Part shown: piece after piece, positions 1 to 64,000 of the stretch | How positions within the stretch are numbered: the first letter of the stretch is position 1 | Layout: each line of letters starts with the position of its first letter | Origin: an uncultured Alphaproteobacteria bacterium | GTDB lineage: Bacteria > Pseudomonadota > Alphaproteobacteria > RF32 > CAG-239 | NCBI GenBank assembly: GCA_944391725.1 | Contig: CALXUQ010000001.1 | Location: forward strand, 17,345-81,344 | Length of the DNA stretch: 64,000 bases | Direction: 5' to 3' | Notes under the pieces: generated by a model | Seen by the model: the letters and a program-made list of their open reading frames with translations, nothing else | The model's database searches: none | Told to the model about the DNA's origin: nothing | Position numbers and translations under genes: made by a program

Positions 1-1264
1 GATACTTGCCCCCGGATTCGCCGATGACCCCGGCAAATTAGAGCTCACCACCACTTTGTCGCGCATTACTTTTCCGTTTTTGCTGTTTATCTCCATTGTA
101 TCATTTCAATCGGGCATCTTAAATTCGCTGGGCAAGTTTGCCGCTCCGGCCGCCGCCCCCGTAATTTTGAATTTGATGATGATTTTGTCGGTATTTATCT
201 TTGTGCCCTTAAGTTTTAGTCCGGCCGAAGGAATTTCTTGGAGTGTTACTTTTGCCGGTTTTGTAGAAATTTTGGTTTTACGCTGGTTTTTACACCGCCA
301 AGATGTGCGCATCAGTCCCTTTTATAACATCAGAAAATTGCTCAAGGATTCGGAAATCATCACCTTGTTCAAGCGCATTGCCCCAGGAGTTTTGGGCGCC
401 GGCATCTACCAGATTAATATGGCCGTAGATTTGGTTTTGGTTTCCTTGGTCGGTAACGGAGCCATATCTTGGTTATATTATGCCAATCGCCTGCAACAAT
501 TGCCCTTAGGGGTAGTCGGAGCCGCTATTAGTGTTGCCCTGCTGCCGATTCTATCCGCAGCATTAAAATCCGAAAAAATCGCCGAAGCCCGCGCCACTCA
601 AGATAAAGCCATTGAGTATGGTGCATTGCTGTCTTTTCCGGCCGCGATTGCTCTGATTGTTTTGGCCGAACCGATTGTTAACATCTTATTCCAACATGGC
701 AAATTCACCGCCACCGACACTTTGCAAACCGCCTCTGCCGTCATTGCCTATTCGGTTGGTTTACCGGTATATGTATTGGTCAAAGCCCTATCGCCCAACT
801 TTTTTGCCCGCGGTGATACTAAAACTCCGGTCAAATACAGCATTGTGGTCTTTACCTGTAATATTATATTTATTCTGATTTTGATGCAATTTTTCGGACA
901 TTTGGGTGTCGCCTATGCCACCACCCTAGCCGCCTTTGTATCTTTCTGGCAATATAAGCGCGGCCTCCAAAAACGCGGCTATTGGGAATTTTCCGGCGCG
1001 CTCATTCGCAAACTCCTCAAAATCGGATTAGCCTCGATTCTCATGGGAGCCACACTCATACTGGCACAATACTTGCTCGATTTATATTTTGAAACTTGGC
1101 TCACACTCAGTTTTGGCATAAAAATCCCCATTTTGGGTGTACTGTGCGGATTCGGTGTTGCAAGTTTCTGCATATTGGCTAAAATAACCGGAGCAATGGA
1201 TATTTCTGAATTAATTCGGCTATTGCTCAACAAAGGAAAGAAAGATGTCCCCACAAAAGCTTAA
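1..1264 (+). CDS. murJ: Lipid II flippase MurJ/MviN, 5' end cut by window edge
   Basis: Frame is open from nt 2 (ILAPGFADDPGKLELTTTLSRITFPFLLF...), so listed ORF 56..1264 is only the part after an internal TTG. Polytopic membrane protein resembling the MurJ C-terminal half. Confidence 0.85.
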   Translation, partial: ILAPGFADDPGKLELTTTLSRITFPFLLFISIVSFQSGILNSLGKFAAPAAAPVILNLMMILSVFIFVPLSFSPAEGISWSVTFAGFVEILVLRWFLHRQDVRISPFYNIRKLLKDSEIITLFKRIAPGVLGAGIYQINMAVDLVLVSLVGNGAISWLYYANRLQQLPLGVVGAAISVALLPILSAALKSEKIAEARATQDKAIEYGALLSFPAAIALIVLAEPIVNILFQHGKFTATDTLQTASAVIAYSVGLPVYVLVKALSPNFFARGDTKTPVKYSIVVFTCNIIFILILMQFFGHLGVAYATTLAAFVSFWQYKRGLQKRGYWEFSGALIRKLLKIGLASILMGATLILAQYLLDLYFETWLTLSFGIKIPILGVLCGFGVASFCILAKITGAMDISELIRLLLNKGKKDVPTKA

Positions 1265-2282
1265 ACAAGCCCTGATTAAGATTAAAGACACTCTGCACGG
1301 CTGGTCGCAAAAGTTATCCTGGCGTCCGCTGAGAGTAGTTTTGGAGTTGTTTGGCTCTTGGTGGCAAATGATAGCTATCGCCTTGGCAGCGCTTATCTTT
1401 TTATATTATCCCTTAGGCGGCTGGCTGGTTGAAGACATTGATACCGACACCGGAGTAGAGATTTCTCCTGCCAACGAGAGCCAATCTGCCACTGCTGAGA
1501 TGATGTCATATCTGATTCGCCGTGAAGTTAATGACAAGATTTGGACACCTAATTTGCCGTTTTTCTTTCCCTCCTATTTCTTAGATAATATGCCCAACTT
1601 CCAACTAGGCTTGATGTCAGGTGTTTCATCTTTGTCCGGCTCAATGGCAAAAAAATTAGAAAAAAACATCTCATCTCCGGAAGATAATTACCTTCACCAA
1701 GCTGCCGAATTTTTAGAATATCCGGGCACCATCTGGATGTTTTCTCCGCAAAGCAAACTCGTTCCGGTACCATCCGCTCATAGCCAATACCGCAAAGCCC
1801 GCAAACAGCTCATCAAATACAATCAAACACTCAATGACGGAAGTTCGGTTTTCTACCGCAATCCTAAAGATTTAGCTTACTTCCTGCACCGCATGAAAAT
1901 TCAGCTTGGCAAGACTACACGCCAATTAGAAGCTCAGATTCGCGAAGAAAGTTCTTCCTGGTTTGACAACCAAGCCGACAACCTCTTTTACCAAGCACGC
2001 GGTTTGGCTTATGCCGACTATATGTTGCTCAAAGCACTAGGCTTTGACTATAAGCAAATTTTGGTAGACACCAACACCTATTCAGACTGGACCATATTGC
2101 TCAAAACCCTTGAGAGTGCCGCTCAGCTTGCCCCCACAATCGTCCGCAACGGCGAAGCTGACAGTCTGACTGCGCCCAATCATTTAACCAACATTGGTTT
2201 TTATCTTTACAAAGCGCAAATTATATTGCAAAAAATTTCTCAACAATTAGAAAAACATTCTCCGCTTAAGGATTCGCAATGA
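1245..2282 (+). CDS. Hypothetical membrane-anchored protein, possibly DUF2333 family
   Basis: 345-aa ORF. ATG is preceded by AAAGGAAAGAAAG. One N-terminal TM segment (WWQMIAIALAALIFLYYPLGGWLV). Overlaps murJ end by 20 nt and the next gene by ATGA. Family name recalled from memory only. Confidence 0.6.
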   Translation: MSPQKLKQALIKIKDTLHGWSQKLSWRPLRVVLELFGSWWQMIAIALAALIFLYYPLGGWLVEDIDTDTGVEISPANESQSATAEMMSYLIRREVNDKIWTPNLPFFFPSYFLDNMPNFQLGLMSGVSSLSGSMAKKLEKNISSPEDNYLHQAAEFLEYPGTIWMFSPQSKLVPVPSAHSQYRKARKQLIKYNQTLNDGSSVFYRNPKDLAYFLHRMKIQLGKTTRQLEAQIREESSSWFDNQADNLFYQARGLAYADYMLLKALGFDYKQILVDTNTYSDWTILLKTLESAAQLAPTIVRNGEADSLTAPNHLTNIGFYLYKAQIILQKISQQLEKHSPLKDSQ

Positions 2283-2836
2283 TAATAGAAACTCAAGATA
2301 CTCCCGATACCAATGTTGTAAATTTTTTCCCTTCCGAAAAGATGATGAAATCCGGCAGTGCCGAATTTGCCGATGCCAAATCTCTGCGCAAATCGCCCTT
2401 AGCTGAAAAAATTTTTGATATTGGGGGCATTGTTTCGGTTTTTATCACTCCGGATATGGTCTCGGTGACCAAAGAAGATTCGGCTGACTGGTCCGAACTC
2501 AAGCCGCAAATTTTAGCCGAGATTATGGATTATCTAAGCTTAGGTGACACTGCGGTAATACCAGATAACATTTCCCCCGATGAAGAAGATGTCATAAAAC
2601 AAATTTTAGGGCTGATAAACGCCCGCATCCGTCCGGCCTTAAAACAAGACGGGGGCGACATTCGCTTTGTGAAATTTGACAACGGAATTGTTTATGTTGA
2701 ACTCCAAGGCAACTGTTCGGGCTGTCCATACGCTACCGTAACCCTCAAAGAAGGGGTTGAAAAAATCTTGACCACCTACATTCCCGAGGTCAAAGGAGTA
2801 AAAAACTGTAAACCAGGTGAGGCTCCGCAAGCATGA
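2279..2836 (+). CDS. NifU/Nfu-type Fe-S cluster scaffold protein (Nfu_N plus NifU C-terminal domain)
   Basis: 185 aa with the CSGCPYATVTLKEGVEKIL motif (CxxC of the NifU C-terminal domain) and an Nfu N-terminal-like half. ATGA overlaps on both sides. Confidence 0.85.
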   Translation: MIIETQDTPDTNVVNFFPSEKMMKSGSAEFADAKSLRKSPLAEKIFDIGGIVSVFITPDMVSVTKEDSADWSELKPQILAEIMDYLSLGDTAVIPDNISPDEEDVIKQILGLINARIRPALKQDGGDIRFVKFDNGIVYVELQGNCSGCPYATVTLKEGVEKILTTYIPEVKGVKNCKPGEAPQA

Positions 2837-3792
2837 GAAAAATTTGCCTTTCAGCGTTAGGAATCCTCATTGGCAGCTTGATGTCATTTTCCGCCTCAAG
2901 CCAACCGCTCACCTTCCTCACGCTCAAAGACACCACCGTAAAAGAGCTGCAAGCAATATACAATAAATATGGCTATTCTCATTATCTAATTGTTAAAGAT
3001 GCAAAGGTTCCCCCGATTTTTTTGGAGCATTTCCCTCAAGATTTCGATAAACTACCCGCCTCAGATGAGCGCAACGAACTATTTATAAGGATTGTCACTC
3101 CGCTGGCCTTAAAATTAAACCAAGAAATTATGTCCGAACGGGGACAAATGCTTGAGCTCGAAAAAAAATATCAGGCTCAAAAATCCTTGAGCCCAGAAGA
3201 AGAACAAGCTCTTGAAGCTTTAGCCAATAAATATGATGTTTTCACTCGTCTAAAAGGAGAAGAGCGGATTAAGCTGTATTTCAATCAGCTCAAAATCAAA
3301 ATCAATCAGGTATATCCATCCTTTTTAATTTCGATTGCCGCAGTTGAAACTGACTGGGGTTCATCGCGCATTGTTAAAGAAGCCAATTCATTGTATAAGG
3401 AGCTGGTCTGGCACACCCCCGAAGGCCTAACTCCTCAGGGAGAAGACGAGGATCACACTTACAAGATTCGCATTTTTCCCAATTTGTATGAATCCATGAA
3501 ATCCTATGCTTTGAAATTCAACTCCGACATCTCATACGAACACGCACGTTTTTTGCGTGATTTACGCTACCGTAGCCAGATGGTTCCCTCCGGCAAAGGC
3601 GTAGTTCATGCCATGTTATTTCAAACCCCCTTAAAAAACTATATCGGGCTCTTAGATTATACCATAACCTTTTACCAACTAATGTTGCTTGACCAAGCCA
3701 CATTAGCCACTCGATTAGAACCAAATTCGGAAATTTTAGCTCACTCCCAAGAAAATATCGCTAAAATTACACCCAAACCACCCAAACGGTAA
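2833..3792 (+). CDS. Secreted Bax-like protein with glucosaminidase (FlgJ-type) domain
   Basis: Signal peptide MRKICLSALGILIGSLMSFSASS. Motif ISIAAVETDWGSSRIVKEANSLYKE resembles the N-acetylglucosaminidase domain of Bax/FlgJ proteins. Confidence 0.65.
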   Translation: MRKICLSALGILIGSLMSFSASSQPLTFLTLKDTTVKELQAIYNKYGYSHYLIVKDAKVPPIFLEHFPQDFDKLPASDERNELFIRIVTPLALKLNQEIMSERGQMLELEKKYQAQKSLSPEEEQALEALANKYDVFTRLKGEERIKLYFNQLKIKINQVYPSFLISIAAVETDWGSSRIVKEANSLYKELVWHTPEGLTPQGEDEDHTYKIRIFPNLYESMKSYALKFNSDISYEHARFLRDLRYRSQMVPSGKGVVHAMLFQTPLKNYIGLLDYTITFYQLMLLDQATLATRLEPNSEILAHSQENIAKITPKPPKR

Positions 3793-3863
3793 CAAAAATT
3801 TAATTAGTTTTTTGTACCAATAATAGGATATAATAATAATTGACACCGTTAACGGAAGAAAGC

Positions 3864-4967
3864 ATGAATACGACCTTAAACACTGAAGACATCAAAGCAC
3901 TATCTGAAAATCTGTGCGCCGAAACCAAAAGTGACACGGTTCAAAAAATCAGTGCTTATTATAACGGCAACGGCCTTACCCCCAAAGGGATTAAGTTAGC
4001 CGAAGATATTTTTCGCATTTTAGCACACGACGTTGAAGTTCAAGTTCGTGAAATTTTATCTGAGAGCTTAAAAAACGCTCACAACATTCCAAAAGACATT
4101 GTCGAAAGTCTGATTAATGACCAAGATAGTGTTGCCGTACCTTTCATCAAATGCTATGAAAGTTTCAGCAAAGAAGATTTATTACGGATTTTAGAGCTCC
4201 CCAACATCAACAAACAAAAAGCAGTTGCCCAACGTCAAAACCTGTCTGAAGACATCTCGCAATACATTGTGGAGCGCTGCCCTGAAGAAGTTGTCGGCGC
4301 TTTAATTTTAAATGATAGTGCCAACATAGTTGACAAGACTTATGATGAAATTGTCACCAAATATGGCAATAGCGATAACATCCAAACCTGCTTGGTTTAC
4401 CGTCAAGAATTGCCCATTGCCGTAATTGAAAAGATTGTCAATTCTCTGTCTGAAGAACTCAAGAAACGCCTAATAATCAACCACAATCTACCCAACGACT
4501 TAGCCAGTGACATTGTCGAACAGGTAAAGGAGAAAGCCACCTTGAAAATTTCTGCCGAATATAGCTCCGACCAACAAATCGAACAATTAGTACATCAATT
4601 ATATTCTGCAAACCGACTCACTCCCACTTTGGTTGTGCGCGCCATTTGTTTAGGCGATTTAAAGTTTTTTGAATATGCCTTGGTATATTTATCCAACACG
4701 CCGATAACAGAAGTTCGCAAAATTTTGTTCAGCAACTCGATGGACTTCATGGTTAGGAACCTGTTACGCAAAGCTTATATTCCCAAATCAATGTTTCCGG
4801 CCGTTTTCAGCGCCTTGAAAGTGTTGCAGGAAATTCGCTTTGATGTTCAGCAAAAAGACCGCGAAAGTTTTTCACATCGCGTTATTGAACGGATTTTGTC
4901 TTTTGGCAGTGCCGGCGATGAGTTCAAAGATGAAGATGTCAAATATCTTGTCTCCAAAATAAGCTAG
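3864..4967 (+). CDS. DUF2336-like helical repeat protein
   Basis: ORF 3840..4967 starts at TTG. The in-frame ATG at 3864 follows GGAAGAAAG. HEAT-like helical repeats (VQVREILSESLKNAHNIPKDIVESLINDQDSVAVPFI), typical of alphaproteobacterial DUF2336. Confidence 0.6.
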   Translation: MNTTLNTEDIKALSENLCAETKSDTVQKISAYYNGNGLTPKGIKLAEDIFRILAHDVEVQVREILSESLKNAHNIPKDIVESLINDQDSVAVPFIKCYESFSKEDLLRILELPNINKQKAVAQRQNLSEDISQYIVERCPEEVVGALILNDSANIVDKTYDEIVTKYGNSDNIQTCLVYRQELPIAVIEKIVNSLSEELKKRLIINHNLPNDLASDIVEQVKEKATLKISAEYSSDQQIEQLVHQLYSANRLTPTLVVRAICLGDLKFFEYALVYLSNTPITEVRKILFSNSMDFMVRNLLRKAYIPKSMFPAVFSALKVLQEIRFDVQQKDRESFSHRVIERILSFGSAGDEFKDEDVKYLVSKIS

Positions 4968-4975
4968 GACAAATA

Positions 4976-6655
4976 ATGAATTACGAAAACGACATAACCG
5001 CTGAGGAGCTTTTTCAACTAACCGATGCCCTTTCCCAAGAAAGCGACACCCTCCAAATCATTGACAAGACCATGCAATTAGCGCAACTTGCCTGCAATGC
5101 CGACGGTGTCAGCTATTACACCATTAGCGATGACAATTTCTTGCGTTTGGTATATTCGCACAGCCGCAGTTTAAAGATACACAAACTAGGCTCCGACAAC
5201 AAATATTACACCATTCCGACCTATTTGCCCGACCAAAAAAAAGTTAATCCCAAAACCATTATTGTCACCAGCGCCTTAAACCAAGAGGTAATCAATACCC
5301 CCAATATTTATGCCACTGAGTATGACAATGATGTCTATCTCAAATGGGACGAAGACTTACGTTACAAGACCGTCTCCATGTTAGTCATTCCGATTTTCAA
5401 CTACAAACATCGGATTATCGGCATTGCTCAGTTTATTAATGCCTTAGACATTAACGGCCGCACCATCAGTTTCACCACCAAAGCCCAGGAAAAAGCTCAG
5501 TCAGTTTGTTCTCTGATGGTTCCCTATTTAGAAAATCACAAATTAAGCGAGGACTATGACCAGCTTTTAGAATCCTTCATTGAGGTTTTAGCCCGTGCCA
5601 TTGACGCCAAATCACCTTATACCGGCTCGCATTGTCAAAGAGTTCCGGTCATTGCGCGCATGCTGGCAACTGCTGCCGTTCAGCAAGACCATGGCCCGCT
5701 CAAAAATTTTGAAATGAGCGAAGACGATTGGTACGCACTTAACATTGCCTCTTGGTTACATGACTGTGGTAAAGTCACCACACCGGAATATATTGTTGAT
5801 AAGGCAACCAAGCTGGAAACCATCAACAACCGCATACACGAAATTCGCAATCGTTTTGAAATTTTGCGTCGCGAAGCTCATATTGATTACCTCAAAAAGC
5901 GGCTTAAAAATACTGATACGCAAGAAAAATTGCAAACCGAATTTATCAATAAAGTGCATCAGCTGGAAGATGACTTTGACTTTGTGGCCAATTGCAACAT
6001 CGGCGACACTCCGCTCACCGACAAAGACGTTGCCCGCCTTCAACAAATTGCCCAAATCAAATTCATACGTTATTTCAACCGGATGAAAGGGCTTTCGTGG
6101 GCCGAAAGAGATGCCATTAAAGATGTAGAACTTTTCTCACATCCCAGCTATGAAAATCTGATTCAAAACCGCGATGACCAGGTCAACGCACCTTTCAATC
6201 GGGGCGAACTCTACAATCTGACCATCCGCAGCGGCACTATTAATAAGAAAGAGCGTGAAAAAATTAATGAGCATATCGTAGTAACGATTGATATGTTAAA
6301 GGCACTGCCTTTCCCCAAAGAGCTTTCCAATGTGGTCGAATATGCCGGAGCCCACCACGAGCGGATTGACGGACACGGCTATCCTAACGGTCTGACCGGA
6401 GAGCAGATGTCAATCCCGGCCAAGATAATGGCCATTGCTGATATTTTCGAGGCCCTAACCGCCAACGACCGGCCATATAAAGAGCCCAAAAAACTCTCGA
6501 CCGTCTTGTCGATTATGCAACATATGAAAAACTCCGGCCACATTGATCCGGACTTATATGAAGTGTTCATCAAAAACAAAGTATATGAAGAATATGCTTC
6601 ACAGTACATTTCACCCGAGCAAATCGACGAGATTAAACCGGAGGATTATTTATAA
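4976..6655 (+). CDS. GAF-like sensor plus HD-GYP domain phosphodiesterase (cyclic di-GMP type)
   Basis: HD motif WLHDCGKVTTPEYIVDK and HHERIDGHGYPNGL (the GYP signature). N-terminal ~190 aa look GAF-like. Confidence 0.85.
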   Translation: MNYENDITAEELFQLTDALSQESDTLQIIDKTMQLAQLACNADGVSYYTISDDNFLRLVYSHSRSLKIHKLGSDNKYYTIPTYLPDQKKVNPKTIIVTSALNQEVINTPNIYATEYDNDVYLKWDEDLRYKTVSMLVIPIFNYKHRIIGIAQFINALDINGRTISFTTKAQEKAQSVCSLMVPYLENHKLSEDYDQLLESFIEVLARAIDAKSPYTGSHCQRVPVIARMLATAAVQQDHGPLKNFEMSEDDWYALNIASWLHDCGKVTTPEYIVDKATKLETINNRIHEIRNRFEILRREAHIDYLKKRLKNTDTQEKLQTEFINKVHQLEDDFDFVANCNIGDTPLTDKDVARLQQIAQIKFIRYFNRMKGLSWAERDAIKDVELFSHPSYENLIQNRDDQVNAPFNRGELYNLTIRSGTINKKEREKINEHIVVTIDMLKALPFPKELSNVVEYAGAHHERIDGHGYPNGLTGEQMSIPAKIMAIADIFEALTANDRPYKEPKKLSTVLSIMQHMKNSGHIDPDLYEVFIKNKVYEEYASQYISPEQIDEIKPEDYL

Positions 6656-7368
6656 TGCTAAAGATATATCCGGTCTTGTGCCGCGCCGGCAATATGGATA
6701 ACTATGCTTATATTTTGCAAGATGAAAAAAGCGGAATTTCTGCGGTTATTGACCCCTCGGAACCCGAACCGATAATCCAAAAATTGCAAGAGTTAAAGCT
6801 AGAGCCGAGTTACATTCTCAATACCCACCACCATTTTGACCATACAGACGGCAATTTAGCCCTTAAGCAAAGATATGGAGCCAAAGTTGTCGCCAATATT
6901 AACGATTCGTCACGGATACCCGGTTTTGATATCGGGGTCACCCCGGGAGAAGATTTTAGCTTAGGAGAGAGCCGGGCCGAAATTATTGATGTATCGGCAC
7001 ACACACAAGGGCATATCTTATGGTATTTTCCCAAAGATAAAGCTGTTTTCACCGGCGACACATTGTTTAATTTATGTGTAGGCGGTTTGTTTGAGGGGAC
7101 TGCTGAGGAAATGTATGCAGCCCTAAGCAAGATAAAATCCCTGCCAGATGATGTGGAGTTTTACCCCGGACACGAATATACCTTAGGCGGCGCCGATTTT
7201 GCCAATTATGTCAATAACGACAATGAAGATATTCAAAAATACCTGCACCGAGCCGTGGAACGGCTCAATGCCGGACAGCCGGTATGCCCCGTAACACTTG
7301 GGGTTGAGAAGAAATGCAACCCCTACCTTAAGGCCAATTCATTGAGCGAATTAAAAAGACTATTTTAA
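6655..7368 (+). CDS. gloB: Hydroxyacylglutathione hydrolase (glyoxalase II)
   Basis: Metallo-beta-lactamase motif THHHFDHTDGN. The C-terminal NPYL motif is typical of GloB. TAATG overlap with the upstream gene. Confidence 0.9.
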   Translation: MLKIYPVLCRAGNMDNYAYILQDEKSGISAVIDPSEPEPIIQKLQELKLEPSYILNTHHHFDHTDGNLALKQRYGAKVVANINDSSRIPGFDIGVTPGEDFSLGESRAEIIDVSAHTQGHILWYFPKDKAVFTGDTLFNLCVGGLFEGTAEEMYAALSKIKSLPDDVEFYPGHEYTLGGADFANYVNNDNEDIQKYLHRAVERLNAGQPVCPVTLGVEKKCNPYLKANSLSELKRLF

Positions 7369-7466
7369 TGACAAAAAATATAGACAAAACTATTTTTTTG
7401 TGTTATATTAACTTTAATATTTAACTAAAACGGATTTTGGTTATGACGGATAAAGGAGAGTTCACT

Positions 7467-8774
7467 ATGGACACCGAGACCACCCAACAACTTACCAAAG
7501 AAGAAGAATTCTATAAAAACAACGCTGAAAAGCTTGGCGGTTTAAATGAGGCACAAAAAAAGCTTGCGTATGAAACATCCCTATTATTCCCAGATTGGGA
7601 AGAAAAATTCGCAGAGAAACTTAAACAACAAGAAGAAACTTCTACTCCAGAGCAAGAAGGAGAGAACGCCAACGGTTCCACCTCAATAGATGAGGGTCAA
7701 GGCAACGCTCCGGAACCATCTTCTAACGCAGTCGAAGAAGAATGGATGACCGACTTGCTCACCAAATATAAAACCGAATACAATATAGACCCCGAAGACG
7801 AGAGTAAGAATAAATACACCATCAACGGCGAACCCAATGATGAAGGATTATTGATTACCATTGAACCCAAAGAAGGACAAGAAGGCCTAACCGGTTCGGC
7901 AGTTCAGTATTATGGTGGAACAGACCATTTTGCCATTCGTACCAGCAAAGACAATGTTGAACCTAAAGACCAGTCTTTTGAACATTTCAAACACCACATT
8001 GCCGTTGCCAAAGAAAACGGTTCCAGCGAAATCACCATGGGCAACACCTCCTCGGCCAAATTCCGCAGCAAATTAGCTGCTGCCGTGTTAGAGACCGAAG
8101 GCATGAGTTTAAGCACGCCGCTCAAAGACAGTGACAGTTTTGACTTTTCTAAAGAAAGCTTGGAAGGCATCAGCCCCGAAACCCAAGGCAAACTCTTAAA
8201 ATTTGCCTTAGAAAATGGTGCCGCCATTGAGAACCCGATTTTAGACTTCAACAACGAAGCAGTCAAAAACCTGCCCGAAGAATTGAAGTATAAATATTTG
8301 GCCAAGTTGTTGCAAAACCCTGAGACCAAAGCCCAGTTACAAAATATACCTACAGTTGAATTTTATGCTAAAGATGAAAATGGCAACAAAATTGAACAAT
8401 CTCGCGAAAACATAACAGTAATTGGCAGCGATGGACAGCCCATAAAAAACGCAGATGGAACTGACCGTACTATTGAAAGCATCACCTATGAACCCAATTC
8501 GGCATTAGAACATTTAAGTAAAGAAGAATTAGCAGTATTACGCACCTCAAATCGTGAACAACAATTAGCTCAACTTAAAGAGCAAACCAACGATGATGGT
8601 AGCAAAAAATACGATTTTCATGACAAAGTTGCTGCTTTGCGCAACCAAATCAAGGGCAAAACCGGAGATGAACGAAAAGACATTATCAATAATGCCAATG
8701 TCAGCGAGCAAACTCATGGTAAAAACTTTGCCGCTTACGCTGACAAGTATCGCAACCCGCAAGGTAGAAGTTAA
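7467..8774 (+). CDS. Acidic hypothetical protein with no recognisable domain
   Basis: ORF 7437..8774. The ATG at 7467 has the best RBS (AAAGGAGAG 8 nt upstream). Glu/Asp/Lys/Asn-rich, with no signal peptide and no TM segment. Followed by its own terminator. Confidence 0.6.
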   Translation: MDTETTQQLTKEEEFYKNNAEKLGGLNEAQKKLAYETSLLFPDWEEKFAEKLKQQEETSTPEQEGENANGSTSIDEGQGNAPEPSSNAVEEEWMTDLLTKYKTEYNIDPEDESKNKYTINGEPNDEGLLITIEPKEGQEGLTGSAVQYYGGTDHFAIRTSKDNVEPKDQSFEHFKHHIAVAKENGSSEITMGNTSSAKFRSKLAAAVLETEGMSLSTPLKDSDSFDFSKESLEGISPETQGKLLKFALENGAAIENPILDFNNEAVKNLPEELKYKYLAKLLQNPETKAQLQNIPTVEFYAKDENGNKIEQSRENITVIGSDGQPIKNADGTDRTIESITYEPNSALEHLSKEELAVLRTSNREQQLAQLKEQTNDDGSKKYDFHDKVAALRNQIKGKTGDERKDIINNANVSEQTHGKNFAAYADKYRNPQGRS

Positions 8775-8782
8775 ATCTAAAA

Positions 8783-8810
8783 ATACCGGCCGCCCAGCCG
8801 GTATTTTTTT
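8783..8810 (+). terminator. Rho-independent terminator
   Basis: ATACCGGC-cgccca-GCCGGTAT followed by TTTTTT. Confidence 0.8.
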
Positions 8811-8888
8811 GCAAACTTCCTGGCAAAAAGCAAAAAAAACTTGCAATTTATAAAAAATATGTTATTAGTAGGGCATAATATTATTGAA

Positions 8889-8914
8889 AGTGGGGTCAAA
8901 AACCCCGCTTTTTT
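8889..8914 (+). terminator. Leader terminator/attenuator upstream of rimP-nusA-infB
   Basis: AGTGGGGT-caaaa-ACCCCGCT (8 bp including one G-T) followed by TTTTTT. It ends 17 nt before the rimP ATG, and the upstream gene already has its own terminator. Confidence 0.6.
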
Positions 8915-8931
8915 GTTAGAAGGAACAAAAT

Positions 8932-9432
8932 ATGCCCCAGATTCACCCTTTGCAAACCTTGCTTGAACCGATAGTTAGTCAACTCGGCTATGAGCTGGTT
9001 CGGGTTATGACCATCGGTCAAAAAAAACCCACTCTGCAAATCATGATAGATAGGTTAGACGGCTCCAACATAACCGTTAATGACTGCGCCACCGTTAGCC
9101 GCGCCGTTTCTGATATCTTAGATGAAAAAGACCCCATTGAAGGGCAATATTCGCTGGAGGTTAGCGCCCCCGGATTAGATCGCCCGCTGACCAAACTGGA
9201 GCACTTCCAGAGATATAACGGCTACGAGGCCAAAATTGAAACCTCCTGCGAGGTTGAGGGCCGCAAACGTTTCAAAGGCAAGCTCTCAGGAGTTGAGAGC
9301 AACGACTTGGTTCATATCAATATGAACGACCAAGACTACGCCATTCCCTTTGCCGATATCAACAAGGCAAAACTGGTCATTACCGATGAGCTCTTAGCCG
9401 CTGCGGCTGAAGCTCAAGAAATTGAACTTTAA
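8932..9432 (+). CDS. rimP: Ribosome maturation factor RimP
   Basis: 166 aa in the conserved position upstream of nusA, with a RimP-like sequence (LEVSAPGLDRPL). Confidence 0.9.
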   Translation: MPQIHPLQTLLEPIVSQLGYELVRVMTIGQKKPTLQIMIDRLDGSNITVNDCATVSRAVSDILDEKDPIEGQYSLEVSAPGLDRPLTKLEHFQRYNGYEAKIETSCEVEGRKRFKGKLSGVESNDLVHINMNDQDYAIPFADINKAKLVITDELLAAAAEAQEIEL

Positions 9433-9453
9433 AAACACATTTGAGAGGAAAAA

Positions 9454-10992
9454 ATGGAAAATACAGAAAATATGCCCCGCCCGGAAATCATTTTGGTTGC
9501 CGACACTGTCGCCCGGGAAAAGAACATCGACCGCGAAGATATTTTCAACGCCATGGAAGTAGCCATTCAAAAAGCCGGCCGCTCCAAATATGGCTTTGAG
9601 CATGATATCCGCGCCAAAATCGACCGCAAAACCGGAGCTATTTCTCTCTCCCGCTATCGCGAAGTTGTTGCCGATGACGCCGTTGAAAACGAAGTCACCC
9701 AAATGACGGTTGACCAAGCTCGCGAATATGACCCCAAAGCCAAAGTTGGCGATTTCATTATCGATTCTCTACCGCCGATTGACTTTGGACGTATTGCCGC
9801 CCAAACCGCCAAACAGGTTATCACTCAAAAAGTTCGCGAAGCCGAGCGCAATCGCCAATATGAAGAATACAAAGAAAAAGTCGGCACCATTGTTAACGGT
9901 ACCGTCAAGCGTATTGAGTTTGGCAATGTTATCTTAGATATCGGCAAAACCGAAGCCATTCTTCGCCGCGACGAGATTATTCCGCGGGAAAAATTCAAAA
10001 ACGGTGACCGCGTTCGTGCTTATGTTTTAGATGTTCGCCGCGAGAACAAAGGTCCGCAAATTTTCTTGTCCCGTACTTGTCCGGAATTCATGGCCAAATT
10101 GTTTGCCTCCGAAGTTCCCGAGATTTATGACGGCATTGTCCAAATTGTTGCCGTTGCCCGCGACCCCGGTTCCAAAGCCAAAATTGCCGTTAAGACCGAT
10201 GATATGACTGTCGATGCCGTCGGCGCTTGCGTTGGTCTGCGCGGTATTCGTGTTCAGGCTGTAGTGACCGAACTCCAAGGCGAGAAAATTGATATCGTTC
10301 CCTGGAGCGAAGACAAGGCTCAATACATCGTTAGTGCCCTTGCTCCGGCTGAAGTAACCAAAGTGGTGTTAGATGAAGAAAACAACCGTATTGAAGTTGT
10401 TGTTCCGCAAGAGCAATTTTCTGCCGCCATCGGCCGCCGCGGTCAAAATGTCAAATTGGCTTCCCAACTTTTGGGTTGCGATATTGATGTCCTGACCGAA
10501 GAGCAAGAACAAGAACGCCGCTCTAACGAAAACAAAGTTCGTTCTCAACGCTTTATGGAAGCCTTGGATGTTGATGAGATGATTGCTCACCTTCTGATTG
10601 CCGAAGGTTTCTCAACCGTTGACGAAGTTGCTTTAGTACCCTTAAACGAACTTTCCGAAATTGAAGGTTTTGATGAAGACGTAGCTACCGAGCTGCAAAA
10701 ACGCGCCCAAGCTTTCATTGCCAAACGCAATGCCGAGTTTGAAGAAAAGAGCAAATCTTTGGGTATTGATGAAAAATTGCAGCAAATTGAAGGCTTGGAT
10801 CAAGATATGCTCCTGACCTTAGCTAACAAAGGCATCAAGACCATTGATGATTTGGCCGATTTGGCTGCCGATGAGCTAATTGAGCTTTTAGGTGAGAATA
10901 CCTTGTCCGAAACCGAGGCCAACAAAGTGATTATGGCCGCTCGTGCTCATTGGTTTGAAAACGACAACACCAATCAGGAAGCCAATAACTAA
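9454..10992 (+). CDS. nusA: Transcription termination/antitermination factor NusA
   Basis: 512 aa with S1 and KH domains (GACVGLRGIRVQAVVTELQGEKIDIV) and C-terminal acidic repeats. Confidence 0.95.
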   Translation: MENTENMPRPEIILVADTVAREKNIDREDIFNAMEVAIQKAGRSKYGFEHDIRAKIDRKTGAISLSRYREVVADDAVENEVTQMTVDQAREYDPKAKVGDFIIDSLPPIDFGRIAAQTAKQVITQKVREAERNRQYEEYKEKVGTIVNGTVKRIEFGNVILDIGKTEAILRRDEIIPREKFKNGDRVRAYVLDVRRENKGPQIFLSRTCPEFMAKLFASEVPEIYDGIVQIVAVARDPGSKAKIAVKTDDMTVDAVGACVGLRGIRVQAVVTELQGEKIDIVPWSEDKAQYIVSALAPAEVTKVVLDEENNRIEVVVPQEQFSAAIGRRGQNVKLASQLLGCDIDVLTEEQEQERRSNENKVRSQRFMEALDVDEMIAHLLIAEGFSTVDEVALVPLNELSEIEGFDEDVATELQKRAQAFIAKRNAEFEEKSKSLGIDEKLQQIEGLDQDMLLTLANKGIKTIDDLADLAADELIELLGENTLSETEANKVIMAARAHWFENDNTNQEANN

Positions 10993-11597
10993 TGACTAAA
11001 GACAGCGAAAATCGGAAATGTATTGTCAGCGGCCAAGTGCTGGATAAAGAGCATCTTTTGCGCTTTACCGTGCTTGATGACGGCCAACTCATTCCCGACT
11101 TCAAGAAAAAACTTCCCGGGGTCGGAGTATATGTCAGCGCCAGCCGCGACATACTTTCCACCGCTGTCAACAAAAATCTTTTTTCCAAAAGCCTAAAGCG
11201 CACAGTCAGGATTTCTCCTGACTTTGTTGCAATGGTAGAGCAGTTGCTCAAAAAACACGGCTTAGAGCAAATATCTCTGGCTCGCAAAGCCGGCATTTTG
11301 CGAACCGGATACGAAAAAGTATCCGAGCTCATCAAAAAGGGGCAAGCTGCTTTTATTTTAGAAGCATCTGACGCCGGCAAAGACGGCCGCGAACGGATTG
11401 CATCTTTAGCTCATAACTTAGAAATTTTTAATATATATACAGTTGAGGAGTTAGATCAGGCATTAGATAAAACCAACACCGTGCATTTAGCATTTGCCAA
11501 CAGCGAAATGTCGCGCAATCTTAAATCCGAGTTTCGCAAAATCAACAATTTTCTAACCTCAACCACCCCCAACTCAGAGACGGAGAACAATAGATAA
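10992..11597 (+). CDS. YlxR (DUF448)-like RNA-binding protein fused to an L7Ae-like domain
   Basis: [20 protein letters not shown] motif of DUF448. Sits between nusA and infB. TAATG overlaps on both sides. Confidence 0.8.
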
Positions 11598-14092
11598 TGA
11601 CAGAAGATAATTCCGGTTCCAAATTAACACTATCGGGAAAATCCACTTTAACCCTCAAAAACCTCGGCAACAAAAAGCCGGAAGGTTCCAAAGTTGTGCA
11701 GGTTGAAGTCCGCAAAAAACGGATTATCACTCCGGCCGCACACAATCCCAGCTCCAACACCGGCAAAGTTGAGATTGATGAAGCCACTGCCGCCAAGCTC
11801 AAACTGATTGCCGATGCCAAGGAACACGAGGCCAAACGCCGTCAGGAAGAAGAGGCCAAAGCCGCCCTGCGCCAACAACAAAAAGAGCAAGAACAAGCCG
11901 AGAAAGCCGAAAAAGCCAAACAAGAGCAAGAGGCTCAAGCCAAAGCCGCCGCTGAGGCCGCCGCCAAGGCCAAATCCGACAAACCGGCAAGTTCCAACCC
12001 CGCAGTTGCCGCCCCCATCGTCAACGAAGAGAAAAATCCTCGTTTCAAAGATAAAAAATCCAAAGACTATGATGACGATGATGAAGACGATGATGACGAT
12101 TTTCACAATCGCAAAAAGAAAAACGAAAAATCAATCGACCGCGATGATGTCTTTGAACAAGAACGCAAAAAAGTCATGAAACGCAGTTTTGAGCCCCAGC
12201 GTCGCAGTAGCGGCAAACTCAACATCAACACCATCGGCAATGATGATGACGATGATTATGGCTATGGTGCGCCTCGCCGTCGGTTTAAGAAGAAACAACC
12301 CAAACCGGTTGCTCCGGTTCAACCTCAAGAAAAAATCGTTAAAGAGGTCATCATTCCGGAAATCATCACCGTTCAGGAGTTGGCTAACCGCATGGCCGAA
12401 AAGAGCGCTGAAGTTATTAAGAAATTAATGTCTTTAGGAGTCATGGCCACCATCAACCAACCCATAGACGCCGACACCGCCCAAATCATTGTTGAAGAGT
12501 TTGGTCACAAGTTTAAGCGCGTGGCCGAAAGCGATGTTGAAATCGGCCTTGGCGGTCCCAAAGACAAACCCGAGGACCTTCAGCCGCGTCCACCGGTCGT
12601 AACCGTAATGGGACACGTTGACCACGGTAAAACCTCTTTGCTTGATGCTCTGCGCGAAACCAATGTTGCCGCCAAAGAAGCCGGCGGTATTACTCAGCAT
12701 ATTGGTGCTTACCAAATTCAAGTCAAAACCGGCGACAAAATCACTTTCATTGACACCCCCGGCCACGAGGCATTTTCCGAAATGCGCGCTCGCGGAGCCA
12801 AGGTCACCGACATTGTGGTTTTGGTAGTTGCCGCCAACGATGGCATTATGCCCCAGACCATTGAGGCGATTCGCCACGCTCAGGCAGCCGAAGTACCGAT
12901 TGTAGTCGCCATCAATAAGATTGACCTCCCCGGTGCCGACCCCATGAAAGTCAAGACCGCCTTGCTCCAACACGGCATTGCGGTTGAGGAAATGGGCGGT
13001 GAGTGCCTTTGCGCCGAAGTTTCTGCCAAAAAGCGGATTAATATTGATAAACTGGTTGAGGCCATTTTGCTGCAAGCCGAAATTCTTGACCTCAAAGCCA
13101 ACCCCAACCGCACGGCCGAAGGCGCAGTGATTGAGGCCAAAATGGAAAAAGGCCGCGGCAGTGTTGCCACCGTCTTGGTACAAAACGGTACCTTGCATAT
13201 TGGCGATGTTATCATTGCCGGCAAAGAATGGGGTCACGTTCGCGCCATGTTCAACGAAAACGGCCACAAAATTTTTGAGGCAGGTCCGGCCACTCCGGTT
13301 GAAGTTTTGGGTCTGCAAGGCACACCTTCCGCCGGTGATGATTTCATTGTCGTCAAAGATGAAACTCAGGCCAAAGAAGTCACCAGTTATCGTATCCGCA
13401 AGGAACGCGATGCCAAATTGGTCAAGAGTGCCAAATCGGCCATGGAACAAATGCTCGATAAAATTAAATCCGGCGAATCCAAACACCTGCCGATTATCAT
13501 TAAAGCCGACGTTCAAGGCTCTATCGAAGCCATTGAAGGCACACTTAAAAAACTTTCCAACGACGAAGTCAGCGTCCAAATTCTGCACTCTGCCGTTGGC
13601 CCGATTTCAGAATCTGACATTTCCTTAGCCAAAGCCTCTCACGCTTTAGTTATCGGTTTTAACGTCCGTGCCATTCCGCAAGCTCGCGATGCCGCTCGCC
13701 GCGACGGTATTGACATTCGCTACTATTCAATCATCTATGATGTTGCCGATGACGTTAAGAAAGGTCTGGAAGGGCTGCTCTCTCCTGAGCTCAAAGAAAA
13801 GATTTTGGGCTATGCCGAGATTAGAGAAGTTTACAACATCACCGGTGTGGGCAAAGTTGCCGGCTGTATGGTGACCGAAGGACTGGTCAAACGCGGCGCC
13901 AAGATTCGTCTCTTGCGCGACAACGTGGTTATCCACGATGGCAACTTAGGCCAACTCAAACGCTTCAAAGATGACGTTAAAGAAGTCAAAGAAGGCTATG
14001 AGTGCGGTATGAGTTTTGAAAATTATAATGACATTCAAAAAGGCGACTTTATTGAATGTTATGAAATTGAAGAAATCGCCGCCAAACTATAG
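11597..14092 (+). CDS. infB: Translation initiation factor IF-2
   Basis: 831 aa. G domain [14 protein letters not shown] / DTPGHEAF / NKID. Low-complexity Lys/Glu/Ala and poly-Asp N-terminal linker. Confidence 0.97.
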
Positions 14093-14097
14093 ATACA

Positions 14098-14125
14098 ACC
14101 CCCGACTAAATCGGGGGTTTATTTT
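14098..14125 (+). terminator. Rho-independent terminator of infB
   Basis: ACCCCCGA-ctaaa-TCGGGGGT followed by TTATTTT. Confidence 0.8.
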
Positions 14126-14131
14126 GCCACC

Positions 14132-14170
14132 AAAAAAAACGGAAAATGCCGATAGCACTTTCCGTTTTTT
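14132..14170. terminator. Bidirectional terminator hairpin
   Basis: A-run, ACGGAAA, 13-nt loop, TTTCCGT, T-run. Lies between convergent infB and the 14181..14792 gene. Confidence 0.6.
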
Positions 14171-14180
14171 CATTAAGTTG

Positions 14181-14792
14181 TTATTGCAATTCGCCGATAG
14201 CCATCAAACTTGAACGCTGAGCGCTAAAAATTTTTTTCAACTCCGCTATTGACTTATCGCTGAATTCCTCAAGACACAAAGCCGATACACAGCATACAAC
14301 GTATTTTTCATCCAAAGGCAAAAACTCCACATTTTTCATAAAAGATATTTCCGCCTGTTGGAATTGGTTTTTAGCTCGTTGGATTTCCCCCAAAGCACAA
14401 TTTGAAACTTTGTTTGAAAGGTTCATTTGATAACATTTAGCCGTAGTTTTTAGATAATACAACACCACCGCTAAAAAGTCACGCAGTTCGACCGACCACC
14501 GATTCTCTACATAATTTTCGATTCGAGCAATTCGCAAACTGTTCACCACGACCATAAACTGAGGATTTTCAAACAAGGCCCGATATTTTGGTTCCATATC
14601 ATCCGGCAAATTAGGAGCAATCACAAACGGCAAAAAAGCAAATTTACGATTTTTAAGCAACTCAAACAGCACACGTGTCTGTTCTTCCCCAATCAAATTG
14701 AGCACATTTCGAAATGCAATTCTCGGAAAAACAATATTCAAATCTTTCCACATTTGAACGCGAAATTTTTCGCGCGATACAAAATTGTTCAT
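14181..14792 (-). CDS. Hypothetical protein (orphan)
   Basis: ORF 14181..14837 begins at TTG. The first ATG is at 14792 (MNNFVSREKF...). No motif recognised and no obvious RBS. Confidence 0.5.
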   Translation of the reverse strand: MNNFVSREKFRVQMWKDLNIVFPRIAFRNVLNLIGEEQTRVLFELLKNRKFAFLPFVIAPNLPDDMEPKYRALFENPQFMVVVNSLRIARIENYVENRWSVELRDFLAVVLYYLKTTAKCYQMNLSNKVSNCALGEIQRAKNQFQQAEISFMKNVEFLPLDEKYVVCCVSALCLEEFSDKSIAELKKIFSAQRSSLMAIGELQ

Positions 14793-14884
14793 AGCAAAAA
14801 AATTTATATTAGCATAATTATTAAAAATCAACTGCAACCAACTTAGCGCCGCATTAACAAATTGTCAAATACAAATTGGCGCAC

Positions 14885-14920
14885 AAAAAAAGAGTTCCTG
14901 TTGCAGCAGGAACTCTTTTT
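14885..14920. terminator. Bidirectional terminator hairpin between the two orphan genes
   Basis: A-run, GAGTTCCTG-ttgcag-CAGGAACTC, TTTTT. Confidence 0.7.
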
Positions 14921-14937
14921 CAAAACATTTAAGGATT

Positions 14938-15930
14938 TTACTCAGCCTCTTTCACTACCGGAGCAAATTCAGCCTCCAACCACTGTTTAGCGTACATATC
15001 TTTGCCAAATACATTAAACAAGAACTTATCTTGTTTCATATCGGCAATAGATTTGAGAGCTTTGTAGGGCACCACTTTCACTTCCGAACCGTCAATCGGG
15101 CAAATCACAAAACTGTCTTTACCATTGACCTGAGTATAAACTGCCCAAACAGGCAGATTATCAACATAAGCCAACAACGGACGATTATTTACCTGAATAC
15201 CGTCTTTTTTAGCGAAAGACGCAATCTTAACTGCAGCCACCCGCTGTTGCAATACCCAAACTCTCGGATGCTCGGTAGTTATTGCGATATTACCATCCAT
15301 ATCACAAATAACATAGTACACACCCTCATTTTTTTCACATCTCAGCGACCAGCAAGTTTTGCCGTCCACATCCGCCAATTTAGCTCGACTAGCCAGTTTG
15401 TCACGACAATGGATATGATAACCCAACCCATTTTCATCGGCAAACTTACGGAGTTTTTCGGTCATGGCTCTTTGCTCGTAGAAATAATGTCCGTCAGACA
15501 AAATCTCCAACACAAACCATTGATCAAACACAAACCCCACTTGCACGGAGCCACCATAAGATGGCATTTCTTCTGAGATCGCCATACTCACCAGAGGTGT
15601 CAATCCTCTTGACATCAAGTCCAAAGGAGAAAAACCCGACAGTACAATTGAACCATCATTAGTCAAAATCCGTTCTTGACCAGAAATCATATTAAAGGTC
15701 AAAAGTTTTGACTTGTCAGCAGATACAATAACATATTCATAAAAACCTTTTCTGGTGTGAGCATCTTCATCAAACACCACCCGATAGGGTTTAGCTATTG
15801 CATCTGTCTCCAACTGAATACCCTTAGCCCGAGCCAACTTATGTAATGTTTCTGTTGCGGCTCTCTGACGCTTAAAGCGAATTGCTAACTCTCTCTCAGT
15901 TCTTTCCTTGATTTTAAAATTCGTTTGCAT
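14938..15930 (-). CDS. Hypothetical protein with an apparent internal threefold repeat
   Basis: 330-aa ORF with an ATG start. Three segments share the pattern xxFAxxxGI(Q) ... hydrophobic-Y-V-I-x-D-x-D-G (see findings). No family recognised. Confidence 0.6.
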   Translation of the reverse strand: MQTNFKIKERTERELAIRFKRQRAATETLHKLARAKGIQLETDAIAKPYRVVFDEDAHTRKGFYEYVIVSADKSKLLTFNMISGQERILTNDGSIVLSGFSPLDLMSRGLTPLVSMAISEEMPSYGGSVQVGFVFDQWFVLEILSDGHYFYEQRAMTEKLRKFADENGLGYHIHCRDKLASRAKLADVDGKTCWSLRCEKNEGVYYVICDMDGNIAITTEHPRVWVLQQRVAAVKIASFAKKDGIQVNNRPLLAYVDNLPVWAVYTQVNGKDSFVICPIDGSEVKVVPYKALKSIADMKQDKFLFNVFGKDMYAKQWLEAEFAPVVKEAE

Positions 15931-16014
15931 AGTAATAAAAATTTAAAAATTAGACTAGAATTGTATTTATATATGGCGACATTGATACTCTCATTCTCCC
16001 CCAATGTCAAGCCT

Positions 16015-16058
16015 AAAAAAAACGGGAAAGAAAAACTACATCTCTTTCCCGTTTTTTT
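16015..16058. terminator. Bidirectional terminator downstream of hppA
   Basis: A-run, ACGGGAAAGA, 11-nt loop, TCTTTCCCGT, TTTTTTT. Confidence 0.7.
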
Positions 16059-16077
16059 ATTTATAAAATATCAAGAT

Positions 16078-18501
16078 TTATTTTTTATCTTCGATTCTCA
16101 TTTTATAGAAAGAACGATAAACAAAAATAAGTCCGATAATCATGAATACGATTCCCAAGCCTAAAGATACTTCTCTTGGCGCAGCAACCGCCATCTCCAC
16201 GGCTAGCAAACCGAATAAAGTCGTAAACTTAATAATCGGGTTAAGAGCCACAGAAGATGTATCTTTATAGGGGTCACCGACAGTGTCGCCCACCACAGTT
16301 GCATCGTGCAAAGGTGTACCTTTTTCTTGCAAATCCACCTCAACCACTTTCTTGGCATTATCCCAAGCCCCGCCGGCATTAGCCATATAGAGCGCCTGGA
16401 ACAAACCAAATACCGCAATTGAGATTAGATAGCTGGCAAAGAGGTTCGCATCAAAACAAGCAAACGCAATAGTGAAAGAGAAAATCACAATAAAGATATT
16501 GAGCATACCTTTTTGAGCATAGATGGTGCAGATTTTGACCACCTTTTGTGAATCTTCCACCGAGGCAGCTTTTTTGACATTGAGCTTAATGTGCTGTTTG
16601 ATGAAATCCACCGCCCGATAAGCACCGGTCGAAACTGCCTGCATTGAAGCTCCCGAGAACCAGTAAATCACTGCACCGCCCAAGATAAGGCCGAACAACA
16701 CATACGGGTCAAGCAGGTTGAGCTTGAGGTTCAAGAGCAAGATGATTGAGAAAATCATTGTTGTTGCCCCGATAACAGCGGTACCAATCAAGACCGGTTT
16801 AGCGGTTGCCTTGAAAGTATTACCGGCACTATCGTTGGCTTCAAGTAGATATTTACCGCGTTCAAAATCAGGCTCAAAACCATAATCTTTTTTGATTTCG
16901 GCTTTAATACCTTTGCTTTGCTCAATTTGCGAAAGCTCAAATACGGATTGCGCATTATCGGTAACCGGACCATAGCTGTCCACAGCAATAGTAACCGGCC
17001 CCATACCAAGCATACCAAAGGCCACCAAACCAAAAGCAAACACGGTCGGATAGACCATATATCCGTCCAAACCTTCCGAAGCGGTAAAGAAAGCAATGAC
17101 CATCAAAGCGACCATCACCAAACCTTGCCAGAAGGCTGAGAAGTTACCCGAAACAATACCGGAAATGATATTGAGCGAAGCTCCTGCCTCACGGCTGGAG
17201 TTAACAATCTCTTGCACGTGTTGTGATTTGGAAGAAGTAAAGATTTTGGTAAATTCCGGAATTATCGCTGCCGCCAAAGTACCGCAACTGATAATGATAG
17301 AAAGTTTCCACCACAAATCCTCACCCATAGTACCAATCATCACATAAGAAACGCCGAAAGTAACCGCGATTGAAATGACCGAAGTCAACCAAATCAAACT
17401 GGTCAGCGGAGTTTCAAAATCAAAGATTTTCTTATTTCCGAAAATCATTTTTGAAGCCTTAAGGTTGAGCCAATAAGCCACCATTGAGGTCACAATCATC
17501 AGCAAGCGCATGGTGAAAATCCAGACAATCAAACGAGCCTGAATATCAATACCATTGCTCATCAGTACCAAGCTGCCGTCCTGAGTATACATCATACCGG
17601 CACCAAGCACGATAAAGCTGATGAGAGCCACACCGGTCACACCATAAGTTTCAAAACCATCGGCGGTAGGCCCGACCGAGTCACCGGCATTATCACCGGT
17701 ACAGTCGGCAATCACTCCGGGGTTACGCGCATCATCTTCATCAATTTTGAAAATAATTTTCATCAAATCGGCCCCGATATCGGCAATTTTGGTAAAGATA
17801 CCGCCGCAAATACGCAAAGCCGAAGCGCCAAGAGACTCACCGATAGCAAAACCAATAAAGCAAGCTCCGGCATTTTCTCTTGGAATAAACAAGAGGATGA
17901 TAATCATCATAATCAGCTCTACGCAGATAAGGAGCACGCCGATAGACATACCCGAACGCAGAGGCAAACTCATCACCGGAAAAGCTTTTCCTTCCAAGGA
18001 GGCAAAAGCGGTGCGCGAGTTGGCATAAGTATTGATACGCATACCAAACCAAGCCACCGTATACGACCCCAAAATACCCAAGATTGACCACAACAAAATG
18101 TTCAATACCATCGGCAGGGAAGTCGCATTAAGATAGTAGAAATAGTAGAAAATGCAGGCTGCAATAAACACTTCCAACAGCACCAAAAGCTTAGCCTGTT
18201 GTTTCATATAAGTTTTACAAGTAGCATAAATCAATGACGAAATATTGAGCATTAATTTATGAGCCGGCATATTTTTGATTTTAACAAATTCATACAATCC
18301 AAACAACATACCCAAAACACAAATGCTCAAACCATAGAGCAAGATTTGGGAACCAAGGATTGAATAACCGAAAATATTATATTCCACATCCAAAGACGGG
18401 ATTTTGAGGTCAATTTCCGAGGCTAACGCACCTTGGGTCATTGCGACCACCAAGAGCGCAACCGCCCCGAGCAAACGACCAATTTTTTTCAAACCAAACA
18501 T
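16078..18501 (-). CDS. hppA: Membrane-bound proton-translocating pyrophosphatase (M-PPase), divergent
   Basis: 807 aa, polytopic. Motifs GDTVGDPYKDTSSVALNPIIKF, GGAWDNAKK, GDNAGDSVGP and GNTFKATAKP. AAGGAA RBS. Confidence 0.85.
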   Translation of the reverse strand: MFGLKKIGRLLGAVALLVVAMTQGALASEIDLKIPSLDVEYNIFGYSILGSQILLYGLSICVLGMLFGLYEFVKIKNMPAHKLMLNISSLIYATCKTYMKQQAKLLVLLEVFIAACIFYYFYYLNATSLPMVLNILLWSILGILGSYTVAWFGMRINTYANSRTAFASLEGKAFPVMSLPLRSGMSIGVLLICVELIMMIIILLFIPRENAGACFIGFAIGESLGASALRICGGIFTKIADIGADLMKIIFKIDEDDARNPGVIADCTGDNAGDSVGPTADGFETYGVTGVALISFIVLGAGMMYTQDGSLVLMSNGIDIQARLIVWIFTMRLLMIVTSMVAYWLNLKASKMIFGNKKIFDFETPLTSLIWLTSVISIAVTFGVSYVMIGTMGEDLWWKLSIIISCGTLAAAIIPEFTKIFTSSKSQHVQEIVNSSREAGASLNIISGIVSGNFSAFWQGLVMVALMVIAFFTASEGLDGYMVYPTVFAFGLVAFGMLGMGPVTIAVDSYGPVTDNAQSVFELSQIEQSKGIKAEIKKDYGFEPDFERGKYLLEANDSAGNTFKATAKPVLIGTAVIGATTMIFSIILLLNLKLNLLDPYVLFGLILGGAVIYWFSGASMQAVSTGAYRAVDFIKQHIKLNVKKAASVEDSQKVVKICTIYAQKGMLNIFIVIFSFTIAFACFDANLFASYLISIAVFGLFQALYMANAGGAWDNAKKVVEVDLQEKGTPLHDATVVGDTVGDPYKDTSSVALNPIIKFTTLFGLLAVEMAVAAPREVSLGLGIVFMIIGLIFVYRSFYKMRIEDKK

Positions 18502-18794
18502 ATAAAAATTCCTTATAAGTTGATGTCAGATATAAAACAACAGACTGGTTTCGATTCCTTTGAGCTATTCTGAGCCAGACCAGATTTTTCAAGTCATAAC
18601 CGAGCTTTAGATTCGCTCCAGATTCCATTGAAATTATGCCCTGCATCATATTCCTTCTTTCTAAACAATAAGTTAACTAACCTCACTCCCCACTGGGCGC
18701 ATCTTCTCTAAAATATTGTTATAAATTCCGATAAATCCATTTACCTCACCGGCAAAATATGGTATATTTATTTCAAATAAAAAGGAGAACTGAG

Positions 18795-19031
18795 ATGAAA
18801 AAAATGATGATTTTGAGCTTAGCCGCTCTGGTTTCGGCTTGTGCTGCCGCCCCGCAAAAAACTTATCCCTATGGCATGACGGAATCTGAATGGAATGAAC
18901 TTTCCATCCAAGATAAGGCCGCAATCAGACGTGACTTTTACTTTGTCGAAAAAGGCAATATGAATTTTGTTAACCCCGATCTTAAAGTCGAGGGCAAAAA
19001 AGAAGCGGTTCCTAACTTCCGCAAAAATTAA
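18795..19031 (+). CDS. Small lipoprotein, hypothetical
   Basis: ATG at 18795 after AAAGGAG. MKKMMILSLAALVSAC lipobox. The listed ORF 18759..19031 starts upstream at a non-ATG codon. Confidence 0.6.
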   Translation: MKKMMILSLAALVSACAAAPQKTYPYGMTESEWNELSIQDKAAIRRDFYFVEKGNMNFVNPDLKVEGKKEAVPNFRKN

Positions 19032-19046
19032 ACCCATTACAATTAC

Positions 19047-19073
19047 AAAAATTCCCTTCGGGGAATTTTTTTT
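19047..19073 (+). terminator. Rho-independent terminator
   Basis: AATTCCC-ttcg-GGGAATT followed by TTTTTT. Confidence 0.8.
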
Positions 19074-19168
19074 GCTTTTAAGATAGCTTTACCTAAGCTG
19101 TTCCTTGACTCTCAGAGATAATAGTGCTAAATAATCTTTTGGTTTTTATACAGTTAAGGAATACAACA

Positions 19169-20590
19169 ATGACACTCAAATTATACAATACACTTACCCG
19201 CTCGGTTGAAGAGCTCAAACCGTCTAACCCTGATCATGTGGTAAGAATGTACTGTTGTGGCCCGACTGTATATAACTATGCGCACATTGGCAACCTCCGC
19301 ACTTACGTATTTGAGGATATTCTACGCAAAACCATCAAACGTGCCGGTTTTGCCCTCAAACACGCCATGAACATTACCGATGTCGGACACTTAACCAGCG
19401 ACGCCGATGAAGGTGACGACAAAATGCTCCTGGCCGCTGAAAAAGAAAAGCTAAGTGTTTTAGAGATTGCTCGCAAATATGAAGATACCTTTTTCAAACA
19501 TACCGCTGCCTTAAACATTGAGCGCCCCGATATTGTCTGCCGTGCCACCGAGCATGTGGAAGATATGATTAAGTTTATCAAAAAACTTGAAGACAACGGC
19601 TATGCTTATGTTTCTAATGGCAACGTGTATTATGACACTGCCAAGTTTCCACGTTACGGCTGCCTATCTGGCCAAAACCGTGAAGATTTGAAACATGGCT
19701 CACGTGTTGAGCAAGACACCAACAAACGCAACCCGTCAGATTTTGTCCTCTGGTTTACCATCTCCAAGTTCAAAGATCAAATTTTGCAGTGGGATTCGCC
19801 TTGGGGTCGCGGCTATCCCGGCTGGCATATTGAGTGCTCCACCATGGCCATGAAATATTTAGGCGAACATTTGGACATTCACTGCGGCGGCGTAGACCAT
19901 ATTGCCGTCCACCACGAAAACGAGATTGCCCAAAGCGAAGGCTACCTCGGACACAAATGGTGCAATTGCTGGATGCATGGTGAATTTTTGCAAATGAAAG
20001 ACCAAAAGATGTCCAAATCCAAAGGTAATTTTATTACCCTTGATACTTTGGTCGAGAAAGGCTACTTGCCGGAGCACTATCGTTATTTGTGCTTGACCTC
20101 GCATTACCGTTCATCTTTGGTTTTCTCTTACGACAACCTCGATGCCGCGGCCAATACTTATCGCAATCTGCTCAACAAATACAAAGAGTTCGGCCAGGCA
20201 AATGATGGTAGTTCTGAGCGCTCGGAAGAACTTTATACCAAATATCTCGAGGAATTTGATAGCTATATGTTTGATGACCTCAAAACCCCGCAGGCTTTAG
20301 CTGTGATGTGGGCTGTCATCAAAGATAAAGAAATGAGCGCTCAAGACAAGTTCAAGTTTTTAAACAACATTGATGTCTTACTAGGTTTAGGCTTGGCTAA
20401 AAACTTGGCTCTTGAAAATGCGCAAAACACCGAAATTCCGGCCGAGATTATGGCTTTGGTTGAGGAGCGCAAGCAAGCCCGCCTCAACAAAGATTGGGCC
20501 AAATCTGATGAAATACGTGATTTGTTAGCTTCCAAAGGGTTCATTGTTAAAGACCTGCCCAAAAACGAAGTCGAAATTTCGATTGCTTAA
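19169..20590 (+). CDS. cysS: Cysteine--tRNA ligase
   Basis: MTLKLYNTLTR start at the 19169 ATG. HIGN (AHIGNLRTY) and KMSKS motifs. Confidence 0.95.
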   Translation: MTLKLYNTLTRSVEELKPSNPDHVVRMYCCGPTVYNYAHIGNLRTYVFEDILRKTIKRAGFALKHAMNITDVGHLTSDADEGDDKMLLAAEKEKLSVLEIARKYEDTFFKHTAALNIERPDIVCRATEHVEDMIKFIKKLEDNGYAYVSNGNVYYDTAKFPRYGCLSGQNREDLKHGSRVEQDTNKRNPSDFVLWFTISKFKDQILQWDSPWGRGYPGWHIECSTMAMKYLGEHLDIHCGGVDHIAVHHENEIAQSEGYLGHKWCNCWMHGEFLQMKDQKMSKSKGNFITLDTLVEKGYLPEHYRYLCLTSHYRSSLVFSYDNLDAAANTYRNLLNKYKEFGQANDGSSERSEELYTKYLEEFDSYMFDDLKTPQALAVMWAVIKDKEMSAQDKFKFLNNIDVLLGLGLAKNLALENAQNTEIPAEIMALVEERKQARLNKDWAKSDEIRDLLASKGFIVKDLPKNEVEISIA

Positions 20591-20610
20591 AGATAAAACA
20601 AGCAAAGACA

Positions 20611-20642
20611 AAAAAGAACCCGCTCATGGGTTCTTTTTTTTT
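20611..20642 (+). terminator. Rho-independent terminator of cysS
   Basis: AGAACCC-gctcat-GGGTTCT followed by a T-run. Confidence 0.8.
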
Positions 20643-20665
20643 ACACCTGCCAAGATTTGAAACTA

Positions 20666-20694
20666 TTGACAGGTTTTGTCCGATAAAGTATTTA
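20666..20694 (+). promoter_or_regulatory. Predicted sigma70-type promoter
   Basis: TTGACA, 17-nt spacer, TATTTA. About 45 nt upstream of the 20740 ATG. Confidence 0.4.
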
Positions 20695-20739
20695 TAAATA
20701 CAAATACTTAATTATTAACTTTTTAAATTTATCACAATT

Positions 20740-21120
20740 ATGAAACTAACATCAGAGGAAGTTACCCGCGTTTTCAAAGAATGCCTTTTAGATTCTTCCG
20801 ACAAAAAAACATCCGAAATTATCGTTGCCCATGGAATTATTCACCGTGCATATTTTTCACAATGCGCCATTGAAAAGAATAAAACCGCAATCCGCGAACT
20901 GCTTGATGAATTACCTGATAGCTTCAAAAAAGACGGTGGCGGCGGAATGTCCTTTTTGAATATGTGCGTTGACCGTCATGGCAACTACTGGACCAGCCTC
21001 CATGCAACTATGGAAAAATTGGTCATGCTGGGTCAGGCCATCGGAGCGATTGAATATAATTTACCGGCTCAATTTTGGCCTTTACTCCCCGGCGGAGTAC
21101 CGTACATATTAGTCAAATAA
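20740..21120 (+). CDS. Hypothetical protein (126 aa)
   Basis: ATG start with its own promoter-like and terminator signals. Gly-rich centre KKDGGGGMSFLNMCVDRHGNYW. Family not recognised. Confidence 0.55.
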   Translation: MKLTSEEVTRVFKECLLDSSDKKTSEIIVAHGIIHRAYFSQCAIEKNKTAIRELLDELPDSFKKDGGGGMSFLNMCVDRHGNYWTSLHATMEKLVMLGQAIGAIEYNLPAQFWPLLPGGVPYILVK

Positions 21121-21131
21121 GCTCTTTCATC

Positions 21132-21172
21132 AATCCCTGTAAGCAATTTGCTTACAGGGATTATGTTTATTT
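21132..21172 (+). terminator. Long hairpin, probable terminator
   Basis: AATCCCTGTAAGCA / TGCTTACAGGGATT near-perfect palindrome followed by a T-rich tail. Confidence 0.55.
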
Positions 21173-21332
21173 ATATTAACCATTTTTTTACCATCTACAT
21201 CTAAATTGGCATCTAGAAACCTTTGTTCAGGATTGTTTTTCCATAAGAACTATAGAAAGCGGACTTTCACCAGTATAATTTACAATTTCACGTGGTTTAT
21301 ATTCATAAGCCACTTTGACAAAGGAAAAAAAC

Positions 21333-22208
21333 ATGACCAGTAGCATTTCAAGCACCACCAATGTAGATGAAAACGGTGTCGCCGGATGGGAAAAAAACGT
21401 AACCGATGTTAACAATATTGATGAAAGTTTCGCCAATGCCCGTGACCTTGGCTATACCCGTCTTAATTATTCCCGCATCACCACCATCGCCCAGCTTGGC
21501 GAATATAACGAACGAGACATTTACAAAGTTCAGGTTCAATCTAACGGTAAATTAAGTATCAGCTTAAGAAACGAAGGCATTGAAGAAAACGTTTTAGACT
21601 TATCTAAATATGAGCAATACTTAGACGAACTCAAGCAACAACTTGACCCCGAGGGCTATACCGAAGAAGAAGCCGCCCAAAAAGCCGAACAAGAAGATAA
21701 GGCCTTACTAGAAGAAACCGCCCCCGGTATGACCTTAAAAGTATATATGGTCAAAAACGGCAAAGAAGTCTTAATTGCCGACAGCACCGCCGAAAAAGAT
21801 TCGGAAGAATATCAAAATATGACTGCCATTTTGAGTGGAGACTACCGCGCCACCAAAGGCAACTACTATATTGAAGTCGGCAAAACTGAAGACGCCGATC
21901 CTAAGGCCGACCACCCCTATGCGATGCAAATTTTACAAGGCACCACCTACAAGCACGATTACGTCATGACTCAAAGTGATTCCGCCGATACCACCAATAA
22001 AGAAATCTCGACCACTCAGGACACCTCGCTTAGTTCCACTACCGGCACCTCGGCCATATCGGCGGCCTATGCTGCTCAAATTCAGGCTGTCCGCGATGAA
22101 GGAGCCGCCAATTTACTCGCCGCCGGAGCCAGCAACTTGTCCTCACTTACCGCCGATGATAGCAGTAGCAACGCCTCCGCATTATTTTCGGCTTTGTTGT
22201 CAAACTAA
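21333..22208 (+). CDS. Hypothetical protein with Ser/Thr/Ala-rich C-terminus
   Basis: ATG at 21333 after AAAGGAAAAAAAC. N-terminal part (ANARDLGYTRL...RDIYKVQVQSNGKLSISL) weakly resembles a pre-peptidase C-terminal-type beta domain. No signal peptide seen. Confidence 0.55.
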   Translation: MTSSISSTTNVDENGVAGWEKNVTDVNNIDESFANARDLGYTRLNYSRITTIAQLGEYNERDIYKVQVQSNGKLSISLRNEGIEENVLDLSKYEQYLDELKQQLDPEGYTEEEAAQKAEQEDKALLEETAPGMTLKVYMVKNGKEVLIADSTAEKDSEEYQNMTAILSGDYRATKGNYYIEVGKTEDADPKADHPYAMQILQGTTYKHDYVMTQSDSADTTNKEISTTQDTSLSSTTGTSAISAAYAAQIQAVRDEGAANLLAAGASNLSSLTADDSSSNASALFSALLSN

Positions 22209-22252
22209 TAGCTTATAAACACTCTCTCCATCAGTTTGAGCATAAATTCCGA

Positions 22253-22308
22253 ACTCAACATAAAAAAGAGGCCGACAAGCGACCTCATTTTATGGCGTAC
22301 CCGGAGGG
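22253..22308. repeat. Direct repeat copy 1 (56 nt): last 16 nt of tRNA-Arg plus 40 nt of its downstream flank
   Basis: ACTCAACATAAAAAAGAGGCCGACAAGCGACCTCATTTTATGGCGTACCCGGAGGG is identical to 22427-22482. Confidence 0.9.
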
Positions 22309-22426
22309 CGTACTCTGCGCTCCGCTTGAGTTGCACTGGCGCTCATGAGCTAAAGCTCACCGGCGTACTCCCGTCCGCCTTTCGCTGGTAGTCGACCCAC
22401 TTTCTCGTGGGTTCAAATCCGCCGGG
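22309..22426. other. 118-nt insert between the direct repeats; carries an inverted tRNA-3'-half-like fragment
   Basis: The + strand at 22405-22426, TCGTGGGTTCAAATCCGCCGGG, resembles the sense T-arm/acceptor of the neighbouring tRNA-Arg (TCGTGGGTTCGAATCCCTCCGGG) in opposite orientation. The T stem cannot pair, and GGCGTAC occurs three times nearby. Confidence 0.6.
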
Positions 22427-22482
22427 ACTCAACATAAAAAAGAGGCCGACAAGCGACCTCATTTTATGGCGTACCCGGAGGG
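22427..22482. repeat. Direct repeat copy 2 (56 nt), overlapping the 3' end of the intact tRNA-Arg
   Basis: Identical to 22253-22308, with a 174-nt offset. Confidence 0.9.
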
Positions 22483-22543
22483 ATTCGAACCCACGACCCT
22501 TGGCGTCGGAGGCCAATACTCTATCCAACTGAGCTACGGGTAC
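22467..22543 (-). tRNA. tRNA-Arg (anticodon CCG)
   Basis: Reverse complement GTACCCGTAGCTCAGTTGGATAGAGTATTGGCCTCCGACGCCAAGGGTCGTGGGTTCGAATCCCTCCGGGTACGCCA folds as a cloverleaf. 7-bp acceptor, D arm GCTC/GAGT, anticodon stem TTGGC/GCCAA with loop CTCCGAC, T loop TTCGAAT, encoded CCA. Confidence 0.9.
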
Positions 22544-22619
22544 ATTACTATGACGAACATCTTTTACATCACTTTTTTGCAAAATACCACAAAAATTTTC
22601 AATTTTAAGCAGATTTTTC

Positions 22620-22648
22620 TTGACTTCTCCGTCAAATATGACTATTAA
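22620..22648 (+). promoter_or_regulatory. Predicted sigma70-type promoter of rpmB
   Basis: TTGACT, 17-nt spacer, TATTAA. Confidence 0.45.
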
Positions 22649-22694
22649 CAAGCCAACAGGTTTATTTTATTGATTAATCATAAGGATAATAACA

Positions 22695-22988
22695 ATGTCT
22701 AAAAAATGTGATATCGCAGGCACCGGTGCACAGAGCGGAAACAACGTCAGCCACGCTAACAACCGCACTCGCCGTCGTTTTCTGCCCAACCTGCAAAGTG
22801 TTTCTCTCTTGAGCGAAACTCTGGGCAAAATTTTCAAATTAAAAGTTTGCTCCAAGACCCTGCGTTCCATTGAGCACAATGGCGGTTTGGATGCTTACTT
22901 GGAAAAAACATCTAACACTAAATTGACTGATGAAGCTAAAAAAATCAAAAAAACCATTGCTAAAAGCAAAGCTTCTGCTCAAAAATAA
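22695..22988 (+). CDS. rpmB: 50S ribosomal protein L28
   Basis: MSKKCDIAGTGAQSGNNVSHANNRTRRRFLPNLQ is a typical L28 N-terminus. Confidence 0.95.
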   Translation: MSKKCDIAGTGAQSGNNVSHANNRTRRRFLPNLQSVSLLSETLGKIFKLKVCSKTLRSIEHNGGLDAYLEKTSNTKLTDEAKKIKKTIAKSKASAQK

Positions 22989-23010
22989 TTAATAAAAATA
23001 GTCAGTTTTA

Positions 23011-23041
23011 AAGAGAACCTTTTTTAAGGTTCTCTTTTTTT
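23011..23041 (+). terminator. Rho-independent terminator of rpmB
   Basis: AAGAGAACCTT-tttt-AAGGTTCTCTT followed by TTTTT. Confidence 0.85.
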
Positions 23042-23057
23042 ATCCCCATTATCCCCA
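23040..23057 (+). promoter_or_regulatory. Two tandem DnaA-box-like 9-mers upstream of dnaB
   Basis: TTATCCCCA TTATCCCCA, each 8/9 to TTATCCACA. TATAAA lies at 23070-23075, so the boxes fall over the expected -35 region. Confidence 0.3.
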
Positions 23058-23139
23058 CAATTCACAGGGTATAAAAAATTTCTACCTAGGCTTTTTCCAA
23101 AAACTTGTTTATAAGAAGGTCAACAGAAAGGATAGAACT

Positions 23140-24615
23140 ATGGAAAATCTCGAGATCACCCAACTCCCCCAAAACATTGAAGCCGAACAAGCCCTGCTCG
23201 GCGCCTTGCTGGCCAATAATAAAGCTTTTGAGAAAGTTTCCGAGTTTCTAAAACCTCAACACTTTGCCGACCCCATTCATGGCAAAATCTATGAGATTAT
23301 CTCCAAGCTCATCACTCGCGGCCACGTTGCCGATGTCATCACCTTAAAAAACTACTTTGAACAAGAAGGTATATTAGAAGAACTCGGTGGTTATAAATAC
23401 TTAATTAAACTTGCCGATAGTTCTTCTCCGCTCACCAATGCCGAGTACTATGCTCAGTTTATTTATGATAAATACTTGCGCCGCCAACTGATTGCCACCG
23501 GCTTTGAAATTGTTAATGATGCCGCCAAAGAAGATATCGATTCGGACGCCATGTCTCAAATTGAGACCGCCGAAAAGAAACTTTTTGACTTAGCCAACAT
23601 TGGCGAAACTCAAGGCGGATTCCAAGACTTTGCCACTGCGCTGAACACCTCTTTGACCAACATTGAAGCCGCTTACCAAAGTGATGGTAAATTATCCGGA
23701 CTGCCCACCGCCTTAGATGCCTTAGATAACAAAACCGGCGGCTTGAACAATTCCGACCTCATCATCATTGCCGGACGTCCGGCCATGGGTAAAACCGCTT
23801 TGGCCACTAATATTGCTTATAATGTGGCTGATTATATGTATCATGCCAAAGACATCGACCCCAAAAACAAAGGGGTTGCCTTTTTCTCCCTCGAAATGTC
23901 GGCAGACCAGCTGGCCAGCCGTGTGTTAGCGACCGTCACCCAAACCAATGCGCACAAGATGCGCACCGGAGAACTGGAAAAAGCCGAATTTATGCGCATT
24001 GCCGCCGCCGTTCAGGAGTTAGAGAATATCCCGCTATATATTGATGATACTCCTGGTTTGAGCATTAACTCGATTCGCACTCGCGCCCGCCGCCTCAAAC
24101 GCAACAAAGGTTTAGGCGCCATTGTAATTGACTATATCCAGCTGATTGTAGGCTCCGGCAGCAAAAAAACCGAAGGCAACCGCGTTCAAGAATTGTCTGA
24201 AATCTCGCGCGGATTAAAGATTTTAGCTAAAGAATTAAACCTTCCGGTCATTGCTTTGTCACAGCTCAACCGTGGTGTAGAACAGCGCGATGACAAACGT
24301 CCGGTCATGTCTGACTTGCGTGAATCCGGCTCCATCGAGCAAGACGCCGATAGCGTAATGTTTGTGTACCGTGAAAATTACTACATTCAGAACGAAGAAC
24401 CCCAACCCAAAGCCAGTGAGACCCCTGAACACTTTGCCAAACGCCATGAAGAATGGGAAGCCCGCGTCCGTGCCACTACCAATCTTGCCGAGGTCATCAT
24501 CGGCAAAAACCGCCATGGCTCTACCGGAACCGTTCAACTGTTTTGGAATGGCGAATACACTCAGTTTGGCAACCTCGCCAAAGAAGAATACCTGCCCGAG
24601 AGAATTGGCGACTAG
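23140..24615 (+). CDS. dnaB: Replicative DNA helicase DnaB
   Basis: 491 aa. N-terminal PQNIEAEQALLGALL. Walker A GRPAMGKT. C-terminal RecA-like domain. Confidence 0.95.
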   Translation: MENLEITQLPQNIEAEQALLGALLANNKAFEKVSEFLKPQHFADPIHGKIYEIISKLITRGHVADVITLKNYFEQEGILEELGGYKYLIKLADSSSPLTNAEYYAQFIYDKYLRRQLIATGFEIVNDAAKEDIDSDAMSQIETAEKKLFDLANIGETQGGFQDFATALNTSLTNIEAAYQSDGKLSGLPTALDALDNKTGGLNNSDLIIIAGRPAMGKTALATNIAYNVADYMYHAKDIDPKNKGVAFFSLEMSADQLASRVLATVTQTNAHKMRTGELEKAEFMRIAAAVQELENIPLYIDDTPGLSINSIRTRARRLKRNKGLGAIVIDYIQLIVGSGSKKTEGNRVQELSEISRGLKILAKELNLPVIALSQLNRGVEQRDDKRPVMSDLRESGSIEQDADSVMFVYRENYYIQNEEPQPKASETPEHFAKRHEEWEARVRATTNLAEVIIGKNRHGSTGTVQLFWNGEYTQFGNLAKEEYLPERIGD

Positions 24616-24863
24616 TCTTTCGTTTCCTTAAGCTCCGTTTCAGCCCGATATTCCTGAGAGCAGCAGCCGTTAGTAGAACACTGAGCCGAATATGTTCCTG
24701 AGCTAAAACTCTGCCCCGGAGCAATTTGCGGAGCATCAAGCTCGCCTCGTTCAATTTCTTGGCGCATTTTTTCGAGCTTCTGGCGCTTACCCTCACAACA
24801 AGCACAACCTGAACTTTGCACCGGAGTCTGCAATAGCATTTTAGCCAACCATCCAAACATCAT
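24612..24863 (-). CDS. Small Cys-rich hypothetical protein (83 aa)
   Basis: ATGATG start at 24863/24860 with AAGGAAAT RBS. MMFGWLAKMLLQ...SSGCACCEGK...AQCSTNGCCSQE. The listed ORF 24612..25040 extends upstream over the ycgN-like start and is unlikely to be used. Confidence 0.45.
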   Translation of the reverse strand: MMFGWLAKMLLQTPVQSSGCACCEGKRQKLEKMRQEIERGELDAPQIAPGQSFSSGTYSAQCSTNGCCSQEYRAETELKETKD

Positions 24864-24924
24864 ATTTCCTTTCCATTTTAAATTTATTATAATATAATCA
24901 CCAAAAATTAAAAAAGGGAAAACA

Positions 24925-25356
24925 ATGTCAAACCGTTTTTGGGAAGAAAAAGATTTAGCCGACTTCACCGAGGAAGAATGGGAAGCAATCTGCATGAACT
25001 GCGGCAAATGCTGCCTCATCAAACTCCAAGATGAAGACACTGAAGATATTTACTATACCAAAGTCACCTGCCGCTATTTTGATAAAGAGCACTGCAAATG
25101 CAGCGAATATCAAAACCGCTGTACTTTAGTACCGGCTTGCCTAAAGCTCACCAAAGACAACTTGGGAAATATCCCTTGGATGCCCAAGACTTGCGCTTAT
25201 CGCACTTTGTATGAAAGCAAAACCCTTCCGGCCTGGCATCCCTTGCTCACCGGCAAAAAAGATGATAATCACAGCATTAAAAATTTTTGTGTTAACGAAA
25301 AAGAAATCAATCCGGACGATATTGAAGATTATATCATTGATTGGGACGAACTATGA
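24925..25356 (+). CDS. UPF0260/YcgN-like cysteine-cluster protein, paralog 1
   Basis: CMNCGKCCLIKL...CRYFD...CKCSEYQNR...WMPKTCAYR...LPAWHPLLTG is typical of the YcgN (YkgJ-type CxxCxxCC) family. Confidence 0.8.
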   Translation: MSNRFWEEKDLADFTEEEWEAICMNCGKCCLIKLQDEDTEDIYYTKVTCRYFDKEHCKCSEYQNRCTLVPACLKLTKDNLGNIPWMPKTCAYRTLYESKTLPAWHPLLTGKKDDNHSIKNFCVNEKEINPDDIEDYIIDWDEL

Positions 25357-25859
25357 ACCAAAAATCGCCTTCTTTTGCCACCGAATACGACCCGCAAAGC
25401 CGCTACGATGATTTAGCACGCTTTGAGCCCGAATTTTGGAAAAAAAAGAAACTTGAACAAATGAGCAAAGCAGAATGGGAGCTGTTGTGTGACGGTTGTG
25501 GTAAATGCTGCCTTAATAAAATTGAGATTAAAGGCAAAATCAAATTTACCAATACCCGCTGTCGCTTTCTGAACTGCGATAACTGCCTTTGCCGCATTTA
25601 CGACCACCGCTTTGAGGTTGTTCCCGATTGCCGCAACATTACCTTAGAGGCCGTCCGCGAAAAACCGCGCTGGTTGCCCAAAACCTGTGCTTATTGGCTG
25701 TTAGACAATGGCTACGATTTGCCCGCTTGGCACCCCTTAATTACCAAACGAGCCGATTCCGTCCACCAAGCCCATATGTCACTTCAAGGCCGCGATGTTA
25801 TATCCGAAACCGAGGTAAAAAATTATGAAGATCACCTTATTGACTGGCCGGACCTTTGA
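25353..25859 (+). CDS. UPF0260/YcgN-like cysteine-cluster protein, paralog 2
   Basis: The ATG at 25353 overlaps the paralog 1 stop (ATGA). CDGCGKCCLNKI...CRFLN...CLCRIYDHR...WLPKTCAYW...LPAWHPLIT. Confidence 0.8.
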   Translation: MNQKSPSFATEYDPQSRYDDLARFEPEFWKKKKLEQMSKAEWELLCDGCGKCCLNKIEIKGKIKFTNTRCRFLNCDNCLCRIYDHRFEVVPDCRNITLEAVREKPRWLPKTCAYWLLDNGYDLPAWHPLITKRADSVHQAHMSLQGRDVISETEVKNYEDHLIDWPDL

Positions 25860-26535
25860 CTTTGAGGCCGCATTAGGGTTTGAGATAAAAGTTACCCGTT
25901 CACCCTTGGCCCGCAAGCTCACCCTCCGTATTGATACCAAAGACCGACTGCCCGCACTGACGATTCCCAAATATTGCAGCAACAAAAAAGCAGTTGAATT
26001 TGTGCGCGCACATCAAAGTTGGATTGCCGAAACTCTGGAAAAATTGCCGCCTTCTCGCAGTTTTGAAGATGGCGAACATATCACCTTGTTTGGCAAAGAA
26101 TATCAAATTTGCCACCAACCGGAGGCCCGCAGTGGTGAATATACCCGCTCTGGTATATTGTATGTATCCGGAGAGGCTGATTTTCTACACCGTCGGGTTA
26201 AAGATTTCATCAAGAAAAAAGCTGCCGACGAGTTTTACAAACGCTCCTGCCGCATGGCCGAAAAGCTCGGTTGTGAGGTGCATGATATCTGCATTAAAGA
26301 TACCAAATCGCGCTGGGGCAGCTGTTCCAGCCGCAATAATATAAATTACAACTGGCGCATTTCCTTAGCGCCCAACTTTGTAATTAACTACCTCATTGCT
26401 CATGAGGTTGCGCATTTACTGCATCAGGATCATTCACCGGAATTTTGGGACACGGTCAAACAACTTTACCCCCGTTATAAACAAGGCCGCGACTGGCTCA
26501 AAGAAAATGGCCGCCTCTTATATTCTTATCGATAA
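25825..26535 (+). CDS. YgjP-like (DUF45) zinc metallohydrolase
   Basis: WGSCSSRNNINYNWRISLAP...IAHEVAHLLHQDHSPEFW (HExxH). Overlaps the upstream gene by 35 nt. Confidence 0.8.
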   Translation: MKITLLTGRTFDFEAALGFEIKVTRSPLARKLTLRIDTKDRLPALTIPKYCSNKKAVEFVRAHQSWIAETLEKLPPSRSFEDGEHITLFGKEYQICHQPEARSGEYTRSGILYVSGEADFLHRRVKDFIKKKAADEFYKRSCRMAEKLGCEVHDICIKDTKSRWGSCSSRNNINYNWRISLAPNFVINYLIAHEVAHLLHQDHSPEFWDTVKQLYPRYKQGRDWLKENGRLLYSYR

Positions 26536-26621
26536 TCCCAAGTCTGCTATAAGCCCTATTGATTTTGAGCTCAAAAATTTCTATATTAAATAGCAGTAGA
26601 AATCAGAGGAGAAAATACACA

Positions 26622-27332
26622 ATGGAAAATAAAAGTTTTGCTCGTCCGACCGCCTCGGCGATTGTTGATGAGGGCTTACGTCAATATATGATGAAAGTAT
26701 ACAACTTCATGGCCGGTGGCTTGTGCATCACCGCCCTGGTTGCATATCTAATTGCCAATACTTCACTGCAAGGCCTGTTTTTTGGTCCCAAAGGTATGAC
26801 CGGACTCGGCTGGTTGGCATTTCTTTCTCCCTTCATTATGGTCTTTGCCTTTGGTTGGGTTGTTTCGCGGGGCACTGCCGCCCAAACCCGACTGGCATTC
26901 TGGGTCTTTTCCGGATTAATGGGTGCATCGCTTTCCCCGATTTTGATGGTCTATACCGGAGAAAGTGTCACTAAGATTTTCCTAATCAGCGCAGCTATGT
27001 TTGGCGCCATGAGCCTCTATGGTTACACCACCAAAAAAGACCTCACCGCCATTGGCTCGTTTATGATTATGGGTGTCTGGGGGATTGTGATTGCCTCTTT
27101 GGTAAATATGTTTTTGCAAAGCAGTGGTTTGTCATATGCCATTTCCTTCATTGCGGTTATCGCTTTCACCGCTTTGACCGCCTATGACACTCAAAACATC
27201 CGCCAAATGTATTATGCCGAAGACATTGACGAAATTGCTTCCAAGAAGGCTGTTGCCGGAGCATTGAGTTTGTATATGGATTTCATTAACATTTTTATAG
27301 CCTTGCTCAACTTGTTTGGCGACCGTCGTTAA
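26622..27332 (+). CDS. Bax inhibitor-1/YccA family membrane protein
   Basis: ATG at 26622 after AGAGGAG. MENKSFARP...LRQYMMKVYNFMAGGL, with about 7 TM segments. Confidence 0.85.
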   Translation: MENKSFARPTASAIVDEGLRQYMMKVYNFMAGGLCITALVAYLIANTSLQGLFFGPKGMTGLGWLAFLSPFIMVFAFGWVVSRGTAAQTRLAFWVFSGLMGASLSPILMVYTGESVTKIFLISAAMFGAMSLYGYTTKKDLTAIGSFMIMGVWGIVIASLVNMFLQSSGLSYAISFIAVIAFTALTAYDTQNIRQMYYAEDIDEIASKKAVAGALSLYMDFINIFIALLNLFGDRR

Positions 27333-27349
27333 AGCTAAAAGTCTTGTTT

Positions 27350-27374
27350 AAGCCTCCTTCGGGAGGCTTTTTTA
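27350..27374 (+). terminator. Rho-independent terminator
   Basis: AGCCTCC-ttcg-GGAGGCT followed by TTTTT. Confidence 0.85.
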
Positions 27375-27385
27375 ATAAAAAAATA

Positions 27386-27414
27386 TTGACTCCACAAGAT
27401 TTTACGATTATAAA
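27386..27414 (+). promoter_or_regulatory. Predicted sigma70-type promoter of the rpmH operon
   Basis: TTGACT, 17-nt spacer, TATAAA. Confidence 0.5.
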
Positions 27415-27506
27415 AACTCTCGTCCGAGGCTTTGTAAAAACACAAAGCTTAAATAATTAATAAAAACAACAGTCCGGGAACAGTCCCGGCCAACCGGAGA
27501 AAACAA

Positions 27507-27641
27507 ATGAAACGTACATATCAGCCTTCCAAATTGGTAAGAGCCCGCCGTCATGGCTTCCGTACCCGCATGGCAACTGCCGGCGGTCGCAAAGTTTTGG
27601 CAGCACGCCGTTTAAGAGGACGCAAAAAACTTTCAGCCTAG
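27507..27641 (+). CDS. rpmH: 50S ribosomal protein L34
   Basis: Not in the ORF track (44 aa). Translates to [51 protein letters not shown]. Confidence 0.95.
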
Positions 27642-27655
27642 TGCAGGTTTTTGCC

Positions 27656-28060
27656 ATGACTGAAATCCGCATCATCAAGAAACGGAAAGATTTTTTAAAA
27701 GTCGCCAAGCAGGGTGAAAAGGTGGTTCAATCCACCCTGATTCTGCAGGCGACTTTTAATTTGTCAGTAGAGCCAGGATGTTGCCACTTGGGTTATACTG
27801 CCACCAAAAAATTGGGAAAAGCTCATATCCGCAACCGCACCAAAAGAAGATTGCGCGCTGCCGCCCGTGTTGTTTTTGGGGCGAACGGACTTGAAGGTGT
27901 GCAGTACGTGCTCATTGGCCGCTATCGCACTGCCGACTGTCCTTTTGAACAACTGCTAAAAGAAATGCAGCATGCCCTCAAAAAAGTCAACAAACTACTG
28001 CAAAACGGAGGCGATTCGCATGAGCAAACTGCTGAACCGATTGCTGATTCTGCCAATTAG
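27656..28060 (+). CDS. rnpA: Ribonuclease P protein component
   Basis: ATG at 27656 ([16 protein letters not shown]...). Basic motif [17 protein letters not shown]. Directly follows rpmH. The 3' end overlaps yidD by 41 nt. Confidence 0.85.
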
Positions 28061-28268
28061 AGTTTATCAAAAACTCATCTCCCCGCTTTTCCCCGGAGTT
28101 TGCCGCTATCGTCCCACTTGTTCGGAATATATGATTGAAGCCATCCAAATTCACGGTGCCTGCAAAGGTATCTGGCTGGGAATAAAAAGATTATTGCGCT
28201 GCCACCCTTGGGGCGGCTCCGGCTATGATCCGGTTCCCCCTAAAGAAAACACGGATAAAAAGGCATAA
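28020..28268 (+). CDS. yidD: Membrane protein insertion efficiency factor YidD
   Basis: ATG at 28020 ([22 protein letters not shown]...[10 protein letters not shown]...[14 protein letters not shown]). Confidence 0.9.
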
Positions 28269-28360
28269 ACACTTGCTCAGAGCTTGAAATTAGGGTACAA
28301 AAGCATTAAAAAGTTTGTCAGCAGTTTAGTACTGCAAATGATTAAGGAGTAAAATTCATA

Positions 28361-30049
28361 ATGAAAGACGAAACCCGCGGCCTGTATCTGGCCATCATTC
28401 TTTCCATGGTAGTCATCTTCATCACCAACTGGATGTTTCCGGCCGCAGAACCTCAAGTTCAAGCAGATGTTGACATTCCGCAGACCGCATTGAATATGCC
28501 AGAAAATGAAACAACAAAATCCGAAAATGAGGTTAAAGAAGAAAAAACTTTATTAAGCACGGCACAGGCTGTGGCCCAAGACCGCCGCATTAATATTGTC
28601 AATCAGGACATCCGCGGTTCTCTTCGTTTGAAAGGTGCTCGTTTTGATGAATTGTATCTCCGCAAATATCGCACCGAGATTGACCCGCAAAGCCCGGCGG
28701 TTGAGTTGTTATCTCCTTCCCAAACCGCTAACCCCTACTATGCTGAGTTTGGCTGGTTGTCCTCAGATAAAAGCATCAAGTTGCCGGACAACAACACCGT
28801 CTGGACTGCCAAAAGCCGCGAACTAACTCCGCAAACCCCCTTGGTATTGGAATGGAACAATGGTCAGGGCCTGCGTTTTATCCGCAAGATTTCGGTTGAT
28901 GAAAACTATATGTTCACCATCGACCAAAATGTCGAGAACAACAGCGGCAAAACTGTTGCTCTTTTCCCATATGGCTTAATCAACCGCCACTATGAAAAAT
29001 CTGCCGAGAACAGCAGTGTTGTTCATGAAGGTATGATTGGTGTTCTCGATTCGTCCTTAGAAGAAATTAAATATACCAAATTAAAAAAGGTCGGCGAAAA
29101 AGAAAGTTTTGAAACCAACGGCGGCTGGGCCGGTTTTGGTGACCGCTATTGGTTCACTTCTTTTATTCTTAACAATACCGATAACGGCAAGGTTAAATTC
29201 AGCCACACCGGAGAAAATACCTATCAGGTTGACTACGTCGGCCAAGCTGTTGAAATCGTTCCCGGTTCAGTTGGTAGCAACAGCATCAAATTTTACGCCG
29301 GGGCTAAAGAAATCAAACTTTTGGATTACTACACCGACAAACTCAACATTCAAAAATTTGATTTGGCTGTTGACTTTGGCTGGTACTATTTCTTGACTAA
29401 ACCGTTCTTCTACATTTTAGACTTTTTGTATCACTTCATCGGCAACATGGGTTGGGCCATTTTGTTGTTTGCCGCCTTGTTGCGCTTGGTCATGTTCCCG
29501 ATTGCCAACAAGTCTTATGAGAGCATGTCCAAGATGAAAAAAGTTCAGCCCAAATTAAAAGAGCTGCAAGAAAAATACAAAGACGACAAAGTTAAATTAC
29601 AACAAGAGATTATGGAAACCTACCGCAAAGAAAAAATTAATCCGGCTGCCGGTTGCCTTCCGGTTTTAATCCAGATTCCGATTTTCTTCTCTTTGTATAA
29701 GGTATTAAACATCGCCATTGAAATTCGTCATGCTCCCTTTGTGGGCTGGATTCAAGACCTTTCCGCCCCTGATCCTTTGACCATATCGGTTTTAACCAGC
29801 TTACCGATTCCCGGCTTATTAGACATTGGGGTTTGGCCGATTTTGATGGGTATCAGTATGTACATTCAGCAAAAACTCAATCCGGCTCCGGCCAACAAAG
29901 ACCAAGCTCGCATTTTTGCCCTAATGCCGCTGATTTTCACCTTCATGCTCGGACATTTCGCATCTGGCTTGGTCATTTACTGGACCTTGAGCAACCTCTT
30001 GTCCATTATCCAGCAAAAAGCCATCATGCATAAATTAGGAGTCAAATAA
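28361..30049 (+). CDS. yidC: Membrane protein insertase YidC
   Basis: 562 aa with a periplasmic domain plus a conserved C-terminal 60-kDa insertase core (MFPIANKSYESMSKMKKVQPKLKELQEKY). Confidence 0.95.
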   Translation: MKDETRGLYLAIILSMVVIFITNWMFPAAEPQVQADVDIPQTALNMPENETTKSENEVKEEKTLLSTAQAVAQDRRINIVNQDIRGSLRLKGARFDELYLRKYRTEIDPQSPAVELLSPSQTANPYYAEFGWLSSDKSIKLPDNNTVWTAKSRELTPQTPLVLEWNNGQGLRFIRKISVDENYMFTIDQNVENNSGKTVALFPYGLINRHYEKSAENSSVVHEGMIGVLDSSLEEIKYTKLKKVGEKESFETNGGWAGFGDRYWFTSFILNNTDNGKVKFSHTGENTYQVDYVGQAVEIVPGSVGSNSIKFYAGAKEIKLLDYYTDKLNIQKFDLAVDFGWYYFLTKPFFYILDFLYHFIGNMGWAILLFAALLRLVMFPIANKSYESMSKMKKVQPKLKELQEKYKDDKVKLQQEIMETYRKEKINPAAGCLPVLIQIPIFFSLYKVLNIAIEIRHAPFVGWIQDLSAPDPLTISVLTSLPIPGLLDIGVWPILMGISMYIQQKLNPAPANKDQARIFALMPLIFTFMLGHFASGLVIYWTLSNLLSIIQQKAIMHKLGVK

Positions 30050-30693
30050 TGGGTTTTGAGCCGGCCACCTTCACTCCGGAACAAATCGACACTGCCAACA
30101 AATTGTTTAAGCAGCCCTGTCGGTTTGTCTTAGGAGTGGCCGATTTATCCCAGCTGCCCATAACCGGATTACCCGAAGTTGCCTTCATCGGGCGCTCTAA
30201 TGTTGGCAAATCAAGCCTGATAAATGCTTTGACCGAACAAAAAGGTTTGGCCAAAACCTCTAATACTCCCGGACGCACTCAACAGCTCAACTACTTTGAG
30301 TTTGATGAGCAAATTTATTTGGTCGACCTCCCCGGCTATGGCTTCGCCCAAGCTCCCGAGAACTTGGTTAAACAATGGCAAAAACTCATTTTTGCCTACC
30401 TTCAGGGACGAGTTGAGCTCAAACGTGTCTTTATGCTGATTGATGCACGTCACGGTGTCAAAAAAGTTGATGAAGACATTATGAAAATGTTGGATACCGC
30501 TGCCGTCACCTATCAAATCGTTTTAACCAAAACCGATAAAATTTCTGCTCCCGCCTTAAATAAGGTTGTTAAGGCCACGGAAGAGATTGTCAAAAAGCAT
30601 GGCGCCGCCTATACCCGTGTACTCGCCACCAGCTCCGAAAAAGGAATTAGCTTAGAGCAAGTTCGAGCCGAGATTGCCTCGCTGATTTATTAG
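30049..30693 (+). CDS. engB: Ribosome biogenesis GTP-binding protein YihA/EngB
   Basis: GRSNVGKSSLINAL, DLPGYG and TKTDK motifs. TAATG overlap with yidC. Confidence 0.9.
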   Translation: MGFEPATFTPEQIDTANKLFKQPCRFVLGVADLSQLPITGLPEVAFIGRSNVGKSSLINALTEQKGLAKTSNTPGRTQQLNYFEFDEQIYLVDLPGYGFAQAPENLVKQWQKLIFAYLQGRVELKRVFMLIDARHGVKKVDEDIMKMLDTAAVTYQIVLTKTDKISAPALNKVVKATEEIVKKHGAAYTRVLATSSEKGISLEQVRAEIASLIY

Positions 30694-30761
30694 ATTGACA
30701 AAAACCGACAAATCTGCTATGTTAAGGTTTCAAATCGAATAATTATAAAATCAATATACAT

Positions 30762-30986
30762 ATGAAAAAGAAAAAAAACTATTATTGGCGATTTTTGTTA
30801 GTAGCCATTGCGCTCATTATCGCCACGGTGGTAATTTTTTGTAACACCGATGGATATGCCAAATTGTGGGCATTCTGCCCTTTTCTTGGTATTATTGCCC
30901 TCGGTGTTTGGCGATTAAAGCTGGAGGAAAAGCAAGATAGCACCCCTCCATCTTATAATTATCGCTACAGGTATCCAAGAAAGTAA
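30762..30986 (+). CDS. Small hypothetical membrane protein (74 aa)
   Basis: Two predicted TM helices, ATG start, terminator downstream. Confidence 0.4.
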   Translation: MKKKKNYYWRFLLVAIALIIATVVIFCNTDGYAKLWAFCPFLGIIALGVWRLKLEEKQDSTPPSYNYRYRYPRK

Positions 30987-30991
30987 GATTT

Positions 30992-31037
30992 AAGACCGCA
31001 ATATTTGCCTTAGAGCAATATTTCGGTCTTTTTTTTT
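30992..31037. terminator. Bidirectional terminator hairpin
   Basis: AAGACCGCAATATT ... AATATTTCGGTCTT followed by a T-run. Lies between convergent genes. Confidence 0.7.
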
Positions 31038-31779
31038 ATTTTACAAATTTTTTATAAGCTTGTTTTCGTTCCGAGCGGTTCATTGACCAAAGATTGCCCC
31101 AACCATTAATCGGCTGAACCTCAAATTTGGATTGCAAATTAAAATCTCGCCGCAAAAACAAACTCGTACATTTGGTATAAGCATTCATCGGGCAAAATCC
31201 ATAAAAATCCACCTGAATCAAATCGGCATTTTTGAGGACTTTCACAGCCTCCCGATATTCCTGACTGGTATTAATACGGTCGCTGTCATCAAGAATAATC
31301 ATTCCCCCGGGAGCTAGCTTGAGCACCGCCGTCCGTGCACATTCGGCACGACGTTTACCGTCCACCACAATCACATCATAAAGCGTGTCATCTTCAAGAA
31401 TGGCATCTTCATAAATTTCGCCTTCTTCTCTCCAGCGAATATCAAGATTCGGCTGATTAAATTCTTGTTTCCAGCGGTTAAACCATATCGGATTATCCTC
31501 CACACTCACCACCTTTTGAGCTCGCTCCGCCCAAAACGGCGAAGAATATCCGCACCCAAATTCAAAAACTTTTTTGTTAGCATAATCAAACTGCGAAATA
31601 TATTCAATCGCCGGATAAGTGTACCAAGGAATTGGGTTACCATCTTTATCCTGACAAAGTTTTTCATCAATTGAGCGCTCCAAACCAAAATCTTTTTGGA
31701 GCATTTCGACTGCTTTCAAAAATTTTTCGCTAAACAAAAATTCCTCCTCTTGAAAAGCCTTTACTGAGCTATATATCAT
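31036..31779 (-). CDS. Class I SAM-dependent methyltransferase-like protein
   Basis: VFEFGCGYSSPFWAERAQKVVSVEDN (motif I) and LKLAPGGMIILDD. The ORF extends to a TTG at 31797, and the first ATG is at 31779. Confidence 0.6.
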   Translation of the reverse strand: MIYSSVKAFQEEEFLFSEKFLKAVEMLQKDFGLERSIDEKLCQDKDGNPIPWYTYPAIEYISQFDYANKKVFEFGCGYSSPFWAERAQKVVSVEDNPIWFNRWKQEFNQPNLDIRWREEGEIYEDAILEDDTLYDVIVVDGKRRAECARTAVLKLAPGGMIILDDSDRINTSQEYREAVKVLKNADLIQVDFYGFCPMNAYTKCTSLFLRRDFNLQSKFEVQPINGWGNLWSMNRSERKQAYKKFVK

Positions 31780-31818
31780 AAACGAAAAAAATACCAACCT
31801 TTTTTATGGAGATAATTC

Positions 31819-32025
31819 ATGATTTATCTGCAACGTATTGCTCTGATTTTGGTCATCATCGGTGGCTTAAATTGGGGCTTAATCGGCCTTACTGACATTG
31901 ACTTGGTTGCTTTGTTGTTCGGCCCGATGAGCATATTGAGCCGCATTGTATACATTTTGGTCGGACTCTCAGCCATCTTGATGTGCTGGGGTGTGCCTTG
32001 CAGCTTCCGCAATCAAAAGGACTAA
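31819..32025 (+). CDS. DUF378 family small membrane protein
   Basis: IIGGLNWGLIGL motif typical of DUF378. Two TM segments. Confidence 0.7.
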   Translation: MIYLQRIALILVIIGGLNWGLIGLTDIDLVALLFGPMSILSRIVYILVGLSAILMCWGVPCSFRNQKD

Positions 32026-32052
32026 CCAACACCAAATTTCTTTCTCCGAACT

Positions 32053-32087
32053 AAAACGACCTATTTAGAATAAATAGGTCGTTTTTT
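32053..32087. terminator. Bidirectional terminator hairpin
   Basis: AAAACGACCTATTTA-gaa-TAAATAGGTCGTTTTTT. Confidence 0.8.
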
Positions 32088-32088
32088 A

Positions 32089-33129
32089 TCAGTAAGCTCG
32101 CCGTTGCAGTTTTGCCGCCGCCGAAGAAATCTGCATAATTGTATAACTCACGATTTCTTCCACCGGCATATTGGTAGTTTTGCAATCGCGCTCACATTTG
32201 TAGAGCAAATCCATCACCCCGAGCAGTTTATCCTTGCGCCAAAATGACAGCTGACGTTTAAATGCCGGCTCCCGAAAAAATATGATTCTCGGTACTAATT
32301 TATAGATTGCCTTGTCAGGAGTTTCACCATTTTCCATATAGCCCAACACCGTCAACAATTTGCTGAAATGATAAGTCAAATTACGAACAATTGAGATAGG
32401 CTCATTTCCCTCATTAATCATCTTATAAAAAGCTTTTTGCGCTTTTTCGCTATCCCCGCCGGCGGCATAATAGCAAACATCATCAGCGGTAGAAGACGCA
32501 GCATCAGATACAATATTTTCCACATCAACTACGGCAATATCCTTTTTGCCGCCCATATAAGTAATCAGCTTTTCAATTTCGCCCAGATTCGTTTTGCGGT
32601 CATTTGATAAGCGCGCACATAAAACTTTGAGCGCCTCACTTCCAATGGTATAACCATTCTCAACCAACTTATTGCGAACCGTTGTATATACATCTTCATC
32701 GCGATCCTCATAGCAGGCAATCGCAGCCATATCCTCACGGCTTTCCGCTAAGGTTACTAAGGAAGATTTTTTATTAAAACCGGCACCGGAGATAATCACC
32801 AACGTATCCGAATTAATGGTTTCAAGCATCGTTTTGATATGCTTGGTCAGATTGTTATCAGCATCTTTAATAACAATCACCCTGCGTCCACCCAAAAGCG
32901 ACTGACTGGCATATTCTGCCATCAAAGTCGAACTGTCCGCATTGACATCGGCCCCGTTGAGATACACCACTTGGAAAGGATCATAAATATTCGGACAAAC
33001 CGCCGCAGTCAGATTTTTCACATATTCGGCTTGCAAACCTTCATTGCTCCCATAAACCAGAAAGACCTTGACCGCCATATCCGGCTTTTTGAGATATTTA
33101 TCAATCTGAGCTTGCTTATAAATCGCCAT
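32089..33129 (-). CDS. holA: DNA polymerase III delta subunit
   Basis: 346 aa in the conserved leuS-lptE-holA arrangement, with a delta-subunit-like N-terminus (FLVYGSNEGL). Confidence 0.75.
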   Translation of the reverse strand: MAIYKQAQIDKYLKKPDMAVKVFLVYGSNEGLQAEYVKNLTAAVCPNIYDPFQVVYLNGADVNADSSTLMAEYASQSLLGGRRVIVIKDADNNLTKHIKTMLETINSDTLVIISGAGFNKKSSLVTLAESREDMAAIACYEDRDEDVYTTVRNKLVENGYTIGSEALKVLCARLSNDRKTNLGEIEKLITYMGGKKDIAVVDVENIVSDAASSTADDVCYYAAGGDSEKAQKAFYKMINEGNEPISIVRNLTYHFSKLLTVLGYMENGETPDKAIYKLVPRIIFFREPAFKRQLSFWRKDKLLGVMDLLYKCERDCKTTNMPVEEIVSYTIMQISSAAAKLQRRAY

Positions 33130-33667
33130 AGGAGTCCTTATTATACATTTCTTTATGGAAATATGCCCCCAAACGCAAAGCTATGTCATTAGCAATAATT
33201 TTTGCGGCATCTTCCTCAGTTTTTTTCTGTGCCATCGTGGTCGAATAAGGATTCGAAAGAATATCATAACTCACAAAAGAAATACTGTTCCCGCTCAGCA
33301 AAGTCTTGCCATTTGCCACCAACTTATAACGAACCGAATAGCGAACTCTTTCGCGCGTTGCCGTAATATCCTTACGCAAAGCCTGCTGCGTAACTTGCTT
33401 GTTTGCCGGTGTCACATAGAGGCGATATTTAGGCTTTTTAGGAGAGCCCAACGGTGTAATTAGGTCCAACAACTGGTTTCTGATTTGCTGTCCAAAACGC
33501 TCGGCAATCGGCTCAACCGAAATCTGTTCCATTTCGTTTGTAATCGAGGTATCAAATTTGCCGCCAAAATACCATCCGGTATTATTTTGCTTTTTGGCAT
33601 AGAGAGGTTCAAAACCACACGCGGCCAGCAATGACAACACCAAACCAAGAGCTAATATTTTTTTCAT
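33116..33667 (-). CDS. lptE: LPS-assembly lipoprotein LptE
   Basis: ATG at 33667 (MKKILALGLVLSLLAACGF lipobox). Sits between leuS and holA. Confidence 0.8.
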   Translation of the reverse strand: MKKILALGLVLSLLAACGFEPLYAKKQNNTGWYFGGKFDTSITNEMEQISVEPIAERFGQQIRNQLLDLITPLGSPKKPKYRLYVTPANKQVTQQALRKDITATRERVRYSVRYKLVANGKTLLSGNSISFVSYDILSNPYSTTMAQKKTEEDAAKIIANDIALRLGAYFHKEMYNKDSYGDL

Positions 33668-33737
33668 TCGTAACCTTTGCAAAATTAACTAACTTAAATT
33701 TAACCGCAAATACCTGCCAAGTCCACCATTTTTTATC

Positions 33738-33766
33738 AAAAGACCCCGTGAAATTTCACGGGGTCT
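33738..33766 (-). terminator. Perfect palindrome downstream of leuS (possible attenuating hairpin)
   Basis: AGACCCCGTGAAA/TTTCACGGGGTCT. Only a weak T tract follows on the minus strand. Confidence 0.45.
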
Positions 33767-33788
33767 GAAAAGCTGATTAGTAGCAACC

Positions 33789-36278
33789 TTAAGCCGCCAC
33801 AATATTGACGATTTTGTTTGGTACCACAATCACTTTCTTAATACTTTTGTCGGCCACTTGACGTTTAACATTTTCAAGCGCCAAAGCCGCAGCTTCCACA
33901 TCAGCATTAGGAGCATCTTTGGGCATTTCGATGGTGCCACGCATCTTACCGCAAATCTGCACTGCAATAGTCACCACATCATCTTGTGCCAAAGCGGCAT
34001 TTCCTTTCGGCCAAGTTTCAGCCACAATCAAGGTATCATGCCCTAACCTTGCCCACATTTCCTCAGCCAAATGCGGAGTAAACGGACACATCAGCTTGAG
34101 CAAAGTTTCATAGAGTTCCGGAGCAATTTTCTCTAAGCTTGCCAAATGGTTGACATAAACCATCAACGAAGAAACTGCCGTATTAAACTTCATCTGGTCA
34201 ATACGCTCCGTCACTTCCAAAATGCATTTGTGCATAGCGCGCAAATCTTTGTCGCTTGGTTTAACATCTTTGTAGACTTTCTTAAACAGATTAAAGACCT
34301 TACCCACAAAGCGATAAACTCCGTTTAAGCTTTCTTCCGACCACATTGCCACTTGATCAAACGGCCCGATAAACATCTCATAAAGACGGAAGGTATCTGC
34401 CCCATAGTTTTCAACAATATCATCGGGGTTAATTACATTTCCGCGCGATTTTGACATTTTCTCACCGTTCTCGGCCAAAATCATACCATGAGAAGTCCGT
34501 TTTTGATAAGGCTCTTTAGTCGGAACATAGCCAAGATCATATAAGAACTTGTGCCAGAAACGCGAGTAGAGCAAGTGCAGAGTTACATGCTCCATACCAC
34601 CGTTGTACCAATCAACCGGCATCCAATATTCCAGCGCTTCTTTGGAGGCAAATTCTTTGTCATTGTGCGGATCACAATAGCGCAAGAAATACCACGAAGA
34701 ACCGGCCCAGTTCGGCATCACATCGGTTTCACGACGGGCATGACCACCGCATTTCGGGCAAGTAGTATTGACCCAATCGGTCGCTTTGGCCAAAGGAGAG
34801 TCGCCGTTGTCATTAGGCATAAAATCGGAAACTTCCGGCAGAGTTAAAGGCAAATCTTCTTCTTTGAGCGGAACCCAACCGCATTTTTCACAATATACCA
34901 TCGGAATTGGTTCACCCCAATAACGCTGACGAGAGAAGACCCAATCGCGCAGTTTGAAATTGACTTTTGCTCGTCCGAAACCTTTGCTTTGAGCATAATC
35001 AATCGCCGCTTTCATCGATTCTTCTTTGTTCATACCATCAAGGAAAGAAGAATTGATATGCGGGCCGTCTTCTTCAAAAGCTTTTTCGCTGATATCACCA
35101 CCAGCCAACACTTGGATAATCGGCAGATTAAAAGCTTTAGCAAAATCATAGTCGCGCTGATCATGTGCCGGCACGGCCATAATTGCACCGGTTCCGTATC
35201 CGGTTAAGACATAATCGGAAATAAATACCGGTATCAGCTCGCCGTTAAACGGATTTTTCGCTTTAATACCTTTGAGTTCCACTCCGGTTTTACTATCATT
35301 CATTGTCCGTTGCAAATCCGACTTTTTAGCAGTTTCGGCCACATAAGCCTGCACTTCGGAAGCATTAGAAAATTCACTCATCAGCTCGCTGACATAGCGG
35401 TGCTCTGGCGCCAACACCATATATGTCACCCCAAAAGCCGTATCCGGACGAGTAGTAAACACGGTCAATTTTTTATCTGCAAAGGGGGTACCGTCAGCTT
35501 TTACCAAACCAAAATCAAGCTCAGCCCCTTCCGAACGCCCAATCCAGTTGATTTGTTGCGCTTTTACTCTATCCAAGAAATCCAAATCTTTTAAATCATC
35601 AATCAAGCGGTCGGCATATTTGGTAATTGCCACCATCCATTGCTCTTTATTTTTGCGCACCACCTGTGCACCGCAGCGTTCGCAGCAACCATTAACCACT
35701 TCTTCGTTAGCCAAACCGACTTTGCAGCTCGGGCACCAGTTAATAGCAATTTTATCTTTATAAGCCAAACCGTTTTCATAAAGCTTGAGGAACATCCACT
35801 GTGTCCACTTATAATATTTAGGATCACAAGTAGAAATACATCTGTCCCAATCGAAGCTAAACCCGATAGATTTCATCTGACGAGTAAAGTTTTTGATATT
35901 TTCGGCAGTTGAGATTGCCGGATGGATTCCGGTCTTGACCGCATAGTTTTCGGCCGGCAAACCAAAAGCATCAAAACCCATGGGGTACAAAACATTAAAA
36001 CCCTGCATCCGCTTTTTGCGAGAGATAACATCCAAAGCGGTATAAGAACGCGGGTGCCCCACATGCAAACCGGCTCCCGACGGATAAGGGAACTCAACCA
36101 AGGCATAAAACTTTTGTTTGTTTTTATCTATCTCTACCTTATAGGCTTTTTCTTCATCCCAAATATTTTGCCATTTTTTCTCAATTGCATGAAAATTGTA
36201 ACGGTCTTCCTCCCGCCATTCTTTAGCCCAATCTTCATAGTTGTCTTTGCCGTTATAACGGTCTTTATTTTTTATCAT
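33789..36278 (-). CDS. leuS: Leucine--tRNA ligase
   Basis: 829 aa. HVGHPRSY (HIGH) and KMSKSRGN motifs. Confidence 0.97.
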   Translation of the reverse strand: MIKNKDRYNGKDNYEDWAKEWREEDRYNFHAIEKKWQNIWDEEKAYKVEIDKNKQKFYALVEFPYPSGAGLHVGHPRSYTALDVISRKKRMQGFNVLYPMGFDAFGLPAENYAVKTGIHPAISTAENIKNFTRQMKSIGFSFDWDRCISTCDPKYYKWTQWMFLKLYENGLAYKDKIAINWCPSCKVGLANEEVVNGCCERCGAQVVRKNKEQWMVAITKYADRLIDDLKDLDFLDRVKAQQINWIGRSEGAELDFGLVKADGTPFADKKLTVFTTRPDTAFGVTYMVLAPEHRYVSELMSEFSNASEVQAYVAETAKKSDLQRTMNDSKTGVELKGIKAKNPFNGELIPVFISDYVLTGYGTGAIMAVPAHDQRDYDFAKAFNLPIIQVLAGGDISEKAFEEDGPHINSSFLDGMNKEESMKAAIDYAQSKGFGRAKVNFKLRDWVFSRQRYWGEPIPMVYCEKCGWVPLKEEDLPLTLPEVSDFMPNDNGDSPLAKATDWVNTTCPKCGGHARRETDVMPNWAGSSWYFLRYCDPHNDKEFASKEALEYWMPVDWYNGGMEHVTLHLLYSRFWHKFLYDLGYVPTKEPYQKRTSHGMILAENGEKMSKSRGNVINPDDIVENYGADTFRLYEMFIGPFDQVAMWSEESLNGVYRFVGKVFNLFKKVYKDVKPSDKDLRAMHKCILEVTERIDQMKFNTAVSSLMVYVNHLASLEKIAPELYETLLKLMCPFTPHLAEEMWARLGHDTLIVAETWPKGNAALAQDDVVTIAVQICGKMRGTIEMPKDAPNADVEAAALALENVKRQVADKSIKKVIVVPNKIVNIVAA

Positions 36279-36282
36279 TTAT

Positions 36283-36726
36283 CTATCCTTTATTTGATAA
36301 CAAATCTTTTCTATACAAATCTCTGGCCTGAAGCAAAATCTGATGTTTAATTTCGGCGGCGAGAGTCTTATCCGCCTTCACATCAACCCACTGCCCATCT
36401 TCCATCTGGCGTTTATACACTTTCACATTCAAACCGTCACTGCGCAGTTCCCGAGTATAGACTTTGGCTTCGACCTTAAACAAATCGTTGGGGCTGCCCT
36501 CCATTCTTATCCACTTGGTAACAATGATACCCCCGTTTTTATCTTCAATCTCTATGGGCAAGCTGCCCAATTTGTCCAGTGCGCCCTGCCACAAATAGTG
36601 ATTAACACCGGCTTGCTCTGCCGGAATTTGTTTTTCTTCACTTGCAAACGGGTTAAGCGATGACCAAGAGCAACCACCGGCCAAGAGCAAGAGCCCGAGC
36701 ATCATAGCAAAATATTTTTTCATCAT
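36283..36726 (-). CDS. DUF3576-like lipoprotein
   Basis: ATGATG at 36726 (MMKKYFAMMLGLLLLAGGCSW). LWQGALDKLGSLPIEIEDKNGGIIVTKW motif. Position upstream of leuS is typical for alphaproteobacteria. Confidence 0.7.
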   Translation of the reverse strand: MMKKYFAMMLGLLLLAGGCSWSSLNPFASEEKQIPAEQAGVNHYLWQGALDKLGSLPIEIEDKNGGIIVTKWIRMEGSPNDLFKVEAKVYTRELRSDGLNVKVYKRQMEDGQWVDVKADKTLAAEIKHQILLQARDLYRKDLLSNKG

Positions 36727-36891
36727 TACCCCTATTATTAAAAAAAGCTTAACTTTTGAGTAAGTTATCCCAATTTGAAACAAAACACAAGCCGCATCAA
36801 AGATTTTAACAGCCGATTTCATCAAAAAATTCGGACTTGTATTTAACACAAAATATCTCTAGAATGCAAGAAAATTAAGGAAGAAAATTTC

Positions 36892-38196
36892 ATGAGCAAC
36901 GCCCGACAAATTTGTGTAGAAATCATCCAGCAGATCCTAAACGACAAAGTTTTTTTCAGTGAGGCCAAATCTGAGCTCAAAGCTGAAGAAAATGCCGACA
37001 TCTCTTTTATTAACATGCTGGTTTTGACCACATTGCGTCGCCTAATCTTCATCAAGAAAGCTCTGCGCCAATTCGTAAAAAAAAGCCCCCCAAAAAATTT
37101 GCGTTTTGTAGATTGCGCCTTATATGTTGCCGCCGCCGAACTGCTGTTTTTGGAAACCCCTGATTATGCCGTAATCAATAGCTACGTTGAGCTCATCAAA
37201 AAGCAACAAGATAAATATGCCGCCAATTTTGCCAACGGTGTGTTAAGAAATCTGGCTCGCGAAAAAGACCAAATAATGAGCCGCGATACCAGCACATTTT
37301 TTTCCACTGAGTTCACCAAAATCCTCACCGGCTATACGCGCGAACAGATTCGCCAAATTGAGGAATATTCAGCTCAAGAAGCTCCGCTCGACTTAAGTTT
37401 CAAAAGTTTGGCACAAGCCGAGCACTGGGCTCCCAAACTTGACGGCACTTTGTTGCCCAATGGTTCGATTCGCTTGGAAAACAACGGCAAAATTTCCGCC
37501 CTACCCGGCTACAAAGAAGGAGCTTGGTGGATCCAAGACTTTGCCGCCTCACTACCGGTTTTAGCTTTAGGAAAAGTTGAGGGACTGCGCGTACTTGACC
37601 TCTGTGCGGCTCCCGGTGGCAAAACCGCCCAGCTCATCAGCCGCGGCGCCCTTACGACTGCTTTGGATATTTCCAAGAGTAGGCTCCAAATTTTAAGCGA
37701 AAATCTGCAACGGCTCAATTTGAACGCACAAGAGATTATCTGCGCCAATGCTTTAGAATATCTAAAAGACTATAAAGAACCTCTGTTTGATATCATCTTG
37801 CTTGATGCCCCCTGCTCGGCTTCCGGCACACTGCGCCGCCACCCCGAACTTGTCCATATTAAAAATACTAAGGATATTAAACAAGCCGCCAAACTACAGC
37901 GACAATTACTTGATATGGCAGGCAAAGCCTTGAAAGAAGGCGGCATATTGTTATATACAGTTTGCTCAATCGCCAAGGCTGAAGGCGAAGAACAAATTGA
38001 AACTTTTCTTGAGCAAAATGCTGACTACCGCCTACTCCCAATCAAGATTAATGACATTGATTTCAGCGGCACCAAAAGTCTTTCCGTACTCCTTAACCCT
38101 CAAGGATGTATTCGTACCTTACCTTACTACTCGGGTCCCCAAGGCGGCATGGACTCATTTTTTGTTGCCAAACTGCAAAAGGTAAAAAACTCATGA
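36892..38196 (+). CDS. rsmB: 16S rRNA (cytosine967-C5)-methyltransferase RsmB-like
   Basis: NusB-like N-terminus. DLCAAPGGKT SAM motif. DAPCSASGTLRRHPE and TCS catalytic cysteines. Confidence 0.85.
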   Translation: MSNARQICVEIIQQILNDKVFFSEAKSELKAEENADISFINMLVLTTLRRLIFIKKALRQFVKKSPPKNLRFVDCALYVAAAELLFLETPDYAVINSYVELIKKQQDKYAANFANGVLRNLAREKDQIMSRDTSTFFSTEFTKILTGYTREQIRQIEEYSAQEAPLDLSFKSLAQAEHWAPKLDGTLLPNGSIRLENNGKISALPGYKEGAWWIQDFAASLPVLALGKVEGLRVLDLCAAPGGKTAQLISRGALTTALDISKSRLQILSENLQRLNLNAQEIICANALEYLKDYKEPLFDIILLDAPCSASGTLRRHPELVHIKNTKDIKQAAKLQRQLLDMAGKALKEGGILLYTVCSIAKAEGEEQIETFLEQNADYRLLPIKINDIDFSGTKSLSVLLNPQGCIRTLPYYSGPQGGMDSFFVAKLQKVKNS

Positions 38197-39110
38197 GCGA
38201 AGAAACTTCCAACAACAACCAATCCCCCATTTATTTATTAGGCGAAACTCCGCTCAGTATCTATTTAGCATTTCGCCTTGATACAGCCGGAGAAAAACCC
38301 CTAATCATCACCGCACCGCAACCTGACAAACCTGAAGTAGTTGACATTACTATCAAAGAAGCTCAAAGCTTAAAAAAGCACAAATTTAGCTACACTTGCC
38401 AAAGTTACACTTTCACACCGGGAAAATTGTTGTTGATTACCTCCTCAATTTCCAAGCTCAAATCAGAGCTGATGTTACTTTCCCCCAAAAATTTGAGTGC
38501 TACCCCCGGTGTAATTTTTTCATCTCTGGAAGATGTTTCGATTGCCGAAACTCTGCTTGGCAAAACTCTAATTCGCGGCTATTTTGACGGCTGGTTGCAA
38601 AATAGCAATCAAACCATCACTCTTCTCGGCAATACCCCTAAAATCAGTTTAGTTAAAAATTACACCGTTTTAGAAGACTGTTTATCTGTCTTATCCACAT
38701 TGCAGCGCATTGGTTTGGAAAGTCAGACCGCAGAAAACGACAGTCAAATTTTTTGGGAGCATTTTGCGGTTCAGTTTTTAGGCTCTGTTCTTTCTGCCTC
38801 GGCTCAACAAAACATCTATAGCATCGTCAAAAGCAAAGACCGCCAACGCGGAATAGAAGGTTTAGCTACTGAGTTGGCTCAGTTGGCTCAAAACCAAAGG
38901 GCTGCCCTAAACCCGGAACAAATCAGCCAACAATTACAAAACATACCAATGCAATATACCTTTCCGGCCCAAAAACTCGATTCGGAGGCTATTAGTGAAC
39001 TTAACCACTATTACCGTTTTCTAATCAACCAAAGCTCAGCCGCCAAACTTCGCCTACCCAAACTTAACGCCCTCATGAAAGAAATATATTTTCGAATCAA
39101 TTCTTTTTAG
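38193..39110 (+). CDS. Hypothetical protein, weakly ketopantoate-reductase (ApbA/PanE)-like with a degenerate dinucleotide-binding motif
   Basis: The ATG at 38193 overlaps the rsmB stop (ATGA). IYLLGETPLSIYLAFRL replaces GxGxxG. C-terminal FWEHFAVQFLGSVLSAS resembles the ApbA_C pattern. Confidence 0.4.
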   Translation: MSEETSNNNQSPIYLLGETPLSIYLAFRLDTAGEKPLIITAPQPDKPEVVDITIKEAQSLKKHKFSYTCQSYTFTPGKLLLITSSISKLKSELMLLSPKNLSATPGVIFSSLEDVSIAETLLGKTLIRGYFDGWLQNSNQTITLLGNTPKISLVKNYTVLEDCLSVLSTLQRIGLESQTAENDSQIFWEHFAVQFLGSVLSASAQQNIYSIVKSKDRQRGIEGLATELAQLAQNQRAALNPEQISQQLQNIPMQYTFPAQKLDSEAISELNHYYRFLINQSSAAKLRLPKLNALMKEIYFRINSF

Positions 39111-39170
39111 CTTGAAGAAAAAAATAAAACGGCTAAACTACTTAATAAGGCAATCAGTAGGGGAAACAGA

Positions 39171-40238
39171 ATGTATTCGGAAAATCTTACCATTTATGCC
39201 GTTGCGGCCCTATCTTTCTTTTTGAGTTTCGGCGGTTTTTATTATTTAATCCTCCGCAATGAAGAACTTGACCCGCAAAAAAACGCTCCCTTTTTAGTTA
39301 TTTTTCCAATTTTTGCCCTTGCCTTAGTTTCACTATTTTATTTCATTCCCAACCAACAAGATTTCATTTATGGCCTATCTTGGTACAATCTGTCCTTACC
39401 TCTGCTTGGTAGTATTATCATTTATGGCAGCTGGCGTTTTACTAACTCTGCACACATTTCCACTCTTGCCATATTGTTGTGCTCTTGTGCCGCATATTTC
39501 ATACAACCTTCAGATTTTTCACTTAGCTCCGAACTTGCTCCCTGGCTGAGCGGCATAATTTTGTGCCTGATTTTGTTCTTTTTCAGCTTATGTTACCCAG
39601 TCATTAACGGCATTGATGGTATTTTAGGCCTTCAAACCACCGCTATTGGATTAGGAATTTTTATTCTTTCGCTAATTAGCGGAACCCCTAATCTCCTCGG
39701 CGGAATGGGGTTAAGCCTAGCGGCAATTATCTGTGCCTTTCTGATTTTCAATTGGTATCCGGCCAAATTGAGCTTAACCAAAGGCGGAGCCCATGCGCTT
39801 GGTTTTATTGTGGGCTGGCTGATGCTAAACACAACCTATGAGGGGAGTGGACCGGCGGTCATTACTTTTGCCTTATTTTTTATTGTTGAAACTTTTACCG
39901 CCTTGCTCAAAAAGATGACGCTTCGCCCCGAATATGCCAATTTATCCGCCAACACCAATTGCTACGAGGCCAACTTATCTGGTTTTCCGCCCTACTCAAT
40001 TGCCGCCAACATTTTCCGCTTACAAATAATTTTGCTGATGATGGGCTGTTTTGAACTTTATGCACCCAATGTTTATACCATTCCGCTGTTTACTCTGGTA
40101 GTTACCATCTGGTATCTTTCCAAACTCAAAAATTGGCAAAACTCCAACAAAACCATTCGCGAACTCAATCAAGATTTAATGGCCGAGATTAAAACCAATC
40201 TCAACAATGTCAAAAACCAAATCAACAAGGATAAATAA
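39171..40238 (+). CDS. MraY/WecA-family (glycosyltransferase family 4)-like polytopic membrane protein, divergent
   Basis: VINGIDGILGL (NxxDGxDGL-like) and IFNWYPAKLSLTKGGAHALGF in place of the usual ...PAK.FMGDxGS motif. Confidence 0.55.
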   Translation: MYSENLTIYAVAALSFFLSFGGFYYLILRNEELDPQKNAPFLVIFPIFALALVSLFYFIPNQQDFIYGLSWYNLSLPLLGSIIIYGSWRFTNSAHISTLAILLCSCAAYFIQPSDFSLSSELAPWLSGIILCLILFFFSLCYPVINGIDGILGLQTTAIGLGIFILSLISGTPNLLGGMGLSLAAIICAFLIFNWYPAKLSLTKGGAHALGFIVGWLMLNTTYEGSGPAVITFALFFIVETFTALLKKMTLRPEYANLSANTNCYEANLSGFPPYSIAANIFRLQIILLMMGCFELYAPNVYTIPLFTLVVTIWYLSKLKNWQNSNKTIRELNQDLMAEIKTNLNNVKNQINKDK

Positions 40239-40246
40239 CTCACCCC

Positions 40247-41611
40247 ATGACCGTCATCAGCTGGCTGCAACAAAAAATCTCCAATTTGCATCCCCGTACA
40301 GAAACACAAACTCTTACGGCTGCTGATCTTATAGACTTCAAAATTGTGGTTGTAGAGTTTTTAGACAATGTCGAAAGCAACTGCGGAGAAATTGTAACCC
40401 GCTTATTAGACAGTAAAGAAGGTTTATCGGCCACCTATTATGACGACCCCTTCCCCAAAACTTTTCTCAATTTGGAGAGCCGCACTCTTTTTGATTTAAT
40501 TGATCGCGGCCAATCGATAATTGAGCGCAGCCGTGCAGATGTTTTGGTCTGGGGCTGCCGCGAAGGAGATAAGATTAGGCTCAATTTTCAAACCGAACAA
40601 CAGTATGAAAATGAAGATTGCGCCTTTGTATCTTTGCTTGATAGTCTGTATCTTCCAGCCGCAATTTTTAGCTCTGACCAACCCTTACCGCACGCTATCG
40701 GCAATTTGATTTATGGTGCGGTGATTAGTTCGATTAATACTTTTTCCAAAGAAAAACAAATTCAAAAACGTTATTTGCTCAAAAAGATAATCAACTTACT
40801 GTCAAAAGACGATTCGGCCAAAAATTTATCCATTGATTATCTGCCCTATATTATGAATTTCTTAGGAATTATTTATTTGAGCTACAGTTACGACAATCAT
40901 CAGGAAAAAGACTTCAAGATTGTCCGCAATTTGTTTGATACTGCGCTTAAGCACCAAGATTTGATAAAAAATCCCATTCACCTTGGTTGTATATATTATC
41001 ACTTGGGGCAATTATACGATAGCGCCACCCAAAACATGGTGCACCGCCCTATGTCCTATTATCGCGATGCCATCATCTTTTATCGCCAAGCCCAAAAGCA
41101 TTTGAGCAAATATAATTATCCTTACGACTATGGGTATATTTCCTACAAACTTTCGGAATTATTTTTCAATTATTGGAAACAAAAGAACGACATTCAGGCT
41201 TTAAGAGACGCGGTATTTCAGTTACGCGAAAGCGAAAAAATATATACCTACGCTCAGTTTCCCGAATTTTGGTCAGAATTACAAGGAAGATTGGGCTATC
41301 TGCTGTCTTTGCTCGGCAGTTTCACCAATAGTGAAGAAATTTGCGAATTAGCCATTGCCAGTTACAAAAACCAGCAGAAAGTAATCACCGAAAGACGCGA
41401 CCCTCTGGCTTGGGCACGGATTCAAGAAGACATTGGCGAAATTTATTACCGCTTAGGTAAAGAATCCGCCGATAAAGATTTGTTAGAAGAAGCCTTAGAA
41501 TATTTTCACGATGCTTTGTACATATTTGAAAACGCCGAAGACGAAGACGAGATAAAGAAGCTTAACACCCATATTGCCAAAACCAGCCAAATTTTATCTC
41601 TCAGCCGATAA
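40247..41611 (+). CDS. Hypothetical protein with TPR-like C-terminal half
   Basis: 454 aa. Repeated helical Y/W/L-rich ~34-aa segments in the C-terminal 250 aa. Confidence 0.55.
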   Translation: MTVISWLQQKISNLHPRTETQTLTAADLIDFKIVVVEFLDNVESNCGEIVTRLLDSKEGLSATYYDDPFPKTFLNLESRTLFDLIDRGQSIIERSRADVLVWGCREGDKIRLNFQTEQQYENEDCAFVSLLDSLYLPAAIFSSDQPLPHAIGNLIYGAVISSINTFSKEKQIQKRYLLKKIINLLSKDDSAKNLSIDYLPYIMNFLGIIYLSYSYDNHQEKDFKIVRNLFDTALKHQDLIKNPIHLGCIYYHLGQLYDSATQNMVHRPMSYYRDAIIFYRQAQKHLSKYNYPYDYGYISYKLSELFFNYWKQKNDIQALRDAVFQLRESEKIYTYAQFPEFWSELQGRLGYLLSLLGSFTNSEEICELAIASYKNQQKVITERRDPLAWARIQEDIGEIYYRLGKESADKDLLEEALEYFHDALYIFENAEDEDEIKKLNTHIAKTSQILSLSR

Positions 41612-41631
41612 TTGGCAAGGCATAAATAAGA

Positions 41632-41902
41632 TATGTAGATTTTAAATCCTCCGTAAAATCGCTCCAATAAACCCTAGACGAGCACTAAACTCCGGCACTC
41701 CTTAAAGTTCGGATAGTGGAATTAGTAGAGTAGTTTTTAGGGCGAGAAAAGCTTGAGCGTATATAGAAATACGTGCAGTCGATAGTTGGCGATTGGCAAG
41801 CACCTCGTGCGCAGACAGAGCCTTACGTGACGAGCGAGCTTGCGAGATCAACTTTTCGAGACCCGCTAAAACTGCTCTAATAACCCAAAATACGAACTTT
41901 TA
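41632..41902 (+). repeat. Hairpin-unit array C: 5'-truncated type-2 unit (about 41632-41700) plus a complete type-3 unit (41701-41902)
   Basis: The unit starts CTTAAAGTTCGGAT and ends CTCTAATAACCCAAAATACGAACTTTTA. It closely matches 63227-63429, including an identical ~85-nt internal segment. Confidence 0.85.
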
Positions 41903-43006
41903 CCCGTCTTCCAAATGCAACAACACCGACACACTAATCATCGTAACAATCAAAGTCGGCGTCCACACCGCGAGCAAACCGGGGATATCCCCATTCACCC
42001 CAAAAGCATAAATCAGTTGAGAAAGAAAATAGACCAAGAAACCAGTCGAAATTCCGCCCACAATCAAATACATCACCCCGCCGCGCCGATTGTTAGGACG
42101 CAAAGCAAACACTGCTGCCACTAAAACCATCGCACACAACAAGAAAGGAGATGCCAACAAAGACCAGTAACGGAGCTGATGTTTTTGGGCCGAAAAGCCT
42201 GATTTTTCATAAAAGCTGATAGTACCAGGCAAATTCCAAAACGAGATAGCCTCCGGCGGCACAAAATTTTCTTTGATTCTATCAATGGTCAGCTCAGTTT
42301 TATATTTAACATTGTTTGCGGTTTTAACCGGCTTTCCGGCCTCATAAATTTTGACATCGGCCAGCTCAAACATATTATTTTTAAGTGTTGCGGCAAAAGC
42401 CTGAATATTTTTGATTAGTTCGGAGTTGCGCCCCAGCTCCAAAATACTAACCCCATGCATCAACAACACATTTTTCTCTTGGCGCACAGATTTTGCCTGC
42501 AACACCAAAAAACGATCCGCATCAATGGCCTCACGCAACCATAGTCCCTTTTCAGAAAAGAGTACGGCTTTGGGGTTACGGGTTTTGAAACGATAATCAA
42601 GTGTTTCGTAGAGTTCATTCATGCGCGCGGCAATCGGATTAATCACGGTGATATTGATTACCCCGATAATAAAGGTAGTCAAAAGCACCGGCGCCAAGAA
42701 GCCCCAAATAGAAACTCCGGCGGCCCGAATAATCACAAATTCATTACTTTTACTAACCCGCCAAAACGTAATCATGGCCGCAATCATCATCACGAACGGG
42801 AACACCAATTCGAGTGTTTTAGGCAGTTTGGTAATTGCCATTTCCATCACAAACCCAAAACCGACATCATCACGACCGGAAGTACGGCGCAACAGCTCCA
42901 CCACCTCAAACAATAAGACGATTCCCATCACCATCATGAGCACGCCAAAAAAGCTAAACAAGAGCTGCTTACTTAAATATTTTCCTAAAATTGATTTTGG
43001 GTTCAT
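41900..43006 (-). CDS. LptF/LptG family LPS export permease
   Basis: 368 aa, YjgP/YjgQ-type topology (3 TM, periplasmic domain, 3 TM). Confidence 0.8.
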   Translation of the reverse strand: MNPKSILGKYLSKQLLFSFFGVLMMVMGIVLLFEVVELLRRTSGRDDVGFGFVMEMAITKLPKTLELVFPFVMMIAAMITFWRVSKSNEFVIIRAAGVSIWGFLAPVLLTTFIIGVINITVINPIAARMNELYETLDYRFKTRNPKAVLFSEKGLWLREAIDADRFLVLQAKSVRQEKNVLLMHGVSILELGRNSELIKNIQAFAATLKNNMFELADVKIYEAGKPVKTANNVKYKTELTIDRIKENFVPPEAISFWNLPGTISFYEKSGFSAQKHQLRYWSLLASPFLLCAMVLVAAVFALRPNNRRGGVMYLIVGGISTGFLVYFLSQLIYAFGVNGDIPGLLAVWTPTLIVTMISVSVLLHLEDG

Positions 43007-43050
43007 GTTTTTAATCCGATAATACTGTCACTAAGATAATCAAAAAGCTC

Positions 43051-43992
43051 TCACTTGGCAAGCTTATTATCTTCTTTACGTCCGGGTTGGAACAATTTCA
43101 AAATTTCGGGATCATCCTGCTTGGCCTCAATCACCTCTTTGCGGATTTTGCGGTTGCGAGCAAACAGTTCAAACAGTTTGTCGCCTTCGTCCCAGCGAAT
43201 GTTGCGCTCCAAGGCAATTAGATCCTCAACAAAGCGTTGAATAAGTTCCAAAATTGTGGTTTTGTTATTGAGCAAAATATCGCGCCACATTGTCGGGTCA
43301 GAACCGGCAATACGCGTAAAATCACGAAAACCCGAGGCCGAATATTTAATGATTTCTTGTTGTTCATAACCCTCAAGATCCGCCACCGTTCCCACAATTG
43401 AAAAGGCTATCAGGTGGGGCAAATGCGAAACTGCGGCCATCACTTTGTCATGGTGCTCCGGCGACATGAAATCGATTCGCATTTTGGCCGACTTCCACAT
43501 TTCCGCCACCTTTTGCAGTGCATCCTGCGGAGTGTTTTCCACCGGAGTTAAGATACACCAACGTCCTTCAAAAAGTTCATAGAAACCAGCCTCCGGACCC
43601 GACTTTTCGGTACCGGCCACCGGATGACCGGGAATATAGATAACTCCGCTTTGCGGAGGAATATGCGGCAAAATTTGTTCAATAGCAAATTTTTTGATAG
43701 AACCGACATCCGTGATAATTGCCCCCGGTTTTAGCACCGGCATAATCTCTTCTGCCAGCTTACCATACACCCCGACCGGAGTAGATAACACCACCAAATC
43801 TGCCCCTTTGGAAGCTTCAGCGGCAGATGGAGCATAAGCATCGGCAATTTTGAGTTCCACCGCCTTACGCATATAATCGGGGTTAGTATCAAACACCACC
43901 ACTTCGCGGCACAGTTCATTGCGTTTGAGCACTCTGGCCAAAGATGAGCCGATAAGCCCAATACCGATAATTGCAACTTTATTAAATAGCAT
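43051..43992 (-). CDS. Prephenate/arogenate dehydrogenase family protein
   Basis: ATG at 43992 (MLFNKVAIIGIGLIGSSLARVL, GxGxxG). HPVAGTEKSGP motif. Confidence 0.8.
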   Translation of the reverse strand: MLFNKVAIIGIGLIGSSLARVLKRNELCREVVVFDTNPDYMRKAVELKIADAYAPSAAEASKGADLVVLSTPVGVYGKLAEEIMPVLKPGAIITDVGSIKKFAIEQILPHIPPQSGVIYIPGHPVAGTEKSGPEAGFYELFEGRWCILTPVENTPQDALQKVAEMWKSAKMRIDFMSPEHHDKVMAAVSHLPHLIAFSIVGTVADLEGYEQQEIIKYSASGFRDFTRIAGSDPTMWRDILLNNKTTILELIQRFVEDLIALERNIRWDEGDKLFELFARNRKIRKEVIEAKQDDPEILKLFQPGRKEDNKLAK

Positions 43993-44002
43993 CCAGATAC
44001 CC

Positions 44003-44932
44003 CTAGTCAAAATAACCCAAAGAGAGGTAACGCTCCACCGCATCGGGCAAAATTATGACAATATTTTTGCCCTTAAATTCTTCTCGCTTGGCAATTTCGA
44101 TTGCCGCACTCAAAGCCGCTCCGGCCGAGATTCCCACCGGCAAGCCCTCGATTTTGGCCACTTCTTTAGCAGCCGATAAAGCATCTTCATCGGTAACATC
44201 AATCACCTCATTGACCAATTTTTTATCATAGAACTTAGGCACAAAACCTGCCCCAATACCGGGGATTTTGTGAGGACCGGCCTCTCCGCCGTTTAAGACC
44301 GGGCTGGATTTTGGCTCCACTGCCACCACATACAAATCCGGATTATACGAGCGTAAAGTAGAGGCAATTCCGGTTAAGGTGCCCGAAGTCCCGACTGTTG
44401 CTACCAGCGCATCGACCGCCCCGCCGGTATCTTCAAAAATCTCAATACTGGTGCTAAGACGGTGCGCATCAGGATTAGCTTCGTTAGTAAACTGGCTCAG
44501 CAACAAAACACTGGGATTTTTCTCCGCCAGCATATCGGCTTTGGCAATTGCCCCGCTCATACCGTCTTCCGCCGGCGTCAAAATCACCTCGGCACCAAAA
44601 TGGCGCATCAAAAGAATGCGTTCTTTGCTCATATTTTCGGGCATGGTTATTACCAGTTTATAGCCCTTAGCCGCACAAATGGCTGCCAACCCAATACCCG
44701 TATTACCCGAAGTTGCCTCCACAAACACGGTTTCATCCGAGATTTTGCCGCTTTTTTCGGCATTTTCAATCATTTTGAGTGCGACCCGATCTTTAATTGA
44801 AAAAGCCGGATTGTAAAACTCGCATTTGGCCAGCAGATTAGCTTTAACTTTATGAGCTTTAGCCAGTTTAGATAGTTTGAGCATGGGTGTTTTGCCGACC
44901 AGTTCGACCACCGAATTATAAATTTTTGTCAT
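44003..44932 (-). CDS. cysK: Cysteine synthase A (O-acetylserine sulfhydrylase)
   Basis: NPAFSIKDR PLP-lysine motif, TSGNTGIGLA and GTSGTLTG. Confidence 0.9.
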   Translation of the reverse strand: MTKIYNSVVELVGKTPMLKLSKLAKAHKVKANLLAKCEFYNPAFSIKDRVALKMIENAEKSGKISDETVFVEATSGNTGIGLAAICAAKGYKLVITMPENMSKERILLMRHFGAEVILTPAEDGMSGAIAKADMLAEKNPSVLLLSQFTNEANPDAHRLSTSIEIFEDTGGAVDALVATVGTSGTLTGIASTLRSYNPDLYVVAVEPKSSPVLNGGEAGPHKIPGIGAGFVPKFYDKKLVNEVIDVTDEDALSAAKEVAKIEGLPVGISAGAALSAAIEIAKREEFKGKNIVIILPDAVERYLSLGYFD

Positions 44933-45032
44933 CTTTCAACCTTTTGCCTTGTTTATAATCCATAAAATATACTTTAATAAGTATCAAGACTTGAGTATTA
45001 TTACAATCAAATTAAGGAATAAAGCACAAAAA

Positions 45033-45596
45033 ATGAAACAGATTGTATTTATCATCCTCACTTTGATATTTGCCCAACCGGCATTTTCGGCCAATAGCCT
45101 TGATGAGCTTTATCGCGACTTAATCCGCGCCGATAATGAAGGCTATTTACCCTTGTTTGTCAAGAACCGTAAAGTGCCCGATATTTTGAGTGATGATAAA
45201 ATTCCCGCCGCCCCTCAACCTGTGGCATCTACTCCTACACCAAACGATGTTCCGCAAGAGGTCAGTTTTGTTGACCCCCGCCAAAAGGAAGTCGAAGCCG
45301 CCAAAGCCGAAGCCCAAGCCTGGGAAAATGCCATCAAAGCCATTCAGGAAAATCGGGTCACCCCAATTGAGCTGGAAGAAGTTCTCAAACGCGTAGAGCA
45401 AAACAACCCTCGTGCGATTGAGATATATGCCTGGATGTTGACCAAAGGCGTGGGCGTCAAACAAAATCTGATTAAAGCCTTCCAGCTTTATCAGCAAGCC
45501 GCCAAATTAGGCGTACTCAATGCCGAAAACAATGCCGCACAAATCTATCGAGTTTTATCTCCTGACGAGAGAGCCTATTTAGCTAAAAACTCTTAG
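45033..45596 (+). CDS. Secreted Sel1-repeat protein
   Basis: ATG at 45033. Signal peptide MKQIVFIILTLIFAQPAFSA. C-terminal AWMLTKGVGVKQNLIKAFQLYQQAAKLG Sel1 motif. Confidence 0.7.
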   Translation: MKQIVFIILTLIFAQPAFSANSLDELYRDLIRADNEGYLPLFVKNRKVPDILSDDKIPAAPQPVASTPTPNDVPQEVSFVDPRQKEVEAAKAEAQAWENAIKAIQENRVTPIELEEVLKRVEQNNPRAIEIYAWMLTKGVGVKQNLIKAFQLYQQAAKLGVLNAENNAAQIYRVLSPDERAYLAKNS

Positions 45597-46270
45597 TGAT
45601 GCAGAGCTTTGTCTTCTTCTGCCTCTTTCATCAGCTCTTTAACAAAGCGTTTGAGTCCGACCTGACGTACTCTCTTCATCCGTTCTCCGGAGATAATTTT
45701 TTGCACCTTTTTGATGGTTTCTTCCAAATCCACATTCACAATCACGTAGTCAAACTCATCCCAGTGCACAATTTTATCTAAGATGATACCCATTCTTTTT
45801 TCAATCACCTCTTGAGAGTCAGTTCCGCGGCTTTCCAAGCGGCGGCGCAGTTCCTTAATCGAGGGAGGCAAGAGATAGATTGTCACCACATCATCACCGG
45901 CTTTAGCTTTCATCTCCCGAGCACCGGCCCAGTCAATATCAAACAGCACGTCTTGCCCAATATTGATAAAACTATCGACCTCGGAGCGCAAAGTTCCGTA
46001 ACGAGCCGAATATTGCGATTCGACGTGTTCATAAAAAGCATCTTGCGCCAAATATTGGTCATATTGTTCATCGGTCACAAAGATATAATCCACGCCGTCA
46101 ACCTCACCCGGACGTTTAGGTCTGGTGGTTACCGAAACCGAGAATTTGATATTTTTATCACGAGCCAACAACTCTTTGACCACGGCACTTTTACCGGTTC
46201 CCGAAGGCGCCTCAATAATAAACATGGCACCTTTACGCACTTTTCTTAAATTATCAATAATTTCATCCAT
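45593..46270 (-). CDS. gmk: Guanylate kinase
   Basis: ATG at 46270. APSGTGKS P-loop. VTTRPKRPGEVDGVDYIF. Confidence 0.9.
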   Translation of the reverse strand: MDEIIDNLRKVRKGAMFIIEAPSGTGKSAVVKELLARDKNIKFSVSVTTRPKRPGEVDGVDYIFVTDEQYDQYLAQDAFYEHVESQYSARYGTLRSEVDSFINIGQDVLFDIDWAGAREMKAKAGDDVVTIYLLPPSIKELRRRLESRGTDSQEVIEKRMGIILDKIVHWDEFDYVIVNVDLEETIKKVQKIISGERMKRVRQVGLKRFVKELMKEAEEDKALHH

Positions 46271-46278
46271 CACACACC

Positions 46279-47169
46279 TCACTCAATATTTTGAACTTGT
46301 TCTCTAAATTGCTCAATCAGCGCCTTTAGCTCCATTCCACAGTTAGTCAGTTCGATTTCGGCAGACTTGGAGCAAATTGTGTTGCTTTCACGATTGAGTT
46401 CCTGACACAAAAAGTCGAGCCTCCGCCCGATATTTCCACCGTTATTAAGCAGTTCTCCGGCAGTTTTGATATGCGCTTTCAAACGGTCGATTTCTTCTTG
46501 AATGTCCGCTTTGGTAACATATAAAACCACTTCCTGCGCCAAACGCTCCTCGCTGATTTGGTTAGAAGGCTCAAGCCAAAGTGCAATTTGTTGTTGTAGT
46601 TTGTCTTTAAGCCGTGCCGGCAGATTTTGAGCAATCTCATCAACTTTGGAAACCACTTCGCTGATTTTATAAATGATATCGCGCAGAGCGGCGGCAATTT
46701 TTTCGCCTTCGGCCTGGCGGTCCTGTTGCAAAGCCTCACAAGCCTGCGCAAAACTATCTAAAATTTCCGATTGCAGTTCGGCGGTTTCTTGTTCATCAAG
46801 TTTGTGATCCTCAATCTCGACCACCCCGCGAATATTTAGGATTTCAGCCGGATTAGGTTTTTGCATCAAGTCCTGATTATCTTGGTAGAGCTGCAAAATT
46901 TGGCTAGTAATTTTAGCAAGCAACTGTTCATTAATTTTGAGCTCCGGTTCACTGTTTGAGGCCGATACATCTAAAACCGCATAGACATTGCCGCGGGTTA
47001 GATATTCGGCAGCCAAATTTTTTATAGACTGGCTCATCCAATCAAGCCACATCGGGAGTTTGGTTTTAAGCTCTAATGATTTGCCATTAACCGATTTCAG
47101 TTCCCAAAACCAAGTATAATCGGTTTCCTTCACCCGAAAAGCACCATTCACTCTTGCAAATCCGGTCAT
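46279..47169 (-). CDS. yicC: YicC/YloC family stress-induced protein
   Basis: MTGFARVNG start at 47169. C-terminal GRRLDFLCQELNRESNTICSKS motif. Confidence 0.85.
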   Translation of the reverse strand: MTGFARVNGAFRVKETDYTWFWELKSVNGKSLELKTKLPMWLDWMSQSIKNLAAEYLTRGNVYAVLDVSASNSEPELKINEQLLAKITSQILQLYQDNQDLMQKPNPAEILNIRGVVEIEDHKLDEQETAELQSEILDSFAQACEALQQDRQAEGEKIAAALRDIIYKISEVVSKVDEIAQNLPARLKDKLQQQIALWLEPSNQISEERLAQEVVLYVTKADIQEEIDRLKAHIKTAGELLNNGGNIGRRLDFLCQELNRESNTICSKSAEIELTNCGMELKALIEQFREQVQNIE

Positions 47170-47259
47170 ACTGGATATATACAAAATAACACTCCTCAAA
47201 TCAGATTTTTTATATTATAGTGGCGATTATAAAGACTAAACCTTAACTCAGGATTAAAA

Positions 47260-48030
47260 ATGCTAACAAATGCTGAAAATATCTTAATCACCGGAGCAAG
47301 CAGTGGAATTGGGCGAGCTCTGGCGATATATTATGCTCAAAACGGAGCAAAAAATTTGTTTATCTGTGGCCGCAATTTTGAACGCCTTTCTGCCGTTCAG
47401 AACGAATGTACCACATATGGCGCATCAGTTTATCCGTGCATTTTAGATGTTACCGATAGACAAGCCGTCAAAGAATGGATATTTAACTGTGAGCAGGTTG
47501 CACCACTAAACTTAGTCATTGCCAATGCCGGTGTAGCCACTCTGCAAGAAACCCCGGAGCACATCTACAACACTTTTGAGACCAACATTTTTGGGGTTGT
47601 CAATACGGTATTACCGAGCATTGAAGTATATCGGCAAAGAGATAATAAGGCAGATAAGCGCAAAGCCATTGCCATCATCAGTTCGATAGCGGGTTATCAT
47701 GGTATGCCGAGTTGTCCTTCTTATAGTGCCTCTAAAGCCTGCGTTAAAGCTTGGGGCGAAGGCTTAAGAGGAGATTTGAAAGGAGATAAAATCAAAGTTA
47801 GCGTAGTGTGCCCCGGCTTTGTCCGCTCCGGCATTACGGATAAAAATACTTGCCCCATGCCATTTTTCTTAGAAAGTGATAAGGCCGCCGCAATCATTGC
47901 TCAGCGCATAGATAAGAATGTCGGGTTGATAGCATTCCCCTGGCCTACCCGATTTTTTGCATGGTTTGGTTCCATTTTACCCAACCGAATTAGCCAGTTT
48001 GTATACGACCGCCTTCCACATAAAGTTTAG
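47260..48030 (+). CDS. Short-chain dehydrogenase/reductase (SDR)
   Basis: TGASSGIGRA cofactor motif and YSASK active site. Confidence 0.85.
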   Translation: MLTNAENILITGASSGIGRALAIYYAQNGAKNLFICGRNFERLSAVQNECTTYGASVYPCILDVTDRQAVKEWIFNCEQVAPLNLVIANAGVATLQETPEHIYNTFETNIFGVVNTVLPSIEVYRQRDNKADKRKAIAIISSIAGYHGMPSCPSYSASKACVKAWGEGLRGDLKGDKIKVSVVCPGFVRSGITDKNTCPMPFFLESDKAAAIIAQRIDKNVGLIAFPWPTRFFAWFGSILPNRISQFVYDRLPHKV

Positions 48031-48046
48031 ATAATAAGTCCTTAAT

Positions 48047-48076
48047 TAAAACTCCGCTTGGTGCGGAGTTTTTTTG
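48047..48076 (+). terminator. Rho-independent terminator of the SDR gene
   Basis: AACTCCGC-ttggt-GCGGAGTT followed by TTTTTT. Confidence 0.85.
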
Positions 48077-48092
48077 TACCTCAAAAATCCGC

Positions 48093-48120
48093 TTGCAAAT
48101 TTGATAAGATAGGATAAGCT
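48093..48120 (+). promoter_or_regulatory. Predicted promoter of composite module A
   Basis: TTGCAA, 16-nt spacer, TAAGCT, 6 nt before the start of inter-copy conservation (48127). The same hexamers and spacing occur at 62445-62472. Confidence 0.5.
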
Positions 48121-48126
48121 AAAACT

Positions 48127-48296
48127 GCACTCGGGTGAGCCGGGTGCGGAGTGTCGAAACTCCTTATACAGAAAGAAAGCTCCTTGAATGGGGAGCGACC
48201 GGTATAAGTATGTCTTGCGCATAACGAAGAAGGTCGACTGTTTCTGTATACAGTTTCGAACTCCCCGCCTTAGGAAAGCTAGGGCGGTTTCTTTTT
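48127..48296 (+). ncRNA. Conserved structured leader/ncRNA with intrinsic terminator, copy A (unclassified)
   Basis: About 95 percent identical to 62480-62646 outside one helix, which shows compensatory replacement. Ends in CCGCCTTAG-gaaag-CTAGGGCGG plus TTTCTTTTT. Lies 28 nt upstream of the HTH ORF. Confidence 0.65.
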
Positions 48297-48324
48297 AACT
48301 GGAAACCTAAAGGGAGTTTAGAAC

Positions 48325-48573
48325 ATGGGCCATCATCGCAACCGTATTAAAGCTTGGCAAGCCTGTCAAAAAGAGATTGGCGCACAAATCAAAAATATGC
48401 GCTTAGAGTTAGATTTACCTCCACAAATTGCCGCCGAACTTTTGCATATCGGACTAAACCAGCTTTTGTACCTTGAAAACGGCTATATTGGGAAAATGCA
48501 AATTACAGTTCTCCACGCCTTGGCTTATAAATATCACTATAAGTTAAAAATCAGTTTTGAGAAAAAAACATAA
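48325..48573 (+). CDS. XRE-family helix-turn-helix protein (82 aa), copy A
   Basis: AAGGGAG RBS. IGAQIKNMRLELDLPPQIAAELLHIGLNQLLYLENG fits the HTH_XRE pattern. Paralog at 62676..62924. Confidence 0.75.
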   Translation: MGHHRNRIKAWQACQKEIGAQIKNMRLELDLPPQIAAELLHIGLNQLLYLENGYIGKMQITVLHALAYKYHYKLKISFEKKT

Positions 48574-48724
48574 AGTCATCCCTCGTTTTTCAGAGAAAAA
48601 CGTCCAGGGATCTTCCGATTAAAGCGACTAACTCGAAGACCCCTTGACGACTACTAACGTAGTCGAGGGGTGACATTATTTATGTATTAGTCACCCGCTA
48701 GACGAGCTATAAACTCTGGCACTT
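48574..48724 (+). repeat. Conserved structured tail of module A
   Basis: Nearly identical to 62938-63088. Nested hairpins ATCCCT-CGTTTTTC-aga-GAAAAACG-tcc-AGGGAT, TCTTC/GAAGA, CCCCT..GACTAC-taac-GTAGTC..AGGGG and GGGTGAC/GTCACCC. Confidence 0.8.
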
Positions 48725-49066
48725 CTTAAAGGTCGGAGTTTGAGGTTATTAGAGTTCTTTTCAAGGCGAAGAAAATCCTAGCGTATATAGAAATACGTGG
48801 ATTTTCTGAGACCGCAGAAAAGAGCTCTAATAACCCAAAATACGGGCTTTAAAGTTCGGAGAATGAGTCGTATAGAGTAATTTCTAGGGGAGATGACAAT
48901 CCTAGCGTATAATAAGCTCAATCTTTGGCACAAAAAAGTTCGGAGTTTGAGGTTAGTAGAGTTCTTTTCAAGGCGAAGAAAATCCTAGCGTATATAGAAA
49001 TACGTGGATTTTCTGAGACCGCAGAAAAGAGCTCTAATAACCCAAAATACGGGCTTTAAAGTTCGG
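48725..49066 (+). repeat. Hairpin-unit array A: type-1 unit (48725-48853), truncated type-2 unit (48847-48935), type-1 unit (48935-49066)
   Basis: Units share the 5' end CTTAAAG(G/T)TCGGAG, the apex TAGCGTATATAGAAATACGTGG and the 3' end GCTCTAATAACCCAAAATACGGGCTTTAAAG. The two type-1 units are nearly identical. Confidence 0.85.
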
Positions 49067-50921
49067 GGACAGAAGAATGAGTCCTCCTCTCTTCCGCTAC
49101 CGGAGCATCGTCGTTGCGCTCTAACTTCTCGCCTTTGATAACTTGCTTGATTTCATCACCGGTCAAGGTTTCATATTCAATCAAGGCTTCGGCCAAAAGT
49201 TCCCATTCTTTGCGCTTGTCTTGCAAAATCTGCTTGGCTTCATTATAACCCGACATCACCAAAGACTTGATTTCGGCATCCACCAAACGGGCAGTATCTT
49301 CACTCATATTTTTGTTTTGGGTAACCGACTTGCCTAAAAATACTTCACCCGAATTTTCGGCATACAGCACCGGACCGAGCAAATCGCTCATGCCCCATTC
49401 GGTCACCATAGAGCGCGCCAAGTTGGTTGCCGCCGCAATATCCGAAGAAGCTCCGCTGGTCACATCATCTGCCCCAAACTTGATTTCTTCGGCCACACGT
49501 CCACCCATCATAATTGCCAAGCGCGATTTCATTTTCTGCTTCGAATAAGAATATTGGTCTTTTTCGGGCAGTTGTTGCACCATACCCAAAGCCCGTCCCC
49601 GCGGGATAATCGTTGCTTTGTGAATGGGGTCGGTTTCTTTAACATATAGCGAGCAAATCGCATGTCCGGCCTCATGATAAGCAGTGAGTTGTTTTTCTTT
49701 CTCGTCCATCGCCATTGACTTGCGCTCTGAACCCATCATCACCTTATCTTTGGCTTCATCAAAATCCTTAGAAGTAACTTTGTGCTTGTTTTTGCGCGCC
49801 GCTAATAAGGCGGCCTCGTTCACCAAGTTGGCCAAATCTGCCCCCGAAAACCCCGGAGTACCCCGAGCAATTACCGACAAATTAACATCTTTGGCTAAAG
49901 GAACTTTTTTGACATGAACTTTCAAGATTTCTTCCCGACCTTTTTTATCGGGGTTAGAAACCACCACCTGACGGTCAAAACGCCCCGGACGCAGCAAAGC
50001 CGGATCCAAAACATCGGGACGGTTGGTTGCCGCAATCAAAATCACATTTTCATTGTCTTCAAAACCATCCATCTCCACCAACAATTGGTTTAAGGTCTGT
50101 TCGCGTTCATCATTACCGCCGCCGAGTCCGGCTCCACGGTGACGTCCCACCGCATCAATTTCATCAATAAACAACAGGCAAGGAGCATTTTTTTTGGCTT
50201 GAGCAAACATATCCCGCACTCGCGAGGCACCCACACCCACAAACATCTCCACAAAATCTGAACCCGAAATTGAAAAGAACGGCACATTTGCCTCACCGGC
50301 CACGGCTTTAGCAATTAGGGTTTTACCGGTTCCCGGAGGTCCAACCAGCAACACGCCTTTGGGGATTTTGCCGCCCAAACGCTGGAATTTTGCCGGTTCT
50401 TTCAAAAAGTCGATTACCTCTTCGAGTTCTTGTTTGGCCTCATCGGCACCGGCCACATCGTCAAACGTAACTTTTTTGGTATTTTCAATCAACCGCGCAC
50501 GTGATTTTCCAAAACTCATGGCTTTGTTGTTGCCCGAACTGGCCTGACGCATAAAGAAAATCCACACGCCGATTAGCAAAATCATCGGGAACCAAGAAAT
50601 CAGCACTCCCCAAAACGTATTAGCCGAAGTATCTTCCGGACGCGCCTCCACTTTGGCACCGCTATTTCGCAAGGTTTCAATCATGGTCGGGTCATATGGG
50701 GCATAAGTACTAAACTTGGTACCATCGGTTGCCGTACCCATAATATTTGCCCCCTCAATCATCACCTCGCTGATTTGCTTGTTTTCGGCTTTGGTCATAA
50801 AGTCCGAAAAAGCCATTGTCTGATAACCACGACTTTGCGGATTATTGCTAAACATATTCATAATTGCGGAGAGCAGCACAATTGCCACCAGCCAAATAAT
50901 GATACTTTTTCCTGATTTCAT
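49056..50921 (-). CDS. ftsH: ATP-dependent zinc metalloprotease FtsH
   Basis: 621 aa. GPPGTGKT Walker A. HEAGHA zinc motif. Two N-terminal TM segments. Confidence 0.97.
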
Positions 50922-51007
50922 TACATTTCCTCTAAAGATTTTATTCTTTATATAGATATAAAGTCAAATCCCCCAAAACACAATAGCGATTTTCAACTTA
51001 GGCCACC

Positions 51008-51042
51008 AAAAAACTGCCGTTGATATAAGCGGCAGTTTTTTT
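51008..51042. terminator. Bidirectional terminator between trxA and ftsH
   Basis: AAAAAACTGCCG-ttgatataag-CGGCAGTTTTTTT. Confidence 0.8.
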
Positions 51043-51066
51043 GAGTTAAGTAATTGAGGTTAAAAC

Positions 51067-51381
51067 TTAGCAGTATTGATTAATCCAAGCTTCCAAAGTG
51101 GCCTTAGAGTTCAGACCTACTTTCGTATCCACCTGTTTACCGTCTTTAAATAAGAACATGGTCGGAATACTGCGGATTCCATAACCATTAGCAGTATTTG
51201 GAGCTTCATCGACATTCATTTTGCAGATTTTGACTTTGTCACCCATCGACTTGGAAACTTCTTCCAAAATGGGACCCAACTGGCGGCAAGGTCCGCACCA
51301 TTCTGCCCAAAAGTCGACCAACACCAAACCTTTAGACTTCAAAACCTCGGATTCGAACTGGCTGTCATTGATAGATTGCAT
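51067..51381 (-). CDS. trxA: Thioredoxin
   Basis: 104 aa with the WAEWCGPC active site. Confidence 0.95.
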   Translation of the reverse strand: MQSINDSQFESEVLKSKGLVLVDFWAEWCGPCRQLGPILEEVSKSMGDKVKICKMNVDEAPNTANGYGIRSIPTMFLFKDGKQVDTKVGLNSKATLEAWINQYC

Positions 51382-51473
51382 GATATATTCCTTTCTTGTC
51401 TGAGTAATCGCGTTTCTTCTAATATAGTGTATAATTTTGTGAGATTAAAGAGGAATTGTTATAAAAATGCATT

Positions 51474-54400
51474 TTATTTCACCCGCATCAAATTTGCCGT
51501 ATCGGTCCACAAAATAAAAGTCGAAATTTTCTTGCCCGGATATACCGCCGATAACAAAGATTTATAAGCCTTGAGCTGGCTGATATAAGCTTTTGGCACT
51601 TCGCTAAGCGAGTTTGCGGCCGGACGATTGGTTTTATAATCCACCACCATCACCTCACTTGGCATCACCACCAAACGGTCCACCTGACCGGAAATAATTT
51701 TGCCCTCGGCTAATCCCATAATCGGCACTTCAGCCTGAGATTGCGGTGAAAACAGTGGAGCAAATTCCGGATTTTCAATTAGCTCTGCCACTTCCTCGCA
51801 GATTCGTTCTTGTTCAGACTGAGGCAGCTCTGCCGCATTTTTCTTCACAAACTCACGCATCAGTTCTCGCTTGTTCTCATCTCCGGCCAGTGGCACAAAT
51901 TGCAACAATTTATGGATAATCAAACCGCGCCGATATCGATTCGCTCCTTTTTTGCCGAGTGGCGAAAACAGAGCCGGTTCATCTTCTTCCATTTTGGAAG
52001 GCGCCAACGGCCGCGCTAGAGCCCCTTCTTCGGGCGCCGGCCGGTAAATCCAGTCAAATTCGGGACGGGTTAATTCTTGGACTATCGGAGCTTTTTTACT
52101 TTCGGGTTCAATTTGTTGCTCGGAGCAATAAGTAATTGCACCGCTATCATCACTTTGCCCAATGCTGCTAAGAGATTCTTTACAAATCTCATACCAAGAT
52201 TCCGCACTGGGTTTACTTTTTTGGCTCTTATAATAACCGCAAATACATAACCTATCCTCGGCACGGGTCAAAGCCACATATAACAAGCGCCGATATTCTT
52301 CCAAAGTGGCAACTTTTTCAGCTTGTTTAATTTTCTTGCAGTTGCTTTCATAATCTTTGGAAGATAACGGGTAATAAAATACCTCATCCCACAACATATC
52401 AGATTCGTTTTTAACTTGAGGCACTCTGACCGTATCTGGCAAAATCACCACCGGCGCCTGCAAACCTTTGGAACCATGCACCGTCATTACCCGAACTGCA
52501 TCAGCATCGCTTTGCTCCAGCTCCCGTTTGATTTCCACTTCATCTTTGGACATCCAATCCACAAATCCTTGCAAATCGGGAATATGCTCTTGCTCAAAAT
52601 TAAGTGTAAGGTTCACAAACTCATCCAAACCATCTTCGGCCTCGGGTCCCAAACGCGAGACAAATTTTTTCCGCCCCTCAAGCTTACTCAACACATGGGC
52701 ATATAGCTCAAACGGACGCACTTTTTCAGCTAAAGAACATAAATCTGCCAAACAGCTATATTCTTGAGCGTATTTGAGATTGGAACCCAAACTGCTCCAG
52801 AGCGAAACCACGTTTTCCCGCGGATAGCACAAATCAAACAAATCATCATCATCAAGCCCGAACAATGGCGATTTCAGCACTTCGGCCAAAGAAAGGTCAT
52901 CACTTGGCAGCAACAAAAATTTTCCGAGCGAAACCAAATCTTGCACCGCAATTTGTTCCGAGAGTTTAATTTTATCCACGCCGGCAATCGCCACTCCGGC
53001 ATTTTTACAAGCCCGCACCAGCTCTTCCACAAAACTGTTGCGCCGCTGTACCAAAATCATAAAATCGCGATACCGCAACGGACGATTTTGCGACAGTAAA
53101 ATTTCACCGCCCTCCACCAAATTACGAATTTTTAGTGCAATTTCTTTGGCCAAGCGCGAACTGGTAGATTCGGTCACCACTCTTTCAACCGGAGGCTGCC
53201 ACACATCGGGGTTTTCGCCTTCTTGCGGCTCGGTTAGAGGCCAAAATTCAATTTTTCCGGCATCACCGATTCGAAACGGGATATGCGTAATATCTTCACT
53301 TTCTTCCGCCACTCCGGGCTTATATTGCGGATTCGAAAACACCACATTAACTGCATCTAAGACCGCCGAGGTGGAGCGGAAAGAAACTTCCAAATTCACC
53401 TCATCAAAAGTATCGCTTTCCGCTAAGATTTCGGCAAAATACTTTCGCATCCGCTCAAATTCTTTGGGCTCTGCACCTTGGAAACTATAGATAGATTGCT
53501 TTTTATCACCCACCGCAAAAACCGTGCGTCGTTTTTCTCCGGCTCCGATATCATCAAAGAACCCCGCACTCAAAGCCTTGACAATTGCCCACTGATCCGG
53601 AGAGGTATCCTGTGCCTCATCAATTAAGATATTATCAATACCGCCATCAAGCTTAAACATCACCCACTGCGGCACTTGCGGACTATCCAAAAGTTTGCGG
53701 GTCAGCACAATCAAATCCTCATAATCGAGCTTTGAATGCTGGGCCTTAAATTGGTTATAGCCGCCAATTAAATCTTCTGCCAAATACAACACTGCTTTGG
53801 TCGATTCGAGCAAATGAACCGCGGTGAGTTTATCATAAAGCTGTTGCAAACGAACTGCCTCCGCTAGCGCCACCACAGGCAATTCGGGATAAAAAGCCAC
53901 CGCATCTTTAGTTCCGAAGCGTGCCGGAAGTTCGTTTCCTTTGTTCAAAAAACACTGCCGATATGCCTCCAAATTATCCGCCACATCTCTGTTTTCAAGC
54001 AACTTAAATATGGTTTCGGCTTTCGCATTATCGGTCTTTGCCCCATGTTGCCAAGCTTCCGCCAAATTGCGCAAAATGTTCCAATCAATATGGTCGGCAA
54101 ATTCACCAATCAACGCTTCTTCCGTGCTGGTTGGTGAGATTCCCATACGGCGGGCCAACTCATTTATGACGGCATCAGGAGTTTTATATTTAGCAAACAT
54201 CCGCGAAATTTTGTTACGCGAGTTAGCAATCGCACTCATAATTTTCGGAAAAGAAAATTCACTCACCTTTCCGGTTAAAAACGACATTGCCTGCGCCGCC
54301 CGACTTTGCGGATTGTTCTCAATTTCAGCCAGCAACTTGCGGCGCACCTCATCTAATGCCTCTGCGGCCAAACGATCATCCATCACCTCAAAATAAGGCG

Positions 54401-54866
54401 AGATATGAGCTTCAATCGGAAATCGTTTCAAAATTTCCTGGCAAAAACTATGAATGGTCTGAATTTTCATTCCGCCCGGAGTGTCTAACAAAACTGCAAA
54501 CAAACGTCTGGCCTTGTCTTCCAACTGGGCTAAATCTTGCGGATTGTCGGGTAAATCCCCCAGCAGCTTTTTCAGTTCCTTATCAAGCTTTTCGGTTGGC
54601 ATCACCGCCCAAGCGCTTAAACGAGCCGAAATACGTTGACTCATTTCCACCGCCGCCGCTTTCGTATAAGTCAAACACAAAATCCGCCCCGGCAAACAAC
54701 CACTAAGCAAAATCCGCAAAACCCTATCAGAAAGCACTTTGGTTTTTCCGGTTCCGGCCGATGCCTGCACCCATACCGATTTTTGCGGATTTGAGGCTTT
54801 GCGCTGTTGTGCGGTCGCCAGTTCTCCACGTTTTTCTCGGCTTTGTTTAATTGTTGCTTGCTCCAT
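51474..54866 (-). CDS. addA: Double-strand break repair helicase AddA (UvrD-type helicase plus C-terminal nuclease)
   Basis: 1130 aa. ASAGTGKT Walker A. C-terminal GQVDRLVV...VVDYKTNR PD-(D/E)XK motif. Confidence 0.9.
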   Translation of the reverse strand: MEQATIKQSREKRGELATAQQRKASNPQKSVWVQASAGTGKTKVLSDRVLRILLSGCLPGRILCLTYTKAAAVEMSQRISARLSAWAVMPTEKLDKELKKLLGDLPDNPQDLAQLEDKARRLFAVLLDTPGGMKIQTIHSFCQEILKRFPIEAHISPYFEVMDDRLAAEALDEVRRKLLAEIENNPQSRAAQAMSFLTGKVSEFSFPKIMSAIANSRNKISRMFAKYKTPDAVINELARRMGISPTSTEEALIGEFADHIDWNILRNLAEAWQHGAKTDNAKAETIFKLLENRDVADNLEAYRQCFLNKGNELPARFGTKDAVAFYPELPVVALAEAVRLQQLYDKLTAVHLLESTKAVLYLAEDLIGGYNQFKAQHSKLDYEDLIVLTRKLLDSPQVPQWVMFKLDGGIDNILIDEAQDTSPDQWAIVKALSAGFFDDIGAGEKRRTVFAVGDKKQSIYSFQGAEPKEFERMRKYFAEILAESDTFDEVNLEVSFRSTSAVLDAVNVVFSNPQYKPGVAEESEDITHIPFRIGDAGKIEFWPLTEPQEGENPDVWQPPVERVVTESTSSRLAKEIALKIRNLVEGGEILLSQNRPLRYRDFMILVQRRNSFVEELVRACKNAGVAIAGVDKIKLSEQIAVQDLVSLGKFLLLPSDDLSLAEVLKSPLFGLDDDDLFDLCYPRENVVSLWSSLGSNLKYAQEYSCLADLCSLAEKVRPFELYAHVLSKLEGRKKFVSRLGPEAEDGLDEFVNLTLNFEQEHIPDLQGFVDWMSKDEVEIKRELEQSDADAVRVMTVHGSKGLQAPVVILPDTVRVPQVKNESDMLWDEVFYYPLSSKDYESNCKKIKQAEKVATLEEYRRLLYVALTRAEDRLCICGYYKSQKSKPSAESWYEICKESLSSIGQSDDSGAITYCSEQQIEPESKKAPIVQELTRPEFDWIYRPAPEEGALARPLAPSKMEEDEPALFSPLGKKGANRYRRGLIIHKLLQFVPLAGDENKRELMREFVKKNAAELPQSEQERICEEVAELIENPEFAPLFSPQSQAEVPIMGLAEGKIISGQVDRLVVMPSEVMVVDYKTNRPAANSLSEVPKAYISQLKAYKSLLSAVYPGKKISTFILWTDTANLMRVK

Positions 54867-54871
54867 TAGTA

Positions 54872-57754
54872 CTAACTCTCACTCTCATCAGCCACAACCG
54901 ACCATTCTCTCACCCGCGCCAAATGCTCATAATCCGAATATTCCGGCAACCGCTTTGGATTCGGCTGACAAACATAAGGCGTAGTTTCAAATTCAAATAA
55001 ATTAACCAGCTTTTGCAACCGCTCATAGGTGTTATCAAGTAGTTGGTTCATGTCTTTATCAATAATGGTTTCTTGCTTGGCTAACTGCCAGTAAATCAGT
55101 TTATCCACTTCTCGGGCATTAAGCTTGCCAAATCCACCGCTCCGCGCAATCAAGCCCTCAATCGGCAATTGGGGCGCATATCCGGCTCTAACCTCGGTTT
55201 CTTTGCGGGCTTTTCCGGTTTTATAATCAATAATGTTATATTTTCCATCTATGGTTTCATCAACCCGATCGGCAATTGCCGTAACCTTAAAACCGCGCGG
55301 CGTCACGATTTCTACTTCCCCGCGCACTTCATTATGCACTTGTGCCACATTCGGACGATAAGTTTTTTCTTGTTCCAAAATCCAGTCAATGCTTTTTATA
55401 AAATTCGGCCACCAAAAAGCTTTGGTTTCTGAGGCAATCTGATTTTGTTTGAAATAAACCTCACCAAGTTTAATCAGCTCCTCGCGAGCATTATCCGGCA
55501 GTTGTTTTGGATATTTGTTGTTAAACTGCTGTAAAATAGCATGAATGATTGTTCCGTAATCAGCCGGTGTCAATTCACGGTCCAGCTCATCTAGAGGTTT
55601 GAGTTTGAGGATATATTTTGCAAAAATCGCATAAGGATCACGCATCCACATCTCAATTGCACTGGCCGAAAGTTCTCGCGGACGAGCTTCAAGCGGCGGC
55701 ATCGGCTGAGGCGGATTAATCGGCACAACCCTTTGCGGCCGATCCAAATGCTTGGCCCACAAACGATACACCGCATTTTCCAAACTTTGCGGCTCAATGT
55801 TAAGTGCTTTTAAGACTGTTTCCAAACGCAACCACCAGCGCGATTTTACCATCGGCGTCCCTTGCACTCTCTCGGCTCTGGTCAAATAGACTTCCTCTCC
55901 GGCCAAGAGCTGACTAAAATCAAAAGCATTAACCCCAATCTCTCGCTCCGGTAACGGAAAGCCGAAATCTTTCTTCATCGGGCGCGACATCCACGGGTCA
56001 GAACCGGCCGCTTTCGGCCAAATTCCTTCATTGACTTCGCCAATAATCGTCACATCAAAATGGTTTAAGCGCGCCTCAATCGGCCCCAAAATTTTTAACC
56101 GCGGATGCATACCGAATTTCGGCCGCACATTTATCGAAATCATCAAAGTTTCGAGCAAACCGGCATATTCTTGCGGGTTAATCTCGCCCAAGACCTCCGC
56201 TTGCTCGTCTAAATCTGCCACCAAACGGGCTGCTGCTTCTCCGTCATCTCCGCCCCACAAAATTTGCGCTCCGTCTTTTCCCGGACGCGAGGCCAGTTTT
56301 TCAGCTGTTTTAATATGGCAGGTCAGTAGTTCCTTGAAATCCACTTTGCTTTGCGATAACAACAAAGCCAAATCGGCCAAAATAGCTTGTGCAGATACTT
56401 CAAATTGGGATAACTGCTCATCTTCTTGCCCTCGCCGCCACACTTTTTTCTCCAAACGGCGGATAAGCTGACGCAATTCGCCATATTCTTGCCCCATACA
56501 ACAAAGCGGATTTTTCCAAAGCTCGGCTAAATATAATTTTTTATCTGCTGTCGCCGCTTGCACAATCTGCCGCAAAAAGATACCCACTTCCGAAAGCGCC
56601 AAAGGCTTTCCGGCCGAATCATCAACTTGGACATTCCAGCGCTCCAGCTCATTTGCCACCCGTCGGGCCAAATTTCTGTCTTGGGTCACCAAAGCCGCCG
56701 TCTTGCCTTCTTCTTCCAAAGTTTCGCGCATAATGAGGGCAATTGCCAAAGCTTCTTCTCTAATGTCGGCACAGTTAATCAGATTGATTCCGCCCCAAGC
56801 CTGCGGCGAAAAACTCTGGCTTGGAAGTTCGCGCCATTTTTCGCTTGAGAGAGCCGGACGCATCACCTCGGCAATAAACCTTTCCGCTTCCAGATTCGCC
56901 GCCGGACGTAAATCTTGAACTTCATGGCGATTAACCTCAAGATAATCCAACAGTTCTTTAAGCTCAAATTGAGGATGAGTTTCATCAACCATCTGCCAAT
57001 CCTCATCACTCAAAAACTTGTCTAAGCCTGCCAAATAAAGTTCGCCGTTTTCAAGACCCAACACGGTCGCCACCAATTTTTTCATCGCCGGAAAGGCGGC
57101 CGTTGTTCCCGCAATCACGATCCGCCCTTGGGGTCGGTTTTGTTGCCAAATCTCGCTTTGTGCCTCAAGTAGACGGTTGCGGCGCAAACTGGCATCAATC
57201 AGTTGGCGCTCTTCTAAAATCTGCGGCCAAAAGTGAGTAATGATTTTGAGAAATTTCAGAGTATCTTGCCAGTGAGCGGCATAATCTTCAGGTACCAAAT
57301 TTTCTAAGTTATCAAAACTGAGCTGTTTGTTATTGACCATATCAATCAAACCGCCCAGCTCTTGAGCCAAAGCGCAAGCCTGCGCCAAAGACATTTTCTC
57401 CACCCCAAACTCTGCGGGCTTAGCCATAATAATCCGCACAAACAACAACAAGCGCTCGGTTGTCCCGATAGCCGGACACATACCGCTCAGCAATTCGCGT
57501 GCATTTCCGCCGGTTAGGAATAGTTCTTCGTCTTCCACCTCGCCGATTGGCATCATCTTAGGCAAGAGCATTGGGGTCAAACCCCGCAAACGCACAAAAG
57601 CTTCTTTCATGCTTCGCACCGCCCGACGATTCGGCAGCAGCAACAATACCTTAGAAAGCTCCGGCAAATCGGACTGATATTCTTCCAACAAATGCTCGGC
57701 TAAAGTTTCGGAAAACCCCAAAGAAGAAGGTATATTATAAATTTTTTTGTTCAT
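54872..57754 (-). CDS. addB: Double-strand break repair protein AddB (alphaproteobacterial type)
   Basis: ATG at 57754 (MNKKIYNIPSS). C-terminal ADRVDE...IIDYKTGK nuclease motif. Directly upstream of addA. Confidence 0.85.
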   Translation of the reverse strand: MNKKIYNIPSSLGFSETLAEHLLEEYQSDLPELSKVLLLLPNRRAVRSMKEAFVRLRGLTPMLLPKMMPIGEVEDEELFLTGGNARELLSGMCPAIGTTERLLLFVRIIMAKPAEFGVEKMSLAQACALAQELGGLIDMVNNKQLSFDNLENLVPEDYAAHWQDTLKFLKIITHFWPQILEERQLIDASLRRNRLLEAQSEIWQQNRPQGRIVIAGTTAAFPAMKKLVATVLGLENGELYLAGLDKFLSDEDWQMVDETHPQFELKELLDYLEVNRHEVQDLRPAANLEAERFIAEVMRPALSSEKWRELPSQSFSPQAWGGINLINCADIREEALAIALIMRETLEEEGKTAALVTQDRNLARRVANELERWNVQVDDSAGKPLALSEVGIFLRQIVQAATADKKLYLAELWKNPLCCMGQEYGELRQLIRRLEKKVWRRGQEDEQLSQFEVSAQAILADLALLLSQSKVDFKELLTCHIKTAEKLASRPGKDGAQILWGGDDGEAAARLVADLDEQAEVLGEINPQEYAGLLETLMISINVRPKFGMHPRLKILGPIEARLNHFDVTIIGEVNEGIWPKAAGSDPWMSRPMKKDFGFPLPEREIGVNAFDFSQLLAGEEVYLTRAERVQGTPMVKSRWWLRLETVLKALNIEPQSLENAVYRLWAKHLDRPQRVVPINPPQPMPPLEARPRELSASAIEMWMRDPYAIFAKYILKLKPLDELDRELTPADYGTIIHAILQQFNNKYPKQLPDNAREELIKLGEVYFKQNQIASETKAFWWPNFIKSIDWILEQEKTYRPNVAQVHNEVRGEVEIVTPRGFKVTAIADRVDETIDGKYNIIDYKTGKARKETEVRAGYAPQLPIEGLIARSGGFGKLNAREVDKLIYWQLAKQETIIDKDMNQLLDNTYERLQKLVNLFEFETTPYVCQPNPKRLPEYSDYEHLARVREWSVVADESES

Positions 57755-57827
57755 AACGCGAGTGTAAAACAATCTGATGATTAGTCAACAAAAAAGGTCT
57801 TCCGCACTAGCGGAAAACCTTATTTTA

Positions 57828-58172
57828 CTACAAAGGCAAAATTGCCCAAATGAACTTAAACGGCAAGACCATAAATTTCTTACCATGAATCGTTTCAACA
57901 ACCACATATTCGGTCAAACCCAAATTGCAGTTAGCCACCACAATTTCTTTTTTGCGCACCGACCTTGATGCCACCCGACAACCATAACGTAATTTTTTAG
58001 CCACATTTTCGACTGAAAAATTTTCATCTTCACCATTATCTGTTTGTGGTTTTAAACAGCCCCATAATCGTACGCTTATATGATTAGACCAAGGATAACT
58101 ACACAAAGAGACATTATCCATCAAATCATTTGGGTGTGGCGGACGAAATCCATCTAAACATTTCTGCTCCAT
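57828..58172 (-). CDS. Hypothetical protein (114 aa), weakly supported
   Basis: The only sizeable ORF in the 466-nt addB-rdgB spacer. ATG start but poor RBS. No motif recognised. Confidence 0.3.
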   Translation of the reverse strand: MEQKCLDGFRPPHPNDLMDNVSLCSYPWSNHISVRLWGCLKPQTDNGEDENFSVENVAKKLRYGCRVASRSVRKKEIVVANCNLGLTEYVVVETIHGKKFMVLPFKFIWAILPL

Positions 58173-58219
58173 ACCTAATAATTTTAAAATAGTTACTATA
58201 ATCAGTTATAAAAAAACTC

Positions 58220-58813
58220 TTACTTCTGACGCAAATAAGCTACAAATTTTTCCAGAGCTCGACCCCGATGCGAGATACTCGCTTTTTCGTCAGCTTCAAA
58301 ATGTCCAAATGTCTTGTTAAAACCTTCCGGAATAAAAATCGGATCATAACCAAAACCTTTGTTACCGCTTTTTTCTAAAGCAATTTTCCCATCAACCCGA
58401 CCTTCAAAAACTTTAGTTTCCTCACCGGGAATGGCTAAAGCTAAGACACAAGAAAAGTGAGCACTTCGGTCATTCGAGCCGCTTTGCTTCAGCTCAGCTA
58501 ATAACATATCCATACCTTTGTCAAAATCGCGGTTTGGTGCATAGCGAGCCGAATATACCCCCGGTCGTCCCTCAAGCGCATCCACACACAAGCCGGAATC
58601 ATCGGCCAGACAAGGCAAACCCGAAACTTTGGCCAAAGTTTCAGCCTTAAGGCGCGAATTTTCCTCAAAAGTTGTTCCGGTTTCTTCCACATCGGGAAGA
58701 CTTAAATCTTGAGCCGAACAGACTTCAATCTCAAGCGGCGCCAACATTTTTCTAAATTCGGCAATCTTGCCTTGGTTGTGCGAGGCAATCACGATTTTTT
58801 TGATAGTTTGCAT
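58220..58813 (-). CDS. rdgB: dITP/XTP pyrophosphatase RdgB (Ham1 family)
   Basis: ATG at 58813 (MQTIKKIVIASHNQGKIAEF). GFGYDPIF motif. Confidence 0.9.
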   Translation of the reverse strand: MQTIKKIVIASHNQGKIAEFRKMLAPLEIEVCSAQDLSLPDVEETGTTFEENSRLKAETLAKVSGLPCLADDSGLCVDALEGRPGVYSARYAPNRDFDKGMDMLLAELKQSGSNDRSAHFSCVLALAIPGEETKVFEGRVDGKIALEKSGNKGFGYDPIFIPEGFNKTFGHFEADEKASISHRGRALEKFVAYLRQK

Positions 58814-58814
58814 T

Positions 58815-59528
58815 TTAGTTTTTCCCCAAAGCTTGTTTTTGCGCTTCAATCAGTTCGGCAATACCTTTTTTAGCCAACGCATATAGCGCCTTAAATTGAT
58901 CATCGTCAAAAGGCATACCTTCGGCTGTTCCTTGAATTTCTACAATCTTACCACTTTCTGTCAGCACAAAATTCATATCTGCCTGCGCGTTAGAATCTTC
59001 CACATAGTCGACATCTAAAATCGGCTCTCCGTGATAGAGCGCACAAGAAACCGCGGCCACAGCTTCTTTGAGTGGATTAACCAAAAGCTTGCCTTCCTTA
59101 TGGAGTTTGGCTAAAGCCATTGCTAAGGCCACATAACCACCAGTAATTGAGGCAGTACGAGTTCCGCCGTCAGCCTGAATAACATCGCAATCAATACAAA
59201 TTGAAATATCTTTCATGGCATTAAGATCGACCACAGCCCGCAAAGCCCGTCCGACCAAACGCTGAATCTCCTGAGTACGCCCCGAAGGTTTGGTAGTTTC
59301 GCGCGGAACTCTGACCTGAGTTGAACGCGGCAGCATACCATATTCGGCCGTAATCCAACCTTTGTTTTGACCTTTGAGCCAAGCCGGCACCTTGTCTTGC
59401 ACACTTGCCGTACAAACCACATGCGTATTGCCGCATTTAATTAAGCACGAACCTTCGGCATAAGGATTATAATTGGGTATAATTTCAACTTTGCGGAGTT
59501 CATCTGCTTTTCGATTAGAATTTCTCAT
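58815..59528 (-). CDS. rph: Ribonuclease PH
   Basis: 237 aa. GSCLIKCGNTHVVCTAS and DCDVIQADGGTRTASITG motifs. Confidence 0.95.
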   Translation of the reverse strand: MRNSNRKADELRKVEIIPNYNPYAEGSCLIKCGNTHVVCTASVQDKVPAWLKGQNKGWITAEYGMLPRSTQVRVPRETTKPSGRTQEIQRLVGRALRAVVDLNAMKDISICIDCDVIQADGGTRTASITGGYVALAMALAKLHKEGKLLVNPLKEAVAAVSCALYHGEPILDVDYVEDSNAQADMNFVLTESGKIVEIQGTAEGMPFDDDQFKALYALAKKGIAELIEAQKQALGKN

Positions 59529-59575
59529 GATATGTCTTCTATAAAATTAAGTTAGTCACTTAAGAGATATAATGC

Positions 59576-61699
59576 TCATAAATGACCGCTTGTCAACAGC
59601 TTATAATACTGATAGACGCTACCGTCTTTCACATCCCAGCTAAAATCTTTGCGCATGGCCGCCACTTCCATTTCGGTCAGTTTTTGGGGATGATTGGCAA
59701 ACACGTCTAAAGCCTTGAGCAAAACATCGGCATAAGCATTAACATTATTTTTGAAACGCTTGCCGTCTTTTTCACTGCCATACACCTGACGAGTATTACC
59801 AAAAAAGACCAAAGTCCGAAAACCGTCCGTTCCGTCTTCAATCGTATCCACCAACCCTCCGGTTGACATTGCCACCGGCAGACTTCCTTTGGCCATGGCC
59901 TCCATCTGGGTCAGTCCGCAGGGCTCAAAGCGACACGGCATCATATAAAAATCACTCGCCAGCTGAATAGCATAAGCAAACTCATCTTTATAGCCGCGGA
60001 AGACAAAGATTCGTTTTGCCGCTTCCGGGTTTAGGTCTGCCACGGTATCTTTGAGTTTCATCAAATGCTCGAAACATTTCATATCTCCGGCACCACCCAA
60101 AATAAATATCGGCGCGACCTTAATTTTTTTGGCCTTATACAGCTCAATAATGGCACTGGCCGCAATGTCATAACCTTTTTGTTCCACCAAACGACTGGTC
60201 GCACAAAACATCGGAATTTCATCACTGATATTTTCCAAATCCGAAATATCTTCAAACTTATAGAAATTAATCAGCGGCAAAGTCTTGCGTCGATAATCGG
60301 CATCAACCGCCAATTTTGAGATAAGGCGAATAAATTCGCGTTTGTTTTGCTTTTTGATTTCTAAAGAATTTTCTTCATAACAACCAAAATTAAAGCCGAC
60401 AAAATGGTTATTTATACAATTGATTTTTTTAGGATTAGGGGTAATCAGTTTCTTGTCATAACCATTAACAATCCCGACAAAAGTACCGTTTTCTTTGCGC
60501 AGATTTAAGAGTTTGCAAAAATCATAACCAAAATCGGGCTCTTTGGAAACTTCCTCACAATAGTTGCGCGACACCGTCACCACCCGATCGGCCAAATGGA
60601 AATTGCAACAAGCCTGATTATAAACCCCGTCCACCACTAATGAGTTGTGAATACGGGGATTATCTTTACGACAAGCCTTAGCATTTTTGAGCACCGGCTT
60701 AATAGAATTTTCATACAAAGAATTAAGAATGCGCACGGTGTTTTGATTATCCCAGCCCTGATAACCCAAATGGTGAGCCAAATGGATAACCGGAATATTA
60801 CGGATTCTTTCTGCGGTTTCAGCATCCAAACGACCTTGTTTTTGGAGCATCACGGTCAGATACTTGGTCAAACCGGCAATTGCACCGCTGTGCCAGTCAT
60901 TGGCAATCAAAACATTCGGACAAGAAATTTCGGCCAAATCGGCATTGCCTGCGCACAAACTTTTTAGCAATACAAAAACTGCCTTGGAGAAAAATGCAAA
61001 CCGCTCCACCTCGTTGATACCAAGCTTGTTAAGAACATAGCAGCCATCTTGGCAATCCGGATTGCGATAATCGGTCGTAATGGTAAAGAAGCGATGATTT
61101 TTCAAGAAAATATAATTGACCATTCCTTTTTTAGCGGTATAAACACCCACTTCAAAGGACTGCAAAACATTATTTTTTCCGACAAATGGAACATAGATAT
61201 TAGTGATTTTTTTGATTTCGATAGAACGGTTTTCGGCACCGGTATAGATATTTTTTCGAAGGAAAGCTTTTTTGTGTTTGGTATCACCGAGATAAAGCGG
61301 AGTAACGACCGTGATTTTATCACCTTGGTTTTGGAAAGTAGTGTTAAATGCCTCAGGCAATTCGGTTGCCACCACTCCCAGTCCGCCAACTTTCATAAAA
61401 GTTGCTGTTTCCGAAGAAATCATCCAAGCATTAATTTTGTGGATATCGGGCCATTTTCCGGCTGCGGCACACTGTTGCTTTGCCACTTCATAAATTTCGG
61501 AAACCTGCTCGCCCGGCTCTGCCTCCCCATGCATTGCAGAAAATTTCCCAAATTCGCTTTTTGATAACAACCCCCGTTGATTAACTGTACTTGACGTAGG
61601 TTTATTAGCCCTCATTTTTACTCTCTCGCAACCACAAAACACACCCCTCATCATCGCACAACTTCCTTTTTTTTCACAAAAGGGAGTATGCACCAACAT
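59576..61699 (-). CDS. Glycogen/starch synthase-like GT5 glycosyltransferase, unusually long; start codon uncertain
   Basis: KVGGLGVVATELPEAF (KxGGL motif) and STGGLVDTIEDGTDGF. About 90-aa N-terminal extension and internal insertions. Alternative ATG starts downstream of 61699. Confidence 0.7.
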   Translation of the reverse strand: MLVHTPFCEKKGSCAMMRGVFCGCERVKMRANKPTSSTVNQRGLLSKSEFGKFSAMHGEAEPGEQVSEIYEVAKQQCAAAGKWPDIHKINAWMISSETATFMKVGGLGVVATELPEAFNTTFQNQGDKITVVTPLYLGDTKHKKAFLRKNIYTGAENRSIEIKKITNIYVPFVGKNNVLQSFEVGVYTAKKGMVNYIFLKNHRFFTITTDYRNPDCQDGCYVLNKLGINEVERFAFFSKAVFVLLKSLCAGNADLAEISCPNVLIANDWHSGAIAGLTKYLTVMLQKQGRLDAETAERIRNIPVIHLAHHLGYQGWDNQNTVRILNSLYENSIKPVLKNAKACRKDNPRIHNSLVVDGVYNQACCNFHLADRVVTVSRNYCEEVSKEPDFGYDFCKLLNLRKENGTFVGIVNGYDKKLITPNPKKINCINNHFVGFNFGCYEENSLEIKKQNKREFIRLISKLAVDADYRRKTLPLINFYKFEDISDLENISDEIPMFCATSRLVEQKGYDIAASAIIELYKAKKIKVAPIFILGGAGDMKCFEHLMKLKDTVADLNPEAAKRIFVFRGYKDEFAYAIQLASDFYMMPCRFEPCGLTQMEAMAKGSLPVAMSTGGLVDTIEDGTDGFRTLVFFGNTRQVYGSEKDGKRFKNNVNAYADVLLKALDVFANHPQKLTEMEVAAMRKDFSWDVKDGSVYQYYKLLTSGHL

Positions 61700-61783
61700 A
61701 ACTTCCGCTATTGACTTGTTGTGTAATAATCACTAAATATCATAATATATACAGGCATAATCCAAAAGTTTAAAGAGGAAAAA

Positions 61784-62386
61784 ATGAAAAAAGAAAAAAT
61801 AGTTGATAAACCCGAATGTGAAGAAGACGAAGCCGCGGAAACTGAGCTTGAGCAAGAGCTTGCGGCCGAGGACGCCGCTGAGGGCGAAGCCGAAAACGAT
61901 GCGGAAGATTTAGAGTTTTTGAAAGCGGAAAATCAACGCCTAAAAGAAGACTTTTTAAGAGCTTATGCTGATGCCGAAAACATCAAAAAACGTTGTGCTC
62001 AAGAAATTGAGAAAAACAACAAATATGCCATTTCCTCTTTTGCCAAAAGTCTGTTAAGCGTTGCCGATAATCTGCACCGTGCGATTGATGCCCTCCCCGA
62101 GGACAAGAAACAAAACTGCCCCGAGGCCATGAGCTTGCTTAAAGGAGTTGAGCTCACCGAAGCAGAGTTGATGAAAGTGTTTGATAAATTCGGCATCAAA
62201 AAAATGGAAAGCCTCGGCACGGTTTTCAACCCCAACTACCATCAGGTCATTCAAGAGGTTGAGGACAAAGAAAAGCCGAACGGTACCATTATTTCTGAGC
62301 TCCAAACCGGTTATATGCTCAACGACCGCATTTTGCGTGAGGCCATGGTTGTGGTCACCAAAGGCGGACCGAGCGAACAGCATTAA
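61784..62386 (+). CDS. grpE: Nucleotide exchange factor GrpE
   Basis: Acidic N-terminus, coiled coil, and FNPNYHQVI / ELQTGYMLNDRILREAMV motifs. Confidence 0.95.
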   Translation: MKKEKIVDKPECEEDEAAETELEQELAAEDAAEGEAENDAEDLEFLKAENQRLKEDFLRAYADAENIKKRCAQEIEKNNKYAISSFAKSLLSVADNLHRAIDALPEDKKQNCPEAMSLLKGVELTEAELMKVFDKFGIKKMESLGTVFNPNYHQVIQEVEDKEKPNGTIISELQTGYMLNDRILREAMVVVTKGGPSEQH

Positions 62387-62409
62387 GCAATAAAAAGAAT
62401 TAATTTTTG

Positions 62410-62443
62410 CACTACTTACCGGAAAGGGTAAGTAGTGTTTTTT
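62410..62443 (+). terminator. Rho-independent terminator of grpE
   Basis: CACTACTTACC-ggaaag-GGTAAGTAGTG followed by TTTTTT. Confidence 0.85.
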
Positions 62444-62444
62444 G

Positions 62445-62472
62445 TTGCAATTTTTCAAAAATACTTTAAGTT
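62445..62472 (+). promoter_or_regulatory. Predicted promoter of composite module B
   Basis: TTGCAA, 16-nt spacer, TAAGTT, 7 nt before the conserved RNA start (62480). Positionally equivalent to 48093-48120. Confidence 0.5.
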
Positions 62473-62479
62473 AGGAGAT

Positions 62480-62646
62480 GCACTCGGGAGAGCCTGGTGC
62501 GGAGTATCGAAACTCCTCGTATGAAAGAATAGCTCCTTGAATGGGGAGCGACCGGAATAAGTGTGCCTTGCGCATAACGAAGAAGGTCGACTGACATACG
62601 CAGTTTCGAACTCCCCGCCTTAGGAAAGCTAGGGCGGTTTCTTTTT
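62480..62646 (+). ncRNA. Conserved structured leader/ncRNA with intrinsic terminator, copy B (unclassified)
   Basis: Same architecture as 48127-48296. The helix CGTATG (62518-62523) / CATACG (62595-62600) replaces TATACAGAAA/TTTCTGTATA of copy A. Identical terminator at 62615-62646. Confidence 0.65.
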
Positions 62647-62675
62647 AACTAGAAACCTAAAGGGAGTTTAGAGCT

Positions 62676-62924
62676 ATGGGACGTTATAGTAAACGAATTA
62701 AATCTTGGCAGGAATGCCGCAAAGAAATTGGCGAAAAGATTAAGGACATGCGATTAGAGTTGGATTTATCGCCCGAAACCGCCGCCGAAATTTTGCATAT
62801 TGGCACCAAACATTTATGTTGCTTAGAAAATGGCGACATCCGTAAAATGGAAATCTCTTATCTCCATTCTATAGCTTATAAATATAGCTATAAGTTAAAG
62901 ATAAGCTTTGAGAAAAAGAATTAG
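62676..62924 (+). CDS. XRE-family helix-turn-helix protein (82 aa), copy B
   Basis: AAGGGAG RBS. IGEKIKDMRLELDLSPETAAEILHIGTKHLCCLENG. 54 of 82 residues identical to copy A by hand count. Confidence 0.75.
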   Translation: MGRYSKRIKSWQECRKEIGEKIKDMRLELDLSPETAAEILHIGTKHLCCLENGDIRKMEISYLHSIAYKYSYKLKISFEKKN

Positions 62925-62937
62925 AAAAAACAAAAAA

Positions 62938-63088
62938 AGTCATCCCTCGTTTTTCAGAGAAAAACGTCCAGGGATCTTCCGATTAAAGCGACTAACTCGA
63001 AGACCCCTTGACGACTACTAATGTAGTCGAGGGGTGACATTATTTATATATTAGTCACCCGCTAGACGAGTTTTAAACTCTGGCACGG
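62938..63088 (+). repeat. Conserved structured tail of module B
   Basis: Differs from 48574-48724 at only a handful of positions. Confidence 0.8.
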
Positions 63089-63543
63089 CTTAAAGTTCGG
63101 AGAATGAGTCGTATAGAGTGATTTCTTTGGCGATGACAATCCTAGCGTATAAAGAAATACGTGGATTGGCATCTACCCCGTAAAATTGCTCTAATAAACC
63201 AAAATAAACTTTAACCTCAGGCACAGCTTAAAGTTCGGATAGTGGATTTAGTAGAGTAGTTTTTAGGGCGAGAAAAATTTTAGTGTAGATAAACCTACAT
63301 GCAGTCGATAGTTGGCGATTGGCAAGCACCTCGTGCGCAGACAGAGCCTTACGTGACGAGCGAGCTTGCGAGATCAACTTTTCGAGACCCGCTAAAACTG
63401 CTCTAATAAACCGCTAGACGAACTTTAAGGTAAATTGTGATATGTGAGTCGAATAGTAAGAAATTAGGAATTTTGCGACTGAGTGTATAAAGAAATACAC
63501 GATTGGAGCAAAATATCCGACATTTCTGTACTAGTCGACCACA
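63089..63543 (+). repeat. Hairpin-unit array B: type-2 unit (63089-63213), type-3 unit (63227-63429), degenerate type-2-like unit (about 63424-63543)
   Basis: Same conserved termini and apex as arrays A and C. The type-3 unit has 11-nt terminal inverted repeats, CTTAAAGTTCG ... CGAACTTTAAG. Confidence 0.85.
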
Positions 63544-63553
63544 GAGCACAATT

Positions 63554-64000
63554 TTATATCATGGCCATACCACCATTAATATTAATAGTCTGTCCGGTGA
63601 TATATTGAGCTTCATCAGATGCTAAGAAAGCAACCACATTGGCAATGTCTTGAGCTTCACCAAGTTTGCCTTCCGGAATTTTAGCCAACAAAGCAGCTTT
63701 CACATCTTCTGGCAAAACATCGGTCATCGGAGTACGAATGAAACCCGGAGCAATCGAGTTAACCGTAATTCCGCGAGAACCAACTTCTTGAGCCAAACAT
63801 TTGTTCATGGCAATCATACCGGCTTTTGAAGCAGAATAGTTAGCTTGTCCGGCATTTCCGGTAACACCAACCACCGAAGCAATACCGATAATACGACCAT
63901 AGCGGCGTTTCATCATACCGCGAACGGCAGCTTTAGCCAATTTGAAACCAGCCGAAAGGTTAACATCGAGCACCAACTGCCAGTCTTCATCACTCATCCG
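63554..64000 (-). CDS. fabG: 3-oxoacyl-[acyl-carrier-protein] reductase FabG, N-terminal part beyond window edge
   Basis: YSASKAG active site. C-terminal TGQTININGGMAMI. The ORF stays open to the window end. Confidence 0.85.
   Translation of the reverse strand, partial: RMSDEDWQLVLDVNLSAGFKLAKAAVRGMMKRRYGRIIGIASVVGVTGNAGQANYSASKAGMIAMNKCLAQEVGSRGITVNSIAPGFIRTPMTDVLPEDVKAALLAKIPEGKLGEAQDIANVVAFLASDEAQYITGQTININGGMAMI

Follow-up and report, generated by a model that had tools for sequence, protein, structure and literature searches.

A previously undescribed, strongly conserved folded RNA of about 170 nt precedes a small helix-turn-helix (HTH) gene at two places in the window (the whole stretch of 64,000 nucleotides that was analyzed) and, in related uncultured alphaproteobacteria from the gut, at a dozen or more places. 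The constant core of this cassette consists of a promoter, the leader RNA with an intrinsic terminator at its 3' end, a ribosome binding site (RBS), and an XRE-type HTH gene coding for 80–86 amino acids. On balance, we lean towards the view that the leader is a riboswitch-like attenuator gating expression of the HTH gene, and among the three roles considered in an initial annotation of the region, that of an attenuator-controlled regulator fits best.

Organization of the two cassettes

Pairwise alignment of the two copies reproduced the order of parts that had been proposed for both blocks (48093–49066 and 62445–63543), and every feature previously described for the first block was found where it had been placed. 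The window contains exactly two occurrences of a 24-mer of the leader and two of a 37-mer of the downstream tail, against none expected by chance for either, and the only window matches of a covariance model of the leader lie at 48126–48327 (218 bits) and 62479–62678 (205 bits). All features are located on the + strand. Cassette A comprises a putative promoter at 48093–48120 (TTGCAA at 48093–48098, a 16-nt spacer, and TAAGCT at 48115–48120), the leader RNA at 48126–48296 with the conserved RNA start at 48126/48127, an expression platform at 48297–48324, and an open reading frame (ORF) for an XRE-type HTH protein of 82 amino acids at 48325–48573. In cassette B, the putative promoter (TTGCAA, 16 nt, TAAGTT) is found at 62445–62472, followed by the leader RNA with its terminator and RBS region at 62479–62675 and an XRE-type HTH gene, likewise coding for 82 amino acids, at 62676–62924. 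A generic sigma-70 promoter scan did not call the TTGCAA/TAAGCT of cassette A; the putative promoter was assigned because every copy has TTGCA(A/T) at a constant distance ahead of the point where the RNA begins.

Fold and covariation of the leader RNA

An alignment of 35 distinct leaders from approximately 15 genomic sites was used to assess the fold. In this dataset 96.3% of the cells were paired, compared to 35–46% in controls in which the pairing partners were slid, and both-sided (compensatory) changes were observed in 22 of 48 pairs, with 206 double-change cells versus 8–26 in the slid controls. The alignment shows a P1 hairpin (48127–48147 in leader A) and a composite stem that consists of a long-range helix and P3 (arms at 48165–48174 and 48241–48250) and closes a junction. 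The junction bears P3a (48179–48196) and the P3b/P3c arm (48197–48235) with the invariant unpaired motifs AUAAG and CGAA(G/U)AA, and is followed by a compensated intrinsic terminator. In leader A this terminator (48265–48296) has a 9-bp stem with a GAAAG loop (48265–48287) and continues with TTTCTTTTT (U-run at 48288–48296); it was also picked up by a terminator scan. Between P1 and P3, a P2 hairpin (GGAGU/ACUCC, 48148–48163) carries the loop UCGAA (48154–48158), whose long-range partner UUCGA (48255–48259) is followed by a second ACUCC (48260–48264) adjoining the terminator stem.

P3 is represented by at least six different complementary sequences among the leaders and the terminator stem by at least four, the latter being maintained by compensatory changes, whereas no covariation was found in P3a, one of whose pairs is broken in 15 sequences. 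The long-range or pseudoknot pairing occurs as four alleles, all complementary (TCGAA:TTCGA, TCACA:TGTGA, TAGTA:TACTA, and TAGCA:TGCTA), with covariation of the long-range helix confined to the central three pairs. Leaders A and B have the same overall fold and differ by compensatory changes, as in the P3 helix, which reads UAUACAG/CUGUAUA in leader A and CGUAUG/CAUACG in leader B. Many unpaired leader nucleotides are invariant, and the variable loop is internally paired. Mismatched helices were seen in some metagenomic leaders (L039, L049, L050, and L023–27), which could be degenerate copies or the result of chimeric assembly.

With Rfam 15 at gathering thresholds, the only match in the whole window was a tRNA-Arg, so that the leader was assigned to no family, and a permissive scan of 48000–49100 (E ≤ 10) yielded just noise across leader and tail. 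A literature search retrieved no relevant description. Two other readings of the leader sequence were rejected. A leader peptide starting at the AUG in AAUGGGG, which opens a frame in copy A, has ACG at this position in L023, and the frame is shifted elsewhere by an 8-nt indel in the central domain; a tRNA-like T-arm, suggested by GUUUCGAAC, is lost in the other three alleles.

Expression platform and proposed switch

The segment between terminator and start codon contains a GGUUUC/GAAACC hairpin that is invariant (31–35 leaders; GAAACC arm at 48302–48307 in leader A) and the RBS AAGGGAG (48310–48316), which lies 14 nt beyond the terminator end at 48296. Each full-length leader is followed by the RBS and the ATG of an HTH gene about 28 nt downstream, and the gap from the terminator is so short (~28 nt) that another promoter could not fit in. 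The platform is modular, as shown by two loci (L021 and L022) in which the terminator and RBS are retained but preceded by another short leader that has no folded domain. The RBS is complementary to AACUCCC (48259–48265). When the full leader was folded, its minimum-energy structure paired this segment with the RBS (z = -6.5); when the leader was folded without the platform, a 13-bp long-range helix was formed (z = -6.3). No variation was seen among the leaders in GGAGU, either copy of ACUCC, or the RBS, and for this reason neither of the alternative pairings can be tested by covariation.

From these complementarities we infer an alternating two-state switch. In one state, 5'-GGAGU-G-UCGAAACU would be paired with AGUUUCGA-ACUCC-3', or alternatively UCGAA:UUCGA would form an H-type pseudoknot; the terminator-proximal ACUCC would thereby be sequestered and the Shine-Dalgarno sequence AAGGGAG left free. 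In the other state, the local P2 hairpin GGAGU/ACUCC would form, and the released AACUCCC would pair with GGGAGUU and block translation. The terminator, situated between the two elements, would cut off most transcripts, and HTH protein would therefore be made only if an effector permits both read-through and an open RBS. The junction domain of the leader would provide the effector site, and a first guess for the effector is a small molecule or an ion. A search of the leader for a convincing antiterminator found none; the pairing GGGGAG:CUCCCC shares only 2 bp with the terminator stem.

This organization resembles known riboswitch and attenuator leaders in which formation of a closing helix or pseudoknot alternates with that of the expression platform (for example the H-type pseudoknots SAM-II and preQ1-II, and the terminator types in general) in several respects. 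These are the cis position in the 5' UTR together with an expression platform of inferred function, a conserved, covariation-backed multi-helix domain with invariant junction nucleotides, the 3' strand of a long-range helix or pseudoknot located beside an anti-Shine-Dalgarno element, and an intrinsic terminator upstream of the RBS. The leader differs from these systems in that Rfam gave no match to it with the cut-off relaxed to E = 10, in having no clear antiterminator, and in its target. Riboswitches usually control metabolic or transport genes, but a coherent set of such targets was not found, the sole downstream gene being that of the 80–86-amino-acid HTH protein. A dozen or more paralogous leaders per genome, each ahead of a tiny transcription-factor gene, are atypical for riboswitches.

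The HTH protein

Proteins A and B share 66% amino acid identity. Protein A had only weak matches to HTH_31 and HTH_37, below the curated cut-offs; protein B matched HTH_25 (E = 2.6e-4), for which a test against the Pfam HTH_3 clan gave 21.2 bits relative to a curated cut-off of 24.6. A PDB profile search gave a match to 4ghj (E = 1.4e-4). An AlphaFold2 model of protein A that was built from close homologues alone had a pLDDT of 64 and was unusable, but adding a distant subfamily raised the value to 89.5. This predicted model could be superposed on solved members of the XRE/Cro-C1 family, namely HipB, HigA2, C.BclI, and ClgR (TM 0.64–0.79, normalized to target; rmsd 1.5–2.6 Å), the value for HipB (4pu7) being TM 0.79, normalized to target, and DdrO was also matched. 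The product is probably a dimeric DNA-binding regulator of the HipB or C-protein type. Close homologues of protein A form 53 clusters, and an exhaustive HMMER search placed practically the entire family in a single 50% cluster, with one further protein (P0060), the next-ranking matches being unrelated multi-HTH proteins. The recognition helix differs among the paralogues; all subfamilies have the C-terminal motif LHALAYKYxYK in unchanged form.

Searches with defense-system, phage, and NCBIfam profiles indicated generic XRE similarity only. The predicted fold and the size of about 80 amino acids are shared with the antitoxins HipB and HigA and the controller proteins C.BclI and C.AhdI, but these systems have no counterpart to the structured RNA leader. 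Conversely, no toxin gene adjoins the HTH gene, the cassette has no second ORF of the kind expected beside an antitoxin gene, and no methylase or endonuclease neighbors that would point to a restriction-modification controller were found at the loci examined. The neighbors of the cassettes are housekeeping genes on the opposite strand.

Genomic distribution and evolution of the cassette

Related genomes contain a dozen or more cassette paralogues, and in every copy (approximately 15 intergenic sites) the cassette faces the 3' end of a gene in convergent orientation. A first metagenome search with a pattern made of P1 and P3a gave no matches because P1 differs in the other clade. A covariance model search of 323 kb of loci plus the window detected no leader without an HTH ORF.

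Between these cassettes and that of a distant relative (L033), the leader is 80–86% identical at the nucleotide level, compared to 77% for grpE and 85% for fabG, whereas the HTH ORF shares only 53–55% nucleotide and 28–31% amino acid identity. According to these sequence comparisons, the leader is conserved at the level of housekeeping genes and the HTH ORF far less. ORFs and leaders look mosaic across copies. At the grpE site the ORF has been exchanged behind an unchanged leader and promoter, and L008 and L009 encode identical proteins behind differing leader variants, as do L002 and L003. Gene conversion could be a partial source of the leader identity among paralogues. A paralogue-specific operator in the promoter spacer was considered as well and rejected, as exchange of the ORF leaves the spacer of the site in place.

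These patterns bear on the rather unlikely alternative of an autogenous attenuator, in which the HTH protein or another conserved protein would bind the leader RNA or promoter DNA and set termination and translation, as in ribosomal-protein leaders or C-protein feedback, with no small-molecule ligand. HipB, HigA2, and the C-proteins C.BclI and C.AhdI, to which the protein is structurally matched, are small, typically dimeric XRE proteins that regulate their own synthesis, and the cassette consists solely of the RNA and the HTH gene. The invariant C-terminal motif could moreover present one conserved protein surface to a conserved partner. However, the recognition-helix region has strongly diverged in comparison to the leader and the ORF was swapped at the grpE site, and therefore neither the leader nor the promoter spacer tracks the protein. 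The occurrence of identical proteins with different leader variants is also at odds with autogenous control, and RNA binding would be unusual for the XRE fold, which is a DNA binder.

A stand-alone small RNA that acts in trans or in a ribonucleoprotein, with the HTH gene expressed by leaky read-through of the RNA's own terminator, is less probable still. The strong, compensation-maintained terminator would release a discrete RNA, and the many invariant unpaired nucleotides and the many copies per genome would suit such a function. Nevertheless, the RNA was always accompanied by the ORF in the loci and window searched, its variable loop is internally paired and thus not free for targets, and it is linked to the RBS by the constant distance of 28 nt and by AACUCCC:GGGAGUU, whose complementarity is conserved. 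The loci that retain terminator and RBS without the folded domain also argue against this function. The attenuator reading, with the leader gating the HTH gene in cis, is consistent with this constant association.

Tail and hairpin repeats

Both HTH genes in the window are followed by a tail and an array of hairpin units. Tail A (48574–48724; fold of -51 kcal/mol, z = -4.8) is a small palindromic, REP-like composite with an 11-bp inverted repeat (GTCATCCCTCG ... CGAGGGGTGAC) around nested hairpins, and with GTGAC/GTCAC and then CTAGACGAG...GGCAC at its 3' end. Tail B (62938–63088; repeat family D1) is 97% identical to tail A. Whole or partial tails were found behind the ORF at seven of the loci examined, variant copies being arranged in tandem in L043, and other loci have no tail.

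The MITE-like hairpin units of block A (48725–49069; repeat families D2 and D5) had been described as three long units. The first and third are full units (48725–48862 and 48933–49069; 98% identical, with 38-nt inverted arms), but the middle one (48849–48935) is only half a unit. The last overlaps the stop codon and last codons of ftsH, which ends at 49056. Block B contains units at 63089–63226, 63227–63426, and 63427–63545 (63089–63545 in total), and the segment 63212–63426 is 91% identical to a solo copy at 41686–41900. This copy belongs to one or more solo units at 41640–41900 (repeat family D4), located between two convergent genes with neither leader RNA nor HTH gene nearby. At least six copies of the hairpin units were found in the window, and more in relatives.

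The initial annotation had regarded RNA, HTH gene, and repeat array as a single functional unit. For the structured RNA and the HTH ORF, which are co-oriented and conserved together, this held, but the array is not part of the unit. Besides the solo unit at 41640–41900, which shows that the hairpin repeats occur independently of the other parts, a tail or array would not fit behind the cassettes that adjoin proS and priA (54 nt remain to proS, and the ORF overlaps priA), and the 3' regions behind HTH ORFs contain differing mixtures of several repeat families. The tails and hairpin arrays are REP/MITE-like repeats that gather in the 3' intergenic space outside the cassette. The hairpin units are short (120–200 nt), non-coding, multi-copy, and gene-independent, have 24–38-nt inverted arms, lie nested or in tandem between convergent genes, and have (C)TTTAAAG-like sequence at their flanks; no transposase for them was found in the window region examined. 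They share their non-coding, multi-copy, intergenic character with REP/BIME and MITE repeats such as the Rickettsia palindromic and Neisseria Correia elements, but neither they nor the tail have a sequence relation to named repeat families in comparisons with phages, plasmids, and Rfam.

Another role raised initially, that of a non-autonomous mobile or selfish element, is very improbable; the entire block would then be such an element with a repressor of its own, and the hairpin units would be its ends or derivatives. Despite the many copies at the 3' ends of convergent genes at about 15 intergenic sites, their mosaic ORFs and leaders, the clustering of MITE/REP-like repeats beside the cassette, and the GTCATCCCTCG element, which occurs in the window solely behind the two cassettes and has so far been seen only behind HTH cassettes, the homology among paralogues begins at the -35 box with no shared sequence further upstream, the cassette is not bordered by terminal inverted or direct repeats or by target duplications, the loci examined lack genes for a transposase, integrase, or reverse transcriptase, the grpE/fabG site is filled in all four lineages seen, including three whose flanks are only 77–85% identical, and hairpin units without cassette as well as cassettes without hairpin units occur. 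The RNA-HTH cassette has neither defined ends nor a mobility gene nor variable presence, BLAST searches of viral contigs and of plasmid and phage collections gave no match to it, and no empty sites for other insertion positions were found in the window. Composites of RNA, gene, and repeat array may thus fuse a real unit with unrelated REP/MITE clutter, which calls for caution.

Implications

The fold of the leader has unusually clear covariation support, including that for a pseudoknot or long-range helix, and if its regulatory role is correct it would represent a new class of structured cis-regulatory RNA that is limited to a clade of uncultured Alphaproteobacteria known mostly from gut metagenomes. 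It would then be an orphan riboswitch candidate for ligand hunting. The cassettes would also provide an example of regulatory modules that evolve in concert and are exchanged as cassettes. Their wiring is odd in that many identical sensors each precede their own paralogue of a tiny repressor, and to our knowledge such a parallel layout of leaders and repressors has not been described for riboswitches. Tentatively, and as one possibility only, the leader could be a new riboswitch class or a sensor of a global cue that is connected in parallel to a dozen or more fast-diversifying, recombining mini-repressors. One signal would then fan out via XRE regulators of different DNA specificity, each encoded beside the 3' end of a convergent gene that is essential.

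Organization of the cassettes and the HTH protein

Reading of positions 47700–49400 and 62100–64000, together with a pairwise alignment (A1), bore out the order of parts that the initial annotation had claimed for block A (48093–49066) and block B (62445–63543), and with it the observation of a structured RNA followed by an HTH ORF in both. On each copy TTGCAA is followed after 16 nt by TAAGCT or TAAGTT. Next come the conserved RNA, a terminator (9-bp stem, U-run), an AAGGGAG RBS, an 82-aa ORF, a hairpin-rich tail of about 150 nt, and long hairpin units. Three such long units had been described in block A; two are present and the middle one is a half unit. Within the window, a 24-mer of the leader and a 37-mer of the tail were each confined to the two blocks (chance expectation 0). 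The non-coding parts of A and B are 88–99% identical, and the ORFs share 72% identity on the nucleotide and 66% on the protein level.

Pfam matches of the HTH protein (HTH_25, HTH_31, HTH_37) were all sub-threshold. A PDB profile search retrieved XRE regulators and HigA2, and the AlphaFold2 model (pLDDT 89.5, distant subfamily included) superposes on HipB, HigA2, C.BclI, C.AhdI, ClgR, and DdrO with TM-scores of 0.64–0.79, normalised to the target. These profile matches and superpositions identify the gene product as a small DNA-binding domain of the Cro/XRE type. It is accompanied by neither toxin nor R-M genes. Homologues of the 82-aa protein fell into 53 clusters, every one at least 67% identical, and an exhaustive HMMER search delimited a tiny family consisting of one 50% cluster and P0060.

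Genomic distribution

Fifty loci were assembled from homologue contigs, a genome scan, and a metagenome scan. They derive from MAGs of uncultured Alphaproteobacteria and from gut metagenomes, with contig names such as [quoted passage not shown] and several “human gut metagenome” assemblies. About 15 different intergenic positions harbour the HTH gene, among them (upstream/downstream gene) SDR/ftsH, grpE/fabG, EF-hand/proS, atpH/priA, glmM/tolB, lpxA/pheT, x/ssb, x/gyrB, and x/rlmN-like. A covariance model of the leader (R1), made from 31 leaders and searched against the window and the 50 loci (323 kb in total), gave full-length matches solely before HTH ORFs, exactly two of them in the window. 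The claim that all parts form a single unit thus holds for the RNA and the HTH gene, the leader lying immediately 5' of the gene wherever a contig covers that side except in L021 and L022, but not for tail and array. Both are missing at a proS site, where the gap between the ORF and the next gene is only 54 nt, and at a priA site, where the HTH ORF overlaps the neighbouring gene, and they are missing or substituted at further sites.

Cassette and downstream gene run convergently at each site observed (about 15 of 15). The downstream gene is usually an essential one (ftsH, fabG, proS, priA, tolB, ssb, gyrB, or pheT), and the upstream neighbour occurs in both orientations. This arrangement was found in the window (48325–49058 and 62676–63560) and in L002, L008, L017–L020, L031, L033, L036, L041, L043, L046, L047, and L050. 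It may stem from selection against read-through into gene starts; alternatively, it may mark a local antisense or insulating role of the cassette.

Tails and hairpin arrays

The tail is a palindromic composite (GTCATCCCTCG ... CGAGGGGTGAC) that occurs in the window behind the two cassettes only; tandem, shorter variants were found at other loci. It may serve as a 3'-UTR or terminator element, yet is dispensable. Across loci, the stretches 3' of the ORF vary in their repeat content, which is drawn from four or more families. The hairpin units have inverted arms of 24–38 nt, from which they are classed as MITE/REP-like, and all six GCTCTAATAA(A/C)CC ends within the window are on the + strand. 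Solo MITE-like sequence also lies between two convergent genes (41640–41900), where the unit at 41686–41900 is 91% identical to a unit of block B (63212–63426). As a whole, the hairpin arrays are unremarkable clutter of the MITE/REP-like kind. Since the convergent ftsH takes its stop codon and last codons (..PEL*) from the terminal CTTTAAAGTTCGG of the last unit of block A (49056–49069), the C-terminus of this gene has been reshaped by repeat insertion.

A further repeat of about 70 nt (GGATAGCATCGCGGATACAGGGCAC...CCCGTCGCACGGGT), sometimes in two copies, lies directly at the stop codon of the HTH gene or extends over it in L018 (reverse, ~1190–1260), L019 (2759–2990), L020 (2759–2995), and L022 (438–510), and accompanies 86-aa protein variants ending in ..KK(L/I)VQRA. 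Elsewhere in the window, an exact 56-nt direct repeat (22253–22308 and 22427–22482, 174 nt apart) spans the 3' end of a tRNA-Arg (CCG; 22467–22543, minus strand) and downstream sequence, a pattern suggestive of an att-type duplication or an integration scar.

Structure of the leader RNA

The proposed structure was assessed on 35 distinct full-length leaders (alignment A7), with partners slid by 1–3 columns as control. Of all cells, 96.3% formed a standard pair (35–46% with slid partners); 22 of 48 pairs were changed on both sides (3–6), as were 206 cells (8–26). A7 was fitted to the covariance model, which biases it toward the proposed structure; however, the pseudoknot region and helix P1 are free of indels, and counting from anchors, independently of the model alignment, agrees with this result. 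For helix P3, six or more different complementary sequences occur, P3b alternates between CGACC/GGUCG and CUGGG/CCCAG, and the terminator stem is preserved across at least four different sequences; P3a showed no covariation among the 35 leaders. This covariation argues that the leader RNA is real and structured. A terminator scan also flagged the P3a hairpin on the minus strand (48179–48196, then TTTCTTTCTG), a call that probably arises merely from the hairpin of the leader itself.

Four alleles, each fully complementary, were found for the pairing between the P2 loop and the 5 nt immediately before the ACUCC-terminator (UCGAA:UUCGA, UCACA:UGUGA, UAGUA:UACUA, and UAGCA:UGCUA); three of its five pairs are compensatory, with 94.9% of cells paired. 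Drawn one way, these pairs form an H-type pseudoknot with the P2 hairpin; drawn the other way, they lie in the middle of a long-range helix of 13 bp (GGAGU-G-UCGAAACU / AGUUUCGA-ACUCC; 96.9% paired), and covariation does not discriminate between the two because the flanking pairs are invariant.

No Rfam family matched the leader, searches of phage, plasmid, and viral collections gave no match, and a literature search found nothing relevant. In L046 (134–400, minus strand), a different structured leader of about 230 nt precedes a non-HTH ORF (MDLNDRLRALKKRQ...), divergent from an HTH cassette. It begins with a hairpin at its 5' end, also contains a long helix, a terminator, and an GGGUUUUUG..CCCAAAAC hairpin, matched R1 weakly (36.9 bits), and had no Rfam match.

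Probable exchange between cassettes

The window was compared with L033, a distant relative carrying a cassette at the same grpE/fabG site. Nucleotide identities were 77% for grpE, 85% for fabG, and 80–86% for the leader, versus 53–55% for the HTH ORF (28–31% on the amino acid level); it is therefore the RNA, not the protein, that evolves slowly. The HTH proteins look mosaic, with variation clustered in and after the recognition helix, and different leader alleles precede identical proteins (L002 vs. L003, L008 vs. L009). At the grpE/fabG site of a close relative (L015, 6993–7436), a leader 96.5% identical to copy B (62479–62924) precedes an ORF that is 87% identical to copy A (48325–48573) and only 74% to copy B. 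The mosaic proteins, the identical proteins behind different leaders, and the L015 site point to exchange between paralogous cassettes, at L015 to exchange of the ORF; assembly chimeras may account for some of the metagenomic leaders with mismatches.

Proposed function

As the U-run and the RBS are only about 28 nt apart, transcription of the ORF must pass the terminator. Without the platform (the part from terminator to RBS), the leader (48126–48264) folds into the long-range helix (−59.7 kcal/mol, z = −6.3), a state that would sequester the ACUCC adjoining the terminator. The full leader through the ATG folds with a local P2 hairpin (−83.7 kcal/mol, z = −6.5), and AACUCCC would then pair with the Shine-Dalgarno sequence (GGGAGUU). 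The leader has three elements of the CUCC type and three of the GGAG type that are able to swap partners, as is usual for expression platforms with two states. A convincing antiterminator was not found. The two divergently arranged HTH genes of L021 (240–651) and L022 (34–182) lack the P1–P3 domain and keep terminator, GGUUUC/GAAACC hairpin, and RBS behind a short unrelated leader (GGGAG..GGGGCAUCCUCCCC), which makes the platform a separable module.

In its working the cassette would resemble a riboswitch or attenuator leader, but its association with a small HTH gene is atypical. The leader does not vary in step with the protein, and a general cue (a small molecule or ion) is for this reason considered likelier than autogenous control by the HTH protein. 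Of the initial interpretation, the RNA–HTH unit and the attenuator-controlled regulator as candidate role are supported, whereas membership of the repeat array is not. Nor is a mobile element, on three grounds: its ends, mobility genes, and the stability of the site. The best explanation, favoured with a little more than even confidence, is a new riboswitch-like leader that would gate a family of mini-repressors.

Follow-up and report, generated by a model that had tools for sequence, protein, structure and literature searches.

Riboswitch and attenuator leaders have in common a conserved multi-helix domain, a long-range closing helix that abuts an intrinsic terminator, covarying helices connected by invariant joining bases, and triplets of SD, anti-SD and SD-mimic sequences that could pair in alternative ways. 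All these traits recur in the RNA leader found at positions 48127–48296 of the window (the whole 64-kb stretch of DNA that was analysed), where a covarying structured domain is followed by an intrinsic terminator ahead of an ORF. The leader differs from the described riboswitches and attenuators in that it has no Rfam match, its gene context suggests no ligand, and the gene behind it codes for a tiny regulator rather than for an enzyme or a transporter. It also differs from them by the presence of several paralogous copies per genome, between which whole helices are exchanged.

The immunity RNAs of phage P4 (CI) and of phages P1/P7 (c4) carry variable segments that pair with target sites elsewhere in the transcript. 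Like them, the leader is promoter-proximal and prematurely terminated, precedes regulatory genes and has short hypervariable segments that could confer specificity; its variable arms, in contrast, are each other's pairing partners, and neither arm has an additional copy in the vicinity. There is no Rfam C4 match, and the leader module was not found in the viral contigs, phage genomes and plasmids searched. The terminated riboswitch leaders SreA and SreB of Listeria, which act in trans, offer a possible analogy, in that the short terminated leader could be a stable RNA with a second role, but a search of each locus for trans targets of the variable arms gave none. Two other classes were considered and rejected. 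ToxI-like RNAs of type III toxin-antitoxin systems consist of tandem RNA repeats upstream of an endoribonuclease toxin; here a single leader precedes each ORF, which codes for an HTH protein. A dispersed REP/MITE element was discarded as only two copies are present in 64 kb, both linked to the ORF, and none is gene-independent.

Fremin & Bhatt 2021 (PMC8040213) report that HTH_XRE is the commonest domain coded directly downstream of their candidate structured RNAs from human microbiomes (15 motifs). These candidates resemble the leader in habitat and in the type of downstream gene. The part of the supplement text covered contains neither the leader sequence nor an alphaproteobacterial candidate, and an overlap of the leader with some of its motifs is possible.

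The leader defines an uncatalogued family of structured RNAs of ~170 bases that have their own terminator and stand ahead of small HTH regulator genes. Its hosts are uncultured Alphaproteobacteria, mainly from human-gut metagenomes. The most likely reading, held with moderate confidence, is that this stretch forms the 5' leader of a transcription unit with one gene, coding for a small XRE-type HTH protein, and that it acts in cis on this gene.

Organization of the leader–HTH modules in the window

Two copies of the module, A and B, are present in the forward strand of the window. In both, a promoter-like box is followed by the leader, by an invariant stretch with a putative GGUUUC/GAAACC hairpin and the SD GGGAG, and by an 82-aa ORF. 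The putative promoter of copy A (48093–48120) has a -35 box TTGCAA (48093–48098), a 16-nt spacer and a -10-like TAAGCT (48115–48120), a position that would set the transcript start at ~48127. That of copy B (62445–62472) has the conserved position and the elements TTGCAA (62445–62450) and TAAGTT (62467–62472), also spaced by 16 nt. The box ends 6–7 nt upstream of hairpin P1, and the TTGCA(A/T) box and its position are conserved upstream of all leaders, which would place the 5' end of the RNA at P1. A scan for consensus promoters flagged this putative promoter in neither copy, and past the beginning of the leader it detected no promoter-like site that could serve the ORF. Note that the promoter regions of other ORF subfamilies (L036–L055) carry TTGCAT twice, at -35 and beside the -10 element, with TGCA again at the transcript start ~17–19 nt further on (e.g. 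in L043, ~60 nt before the leader start at 6158). These repeats may be operator half-sites for the HTH proteins.

The leader of copy A starts with the 5'-terminal hairpin P1 (48127–48147; 8 bp and a 5-nt loop). It is followed by a long bipartite stem, composed of P2 and of the hypervariable P3, that closes a junction bearing hairpin P4 and the P5/P6 domain. The P2 5' strand GGAGU-R-UNNNAACU (48148–48161, purine 48153 bulged) pairs with AGUUUCGAACUCC (48252–48264), whose AACUCC(C) part is also complementary to the SD. The P3 arms are UAUACAGAAA (48165–48174) and UUUCUGUAUA (48241–48250), defined by the MFE fold and by the allele series. P4 (GCUCCUU-GAAU-GGGGAGC, 48179–48196) is near-invariant and holds an SD-like GGGGAG. 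P5 (48197–48235) pairs GACC (48197–48200) with GGUC (48232–48235) and encloses conserved AUAAG and AUAAC loops together with the optional hairpin P6 (48209–48213/48219–48223). The intrinsic terminator (48265–48296), detected by a terminator scan in both copies, begins directly after P2 with a 9-bp stem (48265–48273/48279–48287) and ends in a U-tract (48288–48296). The hairpin GGUUUC/GAAACC (48286–48307) spans this U-tract, so that it could form only in read-through RNA; this putative hairpin is invariant in 39 of 39 homologous leaders, is chosen by RNAalifold and shows no covariation. The SD GGGAG (48312–48316) and the ORF (48325–48573) come next, the SD and start codon lying ~25–35 nt beyond the terminator. 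Copy B (62480–62646) has the same P1–P6 layout, with P3 formed by CGUAUG (62518–62523) and CAUACG (62595–62600), a terminator at 62615–62637 with its U-tract at 62638–62646, and the ORF at 62676–62924.

This fold had been proposed by the first-pass annotation, whose quoted strings all lie where it put them: the 5' hairpin (48127–48147), an outer helix GGAGTGTCGAAAC (48148–48160) with GTTTCGAACTCC (48253–48264), the inner helix TATACAGAAA (48165–48174) with TTTCTGTATA (48241–48250), its copy B counterpart CGTATG (62518–62523) with CATACG (62595–62600), GCTCC..GGAGC (48179–48196) and CGACC..GGTCG (48196–48236), in addition to the segments GGGGAG (48190–48195) and CTCCCC (48261–48266). The RNAfold MFE structure of either copy is the claimed fold. 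The leader directly precedes the HTH ORF, the two outer helices differ solely at their bulged purine (G versus A), and the count of ~9 substitutions is recovered as six outside P3 plus three in the A-rich joiner beside it, all as annotated. Folding energies are -76.7 kcal/mol for copy A (48127–48296; z = -6.49) and -71.3 kcal/mol for copy B (62480–62646; z = -5.72), and in each case none of 200 shuffled sequences folds as well. A 24-nt core of the leader occurs twice in the window, against zero occurrences expected by chance. A search with filters off, using a covariance model built from 29 leaders, retrieves only the two copies (195 and 183 bits, the latter for copy B), the next match scoring 14 bits.

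A scan of the whole window at Rfam 15 gathering scores found only a tRNA and nothing on the leader, which also had no match in a permissive scan (E up to 10) of positions 47900–49200. The tRNA is a tRNA-Arg (CCG) at 22467–22543 of the minus strand, the sole Rfam or ARAGORN match in the window. A conserved leader peptide was considered and is unlikely: the frame (48187–48297) that begins with a conserved AUG bordering the P4 loop has 36 codons in copy A, 17 in copy B and 11 or ~40 in other alleles, and such variation between alleles argues against a conserved product.

Two other kinds of repeat lie beside the modules. A block of ~135 nt directly after the HTH stop codon (48575–48710 and 62938–63075) is near-identical between the copies, folds with z = -4.9, has inverted ends GTCATCCCTCG ... 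CGAGGGGTGAC and has no Rfam match. It is present in five related loci, is absent from L008 despite flanks ~100% identical to those of copy B, and is missing or different in other loci; it has the appearance of a palindromic element that inserted independently, or of a structure in the 3' UTR. Imperfect hairpin units of ~130 nt (CTTAAAGTTCGGAG ... GCTCTAATAACCCAAAATA) are found downstream of both modules (48725–49068 and 63089–63430), alone at 41650–41895 between a TPR gene and lptF/G, and in the distant relative L031. They are a dispersed REP/MITE-like family, mostly located between convergent genes. Block and units are separate dispersed elements outside the leader.

Homologous leaders, covariation and exchange of helix alleles

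Homologs of the leader were collected from one MAG labelled 'uncultured Alphaproteobacteria', from look-ups of encoding contigs and from a DNA-pattern scan of metagenome contigs. The MAG carries at least eight copies of the module and the pattern scan added 24 loci, several of them in assemblies labelled human-gut metagenome, for a total of 39 distinct homologous leaders. Every leader precedes an XRE-type HTH ORF of 77–92 aa, and all full-length matches in the 45 sources searched are linked to the ORF and co-oriented with it. The ORFs fall in four subfamilies named after their amino termini (MGHH/MSHN, MNNNFQ, MTKHNN and MILIQ/MTLIQ), between which the proteins are 20–66% identical and the leaders 78–90% identical. 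The HTH family comprises 53 clusters at ≥67% identity and is confined to one lineage; a HMMER scan of 1.8 billion representatives gave 10 proteins at ≤1e-10, several being fragments of the same family. The assignment of the window ORFs to XRE-type HTH proteins is a weak one, suggested by profile similarity. The copy A ORF has no HTH profile match at E up to 0.01. Pfam HTH_25 and HTH_37 stay under their cut-offs on the window ORFs, copy B reaching 21.2 bits with HTH_25 (E = 2.6e-4) for a gathering cut-off of 24.6, and NCBIfam gives weak antitoxin-like HTH matches. The sister subfamily MNNNFQ is above cut-offs (HTH_19, 31.1 versus 30.2; HTH_25, 27.0 versus 24.6), and the family profile matches PDB 4ghj at E = 1.4e-4 and HigA2 at 0.04. 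The AlphaFold model of the HTH protein (pLDDT 64.6) is too low in confidence to be used.

The neighbours of the modules are unrelated housekeeping genes. Copy A lies beside an SDR gene and ftsH, copy B beside grpE and an adh_short (fabG-like) gene that is convergent and truncated where the window ends. In the distant ortholog P0060 the module occupies the same glgA–grpE–module–fabG–fabD site as copy B and its leader is well kept. A second RNA with a 5' hairpin, a long stem closing a multi-branch core, an abutting terminator, an SD and an ORF is found at L047:165–358 (minus strand), transcribed divergently from a normal module. Its similarity to the leader covariance model is faint (30 bits), it folds with z = -7.3, and its ORF (MDLNDRLRALKK...), which is cut by the contig end, is not HTH-like; a search with a 45-aa fragment of this ORF gave one uninformative 42-aa match. 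This RNA may be a distant branch of the leader RNA family.

Covariation was assessed in a plain MAFFT alignment of the 39 distinct leaders using the structure of copy A. Standard pairs occupy 94.9% of the 1779 cells at paired positions, versus 35–48% when partners are slid by 1–3 columns. Two-sided, compensatory changes affect 17 base pairs (198 cells), and the covariation score of 0.320 (0.154 in shuffled alignments) is reached by none of 500 shuffles. The paired cells include 144 G·U against 18 A·C, an excess from which the structure is read as that of a plus strand RNA and not of a DNA palindrome. The homologs thereby bear out the annotated helices: P1, the outer, the swapped, the GCUCC/GGAGC and the CGACC/GGUCG helices as well as the terminator either covary or are kept. 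P1 is paired in 99.4% of cells and varies mostly via G·U intermediates, with G-C/G-U and C-G/U-G/U-A changes. In P2, the three central pairs exist as four compensated alleles (CGA/UCG, AGU/ACU, CAC/GUG and AGC/GCU) and are intact in 31 of the 39 leaders. P4 is paired in 94.5% of cells and five of its seven pairs never vary, while all four pairs of P5 show two-sided changes (GACC/GGUC, GGCC/GGCC, UGGG/CCCA). The terminator stem is 98% paired, four pairs having two-sided changes across at least five alleles; P5 and the terminator each thus have several compensated alleles. Unpaired positions are near-invariant, as are the parts GGAGU/ACUCC and AACU/AGUU of P2. P3 aligns poorly by column and was therefore scored sequence by sequence. 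It displays ~15 different self-complementary alleles, whose own arms form duplexes of -7.8 kcal/mol on average compared to -2.7 kcal/mol with the arms of other alleles. RNAalifold, run on the alignment through the start codon, preferred an invariant CUCC/GGAG fold over P2/P3 owing to this poor alignment of P3 by column. With the exception of recombinant copies, the P2 and P3 alleles are all complementary.

Helix alleles combine as a mosaic that is independent of the ORF subfamily, and comparison of orthologous loci shows a far quicker turnover of the module than of the DNA on either side. The ortholog of copy A in the MAG (L006) has flanks ~95% identical to those of copy A, a different leader type and an ORF of 73% identity. 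Copy B and its counterpart L008 have ~100% identical flanks on both sides and differ in a tract of ~240 bp (62486–62722) that covers the whole leader and the first ~16 codons, a pattern pointing to recent gene conversion between paralogous modules. Faster module turnover and tract exchange indicate that the difference between copies A and B, which the first-pass annotation described as a compensatory helix swap, results from exchange of complete alleles with both arms kept. The complementarity that it reported holds; a local pair of mutations does not account for it, the copy B helix being one of ~15 alleles exchanged as blocks between paralogous modules. As part of the favoured explanation, and with the same moderate confidence, the 'swap' is taken to stem from recombination, which shuffles a stock of self-complementary helix alleles between modules, while selection eliminates any non-pairing combination. 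Besides selection, gene conversion among paralogs may contribute to the high leader identity. In two modules of one MAG the P2 3' strand is split by a MITE-like insertion of ~272 bp with 20-bp terminal inverted repeats GCCCCTAAATCYCCCTTAAA (L004:2656–2927 and the same site of L006); P3 of L006 has since lost two pairs.

A lineage at the grpE–fabG site (L021–L030), recovered from several independent samples in contigs that are in part labelled gut metagenome, has a chimeric leader whose 5' and 3' halves derive from two different alleles. The crossover lies inside the leader and pairing was thereby lost, P2, P3 and P5 being broken. At the 107 columns without variation among the other 33 leaders, these sequences carry 3–8 substitutions (0–2 in leave-one-out controls), which points to relaxed constraint after loss of the fold. 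Despite the broken helices, ORF, terminator and ribosome-binding site are all intact in this lineage. Persistence of the ORF without the fold shows that the fold is not indispensable for gene retention. Four metagenomic leaders (L038, L042, L051 and L055) also have mismatched arms and may be real recombinants or assembly chimeras.

Proposed anti-SD relay and alternative readings

Termination and read-through, as suggested by the arrangement of the sequence elements, would operate as follows. Most transcripts would end at the terminator to yield an RNA of ~165–170 nt, and synthesis of the HTH protein would require read-through. In the read-through RNA, the anti-SD AACUCCC on the 3' side of P2 could pair with GGAGU, an SD mimic on the 5' side of the same helix; the leader would then be folded and the SD free. 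Alternatively, AACUCCC would pair with the true SD GGGAGUU, sequestering it, while the P2 5' strand would form a local hairpin GGAGU/ACUCC. HTH output would then be set by whatever stabilises the conserved P2–P5 core, be it a metabolite, a protein or a physical cue, and the paralogous modules of one genome would respond together because all carry the same core. Such a relay would explain why the P2 bases involved are invariant while the three pairs between them covary freely. Gene context, made of housekeeping genes, points to no ligand or binding partner. The relay, and which of its states prevails, are suggested by thermodynamic modelling. The SD-sequestered arrangement is the MFE fold of the 234-nt read-through RNA of copy A; across read-through folds the SD is mostly paired (probability 0.54–0.97), and of 27 intact leaders, 15 have the SD paired with the P2 3' strand in the MFE structure. 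The complementary segments that could engage in alternative pairing (GGGGAG/CUCCCC, AACUCCC/GGGAGUU and CUCCUU/AAGGGAG) are all invariant, so that covariation lends support to no switch.

One of these segment pairs underlies the terminator/antiterminator switch put forward by the first-pass annotation. The intrinsic terminator is recovered in both copies and the complementarity between the P4 3' strand GGGGAG and CUCCCC is real; the overlap with the terminator is confined to two pairs. According to this reading, which we regard as improbable, GGGGAG would pair with CUCCCC to open the outer helix and the base of the terminator, and read-through would follow. Both strands are invariant in 39 of 39 leaders, and RNAalifold chose GGGG/CCCC in the consensus of the read-through alignment. 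The pairing would displace just two of the nine terminator pairs, both basal C-G, while the terminator alleles vary and the proposed antiterminator stays constant without covarying with them. Opening of P4 would furthermore free CUCCUU, which is complementary to the SD, so that antitermination would be coupled to a translational block.

Equally doubtful is that the terminated RNA of ~165 nt is the main product, acting in trans as a small RNA, and that the HTH gene is expressed by incidental read-through. Its own promoter position, its strong terminator, the stable 5' hairpin and the U-tail would suit such an RNA, as would the A-rich joiner before P4, read from the sequence as (ARN)n-like, and a conservation far higher than that of the ORF. 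The leader, however, is never found without an HTH ORF ~30 nt downstream and has only two copies in the 64-kb window. Between terminator and start codon the sequence varies as little as in the leader itself, which argues for a coupled function in cis. A target search with the variable arms of each locus returned the partner arm and short chance matches, and no candidate nearby.

A more speculative reading, of low probability, is that the leader is a sensor RNA of a new class, be it an orphan riboswitch or a riboregulator that binds a factor, and imposes one common signal on a whole set of fast-diverging XRE regulators. The hypervariable P2 and P3 would be kept distinct within a genome as identity tags against mis-pairing or cross-talk between paralogous transcripts. 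Each of the eight leaders of one MAG (L001–L007 and L009) has a P3 allele of its own, and outside it they are nearly identical; identity tags would explain this pattern.

The same diversity of P3 alleles in one MAG could be taken to favour autoregulation, in which the HTH protein binds the conserved RNA core or its DNA and the variable helices provide paralog specificity. Small XRE proteins are commonly autoregulators. The P2, P3 and P5/P6 types are nevertheless not associated with the ORF subfamily, P5 type (i) occurring in all four, and at orthologous loci leader and ORF are exchanged independently. The same core, moreover, precedes proteins that are just 20% identical, and autoregulation is therefore unlikely.

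Finally, although the genomes carry other palindromic repeats and MITEs, some beside the module, and recombination shuffles the module alleles, a DNA-level palindromic repeat (REP/MITE-like or recombination site) without RNA function is very improbable in view of the G·U excess over A·C (144 versus 18), of an orientation and a spacing that are constant with respect to promoter box, terminator, SD and ORF, of invariant unpaired positions that a bare palindrome would not need, and of the absence of orphan copies in the window and the sources searched.

Significance of the leader family

Poorly known uncultured Alphaproteobacteria of the human gut contribute, with this leader, a family of structured RNAs that is well supported and in which covariation is unusually well documented. 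Its evolutionary pattern is uncommon: leaders of 78–90% identity stand before regulators that have diverged to 20–30%, and whole helices are exchanged between paralogs, even between near-identical strains. The recombinant lineage with broken helices provides a natural loss-of-structure control. The identity-tag reading, if true, would make the variable helices the counterpart, at the RNA level, of incompatibility determinants. Should a metabolite or a protein prove to bind the conserved core, it would define a novel signal by which these bacteria regulate a family of transcription factors.

Follow-up and report, generated by a model that had tools for sequence, protein, structure and literature searches.

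A DNA window from an uncultured gut alphaproteobacterium carries two copies of a structured RNA and XRE-type regulator cassette followed by variable hairpin arrays

We analyzed a window of 64,000 nucleotides from an uncultured alphaproteobacterium (contig CALXUQ010000001.1 of assembly GCA_944391725.1), to which all positions below refer. The region between grpE and fabG (locus B, 62445-63543) harbors one copy of a multicopy cassette, and on balance we favor a regulatory role for it, with a short RNA and conditional read-through into the gene of an XRE-type regulator. The constant core of the cassette has a putative promoter, a structured RNA of about 167 nt with an intrinsic terminator, a Shine-Dalgarno site and an XRE-type ORF of 82 amino acids. 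The RNA represents a real structured RNA family, strongly supported by covariation.

A BLAST search of the block against the window showed that the block at 48084-49075 (locus A) recurs as a second copy at 62445-63543. The main alignment, 62479-63206 against 48126-48842, has 81.6% identity over 734 nt (E=0), and additional matches to hairpin units were found at 48849-49049, while one further unit stands alone at 41651-41900. The window contains a 21-nt core of the RNA exactly two times, where shuffled sequences predict 0, and a covariance model likewise finds exactly two copies, with 178 bits each. The sequence-only reading of this DNA had described locus B as a second full copy with its parts in the order of locus A; this is correct, and its coordinates agree with the sequence. 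The parts of locus B reach 63543 and the fabG stop codon is at 63554-63556, about 10 nt further on, as claimed. Two other elements of that description were not borne out. There are not simply two loci, since the family has up to 10 copies per genome, and the module is not one unit: the RNA and the ORF are constant, while many copies lack the tail and hairpins, and hairpin units also occur alone. The features are as follows.

62409-62444, forward strand: grpE intrinsic terminator, the left boundary and outside the cassette (12-bp stem 62409-62438 and T-run, found by scan)
62445-62472, forward strand: putative promoter, read from the sequence (-35 box TTGCAA 62445-62450, 16-nt spacer, -10 box TAAGTT 62467-62472)
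62480-62646, forward strand: structured RNA, helices P1-P6 and U-tract (fold, 52-sequence alignment, covariance model score of 177.8 bits)
62480-62500, forward strand: P1, 5' hairpin, different between genomes and uniform within one genome
62502-62515 with 62602-62614, forward strand: P2, long-range helix
62518-62523 with 62595-62600, forward strand: P3, helix as variable and compensated as the inner part of P2
62532-62549, forward strand: P4, invariant hairpin, CUCCUU-NNAU-GGGGAG
62550-62591, forward strand: P5, with two interchangeable types
62615-62637 (stem) and 62638-62646 (U-tract), forward strand: P6, intrinsic terminator found by scan, the stem being followed by TTTCTTTTT
62636-62657, forward strand: P7, in which GGTTTCT of the U-tract pairs with downstream AGAAACC, just 5' of the Shine-Dalgarno site
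62660-62666, forward strand: Shine-Dalgarno site AAGGGAG, 9 nt 5' of the ATG (GGAGTT invariant in 52/52 copies)
62676-62924, forward strand: ORF for an 82-aa XRE-type helix-turn-helix protein, including the stop codon (ORF list, homologues, dN/dS)
62937-63088, forward strand: tail, an optional branched 3' element, 98.5% identical to 48573-48702
63089-63225, forward strand: unit u1, long and imperfectly palindromic, conserved at its apex TAGCGTATAAAGAAATACGTG; the same-species contig L062 has an identical unit
63226-63430, forward strand: unit u2, larger, with a G+C-rich insert, 92.5% identical to 41701-41900 and 93.6% to L004 780-982
63431-63543, forward strand: unit u3, long hairpin with relatives in L004, L013 and L025
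48091-48573, forward strand: core of locus A (TTGCAA 48094-48099, RNA 48127-48296, ORF 48325-48573; 178.7 bits)
48574-49062, forward strand: tail and three hairpin units of locus A, the terminal motif overlapping the ftsH stop codon (49056-49058)
41651-41900, forward strand: stand-alone u2-type unit flanked by a TPR ORF and lptF/G, with no RNA or ORF nearby

The RNA is predicted to fold with a minimum free energy of -71.1 kcal/mol at locus B (z=-5.4 against shuffles), and the RNA of locus A has z=-6.4. An alignment of 52 distinct copies, collected from degenerate-pattern matches and other loci, supports a conserved aptamer-like fold by covariation. RNAalifold predicted 42 pairs on these copies, 22 of them with compensatory changes. 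Paired cells account for 98.8%, against 37-50% with slid partners, and the covariation value of 0.463 compares with at most 0.082 in controls and was reached by none of 500 shuffles. A three-way junction with invariant nucleotides (P4, P5) is closed by P2/P3. The base of P2 is constant (GGAGU with ACUCC), while its inner part differs from copy to copy within a genome with both strands changing in step, as in CGA/UCG, AGU/ACU and CAC/GUG. P6 exists in three or more alleles, kept through compensatory changes, and the two sides of P7 change together between genomes (UUUCUUUU pairs with AAGAAA, UUUUGUUUU with AAAACAAA). The G-U pairs are found on the forward strand, so that RNA and ORF are read in the same direction.

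Known RNA classes and small coding sequences do not account for this element. At gathering scores, Rfam 15 matched only a tRNA in the window, and a search of 62380-63560 at E<=10 gave nothing credible, only noise (L10 leader, IS102 and snoRNAs); the L10 leader match is really the grpE terminator. The tmRNA-like 3' end TTCGAACTCCCCGCC prompted a search for tRNA and tmRNA genes, of which ARAGORN found none in the block. Two small reading frames were considered and rejected, one for a peptide within the RNA, whose ATG lies in the P4 loop and whose length is 17 aa or 11 aa depending on the variant, and one antisense at 62466-62597; neither has a Shine-Dalgarno site or a conserved length. Substitutions in small ORFs of the RNA region are instead compensatory for RNA pairing. 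The family thus adds a strongly supported structured RNA, absent from Rfam, in common but uncultured human-gut bacteria.

Likeness among the cassette copies begins right after the grpE terminator, at the -35 box. Every copy keeps the -35 box TTGCAA and has its -10 box at the same place. Copies in other genomes hold TATCAT, TATACT or TAATAT at the -10 position, the first two being near-consensus. In the window copies the -10 box is weak relative to the E. coli consensus and fails a strict E. coli-type scan, a feature that counts against the proposed promoter-driven leader.

Loci A and B are 88.6% identical in the RNA, 98.5% in the tail, and 73.5% (DNA) or 66% (protein, ungapped) in the ORF. Between the two ORFs the synonymous sites have reached saturation (pS 0.73) and dN/dS is 0.08; therefore these are real, old paralogues. 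Across six copies of the ORF dN/dS is 0.07-0.25, which indicates purifying selection. The likeness of the noncoding flanks of A and B reflects constraint, gene conversion or the two together.

The product of the ORF is predicted to belong to the XRE helix-turn-helix family. By themselves the window proteins stay below the Pfam cut-offs (HTH_25, 21.2 bits versus 24.6), and their close family is narrow, with 62 homologous clusters, each at least 62% identical and none of them named. A family profile, searched against 1.8 billion representatives, reaches P0069, a distant member of 85 aa that passes the Pfam cut-offs for HTH_19 and HTH_25, and ordinary XRE/Cro-C1 helix-turn-helix proteins; matches to XRE proteins with multiple helix-turn-helix domains go down to E=8e-18. 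The nearest PDB structure is 4ghj, a transcriptional regulator, and HigA2 is matched weakly. The AlphaFold model of the protein is poor (pLDDT 60). The protein family is a mosaic of three N-terminal types and three recognition-helix types in varied combinations. In other genomes this RNA is followed by genes for small, very different XRE proteins (72-118 aa), which have in common a C-terminal motif of the form YYGKKIxIxLVD. Type-specific autoregulation of the XRE protein at its own promoter was considered and rejected, since within a genome one promoter sequence fronts very different proteins.

The exact RNA core was found in four copies in one MAG, and the degenerate pattern in 67 copies in 13 species-representative MAGs, all from uncultured gut (Alpha)proteobacteria. 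Host samples included human (among these UMGS241 and, separately, an infant sample) and roe deer rectum, and metagenome matches came from the human gut. The highest copy numbers per genome are 10, 9, 9, 8, 7 and 7. Searches of phage, plasmid and viral-contig collections gave no cassette match, and a phage or plasmid origin was discarded on this basis. The cassettes lie between housekeeping genes: grpE-fabG, SDR-ftsH, priA-atpH, topA-macB and glmM-tolB, with proS, pheT, accD and gyrB as further neighbors. Downstream neighbors are mostly convergent (31 of 37) and upstream neighbors mostly co-directional (33 of 45). In UMGS241 the grpE and SDR sites are also occupied; at the grpE site, compared with the window, GrpE is 79.5%, the RNA 79% and the XRE protein 32% identical. 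These sites are therefore old, being filled in both genomes despite the divergence of GrpE. In about 50 of the 54 complete copies the RNA is followed, after a short and constant interval, by the ORF with its invariant Shine-Dalgarno site, and two copies (L027 and L054) have the RNA without the ORF.

In the window copy the XRE ORF starts 30 nt past the end of the RNA. It has no room for a promoter of its own and lies behind a canonical terminator, and thus would be transcribed only by read-through of P6. From this layout we infer the following scheme. A sigma-70-type promoter right after the grpE terminator would drive the RNA of about 167 nt, and most transcripts would end at P6, giving an abundant short RNA. 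Some signal, perceived at the conserved junction by way of a ligand, a protein or an RNA, would let the polymerase pass P6, and the regulator would then be made. The leader would thus act as a transcription attenuator or in a riboswitch-like manner, as experiments have demonstrated for Brt1/Trp1 of Bartonella henselae, and the short RNA may also have a function in trans. Tail and hairpin units, which are probably co-transcribed, are in this scheme gained and lost by recombination, while gene conversion among copies keeps the noncoding parts alike and shuffles alleles. The invariant three-way junction is a candidate sensor and, with up to ten copies in a small genome, the cassettes could form a major regulatory layer.

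This arrangement resembles transcriptional riboswitches and attenuator leaders in several respects. There is a conserved multi-helix junction with invariant unpaired nucleotides, an intrinsic terminator is located directly 5' of the ORF, and several copies exist per genome. Riboswitches for c-di-GMP also occur in several copies per genome. Unlike these leaders, the cassette RNA has no conserved terminator/antiterminator alternative that we could find, and its regulated genes are all small XRE regulators. A covarying pairing of the G-rich P4/P5 strand with CUCCCCGCC was sought as an antiterminator and none was found, and inspection of the 52-sequence alignment showed no conserved alternative pairing that competes with P6. 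P2 abuts the P6 terminator without overlap. The possible competitors of P2/P3 are the invariant local hairpins GGAG..CUCC and ACUG..CAGU, and no others.

The closest known system is Brt/Trp of Bartonella. In B. henselae, nine structured RNAs of ~194-203 nt (Brt1-9) are each found 10-18 nt 5' of a promoter-less XRE gene (Trp1-9); the RNA is highly expressed and the gene is silent, and Brt was reported as unique to Bartonella (PMC5387305). Deletion of the 3' stem-loop of Brt1 de-repressed trp1, and a reporter responded to heme (PMC8070961). The cassette is likewise alphaproteobacterial, host-associated and multicopy. It has a highly structured RNA in the same range of ~170-200 nt, with its own putative promoter and a G+C-rich 3' stem-loop, followed within about 10-30 nt by a small XRE helix-turn-helix ORF that lacks its own promoter; the order of promoter, 167-nt RNA, 30-nt gap and ORF is found in both window copies and about 50 others. 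In both systems the RNA paralogues resemble each other more than the proteins do, and both RNAs have a 5' hairpin and a long-range helix closed by GGAG/GGG...ACUCC(C). The inner 6-8 bp of this helix are hypervariable among paralogues and yet complementary, again in both systems. For the Brt helix, GGG[var]CCC...[var']ACUCCC, 32 copies yield 19 alleles, and the mean helix is 6.44 bp long versus 4.93 for shuffled partners. The Brt loci were retrieved with a 19-mer derived from primers, a scan that also returned a few unrelated G+C-rich genomes.

Homology between the two systems was not detected. With default filters, the covariance model of the gut RNA found nothing below E=1 on 35 Brt loci and, with filters off, the best match overlapping a Brt had about 10 bits (E~1). 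Searches with nhmmer between the gut RNA and Brt were non-significant in both directions. One nhmmer match in Bartonella massiliensis (L109 6161-6231, E=0.022) proved on inspection to lack P1, P2 and the terminator, and was therefore judged to be due to chance. The XRE profile reached about 23 bits against 111 Trp-like ORFs, in the helix-turn-helix region only, and the best BLASTP match between Trp and cassette proteins had 29-36% identity over 44-73 aa, so orthology is not supported. Further differences concern protein size (108-152 aa for Trp versus 72-118 aa for the cassette proteins, with only the generic helix-turn-helix in common), the 3' hairpin, which lacks a U-tract in Brt and has one in the gut RNA, and genomic location, as Brt loci are clustered in about 15% of the genome while the gut copies are dispersed between housekeeping genes. 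Tail or hairpin arrays are not described for Brt. The cassette therefore combines a new RNA family with an arrangement of a known type, near Brt/Trp in architecture and with homology undetected: it appears by analogy to work like Brt/Trp, and membership of that family is unsupported. Since homology is undetectable, the experimental support for attenuation is by analogy only. Brt/Trp, the sole described parallel, governs adhesion and biofilm formation. A second instance, independent or very distant, suggests a general alphaproteobacterial gating of small XRE families by an RNA attenuator.

A more specific version of the attenuator model appears unlikely to us. Here the RNA would be a new riboswitch-like attenuator class that imposes one signal on about ten XRE paralogues, and the inner part of P2 together with P3 would serve as address codes. 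The terminated RNA of each copy would invade only nascent leaders with the same allele, giving a copy-specific feedback like that of plasmid incompatibility RNAs. On this view Brt would share this ancient alphaproteobacterial design as a distant relative and would not be an invention specific to one genus.

The main competitor of read-through control is that the RNA is mainly a stand-alone trans-acting sRNA, with the XRE ORF either a passenger expressed by leakage or a regulator of the RNA promoter; we regard this as possible, though clearly the less probable explanation. The two RNA-only copies and the far better conservation of the RNA (79%, where the protein is 32% identical) fit an RNA that mainly does not control the ORF. 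The canonical terminator is also compatible with an independent sRNA, trans action was proposed for Brt1 too (PMC5387305), and the alignment shows C-rich CUCC motifs complementary to Shine-Dalgarno sequences. However, these motifs sit within stems and the analysis identified no targets. In addition, the ORF evolves under purifying selection, and its short, constant spacing and invariant Shine-Dalgarno site, seen in about 50 of the 54 complete copies, speak against this explanation. The two explanations overlap in part, as the RNA could have a dual function.

A reading of the entire block as a selfish or mobile composite element, with transposition carrying the RNA, ORF and hairpin arrays to new intergenic sites, is improbable. 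Many copies are indeed dispersed over different sites, an identical protein (P0056) occurs at two different loci, palindromic repeats are associated with the cassettes and a MITE is inserted in some copies. Yet no transposase or integrase was found in or near any copy, no further ORF appears in the ORF list of the block, and there are no terminal inverted repeats or target duplications, the likeness simply starting at the -35 box. The occupied grpE and SDR sites at 79.5% GrpE identity indicate long vertical residence, the patchy allele replacement in L062 (see below) resembles gene conversion, and plasmid, phage and viral collections lack the cassette. Still less credible is a toxin-antitoxin or defense-type pair with the XRE protein as an antitoxin-like repressor and the RNA as its partner. 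The weak similarity of the protein to HigA2 and to the helix-turn-helix domains of MqsA-type antitoxins points in this direction, but such similarities are generic and far below family cut-offs. In addition, there is no toxin ORF and no second conserved ORF in any copy, the RNA lacks repeats of the kind found in type III antitoxins, and up to ten copies are located beside housekeeping genes and not in defense islands. Read-through control of the regulator gene thus remains the explanation that we favor.

Palindromic DNA occupies about 620 nt 3' of the ORF, up to the fabG stop codon. The tail and hairpin region folds very strongly on both strands (z=-9.2 and -12.1). In the tail an outer stem (GTCATCCCTC with GAGGGGTGAC) surrounds three hairpins and is followed by the hairpin GGGTGAC..GTCACCC; across 9 copies there are compensatory changes at four pairs, seen in the first hairpin. 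Tail and hairpins are absent from L001 and L005-L012. These elements are optional palindromic repeats. Units adjoining a cassette are always in its orientation, and units away from cassettes were found in the window (41651-41900), L033, L039 and L052. As the sequence-only reading had proposed, the composition of the array differs between the two loci: locus A has uA1, a truncated copy of the u1 of locus B (92% identical) and uA1 again, while locus B has u1, u2 and u3. Its view of the distal array as modular and variable was upheld by orthologous grpE-fabG sites, which carry different arrays in related genomes:

Window: tail + u1 + u2 + u3
L002 (MAG bin121): tail + truncated u1 + u1-like unit
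L019/L020: shortened tail + u1 (single unit)
L062: different 75-nt element + u1 only

Unit u2 is missing at the grpE-fabG site of L062, L002 and L019, and u3 from the other grpE-fabG loci. In L062, whose grpE is 100% identical to that of the window, both u2 and u3 are missing, in agreement with the gain and loss of units that had been anticipated. On the other hand, the proximal part had been described as fixed, and it is not: the ORFs of A and B are only 66% identical in protein, and L062 carries a swapped allele. This contig equals the window at the promoter, P1, the terminator, ORF codons 26-82 and u1, while from helix P2 to ORF codon 25 it has a different allele between identical flanks. 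This patchwise replacement shows that the proximal part is under gene conversion and is mosaic. The nested compensatory allele swaps, together with the turnover of units within one species, provide a clear natural case of gene conversion under RNA-structure constraint.

The tail and units are similar to REP/BIME elements, being dispersed imperfect palindromes in intergenic DNA, here of 110-200 nt at the 3' ends of genes, that form mosaic tandem arrays whose composition differs between strains. They differ from classical REPs in their greater length, in a conserved apex of the form CGTAT-N6-ATACG with varying stems, and in their placement, as nearly all of them lie just 3' of a cassette and in the same orientation.

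The hairpin units of the 3' arrays (long imperfect palindromes, types u1 to u3) are independent repeats that make up a family of their own, since one u2-type unit stands alone: it is flanked by a TPR ORF and by the convergent gene lptF/G, and neither the RNA nor an XRE ORF occurs close to it. The apex, TAGCGTATATAGAAATACGTG, is kept in the units and the stems are variable, a combination that is unusual for REP-like repeats. Within the apex lies an inverted repeat, CGTAT-N6-ATACG, whose spacing matches that of a typical HTH-dimer operator.

Hairpin units and array ends:
Window 41651-41900, stand-alone u2-type unit, 92.5% identical to 63226-63430
Window 63143-63163, 48779-48799, 48986-49006 and 41755-41775, hairpin-unit apex
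Window 49050-49062, array end overlapping the stop of convergent ftsH
L062 about 305-315, array end overlapping the stop of convergent fabG

The ends of convergent genes are abutted or supplied by these repeats. At locus A, the window cassette between SDR and ftsH, the last hairpin unit ends in a CTTTAAAGTTCGG motif, and the ftsH stop codon (49056-49058) falls within this motif. In L062, a related locus whose grpE is 100% identical to that of the window, the end of unit u1 overlaps the fabG stop codon. Across all cassette loci (L001-L085 and the window) the neighbours are strongly biased in orientation: the downstream gene is convergent in 31/37 and the upstream gene co-directional in 33/45. 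Therefore, transcripts reading through a cassette would overlap the 3' end of a housekeeping gene in antisense orientation.

The cassettes also differ in their chromosomal flanks. The window order is SDR, A, ftsH ... grpE, B, fabG, where B is the second window cassette, while in UMGS241 one cassette lies between the SDR gene and fabG, and a second comes after grpE. This exchange of flanks fits a chromosomal rearrangement in which cassettes lying as direct repeats recombined. Three different cassette loci, one being the bin121 ortholog of locus A, carry a MITE-like insertion of ~270 nt with terminal inverted repeats of ~20 bp (GCCCCTAAATCYCCCTTAAA) at an identical point of the RNA, in the strand that forms the 3' side of helix P2. 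Another, different insertion occupies the same RNA position in L036 and L065. Either insertions favour the shared point in P2 as a hot spot, or gene conversion spread the interrupted allele. Two RNA copies with an intact terminator have no XRE ORF behind them, and that in L054 is the sole match to the RNA pattern in the BRZ_PK bin103 genome.

Flanks, insertions and RNA-only copies:
L022 (UMGS241) 1919-4146 and L021 2067-3446, flanks compared with window 47260-64000
L015 3650-3940 (also L017), MITE-like insertion
L026 about 520-800, MITE-like insertion
L077 about 3800-4080, MITE-like insertion
L027 about 4930-5120, minus strand, RNA-only copy
L054 about 1850-2020, minus strand, RNA-only copy

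In Bartonella, a 19-mer of the 3' hairpin of Brt, the structured RNA paired with XRE genes there, occurs more than 168 times within the fetched loci (L086-L205), often in tandem at a spacing of about 320-870 nt, and is also carried by plasmid pVbh_WD121. At least 99 distinct pairs of Brt and XRE gene were found across Bartonella species, far above the nine Brt copies described for B. henselae (PMC5387305).

Follow-up and report, generated by a model that had tools for sequence, protein, structure and literature searches.

Why should a protein-coding sequence differ more between two copies of a module than the non-coding DNA on either side of it? This question is raised by two copies of a small genetic module, A (48127 to approximately 48721) and B (62480 to approximately 63085), which lie in the same direction at a spacing of 14.35 kb in the window, i.e., the whole 64-kb stretch of this alphaproteobacterial genome that was analysed. 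Both copies occupy gaps between convergent housekeeping genes, with an SDR gene before and ftsH after copy A, and grpE before and fabG after copy B, and the upstream gene's own terminator precedes each of them. The order of parts is a promoter-like site, a leader, an 82-aa ORF, a palindromic tail and units of a second repeat family:

62445 to 62472, plus strand: promoter-like site of copy B, TTGCAA-16 nt-TAAGTT, proposed from sequence and conserved position, ending 7 nt before the leader start
62480 to 62675, plus strand: structured 5' leader RNA of copy B, predicted from fold z-score, covariation and terminator scan
62480 to 62500, plus strand: P1 of copy B
62501 to 62516, plus strand: P2 hairpin of copy B
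62518 to 62600, plus strand: predicted three-way junction P3/P4/P5 of copy B
62603 to 62609, plus strand: putative alternative-helix strand GUUUCGA of copy B
62610 to 62615, plus strand: putative anti-SD ACUCCC of copy B
62615 to 62637, with a U-tract to 62646, plus strand: terminator-like hairpin P6 of copy B, called by terminator scan
62636 to 62657, plus strand: P7 of copy B
62660 to 62666, plus strand: SD AAGGGAG of copy B
62676 to 62924, plus strand: ORF of copy B, predicted 82-aa XRE-type HTH protein, from the ORF list, profile matches and AF2/Foldseek
62938 to 63085, no strand assigned: 3' tail of copy B, REP/MITE-like palindromic repeat, 97% identical to that of copy A, with inverted arms and a fold z-score of -5.4
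63086 to 63426, no strand assigned: two units of the second dispersed repeat family (TTAAAGTTCGGA...GCTCTAATAA), from repeat families D2, D4 and D5 and a motif census, outside the module
48093 to 48120, plus strand: promoter-like site of copy A, TTGCAA-16 nt-TAAGCT, proposed from sequence and conserved position
48127 to 48324, plus strand: structured 5' leader RNA of copy A, with the architecture of copy B (nhmmer E=3e-63)
48325 to 48573, plus strand: ORF of copy A, predicted 82-aa XRE-type HTH protein, allele LNQLLY..GYIGKMQITV, from the alignment
48574 to 48721, no strand assigned: 3' tail of copy A, REP/MITE-like palindromic repeat beginning at the stop codon, from the alignment and its inverted arms
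48722 to 49069, no strand assigned: second repeat family in three units, whose imperfect inverted ends of 38 nt flank a central hairpin
41686 to 41900, no strand assigned: solitary unit of the second repeat family, without an HTH module

The solitary unit shows that repeats of the second family are independent of the module. The promoter-like site follows the pattern TTGCAW-N16/17-TAAKNT and stands at constant spacing from GCAYYCGGG in all aligned copies, the leader starting with GCACUCGGG 7 nt past TAAG(C/T)T. Because a strict sigma-70 scan did not call the site of copy B, it is from this conservation that we infer a promoter. Each copy appears to be an autonomous small transcription unit with its own putative promoter.

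The two modules were aligned with MAFFT, and differences were counted per segment. The ORFs (62676-62921 versus 48325-48570) differ at 70 of 246 nt, i.e., they are approximately 72% identical, with 19, 11 and 40 differences at codon positions 1, 2 and 3, and the proteins share 55 of 82 residues; an earlier hand count of about 72 differences and 54 shared residues was essentially right. In contrast, the 5' element (62479-62675) is 89% identical (175/196) and the 3' tail (62938-63085) 97% (144/148), and the difference is significant for the ORF against both flanks (Fisher p=1.8e-11) as well as against the leader alone (p=7.8e-6). The preliminary description of this locus, according to which the ORFs are more diverged than their non-coding flanks, therefore holds, and the alignment revealed no similar divergence in ORF and flanks. 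However, its figure of about 95% identity for both flanks is limited to the tail and to the ORF-proximal part of the leader (62598-62675, 78 nt, 95%), because the distal part (62479-62590) reaches only 87.5%. Protein differences are densest in the N-terminus (dN 0.22) and in the segment of the turn and helix 3 (dN 0.36), which is the recognition region of that description, compared to 0.12-0.13 elsewhere, and the C-terminal AYKY.YKLKISFEKK is unchanged between copies A and B, both as had been claimed. Of 45 pairs of copies compared within this lineage, 36 have the more conserved leader and 9 the more conserved ORF (median identity 83% for the leader and 77% for the ORF); the window pair is thus the strong end of a tendency and not a rule. 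The reading that we favour, and hold to be rather probable, is that the reversed conservation reflects RNA constraint on the leader together with recombination between copies, without detectable positive selection.

A different answer would be that the ORFs, like phage immunity repressors or antitoxin-like regulators, are driven apart by diversifying selection on the specificity of DNA binding, with neutral or constrained flanks lagging behind. The amino-acid differences do peak in the turn and recognition helix and in the N-terminus, the nearest structural relatives include controller proteins of restriction-modification (R-M) systems and the antitoxins HipB and HigA, and the recognition-helix segment comes in a few discrete, deep alleles (TKHL..GDIRKMEISY, LNQLLY..GYIGKMQITV, TNHLLY..GYLKNMQIST). 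However, ongoing positive selection as the cause of diversified specificity is not supported by the substitution rates: the window pair has a dN of 0.207, a saturated dS of 2.67 and an omega of 0.08, and over 61 ORF pairs the median omega is 0.145, with no pair above 0.32. Although dN has its maxima in the N-terminal region and the segment of helix 3, omega is 0.07-0.21 in each of the four ORF regions, and 40 of the 70 ORF differences fall on third codon positions. The preliminary description had proposed dN/dS over homologous ORFs as a check, naming uniformly low values beside neutrally diverged flanks as counter-evidence; the values are low in all regions, but the adjoining leader is constrained as RNA. 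Since dS is saturated, most strongly in the helix-3 segment, the alleles are old and not fast-evolving. In addition, a phage, plasmid or toxin context is absent, and the type of promoter is independent of the allele. Diversifying selection is therefore an unlikely explanation, and the ORF appears to be under purifying selection, ongoing positive selection not being detected in these comparisons. The saturated dS limits this test and would be compatible with positive selection acting episodically on a few sites of the recognition helix.

An alignment of 42 proteins resolves into discrete blocks for the N-terminus, the helix-3 segment and a C-terminal extension, which occur in many combinations, and the discrete, diverged recognition-helix alleles would fit old specificity classes. 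Allele-specific autoregulation at the promoter was considered, and no evidence for it was found: the promoter type goes with the locus and not with the recognition-helix allele: one promoter is combined with three alleles in L005, L006 and L007, and one promoter with two alleles in copy B of the window and L013. Variants of the tail do not follow the ORF allele, either.

The protein itself is classified by structure more readily than by curated profiles. The best Pfam match, HTH_25, scores 21.2 bits versus a cut-off of 24.6, HTH_37 is also weak, the matches of copy A are weaker, and NCBIfam matches lie far below their cut-offs, so that the curated thresholds of Pfam and NCBIfam do not place the ORF in the XRE/Cro-C1 superfamily. 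A profile search of the PDB matched 4ghj (E=1.6e-4). An AF2 model from a shallow alignment (pLDDT 59) was unusable; the model from a wider alignment is of moderate confidence (pLDDT 70) and predicts helices at residues 3-28, 33-39, 44-51 and 60-73, of which approximately residues 33-39 would form helix 2 and approximately residues 44-51 the recognition helix. Foldseek related this model to C.BclI, HipB, 4ghj and the HTH of RodZ (probability ~1, TM 0.5-0.63, E>=0.037), i.e., the modelled HTH is comparable to solved members of XRE/Cro-C1. The ORF product is, as modelled, an orphan XRE-type HTH protein, an orphan branch of a familiar fold. Like the small XRE/Cro-C1 regulators C.BclI, C.AhdI, HipB, HigA and PDB 4ghj, it has approximately 80 aa and the same HTH core, at a TM of ~0.5. 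Unlike them, it stays below curated cut-offs, has no adjoining R-M or toxin gene, and combines a long N-terminal helix with a conserved C-terminal YKYxYKLKISFEKK. Its family is tiny: 51 representatives out of 1.84 billion reach E<1e-3, and a multi-subtype profile matches 316 clusters. PADLOC and PHROGs returned only generic HTH matches. No toxin or restriction-modification neighbour was present in any inspected locus: the ORF stands alone between an upstream gene that ends in a terminator and a convergent housekeeping gene. Nor was a prophage or phage context found, with 0 matches in IMG/VR, no blastn match in phage and plasmid collections, and grpE, fabG, ftsH and SDR genes as flanks.

If the coding sequence is merely old, the similarity of the flanks requires an explanation of its own, and for the 5' flank this may be RNA structure. 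The leader of copy B folds with a z-score of -4.8. For covariation, 29 distinct leaders were aligned without gaps after variable linkers had been taken out, and the structure was read off. In this alignment, 97.5% of cells are paired, compared to 85.6% in shuffles (0 of 500 as high), and the covariation score of 0.381 contrasts with 0.04-0.06 when the partners are slid by 1-3 columns. Changes on both sides affect 18 pairs: 1 in P1, 6 of 6 in P3, 4 of 4 in P5, 4 in P6 and 3 in a long-range helix. The window copies themselves differ in P3, which is UAUACA/UGUAUA in copy A and CGUAUG/CAUACG in copy B. The long-range pairing joins the P2 loop UCGAAAC to GUUUCGA and occurs in four variants of the loop sequence (UCGAAAC, UAGCAAC, UAGUAAC and UCACAAC), each with a matching complement; it could equally represent a pseudoknot with the P2 loop as an alternative helix. 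None of P2, P4, P7 and the anti-SD:SD helix varies among the 29 leaders, and covariation therefore neither supports nor refutes them. Several leader pairs are invariant or frequent U·G, and since these would become A·C if read on the opposite strand, the structure belongs to the plus-strand transcript, i.e., the strand of the ORF. A covarying structured domain is thus found on the mRNA strand directly 5' of the HTH ORF, as in cis-regulatory leaders.

Other readings of the 5' flank were also considered. An upstream ORF from an invariant AUG in the P4 loop was rejected, because its frame and length vary among P5 variants and it has no SD, and a 43-aa ORF on the minus strand (62466-62597) is incompatible with the pattern of compensatory substitutions. 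Rfam 15 (4227 families) matched only a tRNA-Arg in the whole window at the gathering threshold, and only chance-level hits to unrelated families in the region 62380-63560 at E<=10; ARAGORN found no tmRNA. Judged by its substitution pattern, the 5' flank appears to be a real structured RNA leader of approximately 196 nt that is absent from Rfam. The strong conservation of primary sequence within its helices is unusual for riboswitches and may partly reflect gene conversion.

The leader contains a candidate switch. The segment GGAGU (62501-62505) has two possible partners, the ACUCC of the P2 hairpin and a second ACUCC (62610-62614). Pairing with the latter extends the covarying long-range helix to a nested 12-bp helix that encloses the P3-P4-P5 junction, and the same second ACUCC(C) also complements the SD, GGGAGU. 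According to RNAfold, folds with a sequestered SD and folds with the alternative helix differ by 0-3 kcal/mol, the alternative helix being the minimum-free-energy fold in two copies. In the diverged leader L023, the three segments GGAGU/ACUCC/ACUCC are altered together to GGUGU/ACACC/CCACC, and SD and anti-SD have changed jointly from GGGAGU/ACUCCC to GGAGC/GCUCC. The leader thus probably regulates in cis as a bistable element resembling a riboswitch. Formation of the P2 hairpin in one fold would go with pairing of ACUCCC to the SD GGGAGU, switching translation off; in the other, GGAGUgUCGAAAC would pair with GUUUCGAACUCC around the three-way junction and capture the anti-SD, leaving the SD free. 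Some signal at the junction would select between the two folds, and the terminator-like hairpin may additionally release a short RNA. This hairpin, P6, is not obviously overridden in either fold.

P6 also bears on the possibility that the 5' element is mainly a trans-acting sRNA ending at this hairpin, with the ORF expressed by occasional read-through and the conservation imposed by sRNA targets. The 9-bp, GC-rich hairpin P6, with UUUCUUUUU behind it, was called by the terminator scan and covaries, and the conserved single-stranded AUAAG, CGAAGAA and P4 loop could serve as seed or protein-binding sites. However, only approximately 35 invariant nt, with no promoter-like sequence, separate P6 from the start codon, leaders without an ORF exist only as decayed copies, and the joint change of anti-SD and SD in L023 argues for a role in cis. 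A mainly trans-acting RNA is therefore rather unlikely; it is nonetheless compatible with RNA constraint plus recombination as the main explanation, and the two are not mutually exclusive.

The module is not restricted to the window. An invariant 21-mer around the SD gave nine occurrences in the metagenome-assembled genome BRZ_CI__bin121, four in UMGS241 and a single one in SI.B29 bin 91. In housekeeping DNA, BRZ_CI__bin121 is 92-96% identical to the window and UMGS241 approximately 75%, and BRZ_CI__bin121, the sister genome (BRZ), holds at least 10 copies of the module, compared to the two in the window. A pattern for the distal leader retrieved 26 more loci, with human-gut metagenomes as the source of nearly all, and gave 0 matches in IMG/VR; one match in eukaryote-like DNA (L030) was discarded as a chance match of the metagenome pattern. 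In 45 or more loci, all complete leaders precede a small HTH ORF; these ORFs form four subtypes, which are 17-46% identical to copy B. Both leader and ORF are more diverged in L023, L009 and L040 are remnants with internal deletions, and several copies lie on one closed 1.89-Mb contig. Judged from these sequences, the module is a multicopy family of a narrow clade of human-gut Alphaproteobacteria.

Comparison of orthologous loci indicates how leaders and ORFs came to be combined. The SI.B29 contig (L001) is identical to the window in grpE (603/603), yet at the orthologous locus B identity is 77% in the leader and 78% in codons 1-20, and 98% in codons 21-82. In BRZ (L013), the reverse combination is found, with a leader 97% and an ORF 73% identical to the window. 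Locus A (L002) combines an SDR gene of 96% identity with a distal leader of 77% and an ORF of 78%. The leader of copy A equals that of L005, whereas the helix-3 coding segments of the two are only 59% identical, and the helix-3 segment of copy A is 95% identical to that of L007, which has another leader. Five loci carry an identical subtype-1b protein behind differing leader variants. Over the 45 pairs, leader and ORF identity are not correlated (Spearman rho=-0.10, p=0.51), and the PHI test indicates recombination (p<0.001). Leader and ORF variants are thus shown by these comparisons to reassort freely among copies, apparently by homologous recombination. The exchange of cassettes inside a conserved RNA scaffold, one of the possibilities raised in the preliminary description, is borne out, in that orthologous loci retain the leader with another ORF allele, or the reverse. 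A few leaders (L029, L034, L043, L047) show mismatched helix halves. The comparison sequences are mostly metagenome assemblies, and since assemblers can misjoin paralogous repeats, some recombinants, such as these four or the short L001 contig, may be chimeras.

Recombination could also be invoked alone: the flanks would then be functionless and be homogenised by frequent gene conversion that stops at the ORF borders. Recombination among the copies is indeed pervasive, and copies A and B of the window have identical P4/P5, long-range-helix and P6 alleles, loop bases included. However, the pairing of six helices is maintained by compensatory changes in the set of 29 leaders, in which the G·U pairs are specific to one strand, and the leader architecture is preserved where housekeeping identity is approximately 75% and, in more diverged form, in L023; conservation of the leader across species so distant points to selection on the RNA. 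Moreover, conversion tracts replace ORF segments and whole leaders alike, and the ORF is therefore not spared by conversion. Of the earlier suggestion that gene conversion homogenises only the flanks, the recombination stands and the restriction to flanks does not, which makes functionless, homogenised flanks very unlikely.

The tail calls for separate treatment. Its outer arms, GTCATCCCTCG and CGAGGGGTGAC, surround two hairpins, followed by GTGAC..GTCAC, and together they form an imperfect palindrome. Stem variants are compensated (GACGACTAC/GTAGTCG versus GATGGTTAC/GTAACCA). One tail unit (L022) has no leader anywhere in 8 kb; others lie upstream of modules or in reverse orientation (L023 and L053, in the latter upstream and reversed), and units are duplicated or interrupted in L002, L005, L018 and L019. 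In L006, L010 and L012 the tail is missing, and a plain terminator ends these copies. Tails are enriched near modules, and not exclusive to them: 6 of 8 exact-motif matches in BRZ lie near a module. The tail is thus short, imperfect, dispersed in both orientations and gene-independent, as are REP/BIME- or MITE-like repeats, and because units occur apart from modules or upstream of them, or are absent, it is a REP/MITE-like element and not a part of the module. The high identity of the tail noted earlier is real (97%), but belongs to a separable, dispersed palindromic repeat and not to an RNA scaffold. As with REP/BIME, Correia and MITE-like repeats, the imperfect palindromes of the tail and of the units next to it are short, cluster in gaps between convergent genes and preserve their stems through paired changes; they are found in either orientation, and a module may or may not accompany them. 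Unlike those repeats, the tail preferentially, although not exclusively, adjoins modules. Repeats of these kinds lie at points where synteny breaks and where assembly paths are ambiguous.

One might extend this view to the whole unit and regard it as a small, non-autonomous MITE-like element, the ends of which are conserved as transposition substrates and the ORF of which is a passenger. The unit is multicopy, always lies in gaps between convergent genes and adjoins clusters of other short repeats, its tail has inverted arms, and another MITE is inserted in two leaders. However, a search for inverted repeats shared by the two outer ends of the unit, the leader start and the tail end, found none, and no target duplications were seen. 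The DNA upstream of the promoter is locus-specific, loci are orthologous at 94% and even at 75% genome identity, and many copies have no tail. No transposase is associated with the module in the 64 kb of this genome at hand, and viral, phage and plasmid collections hold no copies. A mobile element of this kind is a highly improbable explanation.

The favoured explanation, constraint on the leader RNA combined with recombination, would bring the following parts together. The ORFs are old paralogous alleles with saturated synonymous sites, and purifying selection keeps their proteins functional. The leader is constrained per nucleotide by its fold, i.e., by P1, P2, the P3-P4-P5 junction, the long-range helix, the terminator-like hairpin and the segment that pairs with the SD. 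The tail is near-identical wherever it is present, as a REP/MITE-like repeat. Recombination reassorts leader and ORF segments separately, with the invariant SD-proximal leader on one side, and the conserved 3' coding end and the tail on the other, serving as homology arms. Since recombination reassorts the parts independently, similar flanks can come to stand beside dissimilar ORFs, and the two window copies by chance share nearly the same leader alleles and carry different ORF alleles. The proteins would bind DNA as dimeric regulators, in a few classes that differ in the specificity of the recognition helix. The switch and the role in DNA binding are, like the promoter, inferences.

The leader resembles riboswitch-type, SD-sequestering leaders as a promoter-proximal multi-helix RNA with a junction, conserved internal-loop bases, strong covariation, mutually exclusive predicted helices, anti-SD:SD pairing and a terminator-like hairpin directly before the ORF. 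Unlike those, it has no match among the 4227 Rfam families and no assigned ligand, the regulated gene would be a regulator and not a metabolic or transport gene, and approximately 10 copies per ~1.9-Mb genome each precede a paralogue, with shuffled helix variants. The reassortment of variable segments between flanks that act as homology arms is reminiscent of pilE/pilS of Neisseria, vls of Borrelia, msp2 of Anaplasma and the mosaic repressors of lambdoid phages. However, in contrast to pilE/pilS, vls and msp2, each copy has its own promoter, leader and intact ORF, there are no silent donors, and the product is a cytoplasmic HTH protein instead of a surface antigen; in contrast to the lambdoid repressors, there is no prophage context. 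A survey of human microbiomes has reported 100 candidate RNAs near HTH-XRE genes (Fremin and Bhatt, 2021; PMC8040213). The leader motif sequences are absent from 200 of the 408 supplementary files of that study, in which an earlier listing is possible. A full-text literature search found no description of this module. As a structured leader acting in cis, the RNA appears to be an uncatalogued member of a well-known kind of motif; approximately ten sensor-plus-regulator cassettes with shuffled parts in one small genome are unusual, and no description of such an arrangement was found.

It is possible, although we propose this with considerable doubt, that the leader represents a novel, riboswitch-like class of sensor RNA. 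It would gate approximately 10 paralogous DNA-binding proteins per genome, and their recognition-helix alleles, together with the helix variants of the leader, would be re-dealt continually between loci by homologous recombination. Such a system of regulator cassettes might control abundant repeats or incoming DNA. The repeats at synteny breakpoints are a practical warning for the metagenome assembly of these genomes. The leader is a well-supported, uncatalogued RNA motif of approximately 196 nt. It has six covarying helices and a plausible switch at the SD, and it is found exclusively with an orphan HTH family of poorly known human-gut Alphaproteobacteria, which makes it a concrete candidate for the discovery of a ligand or effector. 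More generally, the locus illustrates how non-coding DNA can come to be more conserved than coding DNA without positive selection, namely where old protein alleles and constrained RNA alleles are independently reassorted between dispersed copies.

The SD region of the leader RNA (GGAGUUUAGA) is complementary also to the P2 loop together with its 3' strand (UCGAAACUCC), the two partners lying in the window at:

62507-62516 and 62663-62672: P2 loop plus 3' strand, and SD region, copy B
48154-48168 and 48308-48322: P2 loop plus 3' strand, and SD region, copy A

This complementarity implies a third possible SD-masking pairing, which is limited to the UCGAAAC variant of the loop. In the sister genome BRZ_CI__bin121, two different module copies carry identical MITEs with the inverted ends GGCCCCTAAATCCCCCTTAAA / TTTAAGGGAGATTTAGGGGC in their leaders:

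L002, 2662-2935: MITE, ~270 bp
L019, 3806-4079: MITE, ~270 bp

The insertion point is the same in both leaders, directly behind CAGTT, and in each the insertion destroys one strand, GUUUCGA, of the long-range helix; copy A of the window, the orthologous module, is free of this MITE.

The HTH ORF can also be found as a remnant: at two loci, L009 and L040, a subtype-2 ORF has lost the HTH core through an internal in-frame deletion that kept the N- and C-termini, leaving ~29 and ~39 aa, respectively. The L040 leader is intact, and L009 is truncated where its contig ends. The nearest proteins outside the family in the profile search (P0065, P0067, P0070, P0071) are 360-520 aa long, with up to five tandem matches to the family's HTH profile per protein.

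A second family of dispersed repeats (TTAAAGTTCGGA...GCTCTAATAA), in which imperfect inverted ends of ~38 nt flank a central hairpin, forms tandem clusters with junctions at TTAAAG, and is carried by the more distant species UMGS241 (locus L011) too. Its positions in the window are:

41686-41900: second repeat family
48722-49069: second repeat family
63086-63426: second repeat family

A different repeat is found at a tRNA gene:

22253-22308: exact 56-nt direct repeat, first copy
22427-22482: exact 56-nt direct repeat, second copy
22467-22543, minus strand: tRNA-Arg(CCG)

At its 3' end, the tRNA gene overlaps the second copy, and the 118-nt spacer between the two repeat copies holds a T-arm-like GGGTTCAAATCC. 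The pair looks like an att-site duplication left by a lost integrated element, or like a tRNA-like remnant.

Two loci in other assemblies were compared with the surroundings of the window modules:

62176-63021 and 48935-49243: compared with L057 (BRZ_B NODE_5120, 14,844 nt)
45582-48324 and 63554-64000: compared with L011 (UMGS241)

L057, from an independent assembly, agrees with the window at every position from grpE up to and including the copy B ORF, and then switches inside the shared tail to the DNA downstream of copy A (ftsH end). Its length is close to the 14.35 kb between copies A and B. Possible sources of this contig are excision as a circle, duplication in tandem, and a path that the assembler took across the repeat. 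At L011, a single module is flanked by the SDR and fabG orthologues, and the 14.3-kb block between the window copies is absent, so that synteny breakpoints fall at the modules.
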